Of a stretch of DNA of 64,000 nt, positions 1-64,000 are shown piece after piece; position 1 is the first letter of the stretch, and each line of letters opens with the position of its first letter. The translations under genes and the position numbers were made by a program. A model generated the notes under the pieces. That model searched no databases. It saw nothing but the letters and a program-made list of their open reading frames with translations, and was not told the origin of the DNA. Origin of the DNA: Tubiluchus corallicola (taxonomy: Eukaryota; Animalia; Priapulida). The DNA lies in contig JAQGDQ010000023.1 of assembly GCA_030141605.1 (NCBI GenBank), positions 124,001-188,000 on the forward strand, in the 5' to 3' direction.

Positions 1-932
1 ATTAGTAATTAGTTTCATGCACTGCTTCTCTTTGGCACATCTAAGCAGCAACATTACTTTGAACTAGAATTTATTGCTTTAGCGCTGTAGCTGTTAACGA
101 GAGCTTGTTAGAGGTTTATTTGAGCAAGAAATGTTTTACCGGTCTGTACAGTAACTTACACTGTTAATATCCGACTTCAAACGTTTCTGTGGCTTACTGT
201 TTTAACAAAGAAACAGCGCAGTTAACATCGTCAACATATGAAGTCCGTTTTTGTGATCATTGCTAATTAATAGCCACAACAAAAAGTGTTTAAACTAGAA
301 AGGACGTTTTGCAATAAAGCAGGTCATAAAGTGACTCAAGGTGTTCAACTGTTCTTCAGACTACATACACTGCAATATATGCAATACATAAAATTTAAGT
401 ATAGATACAAATGTAGTATTTAACCTGCCTCGTAGGCAGTGTTAGTATGAGGTAAGTTTCTCCAACAACAACAGTTGCCACATTTTTATCGCATAATTAT
501 TATCGGTGAAAGTGGTCTTTTGCAAATGGAAAATTGCCAAATGTTACACTTAAAATTGCTTTACTTACCTTTTGTTTAGTACAATTATAATTTTGTTTGG
601 TCACACTAATTCATCTGCTGTTGTCTCCAATCAAAGTGTTTATAAACATTATATTAGTCAATACATTTATACTGTTTGTCAATAGCTGGCACAAGCAGTC
701 AGATACTGGCATTCAGAACTGTGTCTAAAAGAGCGCAGACATCAACATTACAATTATTGCCCGAATTTTCCATTTTCTATTTTCAGTGTGAATTATGTAA
801 ACGAATTGGACATCAATTGTATACTGGATACCTGTTTAGGTATAGATAACTGAGAACAGACTAATGGTTAAAACATGTATTAAATGAATTGTTTTATTAC
901 AGTAATTGTAGTGTTTTTATTATTTTAACGAT

Positions 933-1052
933 TGTAGCTTTAGATGTTCTTTGTATAATAATCTTTGTAAATGCATTTGTAACTAATTGTGTGTGTATTT
1001 CCTTGTATAATTTATGACCTAGCTGTCGAAATAAAAAATAATCTAATCTAAT
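933..1052 (+). repeat. Dispersed repeat, probable retroelement 3' tail ending in (CTAAT)n; second copy at ~11981-12100
   Basis: Both copies share TGTAG(C/T)TTTAGATGTT...TAATTTATGACCTAGCTGT...AATAA followed by CTAAT-like units. Confidence 0.6.
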
Positions 1053-1248
1053 GCACTGGTTTAATAAGTTTAAAATTTGGTTCGCTTCCTTGCAACTTTG
1101 CGTTTTCTCACCTTTGTTATATTTTACCTATGACAGCCAGGGCCGGATTTATCTATTTGCGGGCTCTAGGTCAAACTCATGAGTGGGCTCCTAAATTTAA
1201 AGAAATGTTGACATTTTTGTGGTTTCAGTGTCCAATATAATTATTATA

Positions 1249-1299
1249 TACATACATACATACATACATACACGCGCGCGCGCGCGCACGCACGCACGC
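1249..1299. repeat. Compound microsatellite (CATA)n/(CG)n/(CACG)n
   Basis: Directly visible. Confidence 0.9.
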
Positions 1300-2956
1300 C
1301 CGCTTCATCTGTTCGACAAGAACAAAGTAATTAATAACAAAACAATACAGACAGAGTGTAAGTTTCGATTTCGTCAGGAAACCTCAGTTAAACGTCTCTA
1401 AAAGCAAATGAATCATCTAGGGTAATCGCCTTAGCAATGCTAGTATTAACCATAACCCGCAATAACCGAATACACAACGCCTCCTTACATTACATTGCAA
1501 TACTTAAAAGAAAACCGGACCCAATTTTAAACCATAGCTCAAAACAATCTATCCTATGAAATACTGAAACAAAACATACTGTTTTTTCAAGAATGATTTA
1601 TGTGAGATTTATTACCACAAAAACGTAATTTTGCATTCGTGCGGCTAGTTCTTTACTTATATTCATTTCATATCGGAATTGCCATTTTTTGTGTATCACT
1701 CTGACTATTGTTTAGTAGCACTGTACTTTAATTTTCGCTTTGCAAACACGTGCAAAGCGCTCGTAGAATATTCGTGCTGTTAAACATTATGTTCAGTTGT
1801 GATGTCATCATTCGATTGAGCTCCACGGTCGTTAATGAAGTTCTTAACCCATAATTTAATTATCGGACGTTTTGCCATTATATTAGGCTGTACAATGTAC
1901 ACTTTTACTATCCTTCAAAACGGGGTAGGATATGAAAAATCATCCTGTTTTCCTTTAACCTGATGATAATACTTTTGGCTTGTCATCTGCATTATTTTAG
2001 GACATTAACAAATAATAAGTGCACGTATAAGTTTTCCCATATAACCTTAGGCCGGTTTTCAGTTCTCAAATGGTAAATATTACTTGTCTGGCTGGTCCAA
2101 GATATCAAGGCACAGAAAACAAAAGAAACGAAACATGAAATGGGGAAGAAACTGTGTGAAGAACGGAGAGAAGAAAAACAAAAATAAGCGTACAAAATTA
2201 ACTTAAAATGTAGAAAAAATAAATAACACAGAGAGACAGAAGAAACGAAAGAAGAAATGTAGAAGAAATAAAATAAAGACAGATCAAAGAATGGACGAAC
2301 GGACGCCATAAAAAAGCTAGAAGGTGAACAACAAAAGGAAACAAAGAAATAAACTCTAAAATTTTAATAAAGTGCATAGTTTTATCAGTTTATGAAATTA
2401 TACAGTTTACTTAATGTAGGTGATGTGGGCAAAACAATTTAACAGCGAAAAACAGCAAAATAAATCATAGAAAAAAATAAAAAGCAGTAAGCAAAATAAG
2501 AAAGTTTTCAAAAACTGATAATAAAGCAGACATATGAACAAGTCAAAGTGAATTATTGGCACTTTGTCAAATTCAAATTGATCATTTGGATCACAGAGGT
2601 CAAATATGATTTGAACTGGGGGCATATAGAAGAGAAAGAGAACACAAGAAAATGAACAAGCATCAGAAAGTAAAAGAAATGCAGACTGCTACTAACAAAT
2701 TGCAGTAGTACATGCGTGTTATGTAACGCACATAATACATCATATATGTGTGTTAGCCTATATTAATATGCAGTTATGAGACCAGGTGCACTATCATTAT
2801 ACCTAGCATACAATTATTGAGTCTTACAATCCAGAGAACCTTTAACCTAATATGAAGATGGAATTAGTAGAAATTATATGCACCTGCTAAGTAATGATCA
2901 GATTAGGTATGCACGTAAGGTGTTATTTTATCATATATACGAGCACAGATAAACAA

Positions 2957-3105
2957 ATTACGTTTAAACAAACTACAATGCAAATAAATTTCATAAAAAT
3001 GAGAAAAAAATCTGTTGTTTTTGAAATACTATTACGTTTAAACAAACTACAATGCAAATAAATTTCATAAATATGAGAAAAAAATCTGTTGTTTTTGAAA
3101 TACTA
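2957..3105. repeat. Tandem duplication of a ~74 bp unit (2 copies)
   Basis: ATTACGTTTAAACAAACTACAATGCAAATAAATTTCATAAA...GTTTTTGAAATACT occurs twice head to tail. Confidence 0.9.
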
Positions 3106-3168
3106 TTGGAAGGAATAACAGATTTTTTTAATGATTTGTACATCAGACATTTGACTCAAGAAACTCAC

Positions 3169-3258
3169 TGTATGGTGCTATACGAATCGTCTAAACTGGA
3201 AAGTAAATTCCGCAGCTGATTAATTTCTTGTCTTCGTTGTGATACACGTTCCAGTAAC
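3169..3258 (-). CDS. Internal coding exon (90 nt, phase 2/phase 2) of a secreted prepropeptide, calcitonin/DH31-like pro-region
   Basis: Acceptor ttatctttttgcag| at 3259 and donor |gtgagt at 3168; in frame with the 7097-7182 exon it reads (R)LLERVSQRRQEINQLRNLLSSLDDSYSTI(Q/H). Family call is from recalled similarity only. Confidence 0.7.
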
Positions 3259-3382
3259 CTGCAAAAAGATAAATTCTACGAATTATAATAATGATTACAA
3301 TTTACAATTAAGAAATCAGCCGCAATAGAGAACAAAACACCTACAAGCAGTTATAGGAGTGAAAGCGAAAGGAGCTATAATA

Positions 3383-3506
3383 GTAACAACGACGATATCT
3401 GGGCAACAGCAGCAGCAGCAACAACAGTGACAGCAACAGCAACAGTAGTAGCAACAGCAGCAGCTGTAGCTACAGCGATAGCAAAAGCAGTAACAGCAAC
3501 AGCAAT

Positions 3507-3545
<39 letters not shown>

Positions 3546-3830
3546 AACGACAACAACAGTGCAAACAGCAACAGCATCAACAGCAAGAACAACAATGACA
3601 ACGACGACGACGACGACGATAACAACGACAGCAGTAACAGCGACAGCAACAACGACGACGACAACAACAACAACAATAACAACAACAACAACAACAACGG
3701 CAGCAGTAGCAGCGACAGCAACAACCACAACAACAGCACCACCACCAACAACAAAAACAGCATGGAGGAGGAGAAGGAAACGAAAGAGGAGGGCAAACAG
3801 AAGCAGGAGGACGCCGACAACAACGAACAA
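3383..3830. repeat. Compound trinucleotide tract (AAC/AGC/ACG/AAT)n
   Basis: Directly visible; explains the poly-T/V/C/L ORFs. Confidence 0.95.
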
Positions 3831-4289
3831 AACCGCAGGAGTAGGCCTATATTGCACAATGCGCTTCACTGAGTTGATTTTACTTTCAATTCAATCAATT
3901 TATTCCGCATAATAAACAAATACTTATGCATCACAAGTACATTCATAAATCTAATTTTCGTTAATGATTCCAAAATTAAAATACAGTCCGTAAGTTCTGC
4001 GCTAGAGACCTAAGAAGGAAGCTTATGTTAGGCCACTAGAATTAGTAGTGAGAAAAAAATTAACAACATATTATTACTATTAGTGTGAGTTACAGTAGGC
4101 GTTAATAGTATTTCATAATTGCAATGTAAACTGATGCACGCTGATGTACACATATACATACAAATACGTATAATATATATATACAGATGGGATCTAATAA
4201 CTATATTATTATCCTGGAGGGCAAGTTGTTGAAAATGAAAAACAAAAACAAAGTCATAATTGTCATAATTGAGTGATCAGTTATATGTT

Positions 4290-5340
4290 CCAAGTAAGTG
4301 TGATTTATATTATTTTTTAAACATGGACAGTGAACAGGCATTTTTTAAAACTTTAGCAATTGAGTTTCATATGTAAGGGCCATTGTTGTAAGGGCCATTG
4401 TATTTAATAGAAAATTTTCTAACATTTGTGTTGCACTGTATGTAGTGATAATTAGTGACTTAAAAGTCTTTATCGTGTATTATAATTATGCATTTCAGCA
4501 TTCAAGCAAAAATAATCAGTAAATAAGAGTGTCAATAATTTATGAGTGAATTTGTACAAGAAAATGGCGGCTTGGAACTTGTTAATGTCTTACATGTTTA
4601 GCAAGTTTAGTCTGTGAAATATTGGTGACGTGTGGTCCTGATAACTGGCAAATGTTACAGCTCGCACTATTTTCTTCTGAATATTTTGATGTACTGGTGT
4701 ATGTGCTCCCCCAAACAATGTTTGAATTATTAAGATATGGTAAAAAAGAGAATTAGATAATAATACAAGTACTGACTTAGGCAATATGTATCTATATAAT
4801 ACGTATGGTTTTGGAGATCTTACTTTCGATAAATTTAAGGTGTTGTTGCCGAGTTAGGTGTTCTTCTATAATAATACGTATGAACTTAATCTGTTTTACT
4901 TTATTTATTGGGACTTCATGGGTTTTTACTATAAGATTCCTACATATTCTTTCATTTTTGCTTGTGAATGCAATAAATTTGGTTTTTCAATATTGCTTGA
5001 CAACTTATTTGCGTTGAACCTTGTGGAGCGGAATACAAGTCCTTGGTTGATAGTATTTACAATTGAGCCGTAGTTTGAGTGACTATAGAATACATTGGTA
5101 TCATCAGCAAATAAACTGAAGTCTGGCAGAGTGGAAACATAACGGAGATCATTAAGATAAAGAGGAAAAAACAATGGACCTAAAATTGAGCCTTGCGAGA
5201 CACCATAATTGATTTGCTTCGAAGAAGAAAATATGCTGTCTATTACTACTGATAGCTTTCTGTTATCTAAACAAAAAGTAAACCACTGTAAAGGCAGACC
5301 TCTGACACCATAGTTGCTTAATTTAACTAAGAGTATTAAG
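4290..5340 (-). mobile_element. Decayed non-LTR retrotransposon (CR1/L2-type) RT and C-terminal region
   Basis: Minus-strand motifs YGVRGLPLQWF, GVSQGSILGPLFFPLYLNDL, FADDTNVF, NANKLSSNIEK, QKKIVRAVTF..HTSPIFHRLNLL, with frameshifts. Confidence 0.9.
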
Positions 5341-5939
5341 AATTATGATGTTTCACGCAACTAACTTAGCGTTAAATACTAGAATAACTGCCTCATTCAA
5401 ACTTTTATATAATATAATAATAATAATTAGAAAAACAAAGCGATTATATTAAAAGCAAGCTCGATTGCAAGGCTGATAACAGAAATAAGAAACAATCAGG
5501 GCCAAAATTTTAGGAAAATTTTAGGCCACAAACCAAGTCTGGTTGTTCGAATAACTTGAACTTTCTATGCAAAATTTACTCTTTCATTTACAGCATTACT
5601 ACGTCGCATTACATTACTAATTCTTAAGTCGCGTAAAGCTGCAAATTTGCAATTTAGCAGCGCGGGATTAGTTTATACATGTGTGCAAATTCAATTTTTC
5701 TAATGTATCTTAAATCACGTTACTTGTGCTCTAGATGCAAACTGGAGAAGAGATTACTTCCGTTTTCTCACTACGTAATTGGCCTATACCTGTGAATTTG
5801 CGCAGTGTTTCCGACGAGTAATAATTGAGATTAAGCCTACCTTAATTTAAACAAGCTTGAATGAACTCAGATCCAATCCGCGAACATGCTAGTCTTTTTC
5901 ATTTGATTATACTTTGTCTAATGTGGCTTTCTCATGTCA

Positions 5940-6740
5940 AAAGCTGTGCTTATATTTTTTAAGTGTGACTACCCGGATATACGGTGCCTGGTCCAGTGCG
6001 ATTTGCTCATATGTGATTGTTGACTGAAAAGCTTTCCCAATTTTCACACTTTGGCTTTTAAACAATCGCAGCTTTTTTAACCATACCATTGTTTGAGCTC
6101 GATTTACGATTATAGTTTGAGAGTTGATGAAAACACATCTTTCAAGTAGAATGTTTATGGTAAAGTGAGCTAATGCCAGACATAAGCTAATGTCGGACAA
6201 TGAGTTTTACGTTTTTCTAAAACCCATTAAATTACCCGGACGTTGTCTTTTCCTTTCATTGTTGATACTGCCGCATCACATTTTTAGCCTGGAATATTCA
6301 CCATTGTCTAGTAGTTCGTTCTTCTGGTAGGCGTATGGTCGTGAACATACAAGCTAGTTCAGTGAGTGCGTTTATCTCTAATTGTATTAACTTTTTTGAT
6401 TTCCTGATGAACAGACATAGCGCATTAATTATTCACAGCAGTCTCTTCAGAAATGGTTTATTTTGGAAGTTACTTCTTCCCAGATGCATTCATGCCTCAC
6501 TTTGTAAAACACCATGTTTATTTAGCTATTATACAACTCACTGAAGCAGAGTCCGACTTCTCGCCGGAATTAATTGTTTGTGTAGGTAAATAACGTTGAT
6601 TTTTTTTGGCTACTTGCTCGACATTAGCCCATTTTACTCTATAACAAAAATGTTTGATTGGCCACGCACTGTGGTTTTGTCTTTTGGCTAAGTATGAGTG
6701 AATTGACAAACCCTCGTAGCCCATCATTTTGACTGCCAAT
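5940..6740 (-). mobile_element. Decayed hAT-type transposase remnant (C-terminal dimerisation-like segment)
   Basis: Across frameshifts at ~6060-6220: KTHCPTLAYV/ALAHFTINILLER/VFSS...NRAQ...LKKLRLF, resembling the hAT dimerisation pattern P.LA.VAL..L.I....ER.FS; upper boundary approximate. Confidence 0.45.
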
Positions 6741-7096
6741 CAATTTCTTTTATTTGATTTTTTTTATTTTATTTTATTTCATTTCATTTCATTTTATTTC
6801 ATTTTATTTTATTTTATTTATTTTATATTTTCCTTGCTATGCCTAAAATGTAAAAATCATTACTCTTAGCGCAACTTACATTGTTAAAGCACTCATTTAA
6901 ACAGTCCGCTTAACTATTATAACGACTCAGTGTAAACATACAAATATAGATTAAAAGCCAAAAACTATGTCAACTCTGATAACAAGATAGGCCTTTTGGT
7001 CTCGTTTTAATAATATCCAAGATTATTTGATCAATTATATGATTATCTGCCACCCAAGTAACTCTGAAGGTTCTAAGCATCTGACAGAAAACGTAC

Positions 7097-7182
7097 CTTT
7101 CTAAATCACCTGTATTTTCAGCATTCGTTGCAAGAACAATAGAAAAAAATATTGCAAATACCAAAACCCCGAGTCCTTGCAT
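7097..7182 (-). CDS. First coding exon (signal peptide) of a secreted prepropeptide
   Basis: Acceptor ttctttttgcttttttcag| at 7187, 4 nt UTR, ATG at 7182, MQGLGVLVFAIFFSIVLATNAENTGDLE(R), donor AG|gtacgt at 7096; 86 coding nt. Confidence 0.78.
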
Positions 7183-7949
7183 GTTCCTGAAAAAAGCAAA
7201 AAGAAATTACTTAATATAACAGTAAGCACTGCGACTAAACATTCACACAATTAATTGTAAACAAAACTTTATTTTTTACGTTACTTCCTGCAAGCATCTA
7301 TACTGGGCACAAATGTTAACTTTGTTTTACACGCACAAGCCTCGTTAATAGCACAGAGAACACGTTTCAATTAAAATATTCCACACCCAAAAGTATTTAA
7401 ACTCTTGTAACTCTAGTAGCAACTATGTACGTATTTACTTATTTAACGCTATGTTACGTAGCTAGGCTAGCGTAGCTATGCTACGTATAAATATTACTTT
7501 TAATTATAACCTATATATAAGAAGTATATTGAACTTGTCGTTAGTGACTCTGTATGATTAGAAAAACAACCACAGAAATATTGTTTTTATGACGCTTTTG
7601 GTAATGTGGTTTTATGATAATGCGCTGTAATATTGTTATTAAATAAGTGAACTATAAATAATCCTTGATATTATGAAAACACAGTACTACCACGAGTATT
7701 TGCTGAACTACCAACTATGAACTCAAAAATGAAGGTTAAAAATGATCTTTATCCCAAAAGAAGAAACGTCACCTTCTAGTATATACTTTTAACTATCTCC
7801 TCTTACTTAACCTCAAACTAATTTATTGATAACGATCTGTTATAGACAAAGAGCAGAAGGGTTTCATTAAGGATCGTAACACAAACTGATTTTTAGTAAA
7901 GCTGGTTTCTTTAATACAAGACAAGCTGCTAGTAGACGAAAAGCCCAGT

Positions 7950-8460
7950 TTGCTATCTGATGTGATTTTCAATGGACATTAGATAGCATTTGATTAGATG
8001 GTCTGCTAAACAAACTGTATCATGTTAATGTCAAAGGCAACATTTATATTAGGAGTAATTAAAATTTTCTTATATAGTAGACAAGTAAATGTTATATTAA
8101 ATAATTATAGTTCAGAAGCATATAATTGTAAAATTGATCTACCCCAGGGCTCAGTGCTTTGTCTCCTAATATGTTTCAAGAAATTAATAAAGTTTAAAGT
8201 ACACACAGCCTCAAATATGCCGATGAGTATCGAAAATAAACGAAATGGAAGCAGTTTACTGTGGCCAGAAATTCTGTGATAAACTCCACAAATGATGTTT
8301 CAAAAGGAGATTGTTGCGAAATAGTAACACAGGAAATTCCAGTTAATTTAACGAATCTTGCGCATTGACAACAGTGACATTAAGCATGTTCGGGACAACC
8401 GAGTTTTAGGTGTAATCATTGATAATAGGCTAAATTTTGACAGACAGGTTAAAAATGCCA
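7950..8460 (+). mobile_element. Decayed non-LTR retrotransposon RT fragment
   Basis: DGLLNKL, YSRQVNV, DLPQGSVL, VLGVIIDNRLNFD motifs with stops and frameshifts. Confidence 0.75.
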
Positions 8461-10949
8461 GGAAAAAAAGCCTAGAACAGATGGTCCCAAATAAAATGAG
8501 AGAACATTTTATATAAAGATTTTAGATTAAATACTATTTTTGCGTTGATTAAGATGACAGTTTTGCCTACAGTTTTGTACGGATTGCAGGTAAACACAGC
8601 TACGTTGATGACTTGCTATATAATGTGACAAAACAAGTTTTGACACCTATCACCAGATAAACGAGGCTTAGTTTGTGCCCTACCACCTTTCGAAATAATG
8701 TGCAAAATAGCAACAGCAAAGTTCGTTTTAAAAAGTTTGCCTCTGGCAGAGAAGGATTTAGTTAAGCAACGCTTCATTTATGTGCATAAGAATGCCAACA
8801 AAGGACATAGACACTAAAATAACATCTGCAGTAACCAATGAATCTTTAAAAATTAGTAAAATTTTCATGTACGTGACATAGATCTAACTGCAATTTCTAA
8901 AAGTAATTAAATATTCTAAGCTGATATTGATAGATTTATTGTGTGATTATGAGCGAAGAGATATCAAAATCGCTACAAAGTGGTGTCCCATATTGTTGTA
9001 GAGAATGCACATTTGTGCCCGTTAAAACTATCAGAGATTGCGAACATACAAAAATGAGAAAGATTGGCATTTACTTTATTTATGAGGGGAGGGGATACTT
9101 CAAGGGTTTTAGGTTCTGTTGATTGTAACTTGTGCGAATGACGTCATTTGCATCTTGCGTGTTTATTGGTCAATTCAAATAAATGAAGTGCTTTCAGAAA
9201 TGCTTTTCCTCGCGTGTTAGATATGCTATTGTACGGCGAGACACAAAAAGCGTTTTCCATTTTAGTTCAAGATGAATTTTTAATAGATTTGCGTTAAATT
9301 AGGCGTAAAGTACTTTTAATCAATTAACGTAAAGTAGTCAATTATAAATAAATGTGGTTTGTAATATTTTTTGAATGATTTGAAGCAGTTGTTTATTGTA
9401 AGTTTTCAGTTAGTTTGCTACTTAAGTTACGTGCATATAGTTGCTATCTTTCGTTAAGATTATTTGTGTGTAATATAGGCTTGGTAATTGAATTGCTGTG
9501 CAAAAAGAGAGGGTTTACTTGTATATATGGAAAATTAAGTATACGTACATACCACGTAAAATAAATTTAGACTTATAACAATAGTAATGGTGATGACGAT
9601 GATGATATATGTTTGTAAAGCTCTCAACTAAGATTTATGTATGAAAGATAAGAACATATTTTCCCGTTCCATCCTGTTTTTACCTGGCCCTTCTGATTTT
9701 CAACCACCTGCTCTTTGTTCGTACAAGCAAATGCGCTATCAGTTTAACCTAACTGCTACTCATCAGCTAAATTTACCCTCTTAACGAAATGAGTATTACG
9801 AGTAAGTCAATTCGCAACAGGAAATCCTTCAAAGAGGTCATATCCGATAACGAAATTGTTTCAGTTTACGAGGTTTCAAATATTTATCCAAAGTATTATT
9901 ATCTTATCTGAAGCCATTTGGTATAACGACTTGCATCAGATGCTCACAAGCTGGCATGTAGTCGAACAAACGTACTGAAATTGCTAATATATTGTTTGGA
10001 GGTACATTTAAAATTAAAATAAGCATACACAGGAATGTGTAGTATAACATTTTGCTATAATAAATGGGTAGTACTCGTAGTAGCTTTAAAGTACAAGATA
10101 AGAGAATTGTAAAAGACTTCGAATTTATATTCTTTACACACATTCAGGGCAAGTGGTAAAATGGAACGGTGTCTGTTAATGTTGTTTATGAAACGGTTGT
10201 ACTTTTCAGGGAAAGAATCGTTTATTAAAGAATTCCTCAACCAAGAAGCCCGAGATAAAATTGATTTATAATTAGCTGTTTTTGGTGTCTGGTATCTTAC
10301 GAATAGGTGATGTATCTTATTATTGTTTTCGAGCTCTTACAAGCAAAATTCGAGACTGTACACCAAAATGAAAAATAATTCTAACATTAAATTGCAACAT
10401 TTGCAATTAATTTAATGTTACTTACAAAATGACTTACAATAAGTGTTTTATAAAACTATTCTCACTTCAGTTTAACTGCATTGCTAGATAAATGTTTAGG
10501 TTACGATATCCCTTACTATGATGTCATAGTTAGACTCTCAGCTTATTCTCTATTTGTTAGGCTACAAAATTCACAAGACTTCTATGTGAAACGCATTTTG
10601 AACTCAGATATCTATTTTCAGTATGAAGTATTTAAAAGCATTTGAAAAAACTACATATTTGATATTCATTTAGGCGTTTAGCTATAGGCAACTGAAAGTA
10701 GGCCGCAGGTTTAAAATGAAGGTAAAATGATAGACGTTCACTGAATGAATTGTTTTATATCTGTAACTATAATTATTAACATCATTTTATTTCGAATATA
10801 CTTTACAAAAGTAATTCATAATAAAAAGGCTAGCAGTCAAGATTATTTACACGATTAGTAATAAAAACAACATATCGATAGTAAAAAGAATTAATGGGCC
10901 TAGTATTTCTGAAAAAATATATAAGCAGTACAATTCCTTTCAACTTAAC

Positions 10950-11950
10950 ATGTTACAATGTAATTTAGAATTGATTGCAGCTGTGCTGTGTTTAAGAAAT
11001 TAAAATCATTATATTCTAAGCATTCGTCGTAGTCTTTAGCCACATTAACCATTATCTGTTGGTTTCCTATCAAAGCCTTTTTCCTCACTGATCTCCTTGC
11101 AAAAATATTATATTCATTTTCTAACTGATAACTACTACAGTTACAACATATATGTCGTAAATTAAAACCCATTGCTGATTTAACAGTAAACAGAACTTTA
11201 CAAATTTAACAACAGTGTTACTACTTTGTTTACAATTAAAACAGTATTTAATAAAACGCTCAACAAAATTTTGACTTTAATGTACAATATTGGCAATATA
11301 AGGTAATATATAAGTGTGCGCTAGATATGGGACGCACCATAACTTACGCACGGCAATATTCCAGGTGATATCGATAAATTGCAAATTACAATTAGCTAGA
11401 CGCCATGCTTGGCTTCCATAGAAACTGTAACAGTAAGTCATGAAAATTTTTGTTTTGATTTGGCTCTTTAAAAAACCAAAGTTACAAATGGTGCTGCTTG
11501 CGCGATAAACAAAATCTGCTCTTTTACGTAAAATGTCAATATCATCAGAGAGATCATAGGACAAAGTATGACCAACATGGACGACCGTATCACACCAGGT
11601 GAGAGGGGTGCCGCAAAGCATTACACATGGATATGGCAAATTTTTTCTTTAAATGGAGTAAATCTAATGTATTTACTTTTAATTTTATTTCACTGTATAT
11701 AAACAAAATTTATGTCTTCACAGATCAGGAGCAGAATTTGCAATGCCTTTGCACTAGGCGCTAAATTGTCAAATCGTCAGCATAGCTGACTGAGCCAGTG
11801 TACACATTGCCAATGTAGCAACCGCAGCCAGTTTCTTGAAGTTTTACCAGCAGATCATCTAAATATACCCCGAAAAGTGTGGGAGAAAGAACAGCCCCTT
11901 GCCGCGCCCCATTTGACACAGTAAAAGTGTTTGACATTTGATAATCACAT
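10950..11950 (-). mobile_element. Decayed non-LTR retrotransposon (RTE-X-like) RT and C-terminal region
   Basis: NGARQGAVLSPTLFGVYLDDLL, GCYIGNVYTGSVSYADDL, HVGHTLS, KTKIFMTYCYSFYGSQAW. Confidence 0.88.
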
Positions 11951-12419
11951 TTTATGGGATATCATAATATCTTAATAGTTGTAGTTTTAGATGTTTTTAG
12001 TAATTATAATTGTAAAAGTATTTTGTAATTATGTATGTCTTTTTAGGTAATTTATGACCTAGCTGTTCGAGATGAAATAATAACCTAATCTATTCTAAGA
12101 TTTAAACAGGTTCTTGGTAGTATAGAATTTCATTAATACTTTAAATAATACTAAAACCACTCGATGGTAAAGTTACGGCATTTACTGCACAGTGCACAGG
12201 TCATACACAGGTCATACGCAGTCATACAGTAACAACTCACTGTAGTAACAACAGTCAAATTGAAAGACATAAGACCTTTCAGCAGAGCTCTTCAGTAACT
12301 ACTTCTGCAATTATATCAAAATGTTAGGTAAAAGCACAAACTAAAATTGTTGCTGAAAGCAACCATGTTTGTTACTGGACAAAACTGGTACTAGATTCAG
12401 TAGTTAAAACAGACAAGTT

Positions 12420-12830
12420 AGTAACATGTTCTTTTTGTCTACATAAAAATGATTTTTGCCTCCAAAATCTTTGCATGAAAATTTGATCTGCACTTGGATA
12501 TAATTTTGAAATTTGAATCGTTGTAGTTATCTGCACATGACTGATTGTTGTGTAGATGCTAGGCTATGGCAGATGTGGCTTCGTCTTAGTTTGTAACTGA
12601 AATACTTTTTCTCTGTCTATGGGCTTTTATCTCATCTTTCAAATTCATAGGTAAAACAGTCTTAGAGGAATAAATAACTCTCAGCATACTGCAGGGGTAA
12701 GTATCATTTACGGTTTTCTTTAAGGAAGCTTCAAAGTGTCTGTTGTCGTCTCCCAGCCACGGTGGTCTAAGGTATACTGGACAGTGGTCTGGCCCGAATG
12801 TTTTGGATTTGTCCTGAACGTTTTTGAAAC
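12420..12830 (-). mobile_element. Penelope-like element C-terminal (GIY-YIG-adjacent) remnant
   Basis: FGPDHCPVYLRPPWLG...LRVIYSSKTVLP..KD followed by SAIA*HLHNNQSCA..Y..SNFKIISK and LCRQKEHV. Confidence 0.7.
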
Positions 12831-14349
12831 AGCTCTGCTGAAAAGTCTCATTGTCTTTAAATTTAGTTACTGTATGACTGCATTTACACATGCGCTGTAC
12901 ATTAAATGCTGAAACTTTACCATCATGGCCTTAGTATTATTTAAAATATTATTAATATAAGATTGCACTAAACATTGGGCTTTTGTAACTTAACTAAACA
13001 AGAAAATTATCGAAAGTAACTTAGTTGATCGCTAAAGCGTAATTATGTTAAATGATCATCCTTTACAATAAAGTCATGAAAATTTCAATTCAAATTTCAG
13101 ACAGGTTTCAACTTCCAAATTATGAATCTCAAGACTCAACTTTCATCTACCCTCACCCCTGAATCCATAAAATCATTAAGAATGTAAATTTTAAAAAAAT
13201 TATGTAATGTAATGCGTGTTATGTTAGTTGTTTAATGTCAAATGTATGAATAGTGTGAATGTAATGAGTGAAATTTATATAATGTAAAGCGTGTTTCTGT
13301 TAACTGTGTCATGTCAAATGTATATATAGTGTCAGTGTCATGTAAAATTTAATGTACTTTTATAATATTGGTTTGTAAAAATATTTTAATATAGTGTTTG
13401 TAAATATGTTCATTTATTGCATATCATTGGACCTTAGTTTTGCACTTAGTTTTTTTGGTATGCACTTGGACGCATTTTTCTTGAACAGTGTTGTTATTTT
13501 AATTTTCTTGAGTTGTACAAGCACTTTTTCTGCTGATATATGAACTGTTTCTTTACTATTTCTTTCTGAGCGCTTTGTTTAGTCTACTACTTCACTGTTC
13601 ACTGAGGACTGCATGGGTATAAATTAAGTCACTTTTTAATCTATTTCTATTATTGTTTTTAACCATATATTCAAAACCTCTATTTTAAAAAAATGTGAAA
13701 GAACATTTTAATTAGATATTATTAGTGTCATGGCCTGCTCATTGTATGTCCGTGTTTTATGTATTTTATCTTGTATTTTCTGTGAAAGATAATGCGAATG
13801 AAATAAATAAAAAATAAAAATGAAAACTATAGATACATTTTGTCACTATTTGTTGTACATGACATTTAACTTTTTCAGTCTCATCGTGCTAGTCCGGCCA
13901 CTTCCCTGCCGTTTCCAAGAATTTGAAAAAGTATTTTCTGAAAAAACAGTGCAGCTGGCCGTCATTCGAAGGTTTCTGTGTTGACTGTCTCCAGATTTTC
14001 CAATTCTTGCAGGGTCTTGGCACAACAGTGGAGACAAGTGTATGAGTAGGATAAGTAATCTTGTAAGTAATTAGTACTAAGAAGCCACTCAGAGTATTTT
14101 CAAACGTAATCATCATCCACAATCGTCTTGCGTCCAACAAATTCCTTATATAAAGATTAATTCCTAATTGAAGGAAGGGCAGGCAAATTATATTATGGCT
14201 ACTCATCACGAACCCATGTTTGTTTTGGAAAGGCTATATAAAAACAGCTGCTATACAACAATTTTGGCTATACAACACGCCCAGTTTTAAAACCATTGTC
14301 TACCACAGTTTTTACTTTTACTTCTAAAATAAGATATTTGATGTACCGC

Positions 14350-14830
14350 AAAATTATAGCGATGATTCGTGAAAGAACGCAAGTATCTCAGTAGTTTGCT
14401 TGCAACAGAAGACGACATTATCAAGACAGAAGATAGTGTCACTATCAGCATATACAAATACAAAAAACTCACTAAAGGTTTTGAGGATAGGAATATTTCT
14501 TTGGAAACAAAAATTAGAATATTCTTAGTCTTAGTTGAAACTATACTTTTGTACAACTCTAAGCTCTGGACTTTAAAAGCAAATCATAAAGCTCAAATTG
14601 ATGGGTTCAAAGGAGAAATTACAGAAACATTTTGAGTAAAAGATGGTCAAAGAAAATCTCAAATAAAAATCCGTGTGAAAAAATAAAAGAACCTTGGACA
14701 AGAAAATTAAAAAAGGCGCCGTTTAAGATAGATTTGGTATATGCTTAGACTACCTGATGATAATCCAGGGAAGATAGCTCTTCAACAAGCCATAGAAAAA
14801 GCAAGAAAACCTACAGAAAGATTTAAATAC
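14350..14830 (+). mobile_element. Decayed RTE-type LINE 3' fragment
   Basis: KYLSS..., ISLETKIRIFLVLVETILLYNSKLWTL, RRRLR*IWYMLRLPDDNPGKIAL. Confidence 0.8.
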
Positions 14831-16214
14831 TTCAGCCATGATCTGTAGAAACAATGGACACTGCGGCGAGTAGGGAGTCCTGGCTTAAAGAGCTGAACAG
14901 AATCATATCCCTGGACGTGAATAGAATCAGAGTCCCATCGTTGGATGAGAGATGTGATGAAAATTGTAGTGAGACGTGCAGCCAAGCATAATTTTACAGT
15001 TAAGTTTACGTACGCAAGATAAGACAGCACTTTTAACTGTAAACTGGTGGAAACGTTTAACAGAACTTATTACATTTTGTGATATAAAATATGAAATTCA
15101 TTCATCTACACACCGCTATGACCAGAATCTCTGTTACTAGAATATTGTAATAAATGATGCTGAATTACTGATCAGCTGCAAAAAAGAGTTTGTTTAATTT
15201 CTTGAACTTTTCTATGTTTGATATTAAACGGTCTTATGGCACCAATAATTTTTTAATATGTAATTTGGTTACCTATTGCGTTAAGAAGCACAAATCATGC
15301 CTGTCCGAATGTCTGACGGCTTGTTTTGGGCACATAATTTAATGTTTAAAGTGCTGGTGAAGCGCTGGTAGGCCTAATTAATTTTTGCCGGAACACTTCT
15401 AGTATCAATAATGTTTGTATAACAACTTGAATACCAAATGGTTAATTTAGGCCTACTACTCGCAGTGAGTAGTTCTATACGGTTTTGGAAAAAGATTGAA
15501 TGTTTTTGATTTAGTGAATTTTTTATGATGTTATCTTCAAAAAACAACAGAATACAGGTAAAAGACATAAAAATTTAATTTTGTGGTCACGCTTTGTACT
15601 TATATCTATCACAAACCTAACGTATACAGGGTGGTACCTAACATTTTGCTGCAGGCGGGAGGGTACAGAAATAACGAGTAACAGTACAGAATAATGTATT
15701 ATGTCAAAGTATTGCTCAAAAAATAGAGGAGCTATCATTCACCAAATGTAGTGTGGAAGTCTCTTACATCTCCCAGCCTGAAATCTTGAGGGGTAACTCG
15801 AGCAGTGACTTGAAGAACTCAAGGTACTCCAACGCCTCTTTCAGGTATCTCACAAACTTATCTGTTGACATGTTTGTTTATCATCTTAGCGTCCCGTGTA
15901 TCTTTTCGGATACCGCCAGTGTGTTTGGCGGGGTTAAGGTCAGGTAAATTTTCAAACTATTCAGTTCAATCGAAAAAAATAATTTCCGGTTTTAGGTCAC
16001 CGCTCTGGTCATGCACCTCCAGACTGCAGGCTGTACGAGAAAGATGAGGTTTCTACACTAAAGTTTGGGGCATGATTCTCCAAGATTTGAGCAATACTTT
16101 GGTGTAATACACTGTTCTGTGCTGCTACTCGTTGTTCTTATGCCTCCATGACAAGAGATTACCATTCTATAATCCAACAAGCGCACGAAATGCTGAATGC
16201 TAAAAGTCTGAAAA

Positions 16215-16295
16215 ATGTTTGCACCTACACTCGTATTCGAAGCCAGACCTTCTACTTTCCTTTCCTACTAACCACTAGACCACAGAGGCACGCTG
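16215..16295 (-). mobile_element. tRNA-derived SINE head (degenerate)
   Basis: Minus strand has an A-box-like TGGTCTAGTGGTTAG and B-box-like GGCTTCGAATAC; no full cloverleaf. Confidence 0.5.
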
Positions 16296-19200
16296 ACCAG
16301 AGTATTTGATCGAGCCATCCGAACAGGTAAGTTCATGAGTTTTAGATTTCTATCATAATAAGATCCTATTATGGGGACTAGCAGTAATTATTTTGAGAGT
16401 CCATATGCGTGTTTATAAAGCTAGTGCTTAGTGTTTTTCCACCTGCTACCTGCGCGGCATCATTTTACTTTTGTCAGCTGCACAATGTCAATAGCAAACA
16501 CCTACCTGCTTTGCAAGGTGAATCAGGAACTCACAGGGAGGGTCTAATATTGGTTGATTTGCGCATAGCAATTTGGGTCCCAACTTTTACCAAGAACTTT
16601 AAATTTTATAAAAACGACTTGACCAAGCTTATTTAAGGTGATTTTACGAAACAATAGATTTTAGCTGTGCATCGTTTCAAGATATTAATGATTAGATTTT
16701 TATTAGGCGTCGAATGCAAAGCATTGGTTACTCGCACGCATGCGTCACGCAAGCACGCACGTACGCTTTGCTCGCATATAAAATGTACAGACCTAGTAAA
16801 ATGCTATATTTCCGGTGATGCCCTTCCATCGGCTCTTTTAAGTTGTTCATTAGATGAACAAGAACGAGAACGACGGCAACATCATGGCGAAACAGACCTC
16901 TTCATAGATTACTTCGCAAGCGAGTAACCGAAAAAGCAGCATTCTAAAACTTAAGCATTATATCGGTGGCTTAATATAATCTCCCTGTTTTTGACAGAAT
17001 CGCCAAGAATCCAGAACAGTTGATACACCAATGTCCTCGAGTCGACGTAAACAGGCGAAATCTATTATTAACGAACTGGGAAATGACAACTTAAATCTTG
17101 TGTATGGCGTCAAAAATGTAAATTTGGTACCAGCACTAACTCACTTTGTAAAGGATCCTTTTATTTTAAGACCTTGTTGATAAATTTGAGCAAAATAGGG
17201 ATTACATTTGTGTCGTTTTTGAGACTGATTGTGACTTATTGTGGTCTTGAATATTAAATTAGGATTTTATAATTTTGCATATTAATTTAACTGCATTTTT
17301 GTGTTACTAGACAGGAAACTTTCTTTATTAATGACATTCGATTGTAGCACTTATTTTAATACCTCTTATTTAGTATCACTGTAAACAAAGTTACACGCAC
17401 TGTTAGAAAAGATAATTACAGGAGGCGTAACATGTAGTATTGTAGAATTCACTCTATCTATGTAAAAGTGTACAGTATTTGCACAGTAATTTTTGTCTGC
17501 AAAAAGAGGTTAATAAAGACTCATCATCATCCTTGCTTTTTCCGATCTAGCTTCAGATGTCATGAATTAAGTTTACCACAGGAGCTTACACTGATACCGA
17601 CACACGAAAACCAGCCTCAAGCTCCTAATTAGAGACTGCAGCGTCTAATTAATCTTCCCCTCCCCGAATAAAAACTTTTAAAGTAATCTGTGTTTGTTGT
17701 AGTATCCTAATCCATATTTTGAGAATCCTCTTCCCTACAGCGAATATTTCGTATAGCTGAAGCACTCGGGTGCAAGCCAGCGCAGTGAGCTCAGACATAA
17801 AAGTTTAATTGTACTCCTGACAGTTCCTGTTCCATTGACTTCTCACGGTCATTTTGAAAATAGAATGATAATGTTTCTCTGGGCATTCCTGCAAATTAGG
17901 TACTTAGATTATTGCTGTTTCAGCTGCCGAAACATTCGAATATAAAAAATGAACGTCCAAATGATTGCTCAGTTAGTCACGCAAACGGTTAGCTCTTTGT
18001 ATTTGATCGATGCATGTAGCTAGGATTGCTAAGAAAGATTTTCCACGTTCGAATGCCGATCCTCTAGCTACTTTTCAGTTCCACTATTATGTAAAACATA
18101 AATTAATTTTTTCAGTTACCGAGTTCACATGCAAGAAGCACACAAAGATTTCCATGCTGAGGTGGGGGTCAAACAACTAGAGTTCTGGATGGCTGCGTTA
18201 CTACTGAACAATTCACAGCTTTACAGTCAGTCGCTGTAGAGGATCAAAATTATTAAAAGAGCAAGATTCAGCAAGTGACCCCTTCGTCCCACCCTTGTGG
18301 ACGTTCATAACTACTTGGCGAGAATCAGCATTCACTGTGACTTCAACACAACTTATATTGTCATTTATTGAAGGTTTGCCATTTTAATCAATTCTTATTT
18401 CAAGCACAAAATAAGTGATTTCACTCAAAAATAAGTAATTTCACTCACGTTATTATTTCCGCTAATCGGTATGTGCAAATGAAGTAAACATCTCACATGT
18501 CAAGCTTGTAAGTTTTGCTGATATAATAACAATTGGATTCTTACAATAACGACCTCTGTTGTTGAATGTAATAAGAACTAATTAATCGTAACATTAACAC
18601 ATGTCCAGCTACCAATCCTGGAATATGAATAATAGTATCACACCTACAGATAACGAAGAAACGTGCGTCTATGTAAATGACACGTTTCCAAATAACACGT
18701 CGATGAAGAATTTAGAAATTACAATCAATCGCATGATTGTAATGAGAATGGTATGAGAACGACGTTATTAAATCACATAATGTCACTAAGCTTTATTGTT
18801 CTCTAGGGCACGTACAACAGAGATAAAGGGTAATAGGTAAAATTGACGCTGGTAGTAAAAATTTGTAGCATATTTCAGGATACTTGACATCAAAACTAAT
18901 TATGACAACGACACGATTGTGAACATTTTTAAAATGATCCCAGTCACGTGCTATAGGAAACAAAGTGTTCTTAAAAAAATATATTAATAATCATGCAAAT
19001 TCTGTGTTGAAGGACCCATCTATAAACTCTTCCTAACAAATTATACTGATAATCATGCGAATTCTATGTTGACGGACCCATCTTTATTAAATTAAATTAA
19101 AAAGTGTAAAGCCAAAAAGATAAAAACATCTTGTGATTTCCAATTGGAAGTAATTTTAATGTAACAGAAGATTTGAAATTATAATACTGAGACAGTACCC

Positions 19201-19599
19201 TGTGCTTGCGTACCAAAAAAATAAAAATTTCTATTTTTGTTTTTTAATTTAACCATATTTCAACCATCAATTTTGCTCAAAGATTTTTTAAATTCCTTCT
19301 GCGTTATTAAGCCTATATTTCTTAATAATGATATTTCTTGATAAATTTGATTCAACGGAAGTGGTGCTGACAAGCCACTGGCATAGTACTATCTAGTGTT
19401 TGCTGGACTAGCTGCTGTATTTATCTGTCTCGAGGGCAGATTTCTTTATTGCTAGGTTTCTGCTGCCCAGTGTCTGTAATAGACATTTGATGATGATGAT
19501 GATTGATAAAAATGAACATTTCATGTCGAAAAATTGAATATAAAAAAACCGATCAGTTGCTCACTGCAACAAGCCTTGTTAAATAGTTTATTTCTTTCG

Positions 19600-19740
19600 A
19601 TGGTATAAACTGACAGTTAAGTAAACCTGGAAAACAGGTTGTACCTTCAAACCAGAAGATTTCTGGTTCGAATCCAGGCTGCCGCACAACTTTTCACATT
19701 TCCTGCCTTTAAAATTTGGTATCAAAATTTAATTAATTGT
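19600..19740 (+). mobile_element. tRNA-derived SINE copy
   Basis: B-box GGTTCGAATCC followed by body CTTTTCACATTTCCTGCCTTTAAAATTTGGTATCAAAATT, shared with the 26700-26820 copy. Confidence 0.6.
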
Positions 19741-20688
19741 GAATTTGCGCTATCATTAATAATAGTCTTGACATTAACAACGTAATATCTAGTTCATTTA
19801 TTTATTTTATATGTTTTTTATATAAGCAACGAATATAGGATTAAATGACGCAAGTTTAATTTTTGATGACAAAAATAGTAACAATGAATAACAAATCCCA
19901 CAAGTAATAATCTAACAAATAACAATTGAACAAGGAAACTAGACAAATCGCACATAAAATAAGGCACATCGTTTCAAACTGCTACTGAAATTCTTCTTCA
20001 AGTGAACAAAAAAGGACAGAAGGAAGAATCCCAAAAAATTTACAAACTACGGAACCTATAGTTATTCTAGGAATTCCTTGTAATTTTTTCTCTTCTTTGT
20101 CATTTTTTGCCCCTCATAAAGAACTAATAAGGTCGTTCTTTCTTTTTCCTCGTTTTTAAACTTTGGGATTTCTTACTCAAATAAATTTCAAATAAAAACT
20201 ATACCAGGCGCAGTTTTATAAATGCTTTCTTCAGCTTTTATAGGGCTATGCGTCAACAGTCACGCAAGGTGTGAAGTTTTTACTGCGCTTTCTTCTGTAG
20301 TCGATAGAGCAACCTTACAAAAACAACATCGCTGTCAAACGGGTATAAACTTTAATTATAATCAGACGTAATGCGTTTATAATTAGACGTCAATTATAAT
20401 CAGACTCCAGACAGTGTGAGTATTATAGACATAGTCATTAATTTACATAGATAGATAGATAGATAAGTTCTTTAACGCCATACAATTGACAAGCAATTGA
20501 ATACAAAACGTACACTGCGACAAGCAATGTGGTAGCATGCAAGTCTGTCATTTTGTGATGACTAGACTGTTAATTGGCAATAGCGTCATTCTAAAAAACA
20601 ACTAAAACATGTTACAATTAAACGAAATATGGCTACTAAAATACAATTATTACAACCCACAATCTCACAATAGATTGGAAAATTATAA

Positions 20689-20711
20689 CGCACGCACGCA
20701 CGCACGCACAC

Positions 20712-20758
<47 letters not shown>

Positions 20759-20759
20759 A
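20689..20759. repeat. (CACG)n/(CA)n microsatellite
   Basis: Directly visible. Confidence 0.95.
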
Positions 20760-21759
20760 GTATATAGTATATAGTATTTACAGTATATAAACACACATAA
20801 TATATAGTAGACGTACGAAATTATACACATTATAGACATACTATACACAGTTTTTTACATATATACATACATACATATATATACACATGGACATATAGAC
20901 GTAAGAAGTTTATTGCGTAACTTCATTGAATAAATAAATCAATAAAAGCAAGTATAAAATTAATGATCAAATCTTATGGTCTTTGGGAAAACATATTCAT
21001 TATTTGAAGAGTCGTGTTTATACTGAGGAATATTATAGCAGTACAGATATTATAAACCAGATGTAGAGTACCTGAGTATGTTAATATTTTACTGTAATTT
21101 CACGAGAATGCTAAGCCCAAAGAAAACTCATAAGACGTTTGTATTAGTATTGAGCGAGTAGTATAAACAATAATGGCAGCGGATATTGTAGTGGGTTCTA
21201 TTTTAGTTTTGCACAATGATATTGTTGTTGTGCGTTCAATAATGGATGGAATAAAGATGATACAATTTAATCTCATCGATTCTGTCGTTCACATCAGACG
21301 TTGTTACTAAATCTTTCTTAGGTCTAATAATCTTCGTCAAACCACCACTGAATTACAACGTGCTACATATATAATGAAGTCTTAAGTCTTAAGAGCAGGT
21401 GAAGTTCCTTTTTCTTTTACTCCTGTGTATATAATTTTAGTTAGAATTTGCAATGACTCCAGTGTACCTCTGTAATGTATAGGACAAGTACCATACGTAT
21501 TGTTTGTTTGTAGTTTTTCTCGTCTCTGCATACATCTTGCTCGTCGGCTTGTAAATGTCCCTAAAGACGCCTTAACGTGTTTCGAGCAGCGTGTTGTAAA
21601 ACAGTTTGCTGCTCGTAAAAATTTGTGTTAAGTCATTTTCTAGAAATACGCCTTCGCATGCTTGTGCAAAGAGAGTATTTGTTCATTTTGTTGGTATAGA
21701 TTTTTGGCGTCTGTACATGTAAATACAAGTATATTAAATGATACGATGTATATTACAAA

Positions 21760-22115
21760 CCTGTAATCTGTAAAGATGATACAATGTATATAGTGAATCT
21801 GTAATGTGAAAAGATGATACAATGTATAATGAATCTGCAATGTATGAAGATGATGCAATGCATAATGAACCTGTGATATGTAAAGATGGTACAATGTATA
21901 TAATGAACACATACTGTATAAAGATGATACAATGTATATAACGAAGCTGTAATGTGTAAAGATGACACAATGTATATAAGGAATCTGTCATATCTAAAGA
22001 TGATACAATGTATATAATGAATGTGTAATCTGCAAAGATGATGCAATGTATATAATGAACCTATAAAATCTAAAGATAATACAATGTATATAATATACCT
22101 GTAATGTGTAAAGAG
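21760..22115. repeat. ~40 bp minisatellite, ~9 diverged copies
   Basis: Unit close to CTGTAATGTGTAAAGATGATACAATGTATATAATGAAT. Confidence 0.9.
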
Positions 22116-24955
22116 AAAATTACTGTGTCGCAACTTAAAGATTTCGTCTCAGCGCACTTTCTAAAATTTATGGTCACAAAAACTAGTCAGCTCACTTTAT
22201 TAAACAAAACCACGTCTTTTAATTTGCCTGCTTGACAGCTTTCTTTCACAAGAAATTTATCCCCTTAATATCCTGCGTTGTTTTTTTTTCGTTGTTTTTA
22301 TTTATAGTTATAGAATTTGACGAAAGCCTGAGTTTGACCAGCTGTGTTTATGGCGAATAGTTTAATGCAGACACTTATATCATTATCAGTCATTTATTAT
22401 CAAACTAAGGTTTTGTTCATACAGCTGCCGGTCGTTAAATAAGATTACTTCTACCGATCATTAAGTTAATAAAATGCATTCACAAGTAGACAAATTAGCA
22501 TCATATGGCAGTGGGAGACCTCGTTAATTATGCATTTATTGTGATTCGCAAATAAAATCTCATTACTATTTTTTATTGTGCGTATATGCCATTAGACATC
22601 ATTTGACTAGCTGAAAGAGCTAAAAAGCATAGAAGAACGTGATCAGAACAAAATAATCAGTTCCTTTCATATAAGCACTTAGCACAAGCGGTTTTGTCAC
22701 GACCTGTGCACGTTTACTGAGAGTGAATGCAACAGATATGCGCGTCGAAAAAAAAACAGTAAAAAAGGAGCTTTTGTCTTTAGACAATCAGTTGTCCCGA
22801 CTCCCGAGCAAATTAGCAACGTCAATTAGATTCCGTTGGGTTCTGTCACGCCTTTCCTTTCCAAAGGCTTTTTGAATACATTTACATCTGGCACAGTTAC
22901 AACTATATTTTGCTACACATGAATACACGAATTTTTAACTGTTTATACTGTTTTTTCACTCTTTGTGTGATTTGTGATTGTAGTCGTTCTAGGGTATCGC
23001 GAAAATTATAAAATTAATGTTGAAAAATATTATTTTATTGTAAAATTCTAAAAAACCTAAGATCACTCTGTTGATTAACGACTACACATTTTTTGTTGTT
23101 AATACATGCTTATATAATGGGATATTTTTCTATGATGTTTTTGTACCAATTGAATATTAATAAACACTTTTAAACTCTATAATTTACGTGCCATATTTTC
23201 CCACTCATTTCTGCACAAACAGTTTAGTACAATTTTATTTGCCTATATGTAATTTTATAATTATACAGGTTTTTTATCTTGTGTGTCATATCCTGTCATC
23301 GTCTCTATATTCGCTCAGTTAATGTAAACGTTTTTAATGGTCTGTGTTACCGAACAAAAACAATGAATTCAAGAAAAAACAAAAACCACAGTGGCCTACA
23401 AAGAGCCTAAATTAAAATCGTTGTAAAAACAATAATTTTGTTTCATTGCATACGGTAAATACGTTCAGTAAATGAAAGGCTGATAACGAATCAGTGAATA
23501 TTTAAAGTTTCCGTACAAGAGATGCGAGGGTATTTCTGCAAATTATAGAGCAGGCAATGGCAAAAAAGGTACAAAAAAACTGTAAACCACGCTAACAAAA
23601 CAACCAACAAATATTTGCAAAAAATAGTCGAACAGACTGTGTCATGACTTGAACTAGGCAATCAGTCACTTAATAGTCCTAGTGTGAACCAGGCATGCAT
23701 GCTTTAAAATATTGCAAAACTTGACAGAGATAGCGCTTCCCATGGGACTGTGGGAAGAAAATGTGTCATTCACTTGATTATCGCAATCGGTGCAGCTCCT
23801 GCTAAGAGGAACTGAAGCATATAAAGTAAAATGAAACAATAATTTGTTCAAAAAGTTCTGGTGAATAAAATTTAAAAACTTTTTCAATTATTCGTTGGTT
23901 AGTTTTGTAACGTGCCAGCCTGTTTGTGCCGCCTTGTTGCAGAGAGTAATTTTTATTTTTTTTATTTTGGTTATTATTCCAATTTACACAATTTAAAGAA
24001 ATGATTTTACGGGTCTTGAAATCTTATACGGTTACTTTACGTATCTGGCGTAAGAAAATCATCTGAATTGAATAGACAGTATATTATGTATTTTAAAGAG
24101 AATTCAATTTGGCTCAGTCTTTTGCCAGACACTATGCCTACACTCGCTGGTTTGAAAATAAAATATTGCATATAAATCGTCCTTAAATTGGTTGCTCAAG
24201 GTAAAGGGGTTAGTGCTAGACGAAAGCGGATGAACGCAGAACTAGAAAACAGAATTATTATAATTAATTTGCCATGGTAAGAGGTTAAAGCAGTGAGGTT
24301 TCCGCAAGTAGGGAAACTTTCTGTTAAGTAATTCCAAATATAAGAGGCTCGATAGAAAAAATTGATTAACATTTCTTGAATCAGGGAGTTTTCAGGGTAA
24401 GACGATGAGAAGCAGTAGCAAAACTAGTACTCGTAGCGACCTATCGGCGTTTAGAAACTGCAAGGTAAAGTCTAAAAGCATCTTCACTGGTGCCATAAGT
24501 AGAAATATAAAGTCGATGCTGCAACAATGCTTAGACGAACAAAAAGAATTGTACATGAGAATTACATGAAATAAAACTTGATTGCTAAATTTAAGTGGTA
24601 AATGCCACAAAAATTCATTTCGTATTTTTTATTTACTGGCATGCTATTAGCTTTGCAAACACCCACATGATGATACATTTTAATTGACGTATCTTAATGC
24701 TACCCGGAAATTAGACATAATCTCAACAGTTTATCGACGACCAATCACCGCCGATGCCGAGGATCTTCTGTGATTAAATTTGTCTGACCTTATATAGTAG
24801 AACTGATTGACAACTGAACTGAAGAGAGAGACGTTCAGCTGCTAAAATGGGTTTTAATATAATTATAGCTATAGTTGGAAGGACATTAAGAAGACAAGAT
24901 CAAAAGACGATTTTAGGGACAACACACAACACTAATTTGCCATGAAGCCTACTTT

Positions 24956-24956
<1 letters not shown>

Positions 24957-25038
<82 letters not shown>

Positions 25039-25127
25039 TAACGACAATGACAATGACAACGACAACAACAACAACAATAACAATAATAATAATAATAACA
25101 ACAACAACAACAACAACAGTAATAATG
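24957..25127. repeat. (AAT)n/(AAC)n microsatellite
   Basis: Directly visible. Confidence 0.95.
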
Positions 25128-25199
25128 ACCATGAACTACATAAGGCTTGCCATCATGAACACTTTCAATTATGTACTCACATAATAGAATGAACCAACA

Positions 25200-25700
25200 G
25201 TTGTCTTCTATTGGCCATAACGTTGGTCTTGTAATTGAAAGGTCACCTGTTGTAATCCAAGCTTAGTGTTTCGCTTTCTGTTTAGTTTAATCGAACATTC
25301 ATTAAATTTAGACTGCAAACCAATTCATAAATAGGCTTCATTCCTTCTCCAATAAATAATTTTGAAATTTAAAATTATAAAAAAGTAATTAATTGCCCAG
25401 GATCTGAATTAATTAAAAGAAAAGAAATAGTGTGGATACGTTAGCGATTGGAAATGTTCTGTTGGCCGTTTGAGCTATTACAATTGCATTAAGATGTGCC
25501 ATGATTACAGAGCGCTGTGTGGCGCAGTAGTCATAGTGTTGACTTTGTAATCCAAAGGTAACTGGTTCAAATGCAGTGCAGATTCAGTCACGACTTTTCC
25601 CACATTTACTTCTTTTCGGTCAACTTTCGGTCTCAAAACTTCAATAAAGTGACTTCATTCAATCGCTAATAAGTAATGTTGAAATTAAGAAAATAAAAAA
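25200..25700 (+). mobile_element. Two tandem degenerate tRNA-derived SINE copies (~25200-25385, ~25510-25700)
   Basis: Second copy has TGTGGCGCAGTAGTCATAG...TTTGTAATCCAAAGGTAACTGGTTCAAATGC; both end in CTTCATTC...AATAA(A/G)TAAT(T/G)TTGAAATT...AAAAA. Confidence 0.55.
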
Positions 25701-26297
25701 CTCATTACAAAAATCCATTTCAATACAAGTGACCTTGTAAGACAATACACAGAGAAAACACAGCCTACGTTTTGAGTATGTAAGTAACATAACAAAAAAC
25801 GATACAAGCCGCCTTTCGAACTACGGGTCAACGGGCTCTACTGATTTCTCACGGCAACGTGAAATACAAAGGAATTTATTTGTTCACTGTGGGGAATCAC
25901 TGGCCCGCAGTTCAAAAGAGAGACTTGCGCTTCTTAATTAACCGAATTAACTAGCAAATTAACGTTATAATTATTTTATATTATTTATTTCGCATAAAAT
26001 GCAGCTCCTTATGCTGCGTATGCAATAAAACGAATAACACAAAACAGTAAAATAGAGTACATGGGACAGCAGAATACACCTGCATGTCTTGTTTCACGCA
26101 GCTTAACTATAGATCTTTTCACATTGAAATTATAACTTGGCGCACAATCATACTTTAGTTTCTGCTCAAAATCACTGGCATGCGTAAAATATAAAAAATT
26201 CGGGACATACAGCTTTTACTACTGTTTTGCACCATACTTTAAAAAATTATCAGTTAATTGCTTATTATTAAAAATAGCGACGATCAGACTGCAATAA

Positions 26298-26372
26298 GGG
26301 CGTATTTACATGGTGCGTTTTTGGCGCATGAGTCAGACGCATGCGTGGAAAACGCACCGTGTAAATAGGCCC
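26298..26372. mobile_element. 75 bp hairpin MITE, PIF/Harbinger (Tourist)-like
   Basis: Arms GGGCGTATTTACATGGTGCGTTTT / AAAACGCACCGTGTAAATAGGCCC are near-perfect inverted repeats; TAA on both flanks (26295-26297, 26373-26375). Confidence 0.8.
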
Positions 26373-26699
26373 TAAGAAACCAGGCATTCGCAGCGACGTT
26401 CGATCATTTTAGCAGGTAAGAAAACTGGTTGTGGTTCAACGCCGAGCAAAGCTTAAGTTTTTTAGAGGACGCATGGGTCATTGGTTTAGATATTGATGCG
26501 CACACAGCAGTGAAAAAATAGGAATCTCTATTGCTTGAAGAAAGAGAAGAGGGAAGAGAAAAAGCCAAGCGGTTCTAGGAAATGCGGTTCCCGCTGTTAA
26601 AATAATACACGAAGTCTAGAAAAAGCGCTCAACGTGACCTTCAACTATAAATCAAAGTTCGATGGTTATCAAACGATGGCGCAAACTCAAAAAAAATAT

Positions 26700-26820
26700 T
26701 TGAATTTTGATACAAATTTTAAAGATAAGAAATGCGAAAAGATTGCAATATAACTGGTCAGAACCAGGGACATTCTGCTTACAAAACAGACATCTTAGAC
26801 CACCAGGCCACCGTATTCCT
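26700..26820 (-). mobile_element. tRNA-derived SINE copy
   Basis: Minus strand GGTGGCCTGGTGGTCTAAGATGTCTG...CCCTGGTTCTGACC then CTTTTCGCATTTCTTATCTTTAAAATTTGTATCAAAATT. Confidence 0.6.
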
Positions 26821-27287
26821 CAGTGATCAAAGCAGTCCAAATTTCATCCTTTATTGAAGGCTAGTAAATATTTCTTTACCTGGTTTATTGCAATTGTCAC
26901 TATAGTTAGTGTAGTGTTCAAAATGAATACGGCACTATAAATTTAGCTATTTTTATTTTTGGCCTTACATTTCTTTAAATTTGTATTACAATTTAGCGTA
27001 CATATCAATGCACACAAACACTTCACGTTTGCGCTTTTGTCTGAGCAGCAGCAGCAGCGTTATAGTTGACGGAATTCTCAAGGAGAGTCGCACTAACGGG
27101 AAAAACCGCAGAAAACAGTGTCAATTATTAGCATCATTCCCTGCTGGACAATGCATGTCAAGTTGTAAAGAAATTACACATCCAGTAATTAGAATTAGTT
27201 ATTAAAACTGGGAAATGATGTCAAGTCACGCGCAAAACATCTAATTTTAATCGTAATTAGCGCAAGTAATTGTTTCGTAAGTTACTT

Positions 27288-28903
27288 AAACTCGGTAAAC
27301 GAATGATAGCTAAACTCAGTAAACGAATAATAGCTAAACTCAGTAAACGAATGATAGTTAAACTCAGTAAACGAATGATAGTTAAACTCAGTAAACGAAT
27401 GATAGCTGAACTCAGTAAACGAATAATAGCTGAACTCAGTAAACGAATGATAGTTAAACTCAGTAAACGAATGATAGTTAAACTCAGTAAACGAATGATA
27501 GTTAAACTCAGTAAACGAATGATAGCTGAACTCAGTAAACGAATAATAGCTAAACTCAGTAAACGAATGATAGTTAAACTCAGTAAACGAATGATAGCTG
27601 AACTCAGTAAACGAATAATAGCTGAACTCAGTAAACGAATGATAGTTAAACTCAGTAAACGAATGATAGCTGAACTCAGTAAACGAATAATAGCTGAACT
27701 CAGTAAACGAATGATAGCTAAACTCAGTAAACGAATGATAGCTAAACTCAGTAAACGAATGATAGCTAAACTCAGTAAACGAATGTTAGTTAAACTCAGT
27801 AAACGAATGATAGCTAAACTCAGTAAACGAATGATAGCTAAACTCAGTAAACGAATGATAGCTAAACTCAGTAAACGAATAATAGCTAAACTCAGTAAAC
27901 GAATGATAGCTAAACTCAGTAAACGAATGATAGCTAAACTCAGTAAACGAATGATAGTTAAACTCAGTAAACGAATGATAGTTAAACTCAGTAAACGAAT
28001 GATAGTTAAACTCAGTAAACGAATGATAGTTAAACTCAGTAAACGAATGATAGTTAAACTCAGTAAACGAATGATAGCTAAACTCAGTAAACGAATGATA
28101 GCTAAACTCAGTAAACGAATAATAGCTAAACTCAGTAAACGAATGATAGCTAAACTCAGTAAACGAATGATAGTTAAACTCAGTAAACGAATGATAGTTA
28201 AACTCAGTAAACGAATAATAGTTAAACTCAGTAAACGAATGATAGCTAAACTCAGTAAACGAATAATAGCTAAACTCAGTAAACGAATGATAGCTAAACT
28301 CAGTAAACGAATAATAGCTAAACTCAGTAAACGAATGATAGTTAAACTCAGTAAACGAATGATAGCTAAACTCAGTAAACGAATAATAGCTAAACTCAGT
28401 AAACGAATGATAGTTAAACTCAGTAAACGAATGATAGTTAAACTCAGTAAACGAATAATAGCTAAACTCAGTAAACGAATGATAGTTAAAACCAGTAAAC
28501 GAATGATAGTTAAACTCAGTAAACGAATAATAGCTAAACTCAGTAAACGAATGATAGCTAAACTCAGTAAACGAATGATAGTTAAACTCAGTAAACGAAT
28601 GATAGTTAAACTCAGTAAACGAATAATAGCTAAACTCAGTAAACGAATGATAGCTAAACTCAGTAAACGAATAATAGCTAAACTCAGTAAACGAATGTTA
28701 GTTAAACTCAGTAAACGAATAATAGCTAAACTCAGTAAACGAATGATAGCTAAACTCAGTAAACGAATAATAGCTAAACTCAGTAAACGAATGATAGCTA
28801 AACTCAGTAAACGAATGATAGTTAAAACCAGTAAACGAATAATAGCTAAACTCAGTAAACGAATGATAGTTAAAACCAGTAAACGAATGATAGTTAAACT
28901 CAG
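27288..28903. repeat. 24 bp minisatellite, ~67 copies
   Basis: Unit AAACTCAGTAAACGAAT(G/A)ATAG(C/T)T repeated without spacers. Confidence 0.98.
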
Positions 28904-29186
28904 AGCTGCTTAATGAGTGCATTTTTATATTTTTATATGCCTTTTTTACAAATTACGTTGTTCAATGTTATATACTTTCATATCACATCTAGGCAACTGT
29001 TTTTACTCTTATTCTTTATCTTGATCAATTCTAAGTGTATTGCGCACAAGTGTATGTATGCATCTCCATTGTATGTAGTTAGCCATTTTCGGCTTTTCAC
29101 TATGTTTAAATACATCACTCAGTTTTCACTCAATTTAAAGAATCTGCTGTAAATGCCTCTGTTTTTTATTTACTGAAAGTGTTTTA

Positions 29187-29440
29187 ATTGTATTGTACTG
29201 CACTGCACTGTATTGTATTGTATTGTATTGTATTGTATTGTATTGTATTGTATTGCATTGCATTGCATTGCATTGCATTGCATTGCATTGCATTGCATTG
29301 CATTGCATTGCATTGCATTGCATTGCATTGCATTGTATTGTATTATTGCATTATATTGTATTGTGTTGTGCTGTATTGTATTGCATTGCATTGCATTGTA
29401 TTGTATTGTACTTTACTGTTGCGTAGTGTATTGTGTTGCA
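29187..29440. repeat. Pentanucleotide tract (TATTG)n/(CATTG)n
   Basis: Directly visible. Confidence 0.95.
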
Positions 29441-29917
29441 CTTACATCTCCATTGTATGTAACCGTCCTGCTGCTACCTTGGTCGTTCTTGACGTGATGT
29501 TTTTTCGCAGCTGCTTGCCAACGCGAAAACTTTTTAAAAGTGTCAATAAACGATTTTCTAACGCGAAAATACAACACCTAGTGGTCGTGTTGAATAGAAA
29601 AGGGTAAACATTTTCATCCATTATGCATGAGTTTAGAATAATATTCAATTTACGGGATTGATAGGATACTGTAGAAGCTGATTTATGCGACACTTAGCAC
29701 TCGCCTAATTTGGTTCTTGTAAGCAGCGCACCCTGATTTATGAGTGAGAAATTTCACGATCCCAAATTTATCAGCCAGAAATATGGTTTATGGGGTACTA
29801 CCCTAATACTTCCTAAGCAACTTTAGTCAAATAAGGTTAGTAGAGGTGGACTAGTGTTATAGAAAGTTATTACTATTCTATTCAAGCAGAAGCACTCACA
29901 AAAGTGAGTAGTGGGAT

Positions 29918-30353
<436 letters not shown>

Positions 30354-31889
30354 AGTGGGATCAGAATAAGTAATCGACGACTCACAGACTAAATATTCAG
30401 TTTTTAATGAATGTGTCACTACCAGAAAAAACTGTGAAATTGTTCCATAATTGCCATCCATTAATGTGCCATCTGTGACCTTCAAGTGATTCTAAATACA
30501 GGGGCGGAGGTGACAGAGACACCGTCAGTAGTACGGGTAGTGGTAGCAGCAGCAGTGGCGGCGGTGGCAGCTGCAGCAGTAGTAGTAATAGTAGTTATAT
30601 ATTTCTCGTAAAGTTACTTTTTGGATATCACTGTAGTGTAGAATCATTAACACACTCTCCACAATCATCTATGTTGATTGTTGGCTTTTCTTCGGAAATA
30701 TATAGCCTAACAGATCAGCCTGTATTTTATGCAGCATGACGATAGTTATCATGAGCTACCACAATGATTATAAATGAACGAATGATTTGTGTAAGCTGGA
30801 AATTTTTCACAGCTAACATTATAAATTCTCGGCCAGACTACTCTAGCTACGATTAGTTCCCAGACACGTTAGCAAAGTGTTTCATATTCCATAAATCTGC
30901 CTTGCAATTACTGCTGTCCGGCTAAATACTATCATTAAAAAAAGAGAGTAATAGACTATCGCATGTCTATAAACCCGGTGATTCTAGATATCTGAAAGTG
31001 AACAGGTCATGTCCTGGACTGGACCAGCGATGTTGCGTTTCTTGGTATGCACATCAACTTAAATTCGATTAAATCAGTTGCAAAGGTGCAATAAATACCT
31101 TTAATAAATGGAAATTAAAGTTCATGTAAAAATTGAACCACGAGTCAAACTTCTACTTCTGCGCAAAGCATACAGTACCTGTAGTTAGGTAAACATGATA
31201 TTGCTGTATTTTTGTAATTTTAATAGTCATATACTAATTGAAATAGTCATTTCAATAACAAGCATTGTGTAATTTTAATAGTCTATCATATTTACTTTTT
31301 ACTAGTGTGATAATGCAATTTTTATAACGATTTTTCTTGTGCTTTAGATTTTAGGTAATTTTCTTTTATTTTTGTACAGCCCCATTAACAGTATTTCAAT
31401 ATTGTGATGAGTGCTTATCAATAATAATGTGTAACTGTAACATTGTAACTGTTGCATGGTATACGGTAGTTTTTTGTGCATTCTGTGCCATTACTATAAT
31501 ATAAACTTGCAGTAGAAATTTTTTGCTTTGATTGTACTGTATTTTACTGCATTTATATGCACTAAGATATAATAAAACATCTTGTATTCCTGTAACATAT
31601 CATTGCCCATACCCGGCACGTCCTGTCCCTCTAAATGAAAAAAATTTATGGTAACTTCGGTGAATTATTTACGTTATTAGTTGTGTTGTTTGATCAGTAT
31701 TAAATTTATACTTGGCTGGGCAGATTTGACATTTCTGTAAATACGCTAAGGAATTGATAATCTGGGGAGGCAAACACGTATAAATTTTCAAAAGTCACAA
31801 ACTTATGCTGCGCATCTCGCATGAAATACTTCGACGTTTCTACTGTCTGAGACTCTTGGTGAATCGTGAAGTTCAAATGATCGCCACAT

Positions 31890-32044
<155 letters not shown>

Positions 32045-32109
32045 TTTTATCACAGTCCCGACAAATAGGCGCGGTACCGTGATAAGCATGATCATGAAGT
32101 GCAGTATTC

Positions 32110-32250
32110 ATCTGTGACGTCGTGTGACGTAGACCCCATTTTCGTGACATCACGTCAGAGTCTTATAGTTATCTTCGCACACGCAAACGTTGACGTACAA
32201 AGAAGATGCCTACCATAGCACAATTTGTGGTTTGTTTGTGACGTAAGCGA
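32110..32250. promoter_or_regulatory. Cluster of CRE/ATF-like TGACGT motifs
   Basis: TGACGT at 32115, 32125, 32191, 32239 and in reverse at ~32152; function is inference. Confidence 0.3.
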
Positions 32251-32409
32251 TAGCTGCGTTCGGTTGCCGTCAATTAACTTTCCAAGCTGATTATTCAAAT
32301 ATAAGAAACAACTGCTAACTTTTTTAGACAAGAAAATGCATATCTCGGACAGTAAATTAAAATTAGAATGAGCCTAATCTATCGTACAGTTTTCCTTTAA
32401 GTGTTCCTG

Positions 32410-32560
32410 TTTATGATAATGACAATTCATTAGTAGAACTGCAAAACATTAAAGCTTGGTGAACGGAAATAAAATGTCTCAACATTTCTAAGACGAAAGA
32501 AATGGTGTTTGATTTTAGAAAATCTGCAACTTCTCCTAAAGAATCAGTTGGAGTAAAGAG
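32410..32560 (+). mobile_element. Short CR1-type LINE RT fragment
   Basis: ELQNIKAW* ... LNISKTKEMVFDFRK motif. Confidence 0.55.
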
Positions 32561-33153
32561 ACTACCGCATTTAAATCTACATGGAGTAACATTATTTACT
32601 AAAAATTACTTTGTCTTATACACATTTTAGTATCCAAAGATCTGTCTTGATTAAAGTTTTTATTGATCTATTGTAAGTTTATTAGTAGATGTATTTTAAA
32701 CTGAAATATTGTAGGTCACTTTGTTTAAATATTAGGCTTTTTCTTTTTACACTATTGTAAATTAAGGAAGGAGAATGGTAACTTTTTCTTAAGGAAAATA
32801 AGATGACGTCAAACTAAAATTTTTGTCAGCTCAAAGGACTCAGAGATTCTTCACATTGTATGTAATTTGTACTAAAATATTTTAGCACCAGTATGTAATT
32901 ATGATGTAACTATGACTAACATATGTTGTATAAATTTAATACTGTATATATATGTGTGTGTGTGTGTGTAATTACGTGTGTATCTTTTACCTTTTGTATA
33001 TATGTAATGTTTGTTGTGTTGTGCGGGTCTTTACATCAAAGTTTGGTGTTCTGTCTTTGGTTTAAGCTTATGTACTTAACTCACATCATTGTGTTGTTAT
33101 TAATGTAGTAACAATTTTAATTTTTTTAGATATATATGTATTTATATTTTTGT

Positions 33154-33440
33154 ATTATTGTATTGTATTGTGTTGTATTGCATTGCAGTGCATTGTATTG
33201 TACTGTACTGCACTGCACTGCACTGCACTGTACTGTACTGTACTGTACTGTACTGTACTGTACTGTACTGTACTGTACTGTACTGTACTGTACTGTACTG
33301 TACTGTACTGTACTGTACTGTACTGTACTGTACTGTACTGCACTGCACTGCACTGCACTGTACTGTACTGTACTGTACTGTACTGTACTGTACTGTACTG
33401 TACTGTATTGTATTGTATCGTACTGTATTGTGTTGTATTG
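33154..33440. repeat. Pentanucleotide tract (TACTG)n/(CACTG)n/(TATTG)n
   Basis: Directly visible. Confidence 0.95.
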
Positions 33441-33692
33441 GGTGCATAGTGTTCATCCAATAAATATAAAATATTGCCTATTACACTACACCGTCTGGTC
33501 ATTTTCCTCAGGAAATGTATAAGCATGTGAACGTGTTTAAATTCGTTATCTCATCTTAAAAGATCATCCACAGTAATTGACAAGATACCAGTCTTGCTAC
33601 AATCAACAAAACAAGTAAAATTTGCTTTTCAGCAAGCAGGTTTATGTAAAACATCTTCATGTAATTTGATTTATCACGTAATCTTTGTTGTA

Positions 33693-34873
33693 AGCTTAAG
33701 TGGGAAACGGTGATAATCTGGGATAAGCCCAGTTGAAAAAGCTTATCTCAGAAAAAGTTTAACCATGAAAATTTTTCGTGACAATCACTCAACATTTTAG
33801 CGAGGTATTGCGGGGAAAACATGGTCAGGGGTCAAAACGTGATTTTGATATCCAACTCTAGTTTTTATTACTTAATTAGTGCATACTTGCTGATGATGGA
33901 GTTTGTGGCTTTGTACCTTTTTAGTTTTTACTCTGTAAAAATATTAATGGGTCCAGCTCATCACAAGATATTTTCTAATTACTCAGAAATAATGAGAAGA
34001 AAATGGGTAAAATATCAGAGATGCAGAATTTTCAATTTGCACCTGGTTTTGTCGTTACACGTGTATGAGAAGCGTGTGTGATTATATAAAGCTATTTATT
34101 AAGTCGTAAAGTTGTGTACCAGCAAAATGAGGTCTACTATACTTGCACGATGTCATAAACTGCATCAGCTATAGAAATAGACATGTACTAGTAACAACTT
34201 CACCATGATAACTGGTATCATATTAACAACACAAATCAACAACAATACGCCTTCAGCAAACAGTATCAGTGGAGGCAAGCAGTTCCACACAATCCAGTTA
34301 CTACCAGCATAATAATCATCAGTCACAGCCCCGTAATTAGCACAGTTGCCGTAATTAGTACATTCCCTTCAGCACCAACTGCAACAGGGTAAAAATGACG
34401 CCAATAATCCCTTGCTTCCCTAACAACAAAAATAATTCAATGACTCGTTTTAAAATTAAAAGCATTGTCCGAGCTCTGCAATCAGATAATGGGTACATTT
34501 TTGTTTGTAGATACAATCATAGATGTATTTTAGGTATTTTTGAATGTACGAAACAAATTTTAAATAATAAAAAACTTTGTTTAACTACCAGGTACATCTT
34601 GTCAATGAATAATCAAAATATTTAATAGCAAATTAAAATTCTTATCTTAGATAATAGATAATACGTTTTTTCTGCATTATAATTACAGCGATGCACCATA
34701 TTTCTAGGATAAGGAATCTTTTCAAGTTAAGAACAGTGATTATCAATGTTTATCAGCATTTCCACACTTGGCCACTTAAGCTTACAGGCCTAAACATAAG
34801 CAGGATGTTTTCTAGGATAAGAAATTTCTTCAAGAGTGACTATACAGGTTTATCACTGTTTCCCACTTAAGCT
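33693..34873. mobile_element. ~1.2 kb DNA-transposon derivative bounded by ~25-30 bp inverted repeats
   Basis: AGCTTAAGTGGGAAACGGTGATAA at left, TTATCACTGTTTCCCACTTAAGCT at right (one mismatch), TA on both flanks; superfamily unassigned. Confidence 0.65.
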
Positions 34874-37800
34874 TAAAACAATATCTTATCTCAATGATTT
34901 GATTTTATTAGTTTTTATTTCTACAGCCACATAGACCAATATTAGTGATTGTAGGTACGTATGTATGAACAACGCACTGTAGAACTGATAGGCGTATCAT
35001 GTTGCAATAATTGCGATAAATGGCAACTTGACACAGATTTCCCAAATCTTATGGAAAATCGTTGGAGCTTTCAAATATCTTTATTTATTTAATGGCAAAT
35101 CGTCGTTGATAAGGAATGCCAGACACGATGACTGCTACCAATCTACGCAGGCGAAGTTTGGACAGTAGCCACTTTCAGCTGTCCAGCTATAACCTTGAGT
35201 GGCACTACTGTTTGCTATAATGCTCTTCCGTATAGTCTTCTGAAGATCGTATTATCCATTGATGAAGCCCATGTAAATATAGGTCGTAGAGAAATATAGT
35301 TTGTTACATCTGATAGGCTACAGAGCGCGAAAACATGCATAATTTTCATAAAAAAGAATTCAAAATGAGCACTTTCAAAATGGAAGCAATAGGAAAATAA
35401 AATTGCATCCAAAAAACTTTAGCAACGCCACTTTCAATTTCCAAAAGCGTTTTTATCTAGACTGGTCTCCGAGCGTGACGTGAATATTCAGTTGATATAA
35501 CGAAGTTCACAACATACATCTGCCCCTTTCTTTCTTCTGTGCAAGACGACAAAACTGCGCTCTATTTGCTTGTGTAACTATAACTTTTTAGTACGTTTAT
35601 TTTTCTGCGTTTGCTAGTATTAATATGCCCGTCGTTCTTAATGTTAACCACCACCAACAATAATTGTAATTATAAACCTATGTAAATTTTTTTCATAAAA
35701 GTACAATAAATTTATGTATTTATATTTTATATTTACAGCACAAAGAGTTATGTCTAATACTCGAAGTATTACAACTACTAATTTTGACAGTGGAACACTT
35801 TCACAAACGAAGAATCTACAGATCTAAAGATGATGTGTCTCCAGGGGTTGCAAACGACTCAAGATTCATCAGAAACTTCACGCTGAACGCGGCAATTCCA
35901 GCGTGTGATTTCAATAATAATGTCAATTTCAGATTGTTCAGTTAATATTGCGTGATTTGAAGAGAAACGCTTTGGGTGATAATTTCAATTATAACGAGTG
36001 CTTTCATTAAAATAATAACCCAGGATTTTCAATAACGTAAAAGTAATAGGTAATTATAGTCGGACAGCCACCTAAAATAAATTCCTTACTTCCTTAGGAA
36101 CTGAATCAGATGCTTATGCATAGTCATGTAATTTTATGCTATCTGAGCTAAGTTTGATTTTTCGTCATTTTTGTGAATAATAGCACGCTAATTTTACAAT
36201 CACAAAACCGTGTTGCACGTCGCCATAAAGTATCACTTTCAAATGTTAAGCAAAAAGCATGGTGTTTCGCAAGTGTTTTCCGATTGTAACATTTTCATTG
36301 TATCGAGTAATAATTAGAAAATTCTGAAAATACTCTTTAGGTTTGTGGAACGATGATAATGATGGTGACATGGATGAAGATAATAATAGTGATTATGGTA
36401 ATGAAAAAATGGTGATAATGGTGATGATGATGACGCCGACGAGACTCAAAGCTACTTGTAGGCATGATGATGCATTTAACGCGTTTTCTCCGTCTGTAGG
36501 CAAATTTCAAACAGTATTAAACTTTGAAAATAGTTATAAGCCTTTAAGTAAAAAACGGTGCCAATCTTAAATTGTAAGTCAAAATAATCTACTCTTTAAA
36601 ATATTGAAAGGAGACATACCATTTGTTCCAGAATGCCTTACGTGAAAGAATTATTACCACGCAAACGCAATTTCGCGTTTGCGCCACCAGCTCTTCGCTG
36701 CTACGTGCATTTCGCCATTCTCTAGCTAGATGGGCGCTAGCGCCTACATTTCGAAAATGCGTTACACAAAAACAGGTGCTGTACATCTCAGTTCAAATAT
36801 GTTCGTTTCTGATGTACTGCACATCTTCGACAGCTCATGCGTGAGCATAACGGTAACTTTGAAATTTAAATTCATCTTAAAGCTTGCCGAGTTTTTTTAC
36901 AACCCACTGATCTCTTACAGTAGTACTGTACTTCAATTTTCTCTTTCACAAACACATGCAACACGCTCGTTGAATATTTTTGCTGTTGAAAATTATGTTT
37001 TTTGTGATGTCATCAATAGTTGGGTTCGCCCGCCGTCAATTAAGATTTTAATCTATTATTTAACTATTAGAAACACAAACACAAAACACATAAATAAAAT
37101 TAGCCATTATGTAGACATATCTATACACATTGCAAACACATTTATACATACATACATACATACATACATACATACATACATACATACAGAAGCTTTTGTA
37201 TAAAGATGTAAAGGCATAATTACACATGAAAGTACGTATGTTTAGGGCTTGCTTAAGATATTCATATAAAAATGGAAAGTATTTTACGCTTAAAACATCA
37301 TTAATTGCAACATAGTTACCGCCGCAGCTCCATAGTATCATCTAGTGGAGTTAATTGTAATTTAACAAACAAAGCAATACAAACAAAATAATATTCTAGC
37401 ATAATTATAAGCAGTCTGTGTTCAGTCCTTGTCAAATATGCTCGAATGCTGAAAACCGTTTATGGCGTTTTATAATTTAATAGCGGTTATTTAACAATCT
37501 AATCGTCGCTTCACTCTGCTGCTACGTATACAAACGGAGTAATTACATTTTCTGAAAAACCGTTTATGGCGTTATATAATTTAACAGAAATTATTTCTTT
37601 CTTGATCATCGTACTGCATTGTTATTTTAATATTTTAACAATCTAATCGTCTCTTCAGTCTGTCTGAGTAAACTAGCATCCGAACCCAAAATCCTAATTT
37701 TGCAAATGTTCGAGAAAAGTTTCCAAGTTCACGTAAACAAATTATATTCTAGATCTGAAGGCTTGCGTTCAATTTTTAGTTACTTGCTTGCGAAGTAACA

Positions 37801-38249
37801 TGTAAACAGGTCTGTTTCGCCGTGATGTTGTTGCTGCTCTCGTTCGTCATCAGGTAATATGTTATTGAAAAAGGATGGTAGCTACACTTGTAGAGCGACT
37901 AGTCGGCTAAAATTTGGCACAAGGATGATAACATATTACACCTCGAAGCCGACGCGAATCGGGACAAAACTGGTTAAGCGACAAAAAACACAGTTTCATA
38001 AAAAACTTGATGCTGCATATAGAAATTTCGCAAAATGTGGCACAAACTGCTCTAATGTGCGTGTGTGCAACGATTAAGTAACCAAATCCTTCGCATTCTT
38101 GACTAGCTATCGAAATTAAAGCCATATTAGAGCCACTGACTGAAATAGATAATCGGTTACCGCTACAATGGAAACTCGAAAACTAACAACATTGGCTTTA
38201 TTACTAAAAATTAATCTTGTTTATTTAACTTTTAGTAGGTCTAAATTAG

Positions 38250-38870
38250 TGCACCAAAGCGACTCATTTTTGCAATGGAATAACATACTTTCCTGAGAGC
38301 TGGACCACCTGATTCCAAATGTAATTGTCCTGAAGGTTAGCTGACCTTTCTTCATCTCTGAATTTGCAACTTTAAGAACGCATGACTTTTTTACCGCGTC
38401 ATTGTTTGAGGTTATCTTTTGTAATTAACTGAAATTTGAAGTTGATTGTCTACGTCAACGGTAAATGTGAAATGTGAATTTAGACTTTGAAAATTCAAAA
38501 CATGGATCTGGAAACTCGTTAAGTTAGACAATTTCTTTGTGAAATTTCACCTTTTTCCCCTAGTGTAGAGTGTAGACTGCCGGGATTCGCATATTTCCTA
38601 CAGGTAGGTTTTAATGACGATTCTGATGACAAAAAATGGTCTTAGAAAAATCGACACAAACGTGGAAGGCATAATAACACGGAAGCAAAAAACTGGAACG
38701 TGCAGGCTAACAAAAAGCAATTGAAGAGATGATGTTTCAATGTACCAAATAACTTTAGTGCTAAGACAGCAAAGAAAATCAGTCTGCTCTATACCTATTT
38801 GAGATATTTGGTACAGATATTCACTTATATTATACATACTGTCCATGCACTGCCATGAAAGATTCACACA
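38250..38870 (-). mobile_element. Possible heavily decayed piggyBac-like transposase remnant
   Basis: Fragments VPNISNRYRA..FSLL...YLVH and EMKKGQLTFRTITFGIRW loosely match piggyBac PNKPNRYGIK and KLKKGE..FR.....RW motifs in the expected order. Confidence 0.3.
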
Positions 38871-39319
38871 TACCTCTAATTTTAAGCAAGTCTTACCCTA
38901 TAATTAGACAGCTGATAGTGGCTTTTTCACTACACTGATGTTTTCCTCAATCCTTCTCACACTAGTACAATATCCAGCTTTCCTTTGCAACACGTACACA
39001 AGCAGCTATTAGGTTGCGCGGTTGTTAGGAAGCCTAACTTCTCTGGTTGGCTAATTACGTATGACGTCACTGAGCCTTGAGTACACTGTGCAACATAAAC
39101 TGATAAAGGTGAAGGAATGCAGGGTTTAGTTAATGCACGTGTTTCATTTATTTCAGAAAGATTGTAAAAATAATGATGATAGTTTTATATTCTTGCTAAC
39201 TGGGTGCCCATAGATTTTATAACTTGATCTTTAGAATTGATAACCGTTTGAAAGCCTACTTCACTATTGAAATTGTACGAACTGATTCATATCTGATCGA
39301 TGTTAACCCATCTAATAAC

Positions 39320-39540
39320 TGTCTCACTTTTAGCATCAATTCTACCCGGCGTCACGGATACAAATTGTTTCTGCCGCGTTGTTGTAAAATTGTAAGACAA
39401 AATAATTTGTTCGTACGTGCAATATCGTTGTGGAACGCACTACCAGAAGAATCTGTTCAGTCAAATTCACTTAAAGCTTTCAAATCTGCCTTAGACAGAT
39501 ATAATTTTAATGACAAATTGAAAATATTTCGTTAACTTGT
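39320..39540 (+). mobile_element. CR1-type LINE 3' end fragment
   Basis: TRRHGYKLF...RQNNLFVRAISLWNALPEESVQSNSLKAFKSALD. Confidence 0.8.
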
Positions 39541-39906
39541 GTATTTTTTTCAGTTAATTTGTGGCGTACTTTAGTTTTGTTTCGTGTGTGTTTTCTACTA
39601 TAACTATTTTATTTTTTTACTGCAATTCACTCTTATGCGGATTGTAATCATATGTAAAGCTCTATTTTAATTAACTAATATTTTTAATTTTAGTGTAGTT
39701 GTGTGAATACTAACTAAAGTCACAAAAAAACGCGCTGGCTGTCAAATGTGCAAATAAATTTAATAACGCTAAACTGTAAAGTGTCTTTTCCTTTGAAACT
39801 TCTAAATATATTTTACAATTGTCAGCACTTTCAAACCTAGAACGAATTTTAGCTGTAGTCAGTACTGGTGTTTCTAACTGGACAGTTGAAGAACTATAAA
39901 AAATGT

Positions 39907-39926
39907 TTTATTACCAGAAATTTATT
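39907..39926 (-). terminator. Candidate polyadenylation signals of the giant gene
   Basis: Two AATAAA on the minus strand (39907-39912, 39921-39926) ~200 nt past the stop; weak in AT-rich DNA. Confidence 0.4.
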
Positions 39927-40125
39927 ATTTTCAATAGCTATACAAATTATTTCATTTTTCACTGTACATGACACGAAACGATCCTAATATGAAAGATGAT
40001 ATGATATCTAATAAATTATCGTTGCTTAAAATAAATAATATAATTTGGACTTTATAAGTCTACATAATTTTGAATATTAAGTGAACTCGCAGCTTTCACA
40101 TAGTTGTTTCATAAGCACAAAAAAG

Positions 40126-43100
40126 TCAATCAAGATCTTGAGTATCGCGACGTCTCTTAATACATTTTTTCTGTAAAATGCAAAAAATTCCAAAGCAGCA
40201 AGCAATTGCAGCGAGATAAATCCATACAAGTTTTTTGAAAGACGGAGCTTCCTCTTCTACGGTCTCCTTTCCAGTATCATCACCAGCAAAAACTCCTATT
40301 TCTTCTAAAGAAACACATTTGATAAGTTTTGGACAATTCTTTACCTGTGCACCACAATCTGCACTTGTTAGCACACACTTTTGGCTGTTTTTTGGACAAG
40401 CAACACGTTCGCATGGAGAAGCTTTGCATTTACAGATGGGGCAAAGAGTTTCAGCATGACTCTCATACCCATGTAGGCACTCGACTGCACATTCACTGCT
40501 TACACCACAGTTAACATCTCTAGCAACGGAGCATCCAATGAAGGGTGAACCTGATGTTTGCATTGTACCTGGAATTTTCTGCCCTTCGCTTGTAACGCAC
40601 CACAATCGCTTACTATGTAAGTTAATTTGCACTGACTGATAATCACCATTACTCAAACACTGTGGCCGGTACAGTTCTTCAGACATAATTCGTGTCTCTG
40701 TTCCTGAGAGCACGTCGAAGTTTGCTTGTTCCACTTGGCAGGGAGTTAAATGCGGAGCAGAGCAAACAGAACCACAGTTTATAAAATGACAACATTTTTT
40801 CTCTGCTACGCAATCTCCGTCATTGTCACAGAAATGTCTAGGACATTGTTTAACAGTAAACGTTTCTTCACTAGGGCAACTTCCAACCTTTCTTACTTTC
40901 TCAAAAAAACATTTCGCAAGTTTTGGACACACTCCAGATCGACATTGTACATTGATGGCTTTACACTGCTGTGACGGCAGACATTTGATTTTTTTACATG
41001 GAGACGGTTTGCATTTACAAGTAGGACAAAGATTAGTCCTCTCTACTGAATAACCAAAAATACATTTCGTGGGGCAGTTTGTTTCATCAAAGTCGCATAA
41101 ACTTTGACCAGTGACCAAAGGAATTGAGCACACCTTCCCGCAACGTAAACTCTCGCAGCACAGTTCTGTTTCATTACAGTCATTATCATGGTTGCAAAAA
41201 TGTTCTTGACACTCATCAAAATAATATTCTATAGAATTCCGGCACATCCTATTACTCCGTCTAGCTTGTATACACATTGTTGCTTGTAAAAAGTCTGTGG
41301 ACAGTTTTGTTCCGGGAATAGGATAACCCTGTTTCGTAACACACCAAGCATAACCACCCCTGGTATGAAACTGGAACGGACTATATTCTCCATTGCTTAG
41401 ACACTTCGGTGGATGAACGTAATCTAGTAGGTGTGACTCTAACAGTAAGTGGTCACCATTTGCCTGCTCAACCTGGCACTTGGTAAATATTGGTATGGAA
41501 CAAATTCGGCCACATGATTTAGATGAACAGCATTTTTCTTCTGCAGGACAATCCACATCAGTGTTACATGATAATCTGGGGCACTCACTCAAAGTCAGCT
41601 TATTAGAATCAGGACAGGTGCCTACTTTGTTTCTTTGAATGTCTTCGCATCTTACAAGCGCAGGACAAGAAATGCCTCCACACTTTACAATAACTGTATT
41701 GCAAACCTGCGAACCAGGACAGACGACACCTTCACATGGAGAATGTTTACACTTACAAAAAGGACAAAGTGTCTCAGCGTCAACTGCATATCCGAAGTCA
41801 CACTTTAGACTACACTCTTTTATATTGTAAGCACATAACTGCAAGCCCGCAAGCATTGGAATTGAGCACACATTACCACATCGAGCAGACGGACAACATT
41901 TTTCTAATCCTTGACAATCTGAATCTTTGACACATTTATGAAGAGGACACTTTCTCAAGCCAATTTTGTCAATACATATGCCAGGCTTTAGTTCAAACAT
42001 TAATGGGCTATAGCAAACAGTGCCACATGTGTCCAAATAACAACATTTTTTATCTGCAGGACAGTCAATGTCATTATAGCATGATTTATTAGGACAAAAC
42101 TTATCGTCTGGGTGTAAAAACGCAGGACAAATTCCTTCTTTATTTAGCGATAACATTGAAGTAGGGCAATTAGAACTGCAGGTTTTGAAACTACAGCATC
42201 TTTTCCCTTTTGGACATTCCTCGTCACATTGGTCACCAAAACACTTTAGATTTGTACTAGATTTATCACAACCTTTGTGCTCACTCACATTAAGTACAGC
42301 TTTATTGCACGTTGTTGCACATATTTGAATATCACAACACTTTTGCTCACCAAAGCATTCAGCATGTGAAACACAAGATTTTCCTACAGATTTCTTGACT
42401 TCACATAGCTCAGAATCATTGCACACAACAAAATTATTCAAACTTAACACTGGAGTAGAACAGACACTACCACATGCAACAAAATGACAACATTTCTGGT
42501 TTGATGGACAACTGATATCATTTCTGCATGACTGAGACGGGCACTGTGCCGCACTAAAATATCCTGGTTGGTGACACAGTCCAGGTTTATTAATATTTAG
42601 TAAAGGAGTAAAACAAACATTGCCACATACATCAAAATAACAGCACTTTTGGTCTCCCAAACAATCACTGTTTGTCTGGCAAGACTGTACTGGACACCCA
42701 TCTCGTTGAGTAAATGTATCAGAATTATAACAAACCCCAGCTTTGCTTCTTGTTGCTTCACAATCAAAGGGCGGTGAGTCTGCTAGCTGCTTGGTTCCTG
42801 GAATTGGATGACCCTCTGCTGTCACACACCAAGAGTAGCCTCGGTAAAACTGCATTGCACTATAATAACCAGTACTGGAACATTGAGGTCGATAAACATT
42901 GGCAGTAAACTGATCTTGGTATTGTAATTTCAGATCAACATTTGATTGTTCTATTAAGCATGCTGTTAACACAGTAACCTGACATACCATCCCACAGGAG
43001 CTAAAATTACAACATTTTCTTGCAGGTCCACAATCAATGTCTTTATCACATTTTTTTCTGGGACACAGCTTGCCTTCAAATGCTCTAAAATCTTGACAAA

Positions 43101-46100
43101 TTCCTTTAATTTCTAATAAGTTCTTTGTATCAATCACTTGTATGAGTGTAGGCATGCACTTTCCAAGTTTTGGACAAAAAGCCATTCCACACCCCGGAAA
43201 GTCAATTGTTCTACATTCTTCTGATGGAGGACATTTGACTCCTTCACATGGCGAAGGCTTACATTGACAGGTTGCACAAAGAGTAATATTGTTCACAGCG
43301 TACCCATAAATACATGAAAGCTGACAGTCATCTAGGTTAACATCACAGGTCAATGAAGTATTATATTCAGGGTCAGTACATACCATACCACAAACATCAA
43401 AATGACAACATTTCTGTTTGTCAGGGCAATCTACATCATTGCTACAAGAATTATGTGAACAACTTCTATTGCTAGATGAGTTTGGACAAAGTCCTGACTT
43501 TACTATGGATACAATAGGCATCACACAGACACTCCCACAATCACCAATATTGCAGCACTTCTCCTCCAATGGACATTCAATGTCATTGTAACAAAACTGA
43601 GATGGGCAAGACAATTTTTTATATTTTAATGACTGAGGACAAATTCCTCGCTTGTTGACTGAGAGAATTGACTTGAAACAGACATTCCCGCAGCCAATAA
43701 AAGAACAACACTTTTCGTCATCTGGGCAATCACTGTCAACTTTGCAAAATTTGCTTGGACATTCACTGTCTCTAAGTTTTTCAAAATTGTGACAAACTCC
43801 TGGTTTAGGATCATTTGGTATGGGGTCTAAGCAAACAAAGCCACAGTGTTTGAGCCAACAGCATTTTTCTTTTTGTGGGCACTCAGTATCACTGCTACAA
43901 GACTGAGGTGGGCACATTACAATATCCACATTCTTTACATTGTAGCATATACCAGGTTTGTTTGCAGTTGTTATTAAAGGAGACGAGCAAACCCATTCAC
44001 ACTCTCTGAATCTACAACATTTTTGCAAATTTGGACAATCGATATCATTAATGCAGGTCTGCAATGGACAGTCAGTTTTTTGATAATAGTGAGGAGCCAA
44101 ACAAATGCCAGGTTTGTTCACATTCAGTAGGGGACTAGAACACACACTCCCACATTCATCATTCCAACAACATTTATCATTCACTGGGCAATCACCATCG
44201 TTGTTACACTGGTATGAACAGTTAGTAAGATCAGTATCTTGAAAACTGTAGCAAGAGCCCTTTTTGGCTGTTATTGCAGCACAGTTAGGAGAAGACGATA
44301 CTAGACTCTTTTTTGTCCCAGGAATTGGCTCTCCTTTTAAAGTTACGCACCAGAAATAACCAGTACTGTCATCTATTTGAATTTGGCTATACATGCCATT
44401 ATTATCACACTGTGGGATATACATTTCACTTGTTTTTCCAGTACTTAACAATTTGTAAAGGGCACTAGCTCGATCAACTTGGCATGCCGTTAATATAGGA
44501 GTAATGCAAATCCACCCAGAATTTTCAAAATAGCAGCACCTTTCTTCTGCTTGGCAGCTTATATCATTGTTACAAGGCTGATGCAGAGAATCATTTCTGG
44601 CGAAGCTATAGGTGTTTGGACATGTTCCAGGTTTAGTTGGAGCATCAAAACATTTTGGAAGTTTTGGACAATAATTATAATCACAGTCCAAATCTACAAC
44701 GCTACACACCTGTGACCTATGACATTTTATCCTTTTGCAAGGAGAATCATTACAGCCATAAGTAGGACACAGAGTTTCATTATGAATTTGATATCCATAA
44801 ATGCACTTTTTTGGGCAGCCTTTTTCTTTAAAATGACATTCGTTTAGCCCAAATCTTGCTGGTTGTACACATATTTTCCCACATGATAATATATTGCAGC
44901 ATTTTTGCCTGCCAAAGCAATCAACATCATTCTGACATGGCTGGCCAAAACAGTCATCATTAGGAATTTTCACGGGACAAACTCCTTCTTTTATACCAGA
45001 TAATATAGGAGTGCAGCAAACAGTGCCACAACGATTAAATACGCAGCACTTCTCTGAAAATTTGCAATCAATGTCGTTTTGGCAAGTTCGTGAAGGACAA
45101 CTACTAGCATAAAATGTATTAAAATCTGGGCAGATACCTGGATTGTTTAAAGACAGTATGGGGACAGAGCAAACATTTCCACATTCATCTGAATGACAAC
45201 ACTTTTCTCCAGCTGAACAATCAAAATCATTTTTGCACAACTGCAGTGGACACTTCGCAAAGGTTTTGATATTAGAACAAATACCTGGTGTGCTTCTTAC
45301 CATGCTGGCTGCATAACAGACATGTCCACATCCCTTGAAAACGCAGCATTTCATAGACGAAGGACAGTCAAAGTCACTGCTGCATTGTTGCTTTGGACAA
45401 TCTTTACCTTTCAACTTATTAAACACATGGCAAGTACCAGGTTTGCTCACAACTGTGATGGGGTCAAAGCAAACTTGTCCACAAGCAAAAAACTGGCAAC
45501 ACTTCTTGCTGTCTTTGCAATAAATATCATTTGTGCATGGCTGAGGTGGGCACTTCTTTCCATCGAAATAATCTGGAGGCTGGCACACTCCTGGTTTGTT
45601 AATACTTAATAAAGATGTGTGGCAAACTTTTCCACAATGCTCAGTACCACAGCATTTTTCTTCTGCTGGACAATCGACATCTGTTGCACAAGAATATTTA
45701 GGACAGCCAACGCTACTATAATTTACAATACCATGACAAATTCCAGGTTTTTCCACTAAAGCAGCACAGTCAAATGGTAACAAACCTGGTGACCTTTTTG
45801 TACCTGGTACTGGTACTCCATCTTCTGTAACACACCAAGAGAAATTTTTATGAGTTTGTGAAGGATTGTAGTCTCCATTCTTCAGGCAGAGTGGTCGGTA
45901 GATTTCTGATAAATCTTTAGTCATACTTTGCATTCTGAAATTAAATATTGTTAATTCGGTTTGGCAAGCAGACAACATAGGGGTTGCACATACAGCCTCA
46001 ATTTTCTCAAACTGACAACACTTCTCCTCTGCAGGACACTGACTGTCAACTACACAACGCTTCGGCAAACCAGTTGCGGTCATATTTTGGGGACATTTTC

Positions 46101-49100
46101 CGACTTTTGTCACAACTAAACACCTTGCCAGTTTCGGACAGAAATCACTGTGGCAGTGCACATCGACGAGAACACATTCCTCTCCTTCACCGCATTTAAT
46201 AGCATTGCACGGAGAAGGTTTGCAATTGCAAGTGGGGCAAAGTGTTTGATTATCAAATACATAACCATGTACACATTTAACTGAACAATCTTCAATAGAC
46301 ACTTCACATAACTGATGTCTAATACCAATCACTATAGAGCATACTTTTCCACAAGAAATCGATGTGCAGCACTTCTGCACACCAGGACAATCAACATCTG
46401 CATTACAGCTACGATTATTACAATCAGTAATATTAACTTTGTCAGGGCACGTGCCTGACTTTCTTACATTAAGCAATGGCTCAGAACAAACCATTCCACA
46501 ACCTGCAACTTGACAGCATTTCTGCTCCAGAGGACACTCTATGTCATTAGCACAAGCCTGAATCGGACATCTGGCAGAACTGGTGGTAAGAGTAGGACAA
46601 AGACCCGGTTTGTTTTCAGAATATATAGGCAATGAGCAAATGTTTCCACATAGCTCAGAAAAACAGCACTTTTGGTTTCCAGAACAGTCATCATCTACAA
46701 CACAGGACTCAGTAAGACATTCTCTGTTTTCGTGTTTATCATCATTGGGACATAAGCCCTTTTTATTACCAGTAAACATAGGAGTAAAACAGACTTTGCC
46801 ACAGGCCTCAAAATGGCAACACTTGTCCCGAAGCGGGCAGTCTATATCATACTTGCAGTGAGCACTTGGACATATTCTCATGTCAAATGTTTGTGAATTA
46901 TGACATAACCCTGGTTTACTTACAACTGGAAAAGGATTGACGCAGACGCTTCCACAGTGACCAAACCGGCAGCACTTTTGTGAACCGTGACAATAAATAT
47001 CATTGCTGCAAGACTGAGGGGGGCAATTACTTTCAGAGAGCATAGCTGGCTCGGGACAAATTCCAAGTTTATTAAGCGACAATAGAGGTGGAATACAAAC
47101 TTTTCCACATGCATCAAATTGACAGCAGATTTCAGATACTAAGCAGTCACTATCATTGCTACACAAGCTTGAAGGACATTTGCCCTTTTCAAAATAATTA
47201 GCTTCATAGCAAAGTTTTGCATAGTTGCCTAATGAATGACAACTTATGAGAACTGGATCATATAATTCCAACTTTTGCTTTGAACCTGGTACAGGAAAAC
47301 CGTCCTTGTCAACACACCAGAAATCACCAAGGCTTTTATTAATTTGAACAGGATTATAGTAACCCTTGTTATGGCAATTGGGCTGAAAAATATCTGTAGT
47401 TTCATTATCAAAATCTGATATTACATTCATAAGTTTGAAATTAGCTTGTTCAATCTGACAGGCAGTGAGTACTGGAGTTACACAAACTCTTTCACAGCAT
47501 CTCTCTTCTGCGGGGCATTCAAAATCATCAACACATGGCTGACCGGAAAAGGTACTATCAAACGCTGCACTTCTCCTTGGACACACTCCTGGTTTAAAAA
47601 AGTTAGAGCACTCGGCTAGTTTAGGACAAAATTTGAAGCCACAATCAACATCAACCAACTCACATTGTTGTGAAACCAAACATATTACATCTTGGCACGG
47701 AGAAGGTTTACAGTCACAAGTTGGGCACAGAGTATTATTATCTACTATATAACCATGAATGCATTTTTTAGGGCATTTATCCAAGCTAATAGAACATTTG
47801 TGCGAATCTGTGATTTGATCGAACTTACAGACAATGTACAATGATTCTGGTGACTGTTTTGATCCCGGAATTGGAATACCATTCTTGTCAACGCACCAGG
47901 AATACCCTGTTTTATGCGACTTTTGGATAGGTTTAAAGTCGCCGTTATCCAAACATTCAGAAATTACTGAAACAGAAGGTTTGAACCGAGCATTAGCATA
48001 TTCTATTTGACAAGGTGTTAATACAGGTATAACACAGGTGCTACCACATGCTGCAAAGTAGCAGCAAAGTTCCACAACTGCACACTCCCTGTCAGAAGAA
48101 CAAGTACGAACAGGACAAGAACTGCTATTTAATAATCTTGGAGATGGACAAACTCCAGCTTTCTTCACTCTCTTACACTTAGCAAGTTTTGGACAAAAAG
48201 AAGCACCACAATCAGTGTCTACAACATCACATATCTGTGATTCTCTACATTTCACACTAAAACAAGGAGAAGGTTTGCATGTACAAGTAGGGCACAATGT
48301 TTCTGGGTCATTCTCATAGCCATAGATGCAATCCTTTTGGCAACTGTAGATACTAAAGTTGCATGCACTGTTAAATGGAATGACACACACTTGGCCACAA
48401 GGAAAAATTTGGCAACACCTTTTTTCTCCCAGACAGTCAAGATCATTTCTACAAACCTGTGGAGGACATACTCTGCCATTGAAAACAGATGGACAAATCC
48501 CCGGCTTTTCACCAACTGTGACTGGTTTATAGCAAACATTACCACACTTTCTAAAAGTGCAACATTTCTCTTCTGCAGGACAGTGAATATCATTATAACA
48601 TGATGCAATCGGGCATTTTCTGAAATCGAACTCATCATATCTATAGCATATACCAGGTTTATTTATGGATAATAAAGGTTTCATGCACACGTTTCCACAC
48701 TTACTAAAGTGGCAACATTTTTCAAGTTCATAGCAGTCTGTGTCAATCGTGCACATGTTGGTGGGACACTTTATGCCATAAAAGTAATTCTCATCATGGC
48801 AAATTCCTGGTTTAATTCCCAATATCAATGGTTTATAGCATATGTTACCACACAGTGTAAAATAGCAACATTTCTCTTCAAAGGGGCAATCGATATCAAA
48901 ACTACAAAGTGTAGACGGGCAGCTTTTACCGTCAAATTCATCAGATCTGTAGCACGATCCTGGTTTCTTAGTAGATTTTAAGGGAGAAATACAAATGTGC
49001 CCACAAGTTACAAAATAGCAACACTTTTGTTGTTTTAAACAATCAACATCATTATTACATTGAGGCAAATTTTGGCATTCACTTTTATTGTATGGAGGCA

Positions 49101-52100
49101 GAATAGGGCAAATGCCTGGTTTGTTCATGTTTAGTAATGGAGTGTAACAAATCTTCCCACATGCATCAAAATAGCAACATCTCTTATCTCCTGGGCATTC
49201 ACTATCACTGCTACAAAAATGAGTTGGACACTCGCTACTTTTCAACATACTGGAACTATGACAAATTCCAATTTTATTCCTTGCAACATTACAATCATAC
49301 GGCAAGTGTCGACCTTGCCGCTTTGTTCCAGGAATTGCAATGCCATTATAGGAAACACACCAAGAAGAACTGAAAATTTCATCAAACTGTAATGGTTTAT
49401 AATGGCCATTATTCAGACATTTTGACTTGGCTAGTCTTGGCAGTTCAGCACGTGTTCCTAACATGTGTAAATTTAAATTTGCTTGTTCAATTTGGCATGC
49501 GGTCAGTTCGGGTGAAACACAGACTCTTTTACAATTACGAAAAAAGCAGCACTTTTCCTCTCCTGGACAACCTGCATCCGTTCTACAAAGCTGAGATGGA
49601 CAGCTTACTTGAAGAAATTTGTCTGATCTTGGACACTTTCCTTCCTTTACATTTTCCATGCAGCTAGCCAGGTAGGGACAAAAAAGACTCCCACATTTCT
49701 TTTTGGTTAATTTGCATGTCAGTGAACCCGGGCATATAACATTGTCACATGGAGATGGTTTACAGTCACATGTAGAGCAAAGTGTTTTAGTATCTTTCAT
49801 ATATCCAAATATACATTTCTTCTTACAGTTTTCTACACTAAATTTGCAAGATTCCTGTAAACTGCTAACTACTGATATCAAGCAAACATTTCCACAAGAC
49901 ATAGTTCTACAACATTTTTGCAGTCCAGGACAATCAATATCATCAATGCAAGACTGTGATTGACACTCAACATCATTTACAAGGTTTGGGCAAGTACCAG
50001 GCTTTACACCATGATAAAACAATTTGCTACAGATAGTTCCACATTGTGCAGAGAAGCAGCATTTCTCTTCAGAGGAGCAATCTATGTCATTGTAACAGGT
50101 CTGGTTTGGACAAGAATATCCAAAGCCAATATCTGTAAAACAAATCCCGTGCCTTTCCTCCGACAATACTGGAGAAGAGCAAACACTACCGCAAGTATCA
50201 AACCAACAACATTTTTCTTTAGCTGGACAATCCTTATCAAGCTCACAAAATCGGCTTGGGCACTCAACATTGTCAAACTTACTAGGTTCATAACAATGAC
50301 CAGGCTTATTTCCATTCATCATAGCCGCATAGCACACTTTACCACACCCATCAAAATAACAGCATTTTTGCTTATCGGGACAGTTAATATCAGTACTACA
50401 ATACTTTGAAGGACACTCTAAATTCATTAATCTACTTGTATTATGGCATCTACCTGGTTTACTCTCAATTGTAATTGGAGACACACAGACATACCCACAT
50501 GCAAAAAACCTGCAACATTTTTTCTCTCCATTGCAATCATCATCAGCAGTGCATACTGCATTTGGGCACTCACTTTTGCCAATGTAATCTGGTACTGGAC
50601 AAAGTCCAAGTTTTTTTGAGCTTAACACAATGGAAGTGCAAACCTTCCCACATGCACCAATTATGCAACACTTGTGTTCAGGTAAACAATCATTATCGCT
50701 GCTGCATGACATACGTAGATGGTCAAGTGCAGAACAATTAATGTCTGGAAAATTTTCAGTGATGTTAGGACAAATACCCGGTCTCCTTATAAAAGTACTG
50801 CAATCAGAAGGTAAAATTCCCTTTTGCCTTTTAGTTCCAGGAATTGCATGACCGGATTGCAAGACACACCAAGTGAAACCATGGGCATCATGAAATTGCA
50901 AGGGACTATAGCCTGTTTGGGAACACTCTGGTCGATCAATTCCTGGATCAACTCCTAACAAGTGAAGATCAGCATTTGCTTGCTCGATTCCACATACCGT
51001 TAATGATGAAGATATGCAACTCAAACCATACTCAGGAACAGCAGTATTCAAGCGATCAGGTAAGCACCTTGTCTGAGAGCAGGTGAGCGTATAACCTAAT
51101 AAACAATTACAACTGTAATAATTTATACCATCCACACAAGTTTCATCCTTTAAACAAGGATTAGATGCACAATCATCTATATTTGTTTCACAGTAAGTGC
51201 CTGTATAACCTAGTTGACAACTACACTTAAAAGAGTTAACAAAATTTGTACATGTTGCATCATTCAAACAATGGTTAAGGTTGCAAAAATCAATGGTTTC
51301 TTCACAATTGATGCCTGTATATCCTGAGGCACAGTTACAAACATATAAATTGATACTGTCTGTGCATATTGCACCATTCAGACAAGGTTTAGATTTACAT
51401 TCATCTATATTTATTTCGCAGTTTATACCTGCGTAACCTGATACACATATACATGTAAAGGACTGCAAACTTCCCACACAGGTTGCTCCATTAAAACACA
51501 GCCCACACTCAGAGACACTTACTGGATCCTTACAAGTTGAACCTGTATAACCGAAAGCACATATACAAGAATATGAATGTCTATTATCCAAGCATGTTGC
51601 ACCATTTAAACAAGGTTTTGAATCACATTTGCCTGTATTTAATTCACAATTGTCACCACTATAACCAGGTACACACAAGCAGTGGTAAGAATTTATACTG
51701 TCAACACATGATGCACTATTTGAACACGGACTTGAGGCACATTCATCGATATTTGTCTGACAGTAAATGCCAGTATAACCAGCAGCACATATGCATCTGT
51801 ATGAATTCACATCATCTATACACATTGCTCTATTCAGACAAGGACTTGAAACACACTCATCAATGTTTACTTCACAGGTGATGCCTATGTAACCTGACAC
51901 ACAGATGCAGTTATAAGAGTTCACGTCATCCAAACACAGCGCACTATTTAAGCATGGATTTGAGGAACACTCATCAATGTTTATTTCACAGTTGATGCCT
52001 ATATAACCTGCGACACATGTACAGTTATATGAGTTAACGTCACCTAAGCATGTTGCACCATTTAAGCATGGACTAGAGGCACATTCATCAACGTTTATTC

Positions 52101-55100
52101 CACAGTTGGCACCCGAATACCCAGCCACACATGTGCAGCTGTATGAGTTTACATCATCTAAGCACACTGCACCATTCAAGCATGGACTTGAGGCACATTC
52201 ATCTACATTTATTTCACAGGTGACACCTGAATAACCAGCCACACATGTGCAGTTATATGAGTTACCGTCACCTAAGCATATTGCACCATTTAAGCATGGA
52301 CCAGAGGCACATTCATCAATGTTTATTTCACAGTTAGTTCCTGCATAGCCTGCCACACATGTGCAGTTATATGAGTTTACATCATCTAAGCATGTTGCAT
52401 CATTTAAGCATGGACTTGAGACACATTCATCAATATTTATTTCACAGTCAATGCCTGCATAACCTGCAACACATGCACAGTTATATAAGTTTACATCATC
52501 TAAGCATGTTGCATCATTTAAGCAAGGACTTGAGGCACATTCATCAATGTTCATTTCACAGTTGATGCCTGTATAACCTGCCACACATGTGCAGTTATAT
52601 GAGTTTACATCATCTAAGCATGTTGCACCATTTAAGCATGGACTTGAGGTACATTCGTTTATATTTATTTCACAGTTGGCACCTACATAACCAGCCACAC
52701 ATGTGCAGTTATATGAGTGTACATCATCTAAGCATAGTGCACCATTTAAGCATGGACTTGAGGCACATTCATCTACATTTATTTCACAGGTGACACCTGA
52801 ATAACCAGCCACACATGTACAGTTATATGAGTTACCATCACCTAAGCATATTGCACCATTTAAGCATGGACTAGAGGCACATTCATCAACGTTTATTTCA
52901 CAGTTAGTTCCTGCATGGCCTGCCACACATGTGCAGTTATATGAGTTTACATCATCTAAGCATGTTGCACCGTTTAAGCATGGACTTGAGACACATTCAT
53001 CAATATTTATTTCACAGTCAATGCCTGCATAACCTGCAACACATGCACAGTTATATGAGTTTACATCATCTAAGCACGCTGCACCATTTAAACATGGACT
53101 TGAGGCACATTCGTCAATGTTTGTTTCGCAGTTATTGCTTGCGTAACCTGCAACACATGTGCAGTTATATGAGTTAATATCATCTAAGCAAATTGCATCA
53201 TTTAAACATGGACTTGAGGCACATTCATCAATGTTTATTTCACAGCTGATGCCTGTATAACCTGCCACACATGTGCAGTTATATACGTTTANNNNNNNNN
53301 NNNNNNNNNNNNNNNNNNNNNNNNNNNTGCAGTTATATGAGTTTACATCATCTAAGCATGTTGCACCATTTAAGCATGGACTTGAGGCACATTCATCAAT
53401 GTTTATTTCACAGTTGATGCCTGTATAACCTGCCACACATGTGCAGTTATATGAGTTTACATCATCTAAGCATGTTGCATCATTTAAGCATGGACTTGAG
53501 GCACATTCATCTACATTTATTTCACAGTTGATGCCTGTATAACCGGCCATGCATGTGCAGTTATATGAGTTTACATCATCTAAGCATGTTGCACCATTTA
53601 AGCACGGACTTGAGGCACATTCATCTACATTTAATTCACAGTTGACACCTGAATAACCAGCCACACATGTGCAGTTATATGAGTCTACATCATCTAAACA
53701 TGTTGCACCATTTAAGCATGGACTTGAGGCACATTCATCAACGTTTATTTCGCAGTTCAAACCTGTATAGCCAGCCATACATGTGCAGTTATATGAGTTT
53801 ACATCATCTAAGCATGTTGCACCATTTAAGCACGGACTTGAGGCACATTCATCAATGTTTATTTCACAGTTGTTGCCTGTATAACCTGCCACACATGTGC
53901 AGTTATATGAGTTTACATCATCTAAGCATGTTGCACCATTTAAGCACGGACTTGAGGCACATTCATCTACATTTAATTCACAGTTGACACCTGAATAACC
54001 AGCCACACATGTGCAGTTATATGAGTCTACATCATCTAAACATGTTGCACCATTTAAGCATGGACTTGAGGCACATTCATCAACGTTTATTTCGCAGTTC
54101 AAACCTGTATAGCCAGCCATACATGTGCAGTTATATGAGTTTACATCATCTAAGCATGTTGCACCATTTAAGCACGGACTTGAGGCACATTCATCAATGT
54201 TTATTTCACAGTTGTTGCCTGTATAACCAGCCACACATGTGCAGTTATATGAGTTTACATCATCTAAGCATGTTGCACCATTTAAGCACGGACTTGTGGC
54301 ACATTCGTCAATGCTTATTTCACAGTTGATGCCTGTATAACCAGCCACACATGTGCAGTTATATGAGTTTACATCATCTAAGCATGTTGCACCATTTAAG
54401 CATGGACTTGAGGCACATTCATCAATGTTTATTTCACAGTTGATGCCTGTATAACCAGCCACACATGTGCAGTTATATGAGTTTACATCATCTAAGCATG
54501 TTGCACCATTTAAGCATGGACTTGAGGCACATTCATCAATGTTTATTTCACAGTTGATGCCTGTATAACCTGCCACACATGTGCAGTTATATGAGTTTAC
54601 ATCATCTAAGCATGTTGCACCATTTAAGCACGGACTTGAGGCACATTCATCTACATTTATTTCACAGTTGAAACCTGTATAACCAGCCAAACAAGTGCAG
54701 TTATATGAGTTTACATCATCTAAGCATGTTGCACCATTTAAGCATGGACTTGAGGCACATTCGTCAATGTTTGTTTCACAGTTGATGCCTGTATAACCAG
54801 CCACACATGTGCAGTTATATGAGTTTACATCATCTAAGCATGTTGCATCATTTAAACATGGACTTGAGGCACATTCATCTACATTTATTTCACAGTTGAT
54901 GCCTGTATAACCGGCCATGCATGTGCAGTTATATGAGTTTACATCATCTAAGCATGTTGCACCATTTAAGCATGGACTTGAGGCACATTCATCAATGTTT
55001 ATTTCACAGTTGTTGCCTGTATAACCTGCCACACATGTGCAGTTATATGAGTTTACATCATCTAAGCATGTTGCACCATTTAAGCATGGACTTGAGGCAC

Positions 55101-58100
55101 ATTCATCAATGTTTATTTCACAGTTGATGCCTGTATAACCTGCCACACATGTGCAGTTATATGAGTTTACATCATCTAAGCATGTTGCACCATTTAAGCA
55201 TGGACTTGAGGCACATTCATCTACATTTATTTCACAGTTGACACCTGAATAACCAGCCAAACATGTGCAGTTATATGAGTTTACATCATCTAAGCATGTT
55301 GCACCATTTAAGCATGGACTTGAGGCACATTCGTCAATGTTTGTTTCACAGTTGATGCCTGTATAACCAGCCACACATGTGCAGTTATATGAGTTTACAT
55401 CATCTAAGCATGTTGCATCATTTAAACATGGACTTGAGGCACATTCATCAATGTTTATTTCACAGTTGATGCCTGTATAACCTGCCACACATGTGCAGTT
55501 ATATGAGTTTACATCATCTAAGCATGTTGCACCATTTAAGCATGGACTTGAGGCACATTCATCAATGTTTATTTCGCAGTTGAAACCTGTATAGCCAGCC
55601 ATACATGTGCAGTTATATGAGTTTACATCATCTAAGCATGTTGCACCATTTAAGCACAGACTTGAGGCACATTCATCTACATTTATTTCACAGTTGACAC
55701 CTGAATAACCAGCCAAACATGTGCAGTTATATGAGTTTACATCATCTAAGCATGTTGCACCATTTAAACATGGACTTGAGGCACATTCGTCAATGTTTAT
55801 TTCACAGATGATGCCAGTATAACCTGCCACACATGTGCAGCTATATAAGTTTACATTATCTAAGCACGTTGCATCATTTAAGCATGGACTTGAGGCGCAT
55901 TCATCTACATTTATTTCACAGTTGATGCCTGTATAACCGGCCACACATGTGCAGTTATATGAATTTACATCATCTAAGCATGTTGCACCATTTAGGCACG
56001 GACTTGAGGCACATTCATCAATGTTTGTTTCACAGTTGATGCCTGTATAACCTGTCACACATGTGCAATTATATGAGTTTACATCATCTAAGCATGTTGC
56101 ACCATTTAAGCATGGACTTGAGACACACTCATCTACATTTATTTCACAGTTGAAACCTGAATAGCCAGCCATGCATGTGCAGTTATATGAGTTTACATCA
56201 TCTAAGCATGTTGCACCATTTAAGCACGGACTTGAGGCACATTCATCTACATTTAATTCACAGTTGACACCTGAATAACCAGCCACACATGTGCAGTTAT
56301 ATGAGTTTACATCATCTAAGCATGTTGCATCATTTAAACATGGACTTGAGGCACATTCGTCAATGTTTATTTCACAGTTGATGCCTGTATAACCTGCCAC
56401 ACATGTGCAGTTATATAAGTTTACATTATCTAAGCACGTTGCATCATTTAAGCATGGACTTGAGGCACATTCATCTACATTTATTTCACAGTTGATGCCT
56501 GTATAACCGGCCACGCATGTGCAGTTATATGAGTTTACATCATCTAAGCATGTTGCACTATTTAAGCATGGACTTGAGGCACATTCATCCACATTTATTT
56601 CACAGTTGATGCTTGTATAACCTGTCACACATGTGCAGTTATATGAGTTAACATCATCTAAGCATGTTGCACCATTTAAGCATGGACTTGAGGCACATTC
56701 ATCAATGTTTATTTCACAGTTGTTGCCTGTATAACCTGCCACACATGTGCAGTTATATGAGTTTACATCATCTAAGCATGTTGCACCATTTAAGCATGGA
56801 CTTGAGGCACATTCATCTATATTTATTTCACAGTTGGCACCTGAATAACCAGCCACACATGTGCAGTTATATGAATGTACATCATCTAAGCATGTTGCAC
56901 CATTTAAGCATGGACTTGAGGCACATTCATCTACATTTATTTCACAGTTGACACCTGAATAACCAGCCAAACATGTGCAGTTATATGAGTTTATGTCATC
57001 TAAGCAAGTTGCACCATTTAAGCATGGACTTGAGGCACATTCATCAATGTTTATTTCGCAGTTGAAACCTGTATAGCCAGCCATACATGTGCAGTTATAT
57101 GAGTTTACATCATCTAAGCATGTTGCACCATTTAAGCACGGACTTGAGGCACATTCATCTACATTTATTTCACAGTTGACACCTGAATAACCAGCCACAC
57201 ATGTGCAGTTATATGAGTTTACATCATCTAAGCATGTTGCACCATTTAAGCACGGACTTGAGGCACATTCATCTACATTTATTTCACAGTTGACACCTGA
57301 ATAACCAGCCACACATGTGCAGTTATATGAGTTTACATCATCTAAGCATGTTGCACCATTTAAGCATGGACTTGAGGCACATTCATCAATGTTTATTTCA
57401 CAGTTGTTGCCTGTATAACCTGCCACACATGTGCAGTTATATGAGTTTACATCATCTAAGCATGTTGCACCATTTAAGCATGGACTTGAGGCACATTCAT
57501 CTACATTTATTTCACAGCTGACACCTGAATAACCAGCCACACATGTGCAGTTATATGAGTTTACATCATCTAAGCATGTTGCACCATTTAAGCATGGACT
57601 TGAGGCACATTCATCAATGTTTATTTCGCAGTTGAAACCTGTATAGCCAGCCATACATGTGCAGTTATATGAGTTTACATCATCTAAGCATGTTGCACCA
57701 TTTAAGCACGGACTTGAGGCACATTCATCTACATTTATTTCACAGTTGACACCTGAATAACCAGCCAAACATGTGCAGTTATATGAGTTTACATCATCTA
57801 AGCATGTTGCACCATTTAAGCATGGACTTGAGGCACATTCTTCAATGTTTGTTTCGCAGTTGATGCCTGTATAACCTGTCACACATGTGCAATTATATGA
57901 GTTTACACCATCTAAGCATGTTGCACCATTTAAGCATGGACTTGAGGCACATTCATCAATGTTTATTTCACAGTTGATGCCTGTATAACCTGCCACACAT
58001 GTGCAGTTATATGAGTTTACATCATCTAAGCATGTTGCACCATTTAAGCATGGACTTGAGGCACATTCGTCAATGTTTGTTTCACAGTTGATGCCTGTAT

Positions 58101-61100
58101 ACCCAGCCACACATGTGCAGTTATATGAGTTTACACCATCTAAGCATGTTGCACTATTTAAGCATGGACTTGAGGCACATTCATCCACATTTATTTCACA
58201 GTTGATGCCTGTATAACCAGCCACACATGTGCAGTTATATGAGTTTACATCATCTAAGCATGTTGCATCATTTAAACATGGACTTGAGGCACATTCGTCA
58301 ATGTTTATTTCACAGTTGATGCCTGTATAACCTGCCACACATGTGCAGCTATATAAGTTTACATTATCTAAGCACGTTGCATCATTTAAGCACGGACTTG
58401 AGGCACATTCATCTACATTTATTTCACAGTTGATGCCTGTATAACCGGCCACGCATGTGCAGTTATATGAGTTTACATCATCTAAGCATGTTGCACCATT
58501 TAAGCATGGACTTGAGGCACATTCGTCAATGTTTGTTTCACAGTTGATGCCTGTATAACCTGCCACACATGTGCAGTTATATGAGTTTACATCATCTAAG
58601 CATGTTGCACCATTTAAGCATGGACTTGAGGCACATTCATCAATGTTTGTTTCACAGTTGATGCCTGTATAACCTGCCACACATGTGCAGTTATATGAGT
58701 TTACATCATCTAAGCATGTTGCACCATTTAAGCATGGACTTGAGGCACATTCATCTACATTTATTTCACAGTTGATGCCTGTATAACCGGCCATGCATGT
58801 GCAGTTATATGAGTTTACATCATCTAAGCATGTTGCACCATTTAAGCACGGACTTGAGGCACATTCATCTACATTTATTTCACAGTTGACACCTGAATAA
58901 CCAGCCAAACATGTGCAGTTATATGAGTTTACATCATCTAAGCATGTTGCACCATTTAAGCACTGACTTGAGGCACATTCATCTACATTTATTTCACAGC
59001 TGACACCTGAATAACCAGCCACACATGTGCAGTTATATGAGTTTACATCATCTAAGCATGTTGCACCATTTAAGCACGGACTTGAGGCACATTCATCTAC
59101 ATTTATTTCACAGTTGACACCTGAATAACCAGCCAAACATGTGCAGTTATATGAGTTTACATCATCTAAGCATGTTGCATCATTTAAACATGGACTTGAG
59201 GCACATTCGTCAATGTTTATTTCACAGTTGATGCCTGTATAACCTGCCACACATGTGCAGCTATATAAGTTTACATCATCTAAGCATGTTGCATCATTTA
59301 AGCACGGACTTGAGGCACATTCATCTACATTTATTTCACAGTTGATGCCTGTATAACCGGCCACGCATGTGCAGTTATATGAGTTTACATCATCTAAGCA
59401 TGTTGCACCATTTAAGCATGGACTTGAGGCACATTCGTCAATGTTTATTTCACAGTTGATGCCTGTATAACCAGCCACACATGTGCAGTTATATGAGTTT
59501 ACATCATCTAAGCACGTTGCACTATTTAAGCATGGACTTGAGGCACATTCGTCAATGTTTATTTCACAGTTGATGCCTGTATAACCTGTCACACATGTGC
59601 AGTTATATGAGTTTACATCATCTAAGCATGTTGCACCATTTAAGCATGGACTTGAGGCGCATTCATCTACATTTATTTCACAGTTGATGCCTGTATAACC
59701 TGCCACACATGCGCAGTTATATGAGTTTACATCATCTAAGCATGTTGCACCATTTAAGCATGGACCTGAGGCACATTCATCAATGTTTATTTCACAGTTG
59801 ATGCCTGTATAACCTGCCACACATGTGCAGTTATATGAGTTTACATCATCTAAGCATGTTGCACCATTTAAGCACGGACTTGAGGCACATTCATCTACAT
59901 TTATTTCACAGTTGACACCTGAATAACCAGCCAAACATGTGCAGTTATATGAGTTTACATCATCTAAGCATGTTGCACCATTTAAGCATGGACTTGAGGC
60001 ACATTCATCAATGTTTATTTCACAGTTGATACCTGTATAACCAGCCACACATGTGCAGTTATATGAGTTTACATCATCTAAGCATGTTGCATCATTTAAA
60101 CATGGACTTAGGCACATTCCGTCAATGTTTATTTCACAGTTGATGCCTGTATAACCTGCCACATGTGCAGTTATATGAGTTTACATCATCTAAGCATGTT
60201 GCATCATTTAAGCATGGACTTACACATTCATCTACATTTATTCACAGTTGATGCCTGTATAACCGGCCACACATGTGCAGTTATATGAGTTTACATCATC
60301 TAAGCATGTTGCACTATTTAAGCATGGACTTGAGGCACATTCATCCACATTTATTTCACAGTTGATGCTTGTATAACCTGTCACACATGTGCAGTTATAT
60401 GAGTTTACATCATCTAAGCATGTTGCACCATTTAAGCATGGACTTGAGGCACATTCATCAATGTTTATTTCGCAGTTGAAACCTGTATAGCCAGCCATAC
60501 ATGTGCAGTTATATGAGTTTACATCATCTAAGCATGTTGCACCATTTAAGCACGGACTTGAGGCACATTCGTCTACATTTAATTCACAGTTGACACCTGA
60601 ATAACCAGCCAAACATGAGCAGTTATATGAGTTTACATCATCTAAGCATGTTGCACCATTTAAGCACGGACTTGAGGCACATTCATCTACATTTATTTCA
60701 CAGTTGATGCCTGTATAACCGGCCATGCATGTGCAGTTATATGAGTTTACACCATCTAAGCATGTTGCACTATTTAAGCATGGACTTGAGGCACATTCAT
60801 CCACATTTATTTCACAGTTGATGCTTGTATAACCTGTCACACATGTGCAGTTATATGAGTTAACATTATCTAAGCATGTTGCACCATTTAAGCATGGACT
60901 GGAGGCACATTCATCAATGTTTATTTCGCAGTTGAAACCTGTATAGCCAGCCATACATGTGCAGTTATATGAGTTTACATCATCTAAGCATGTTGCACCA
61001 TTTAAGCATGGACTTGAGGCACATTCATCAATGTTTATTTCGCAGTTGAAACCTGTATAGCCAGCCATACATGTGCAGTTATATGAGTTTACATCATCTA

Positions 61101-62355
61101 AGCATGTTGCACCATTTAAGCACTGACTTGAAGCACATTCATCTACATTTATTTCACAGTTGACACCTGAATAACCAGCCAAACATGTGCAGTTATATGA
61201 GTTTACATCATCTAAGCATGTTGCACCATTTAAACATGGACTTGAGGCACATTCATCAATGTTCGTTTCACAGTTGATGCCTGTATAACCGGCCACACAT
61301 GTGCAGTTATATGAATTTACATCATCTAAGCATGTTGCACCATTTAGGCATGGACTTGAGGCACATTCATCAATGTTCGTTTCACAGTTGATACCTGTAT
61401 AACCTGTCACACATATGCAGTTATATGAGTTTACATCATCTAAGCATGTTGCACCACTTAAACATGGACTTGAAGCACACTCATCTGTGTTTGTTTGGCA
61501 CCTAGTTCCCTCGTAACCAGAAAAACAAGTACAAGCATAGTAACCAAACCCATTAGTACAATCCCCATGAAGGCAAGGATTTGAATTACACTCATCGAGT
61601 GAATCTGTTTCGCACCACTGTCCAGTGACACCTGCTAGACAGGCACATATAAATGAACCAGGAATGTTGGTACATGTTCCATTATGTAAACATGGTTCCC
61701 ATACACACTCATTGAAATCTGTTTCACAATAGAAGCCTGTAAAACCCAGTTCACACTGGCACAAATAGACGCCTAAAAAATTGTTTGGATTTGTCCCGCA
61801 TGTACCATTTTGGCACATGTTATTGATACATGGATCCCCTCTTACAGATGGTACAGAAGTGACCCAAAATTCAAATCCTGTATGGCTGGTGTGTACACCA
61901 TCTGTCTGAAATCTTGTGTGAATATAGCCAACCGCTTTGTCCTTTGTTACATACCTCGTAAAAGGTGTTCCATAATGCTCACAAACCTGTTCATCCCACA
62001 CAACTGGATCACCATGTCCTATCTCAATATATTCATTAGGGCAGGCAAGATCTAACTTTATAAATCGAAGCAGGTAAAGGTTATACTTTGGTCCTGTATC
62101 ATTAGGGTATGAAAATCTGATGTAATTAAAACAGTTATGAGCAGGTACATTTTCGTAATTGCCAGGGGGTGAAGATATGACTGTTGCACCTAATTCTGTT
62201 GTCAGAATATTATCGGATTTATTATTTTTAAATACTGTCGAGCACATTTTCTGAAGAGGATAATATGGCCACGATAATGCATATATTACATTTACTGGAG
62301 AGTAGCACAAAAGTAAGTTAAACAGTAATCCAAAGTATTTATGTTGACTTAACAT
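40126..62355 (-). CDS. Giant single-exon type I membrane protein: SP-CUB-(cbEGF)~94-[TY/WAP/antistasin-like]x9-TM, ~7,400 aa
   Basis: ORFs 60238-62355 and 40126-60162 are in the same frame and joined by continuous EGF repeat sequence with compensating indels; signal peptide [26 protein letters not shown]; domains recognised from Cys spacing and motifs; terminal TM with basic stop-transfer residues. Confidence 0.92.
40174..40230 (-). other. Transmembrane helix followed by a 15-aa cytoplasmic tail
   Basis: [36 protein letters not shown]. Confidence 0.8.
40315..51000 (-). repeat. Nine protein super-repeats of TY-(WAP)6-antistasin-like-6Cys-WAP (six full, three shortened)
   Basis: TY: C.IEQ...P.C...G.Y...Q....WCV...G..IPGTK; WAP: KPGxCP..C..C..DxDC...KCC...CGxVC; antistasin-like: C...C.(Y/F/H)GY.....LCPTC.CKPSPC. 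Confidence 0.9.
51079..61836 (-). repeat. Tandem array of ~94 calcium-binding EGF repeats (114 bp / 38 aa)
   Basis: Consensus [38 protein letters not shown]; count is span divided by 114. Confidence 0.97.
53292..53327. other. Assembly gap (36 N) inside the EGF array
   Basis: Directly visible. Confidence 1.
61850..62245 (-). other. Divergent CUB domain
   Basis: C...ISSPPGNY...[28 protein letters not shown]...TGF motifs with four Cys. Confidence 0.75.
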
Positions 62356-62829
62356 TGCAAAATAACTTGTTTATCATAATAATGTAGCATCTTTACATAC
62401 AAGTCATTTACAAAAATTCTTCTTTTCCTTCTTCTATGGTAAGCTGGCATTGGAAGCATTATACGTTTAAGCACTCAGTAACTGTTAATGATTCTACAAA
62501 ATAATGACTGAAATGTAATGAAATAGTAAATTCATGAAAACAGTTCAGGCAAAAAGATTGTTAATATATTTTTCGTTTTCTAAACAATTTGACAGGTTGC
62601 ATGTCAGTGTTCAGCACTTACTATTGCTTAACTTATTTTCATGGATATTGCATGACTGGATTGCCCTTAATTTAGCTTATTGTCCCAATAATCTTCTAAG
62701 ATGACATGTGCTGAATCAGCAGTGGTACCCAAATGTCTTAACCACATTTTGGCATAAATAATCTTCCCTCTATGCCTGGAGGCAGTATTACAAACAAACA
62801 CCAAAGTAATTTTCCGGTGGTCACATATC

Positions 62830-62985
62830 CAGGATTTGCATAACCTGAAATACATACATGTGCAATTACAGGAAAGTGTGACATCGAAACATACATGTTG
62901 CACCATGTAAACAGGGACTTGGAGCTCATTCATCAATGTTCTTTTCATAGCAGATGCCTTTATAACCTGCAATACATGTGAATCA
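62830..62985 (-). pseudogene. Decayed EGF-repeat coding remnant upstream of the giant gene
   Basis: Reads FTCIAGYKGICYEKNIDE*APSPCLHGATC, then frameshifted CNCTC and CISGYA. Confidence 0.75.
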
Positions 62986-64000
62986 AAATCAGCTAAACTA
63001 AACTGATTTAGGGTTTTAACCACATTTAACCATATAAATCTTCCTTAGGGGGAGTTTGCAAATGAACTCAGAAGCGATTTTGGTGGCTACTGTCTATTTA
63101 TCAACCTGGCCAGGCTTTTGCTGACATTGATTGCTTAATTCCCAAACACTGTGACCACTCAGCTGTTATATATAATGTCTCTATTTGTAATTTCTACACA
63201 TCCATTTACTTAATAGTTAGTTAAGTTAAATAAGCAATAACACTATTTACATGTATGTATACATACAAAATAGCCACCGGTAGTGCAGAGATTTCACACA
63301 ATACTTATATTATATGTAGAAACTAAATGATGGGTAATAGATATCAAAAATTTTCATTTGTTTACTGTTTAGACCCAGATGTCATGAATACCTTTCATCC
63401 AATATAAATTGCTCCTTAGTTGCACTAGAATATACCATATTCTCTTGCTTTAAATTACAAATTTTATTAAATTATAAATATGATGTTTCATGTAAACAAG
63501 TAAGATAAATTTCTTAACAGAAAAAATATCTAAACTATTGACATTTGATAGTACACTCATTAAATCCAGGTTCATTTGGCAGATGGACAGGTGCATTTAC
63601 CACCTAAGCACCTGTTCCCTAGTTATAATCAGCATGAGGAATGCGGGAAATATTCTGGCTAGTTCTCACTTAAACTTTACGTTTTAACTTTTTACACTTC
63701 TCAGTCGATTTCTCAACAACAACAACATCTGCAATATGGTTTGATTGATCCAGATTTGAACCCTGGATCTCTTTGCCAACAATATATTAAATTTTGAGAA
63801 ATCTGTTCCTATAGTAAAACCAGTCACTTTCTTAATACATATAAAATGACACTATAAATTACTTAAAATAAAGACATAATGTTAAATTTTTAAATTTTAT
63901 ATAGCAAGAACAATATCCATTTCATACTAAATGAACTATATATTTTTTTCTGAAGATGACTGCTAGTATGCAGTGAAAAGGTCGATTATTTTAATAAAAA

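Follow-up and report, generated by a model that had tools for sequence, protein, structure and literature searches.

A CUB-like, EGF and WAP/TY/antistasin-like module frame in Tubiluchus corallicola, predicted to encode a tether of a cell-surface coat

A 64,000-nucleotide stretch of the genome of Tubiluchus corallicola (GCA_030141605.1 JAQGDQ010000023.1:124001-188000; hereafter the window) carries on its minus strand a reading frame that raises two questions: whether so long a run of small cysteine-rich modules is one gene, and what a protein of this build might do. The frame extends from the ATG at 62355 to the TGA at 40126-40128 (7,409 codons, by translation and counts in the window) and, counted from that ATG and through a damaged stretch, predicts a product of ~791 kDa with 14.5% Cys. 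When the same frame is translated from 62370 to 40126 it shows, from N- to C-terminus, a possible signal peptide, a CUB-like region, ~94 EGF repeats, a block of TY, WAP, antistasin-like and six-Cys modules, a transmembrane (TM) helix and a 15-aa tail (Table 1). Pfam matches in the frame were to EGF, WAP and Thyroglobulin_1, in scans that covered aa 6-710, 757-1457 and 3028-7414, the remainder being the same 114-bp repeat. The initial annotation described a membrane protein of ~7,400 aa, and its architecture stands, but not the intact frame: six in-frame stops had been overlooked, and they separate two ORFs of 710 and 6,684 aa that lie in one frame. On the strength of the predicted sequence we give about an even chance to the reading that the protein serves the surface coat of an invertebrate cell, predicted to be apical, as a long spacer or tether that is glycosylated and resists proteases.

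Table 1. Features of the frame and its surroundings, in positions of the window.
Feature	Position	Strand	Remarks
ATG and putative signal peptide	62278..62355	-	aa 6-31 of the frame
Divergent CUB-like domain, 4 Cys	61846..62244	-	ESM Atlas; motif by eye
~94 tandem Ca-binding-type EGF repeats	51055..61842	-	114-bp unit; core units ~92% alike
Damaged repeat stretch	60100..60300	-	six small indels; six in-frame stops at 60181-60240; frame restored after
36-N gap	53292..53327	.	inside EGF array; identical repeat type flanks both sides
Module block: 9 TY (type 1B), 44-45 WAP, 9 antistasin-like, 9 six-Cys	40306..51054	-	
Transmembrane helix	40174..40230	-	aa 7381-7399; top hydropathy window, KD 2.6
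15-aa basic cytoplasmic tail without Tyr, and stop codon	40126..40173	-	
Two AATAAA hexamers	39907..39926	-	~200 bp past the stop; possibly fortuitous, the DNA being AT-rich
Eroded EGF repeat relic upstream of the ATG	62837..62991	-	75-79% identical; a stop and frameshifts

The six stops raise the possibility that the protein is not made as described, either because they are real, so that the gene would be a recent pseudogene or yield a CUB-EGF product of ~705 aa that is secreted, or because two loci have been mis-joined. Copies do die here, as the decayed EGF relic nearby shows, and a splice that would remove the stops was considered and rejected: a donor motif search of the array found no GTRAG upstream of the first stop, the sole GTRAG donor in the array (60223) lying past it, which itself counts towards a broken gene. 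The indels, however, are all confined to ~200 bp of one repeat (-1, -2, -1, -2, then +1, -1 in alignment to the majority repeat), and six indels in 200 bp against 81 regular 114-bp units with none have the look of an unpolished read. Since the indels are clustered in one stretch and the 20-kb frame downstream is open, we infer that the stops are likely to be a sequencing or read error; the open 6,684-codon frame is also under purifying selection, which again argues against a broken gene.

The N gap, which falls within a repeat, bears on the second form of this alternative, and the initial annotation had named a mis-join of the EGF and WAP halves at the gap as a possible flaw. The junction between the last EGF and the first TY is bridged by contigs from two independent DNA runs (X1, 50467-51190; X2, 50913-51296), and EGF joined to WAP-TY recurs in a relative, P0038, as a single EGF-EGF-WAP-TY ORF, so that the join of EGF to WAP/TY is independent of the gap. 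The CUB-side and WAP-side EGF arrays, on the other hand, are joined only across the gap, on which the link from CUB to TM helix depends, and since the gap lies inside the array the EGF repeat count is uncertain as well. The WAP side holds ~2.2 kb of EGF repeats, and 11 of the 12 units past the gap differ from a pre-gap unit at 3-12 of 114 bases (the remaining one at 20), which speaks against a mis-join.

Runs X1-X3, which represent two samples (X2 and X3 being from one), cover all 30 bins of 39500-52500, with most records at 95% identity or more. We examined 40 of 657 substitution rows and left out two outside the ORF; the remaining 38 comprise 14 silent and 24 residue-changing substitutions and no stops, and all four in Cys codons are silent, although three rows, including one at a Cys codon, come from the repeat array, where their placement may be wrong. 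The absence of stops and the silent Cys changes both argue against a broken gene; taken by itself, the proportion of silent changes is a weak argument (p 0.03 to 0.23, by expected share). Five of the 12 indel rows examined (from 26) lie in the ORF: +6 and +9, both in frame, and three single-base losses found in X3 only, two of which are covered by X2, from the same sample, and all three by X1, in each case without the loss. We regard a broken or mis-joined gene as improbable. Module spacing is unbroken over 20 kb and so requires no intron, from which we infer that the coding sequence is a single exon. A retrocopy origin is unsupported, as a genomic poly(A) tract is absent.

The initial count of ~94 Ca-binding EGF repeats agrees with an array length of ~94 units of 114 bp, and with pattern counts of 92 intact C4-C5-C6 motifs and 90 full six-Cys matches; Ca-binding D/E/N-x-D/N-D/E-C motifs number 85. 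All six Cys are invariant in each of the 81 regular units, and the 54 distinct core units give a pN/pS of 0.25: the EGF units are under purifying selection. Distinct units make up 70 of the 81, and near-identical units are scattered along the array, suggesting ongoing homogenisation of units together with selection on array length. Most units also carry glycosylation consensus sites. With the patterns that we take to define O-glycan and hydroxylation sites, O-glucose consensus is found in 82 of 90 EGFs, O-fucose in 79, O-GlcNAc in 77 and Asp/Asn hydroxylation in 86, and an N-C-S/T sequon is present in 74 EGFs.

The signal peptide proposed initially is plausible at ATG 62355, but its hydrophobicity is only moderate (KD 1.6) and it overlaps a strong phase-1 splice-acceptor-like site ending at 62295, the most pyrimidine-rich of six within that kilobase; because of this overlap, an upstream first exon spliced into 62295 is a possible alternative. 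The CUB assignment likewise survives in part. The region scores 0.94 to CUB clusters in the ESM Atlas, one of the top clusters being mostly annelid, the best family matches agree in 10 of 10, and the motif can be picked out by eye, but there was no Pfam match even at E 10 and no PDB sequence match, and a single-sequence fold was uninformative (pLDDT 33). A word-index protein search with the CUB region, which took in 381-2,000-aa proteins only, returned none of 172 candidates and is a weak negative.

A CUB-like domain at the far tip, too divergent for any sequence match, is what might be expected of a long-reach adhesion or recognition receptor (for gametes, other cells or microbes) whose CUB head would bind a ligand and whose Notch-type O-glycans would tune the binding. 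Notch-type O-glycan consensus sites are indeed present, there are many amino-acid differences between individuals or species, and differences between individuals that are mostly non-synonymous (24/38) also fit a fast-evolving role in recognition or defence. The other end of the protein tells against such a receptor: the TM helix and 15-aa tail of the initial annotation are both found, the helix as the top hydropathy window, and the tail is short and without signalling motifs, its lack of Tyr arguing against signalling or endocytosis. Moreover, homogenised, near-identical EGF units suggest that it is length, rather than ligand sites, that is maintained. We consider a recognition receptor distinctly unlikely.

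Between stalk and TM helix lies a block in which antistasin-like, six-Cys, WAP and TY modules recur in that order, with runs of 5-6 WAPs. The initial counts of nine TY, nine antistasin-like and nine six-Cys modules are unchanged and that of ~45 WAPs compares with 44 cores and at least one degenerate copy seen by eye, so the block holds ~72 modules and not the ~60 domains first stated. Pfam Antistasin (PF02822) matched eight of the nine antistasin-like modules at 15.3-19.7 bits, all under the curated cut-off of 21.2, whereas the TY fold is present by both Pfam Thyroglobulin_1 and Foldseek. An AF2 model of one unit (pLDDT 80, pTM 0.48; modules confident, arrangement uncertain) is consistent with beads on a string, and Foldseek matched TY and WAP only in this model, to the folds of p41, saxiphilin, elafin and SLPI. 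Kunitz and lustrin/WR1 domains gave no Pfam match in aa 3581-7414, and an ESM Atlas search with the WAP/antistasin stretch gave no usable match.

These fold matches favour the initial idea of a protease-trapping layer, that is, of a membrane-tethered shield against several proteases in which the TY block would inhibit cysteine cathepsins, and the WAP/antistasin block serine proteases, near the cell surface. The details of the modules do not favour it. At the position that we take to be the antistasin reactive site, the nine loops read KKK, QKD, PKK, SVK, PKK, QLS, SLK, PTK and AVE, three of them starting with Pro, and the RMF/RML-type loops of several relatives are not among them. None of the 44 WAPs has the elafin/SLPI-type 6/8 spacing; the C2-C3 spacing is 4 in 37 of 44, and Pro follows C2 in 31 of 39 short-loop WAPs. 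According to the part of PMC11408880 that treats human WFDC proteins, antiprotease WAPs alone combine a Cys1-2 spacing of 6 with a Cys2-3 spacing of 8, and spacings of 3, 4 or 7 may not provide the space that a site needs. All nine TY modules lack the middle Cys pair, and with it the middle disulfide, which makes them four-Cys type 1B by the definition given in PMC6584486, while nearly all TY segments of arthropod relatives retain the pair. The Kunitz domain is absent (Pfam), and according to PMC3407033 no arthropod thyropin had been characterised by 2012.

Some inhibition by the TY modules nevertheless may be possible by analogy, since type 1B modules keep the three-loop wedge and still resemble p41, saxiphilin with its type 1B TY is described as binding papain 1:2 (PMC6584486), and a thyropin with an unusual disulfide pattern is described as inhibitory, such patterns being tolerated (PMC10889554). 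Relatives, too, have been classed with the inhibitors on the basis of domain content (PMC3407033, PMC5309989). On the other side, structural or adhesive uses of such modules are described for Sfp8, a limpet mucus protein and a leech cocoon protein, although the limpet protein is a protective inhibitor according to its authors (PMC9382459, PMC7333891, PMC7851590, PMC12838937). The leech cocoon protein, as described there, is a structural secretion with six antistasin and Notch-like repeats, and the sea-star adhesive Sfp8 carries WAP and antistasin repeats; both are secreted, and neither description, in the portions available, includes a CUB-EGF stalk or TY. The sequence thus makes a weak case for a protease trap; the WAP spacing, type 1B TY modules and antistasin loops leave the earlier claim unsupported, and we regard an inhibitor shield as unlikely.

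In its order of modules the block resembles a known family. A HMMER search with one 520-aa super-repeat against 1.84 billion representatives gave 324 matches at E 0.001. Most of the best 150 of these are plain WAP or TY arrays, but these 150 also hold a group from firefly, horseshoe crab, scorpion and centipede with TY, antistasin, WAP, lustrin and Kunitz domains and mostly a C-terminal TM. CG5639-type WAP-antistasin thyropins (P0035, P0071, P0144, P0151, P0180) have the same antistasin / six-Cys / WAP / TY order as the block, the likeness being to CG5639 as described in the literature and to the relatives compared. Among the 182 proteins compared, Capitella P0073 was the sole protein outside this group in which the six-Cys module was detected, and a profile built from our nine modules matches members of the group at 19-29 bits. 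A C-terminal TM is present in seven of eight members tested, and one is predicted here too. Members of the group, however, are 1,300-2,150 aa long, with mostly type 1A TY, 2-7 WAPs and no EGF match, where the window protein has an EGF stalk and type 1B TY, and they have lustrin/WR1 and (in most scanned) Kunitz domains (5/5 relatives), neither of which is matched here. The initial annotation did not recognise the architecture. We likewise found no paper describing a combination of CUB-EGF with TY/WAP/antistasin in open-access full text (subscription journals being outside the scope), but the C-terminal mosaic is less novel than the initial annotation made it, because an arthropod family shares its order of modules. 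A 'WAP-ATN' thyropin group that includes DmThy-3 (CG5639) is described as common to insects, crustaceans and mites (PMC3407033), PxSPI44 of Plutella is listed with the same domain set (PMC5309989), and CG5639 is one of the genes that a study of Grainy head lists as misregulated (PMC3348937).

A close match is P0038, a 275-aa ORF on a 1,127-bp Logan contig, which has the same WAP spacing, a type 1B TY and the best TY and WAP scores, although it is a short fragment with two EGFs where the window protein has ~94. In a tree of 30 rows (unrooted, without outgroup), eight WAP-TY units of the window and P0038 split from 21 arthropod rows at 99/99. Among the 182 proteins compared, EGF and WAP are combined only in P0038, and EGF and TY only in P0038 and a nidogen-2 cluster. 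Word-index protein searches returned none of 604 candidates for the C-terminal block, a weak negative, and for the unit profile one of 1,453, a turtle papilin-like protein, the search being otherwise a weak negative; no full-length relative was found in these protein searches. In a metagenome scan, 61 pattern matches led to three loci: a fragmented CG5639-like gene, apparently split into short exons (L001), a short antistasin/lustrin-like ORF (L002), and a third that resembles a chance match (L003).

The stalk has its own parallels. Fibropellins of the sea urchin apical lamina are secreted proteins with a CUB domain near the N-terminus, tandem Ca-binding EGFs and a C-terminal avidin domain. 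The CUB followed by a Ca-binding EGF array is alike, but fibropellin EGFs are far fewer, and here there is no avidin match (Pfam) and a predicted TM helix and TY/WAP block instead. The apical type I membrane proteins Dumpy, Uninflatable, Crumbs and Notch are also very large and carry EGF arrays, and Dumpy, a mechanical tether, is a functional analogue. The ZP, laminin-G, C-type lectin, F5-8, LNR and ankyrin domains that mark these proteins had no Pfam match in the frame, which bears out the initial remark that LNR/ankyrin, laminin-G and avidin are missing.

How a coat tether of this kind might work can be sketched from these parts. The initial proposal of a tethered coat with a glycosylatable rod fits the anatomy, namely the TM helix, the short tail and the consensus sites of the EGFs. 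The hydrophobic C-terminal segment, as a predicted anchor, would give the protein a type I membrane topology, and a pattern search found no R-x-K/R-R site in the frame. Stiffened by Ca2+, and at ~3 nm per EGF, the array would form a rod of a few hundred nm, and up to four sugar sites per EGF could turn it into a hydrated brush; the CUB tip, held a few hundred nm off the cell, might bind a partner on matrix or cell, or another copy of the protein. The WAP/TY/antistasin block would then be a base hardened by disulfides, much like that of cocoon and adhesive proteins, its modules mostly without canonical inhibitor sites. The ancestor of the block may have been a CG5639-type membrane protein whose Kunitz and lustrin domains were lost, whose WAPs multiplied and to which the CUB-EGF stalk was added.

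None of the modules is thus new in itself, and the C-terminal order matches that of a described family, so that the protein is a variant built from known parts; as far as could be searched, the size of the gene, the fusion of EGFs to the block and the apparent single exon would be new. A bolder version, to which we give a low probability, is a lineage-specific single-exon family of ~0.8 MDa (unglycosylated) in which a fibropellin-like CUB-EGF stalk has been fused to a CG5639-type protein and the stalk, its length governed by a 114-bp coding satellite that expands and contracts in concert, would serve as a tunable ruler of coat thickness. An intact frame would rank with the largest coding sequences that apparently consist of a single exon, and would connect CUB-EGF coat proteins with the widespread, uncharacterised CG5639-type membrane 'thyropins'. 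The locus also offers a test case for whether inhibitor folds can be redeployed as structural beads and whether a coding satellite can set coat thickness. Finally, we note that repeat errors like the probable one at 60181-60240 easily cost such genes their annotation.

We note that a clingfish protein (P0002; 32 WAP domains) and a hemichordate protein (P0003; 20 WAP domains, plus a TM segment) are further large WAP arrays. Because the C2-C3 spacing in these arrays is 3 residues in every WAP, their sequences suggest that putative non-inhibitory WAP rods originated repeatedly. A gene resembling the CG5639-type arthropod WAP-antistasin thyropins is present in pieces on a metagenome contig, where it is apparently split by introns.

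Upstream of the main gene lies an eroded copy of the EGF repeat that is 75-79% identical to the array units and whose reading frame is broken by one stop and by frameshifts; this relic may be left over from an adjacent copy or from a longer ancestor. No host gene was recognised in window 1-40000 by a search that covered features longer than short exons. Four of the segments there we take to be LINE-like from their motifs. The minisatellite carries open frames of ~550 codons on both strands, and its Pfam matches appear to be low-complexity noise. The simple-repeat arrays give rise to spurious ORFs.

Repeats, relics and fragments in the window and at the metagenome locus L001
Feature	Position	Strand	Remark
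LINE-like debris	4593-5342		RVT_1 match at 4932-5342 (Pfam)
LINE-like debris	8010-8279		judged by motifs
LINE-like debris	11277-11648		judged by motifs
LINE-like debris	14366-14635		judged by motifs
LINE-like debris	39200-39535		judged by motifs
Simple repeats	29187-29410, 33156-33440, 3403-3762, 24957-25118, 30135-30230, 31891-32032		pentamer, AAC/ATA and GA/CT arrays
Minisatellite, 24-bp unit	27287-28903		67 copies, 94% matches
Eroded EGF-repeat copy	62837-62991	-	~480 bp upstream of ATG 62355
CG5639-like gene, in pieces	L001:754-2213		metagenome contig

Follow-up and report, generated by a model that had tools for sequence, protein, structure and literature searches.

Here, a real and unusual gene is identified in the priapulid Tubiluchus corallicola: in a genome with ordinary introns, it spans ~22 kb of coding DNA free of introns and is predicted to encode a cell-surface protein of roughly 7,400 residues. 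The window analysed is a stretch of 64,000 nucleotides of contig JAQGDQ010000023.1 (GenBank assembly GCA_030141605.1), and all positions refer to it. The reading favoured here, at a probability of about 0.55, is that the coding sequence forms one exon of ~22 kb, that the product is a single-pass surface glycoprotein, that the gene first lost its introns and then grew by tandem copying within the exon, and that the break in its frame is an assembly error.

The coding frame lies on the minus strand and extends from an ATG at 62355 to a TGA at 40126, 7,409 codons in the same frame throughout, interrupted by stops. The stop-to-stop open reading frames within the gene, of 710 and 6,684 codons, share this frame, and the runs free of both stops and Ns measure 13,166, 6,853 and 2,118 nt. 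Non-coding DNA of the window contains 0.063 stops per triplet, a rate at which 300 nt would stay open with P ~0.0015, so a chance origin of the open frame is excluded. The term intron-free applies to the coding sequence at the DNA level only. A preliminary description had reported a frame running without interruption from signal peptide to transmembrane segment; the single frame, a signal-like N-terminus and a helix at residues 7376-7394 agree with this, but six in-frame stops and a gap of 36 Ns make "unbroken" an overstatement. The break, the gap and the pairing of a multi-copy body with a single-copy head had all been overlooked. The features of the locus are collected in Table 1.

Table 1. 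Features of the giant gene and its flanks, ordered 5' to 3' along the minus strand, followed by the comparison gene.
Feature	Position	Strand	Basis or remark
Decayed EGF-array unit, ~500-630 nt upstream of the ATG	62850..62985	- (orientation as gene)	Within the X2 contig showing 0 differences
Start codon and predicted signal peptide, residues 1 to ~27	62275..62355	-	First ATG of the 710-codon ORF
CUB-like head, tentative	61840..62244	-	ESM Atlas top match CUB; single-copy at an identity of at least 85%
Three diverged EGF units	61480..61830	-	Pfam EGF; identity to the array consensus 60-78% where aligned
Core tandem array, calcium-binding-type EGF, 114-nt period, ~72 copies, 92% matches	53328..61479	-	TRF
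Frame break, likely assembly error	60105..60240	-	Six stop codons produced by six indel events (net -6 nt)
Scaffold gap, 36 N, inside the EGF array	53292..53327	.	Size conflicts with the repeat phase
Array tail, more diverged, ~19 EGF units	51078..53291	-	Pfam EGF, 19 stretches; TRF, 83% matches over 51712-53291
Nine super-repeats: TY (thyroglobulin-1), up to 6 WAP, antistasin-like and Cys-rich modules	40315..51077	-	Apparently multi-copy
Single transmembrane helix, predicted, residues 7376-7394	40174..40230	-	Mean KD 2.6
Cytoplasmic tail, basic, 15 residues, and stop codon	40126..40173	-	
3' flank common to the extra copies	38945..40125	-	Depth rise from ~38945, indel-bearing variant contigs; no poly(A) tail
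Comparison gene, small secreted-type peptide	3169..7182	-	GT-AG intron 7096..3259, 3,838 nt; ATG 7182

The N-terminus is signal-like, with a hydrophobic core of moderate strength (mean KD 1.6, residues 9-27). The head behind it is tentatively CUB-like: CUB is its top match in the ESM Atlas (score 0.90), a lead only, the single-sequence model has a pLDDT of 29, and the head found no match in Pfam or the PDB. Cysteine accounts for 14% of residues. In the parts scanned, Pfam gave no match to LNR, ankyrin, laminin-G or avidin domains.

By pattern, the gene holds 87-90 EGF units of Notch type and calcium-binding type, plus damaged units; the Pfam scan covered the array on either side of its middle (~60.2-53.3 kb), which is built of the same 114-nt EGF unit. 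The EGF array is under purifying selection. Not one of 474 cysteine positions in 79 units has been lost, and array alleles take up 43 of 71 possible synonymous variants against 54 of 271 non-synonymous ones (Fisher P 2e-10). No higher-order period was detected in the array, where lag identities range from 0.917 to 0.931. Of 87 units, 75-84 carry the consensus motifs for calcium binding and Notch-type O-glycosylation, and 73 carry N-glycan sequons.

The rear half is built differently, with 40 WAP stretches and 8 TY stretches in Pfam and, by motif, 9 WCV, 9 antistasin-like and 46 CC occurrences. All nine super-repeat cores are intron-free and, compared module by module, share 33-49% pairwise identity; self-BLAST of the rear half returned no protein repeats at E 1e-20. 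Because the rear cores are only this similar, the super-repeat expansion appears to be old, and the EGF expansion either young or homogenised. On the rear modules the Pfam antistasin model remained under its cut-off (E 0.019 and 0.0083), and the ESM Atlas offered no usable match for a rear module. The last 1,124 residues, searched against 1.84 billion representatives, gave 307 matches, all distant; the top matches were fish and frog proteins built of repeats of a single domain, and those with the same module order were TY-antistasin-WAP-lustrin-Kunitz proteins of arthropods and nematodes. Furthermore, a profile made from the nine antistasin-like modules matched each of the ten such proteins it was run against, with a best E of 2.8e-13 (Z=1000). 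To judge by these sequence comparisons, the rear half is homologous to, or derived from, the arthropod and nematode TY-antistasin-WAP membrane family.

That family includes 'balbiani ring protein 3-like' RefSeq models, Plutella PxSPI44, Necator P0002 and Drosophila CG5639, single-pass proteins in which the same cassette of TY, antistasin, Cys-rich linker and WAP recurs, in places with Kunitz and lustrin modules. A C-terminal membrane helix is present in seven of ten members checked and is predicted here as well. Lustrin was found in 9/9 and Kunitz in 7/9 of the family proteins scanned, whereas neither was matched by Pfam in this gene. Since lustrin-type Cys repeats and Kunitz are absent from the Pfam scan, the gene is a derived relative of the family and not a canonical member. 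It also departs from the family in having up to six WAPs per cassette, in the addition of ~90 EGFs and a CUB-like head, and in being 3-5 times longer. A WAP-antistasin thyropin group has been reported across arthropods (PMC3407033), and the papers that mention CG5639 list it only as a peptidase inhibitor or serpin.

Other protein searches gave no match among proteins of 3,664-11,661 residues and two distant matches among longer ones; the protein search with the head and the metagenome scans gave no match. The Logan protein P0042, from a contig of 1,127 nt, carries EGF-EGF-WAP-TY in one ORF and was the best match for all nine WAP-TY cassettes among 231 proteins compared. The fusion of EGF to WAP/TY is thus common to a relative at ~40% identity.

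The case for intron loss comes from the moth member of the family. Plutella PxSPI44 is reported to have 22 exons spread over 11,948 bp and to encode 1,441 residues (PMC5309989), against no coding introns here, and its N-terminal sequence as printed there carries the same module as Photinus P0172. The family is therefore not routinely intron-free, which favours the preliminary description, since a routinely intronless family would have counted against it, and introns have probably been lost in the present gene; the homologues on which the comparison, and with it the intron-loss step, leans are distant ecdysozoan ones. Isoforms of the Photinus protein are 2 residues apart, a hint of splicing.

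The data allow the construction of a model in four steps. An ancestral TY/antistasin/WAP membrane gene would have lost its internal introns in this lineage, probably through recombination with cDNA, and would have gained intron-free EGF units. An intron-free super-repeat would then, long ago, have been copied nine times. Later, one EGF unit of 114 nt may have grown to ~80 copies in the manner of a minisatellite, by unequal crossing-over. Finally, the body and its 3' flank would have been duplicated as DNA to give several near-identical copies. The product may coat the cell surface for protection or adhesion, much as a tethered mucin of the MUC16 type does: an EGF rod, glycosylated and stiffened by calcium and about 250 nm long if straight (from typical unit lengths), could hold the CUB-like binding head off the cell, with a disulfide-rich base of protease-inhibitor-type modules beneath it.

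Evidence on copy number comes from four read runs that contain part of the stretch, none of them on record as RNA; contig depth in these does not measure copy number directly, and X2 may stem from the very sample that was assembled. A single X2 contig spans the 5' end (61495-63608), showing 0 differences and a depth of 188, against 167-179 for other unique contigs. Run X1 covers the upstream non-coding DNA at a depth of 5-8 and so behaves as DNA. The contigs listed for the rear half mostly differ from the window by ~1.5-7%, and their depth relative to unique DNA is 6.4-10.1 times in X2 (six of the eight listed pieces) and 2.8-7.4 times in X1 (five of the seven listed), a comparison that leaves out the X2 flank pieces at depths of 167 and 200 and the X1 pieces at 12.5 (0 differences) and 6.6 (29 differences). 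There are hints, then, that the head is single and that some 3-10 near-identical copies of the rear half and its 3' flank are present. The variant contigs are taken as paralogues and not alleles, because differences in unique DNA are near zero. Paralogous X1 contigs are colinear without gaps for up to 1,578 nt.

The variation among the copies was assessed on the 40 differences listed out of 684. The 36 coding variants comprise 12 synonymous and 24 non-synonymous changes, and among these listed differences the synonymous share is not above the neutral expectation of 27% (P 0.25). None of the 36 introduces a stop (P 0.27, not significant alone) and none removes a cysteine (P 0.016). Among the indels, of which 12 of 40 are listed, both of those in coding DNA are multiples of 3, against none of ten in the flank.

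A single-copy head on a multi-copy body may also be read in another way. The gene could be one of a family of giant single-exon receptors confined to its lineage, in which a shared and homogenised 11-kb protease-inhibitor-like body exists in several copies and recombination inside the EGF array exchanges the unique heads attached to it. On this account the decayed unit upstream of the ATG would mark the insertion of the CUB-like head into an existing array. That unit is 77% identical over 87 nt (E 4.5e-14), and against the array consensus it reaches 80% over 124 nt, a better match than the head EGFs of the gene itself (60-78%). X1 and X4 each contain one 75-nt piece ~85% alike to the head, hinting at a second head somewhere. 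Head swapping is considered unlikely; if true, it would amount to a recognition system with variable tips that operates without exon shuffling. The contrast of unique head and multi-copy body offers a case in which head swapping, or else concerted evolution, of giant surface receptors could be tested.

The join between head and body has a weak point in the 36-N gap. The repeat phase across it predicts a true distance of -18, 96, 210... nt and not 36, so the length of the array and the join itself rest on scaffolding. The 22-kb gene could accordingly be a scaffolding chimera, with the unique head and first part of the array from one family member and the multi-copy body from another. The gap does lie inside a repeat, an exact repeat of 335 nt immediately precedes it, its size is mismatched to the phase, and the head stands at unique depth with the body 3-10 times deeper. 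However, one family of units occupies both sides of the gap and its divergence grows toward the edge of the array, as a single array predicts, which makes a chimera unlikely; even if it were true, either half would be an intron-free run of 7-13 kb.

The absence of introns also invites the view that the gene is a retrocopy of a complete and already long mRNA, old super-repeats included, and LINE-type reverse transcriptase fragments do occur in the window. The expected traces of such an event were not found: there is no genomic poly(A) tail (the longest A-run is 7) and no convincing target-site duplication, the flanks sharing merely AT-rich matches of 11-12 nt. The paralogues seen are likewise colinear and intron-free. 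Furthermore, the multi-copy region ends ~1.2 kb beyond the stop codon, past the first AATAAA/ATTAAA signals at 39926 and 39912, which agrees with duplication at the DNA level. Such marks fade in old retrocopies, so the retrocopy reading is weakened, and it now appears quite unlikely. Of the two origins proposed initially, intron loss with expansion inside the exon has gained from the 22-exon moth homologue, the 114-nt array and the nine intron-free super-repeats; retroposition of the whole gene has not.

The frame break, with six in-frame stops at 60240-60183, is likely an assembly error in a low-quality stretch. Alignment to intact repeat units places six indels within ~140 nt, at runs of single bases or dinucleotides, with few substitutions. 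Array units are spaced by exactly 114 nt in 78 of 80 cases, the exceptions being the break and the 36-N gap. The probability of such clustering is roughly 6e-8, which is why the break is read as poor assembly. Were it genuine, this copy would yield just a 705-residue secreted CUB-EGF protein and the remainder would be a recently dead paralogue. The stops are indeed present in the sequence, the synonymous share of the window's body against the majority copies is close to neutral, and selection would relax given spare copies; but as mutations, six separate frame-restoring indels in ~140 nt with none elsewhere in the array are very unlikely, the 20 kb downstream is stop-free and the array keeps every cysteine, and a dead copy is accordingly held to be distinctly improbable.

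No room or signal for a genuine intron was found in the giant frame by stop rate, splice motifs or Cys-free stretches. In the small gene of the same window, the 3.8-kb intron noted previously is confirmed, with 75-87 stops per frame. Strong donor and acceptor motifs number 0 and 0 in the ORF compared with 3 and 4 in 40 kb outside it, and the longest stretch lacking cysteine is 51 residues; an in-frame intron of 60-90 nt would stay open by chance with P 0.27-0.14. It is very improbable that an intron of recent origin accounts for the damaged unit or that short in-frame introns are concealed in the ORF: 30 in-frame GT/GC..AG pairs within 60100-60400 would excise the stops, and some, such as 60263..60156, leave a clean repeat, but identical dinucleotides are present in intact units, pyrimidine content before the AG is 0.42-0.47, unlike the genuine acceptors in the small gene, which are T-rich, and a +1/-1 indel pair is left downstream of the candidate excisions. 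Separately, 14 joints were seen in the read-contig matches, none with CT..AC ends; DNA runs are incapable of showing splicing.

The general plan of the predicted protein, a huge single-pass glycoprotein that owes its length to tandem repeats within an exon, would match that of the membrane mucins MUC12 and MUC16, as judged from DNA that carries a break and a gap. The MUC16 exon is roughly 21 kb. In mucins the repeats are Ser/Thr/Pro-rich tracts and the repeat region is intron-free; here the repeats are folded disulfide domains (EGF, WAP) and the entire coding sequence is intron-free. Intra-exon repeat expansion in large exons is already established and larger coding exons are known: a description of human MUC12 gives proteins of up to 23,080 residues and names its repeat exon the largest human exon (PMC13345508). 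An exceptionally long coding exon, as initially proposed, is therefore a fair description of the present case but not a record. No paper on this architecture, or on giant EGF exons with these domains, was found in a literature search that does not extend to most subscription journals.

If long reads confirm the structure, the exon would be among the longest to encode folded extracellular domains, and EGF, CUB and TY, textbook exon-shuffled modules, would have been multiplied without introns. If the structure is not upheld, the locus becomes a warning that draft assemblies can mislead at tandem arrays and at gaps given a size.

The front of the gene, with its tentatively CUB-like head, resembles the fibropellin layout of CUB plus EGF. 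As in the EGF rods of Notch, fibropellin and Crumbs, its units are 38 residues long and most carry the consensus motifs for calcium binding and O-glycosylation. Unlike the EGF linkers usual in such proteins, its units are ~92% identical and intron-free; one study reports that EGF domains usually have exon boundaries at their borders and that exon junctions are normally over-represented in their linkers (PMC1553488), in keeping with the earlier remark that EGF modules are commonly separated by introns. Finally, arrays of WAP and antistasin also occur in the shell-matrix proteins Lotgi1|201804 and |239125 of Lottia (85-103 kDa), where antistasin-like domains lie between the WAP arrays; the accessible part of their description includes no EGF rod, TY or membrane anchor of the kind predicted here (PMC3374290).

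P0042, an unnamed Logan protein with EGF-EGF-WAP-TY in one ORF of a 1,127-nt contig, may represent a single multi-domain exon (about 700 nt) of a related gene, because both its N-terminal and C-terminal ends look like translation continuing into intron sequence. In the giant gene itself, an exact repeat of 335 nt at a spacing of 342 nt (three units) lies beside the gap in the EGF array; either this sequence was duplicated very recently or the assembly process produced the repeat as an artefact.

The small peptide gene has a splice acceptor immediately ahead of its ATG and so, judged from the sequence, probably contains a 5' UTR intron. A second donor is present at 3168, and a search for a third exon found none.

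Features outside the giant gene's coding frame, and the exact repeat within it
Feature	Window position	Strand	Character or basis
Small secreted-type peptide gene	3169-7182	-	Signal peptide, then helical stretch
Decayed LINE reverse-transcriptase-like fragment	4590-5342		By-eye recognition in translations
Decayed LINE reverse-transcriptase-like fragment	10945-11961		By-eye recognition in translations
Tandem array, 24-nt period	27287-28903		67 copies, 94% matches
Decayed LINE reverse-transcriptase-like fragment	39200-39535		By-eye recognition in translations
Exact repeat	53886-54228		
High-copy interspersed repeat	63570-63780		Many variant contigs with loose ends

The 24-nt array is open on both strands for about 550 codons and is probably a non-coding minisatellite. 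The interspersed repeat, about 1.2 kb upstream of the giant gene's ATG, is possibly SINE-like. The last of the LINE-like fragments lies within the 3' flank common to the giant gene's copies. A separate fragment (12586-12930, minus strand) appears similar to a Penelope-type retroelement ORF.
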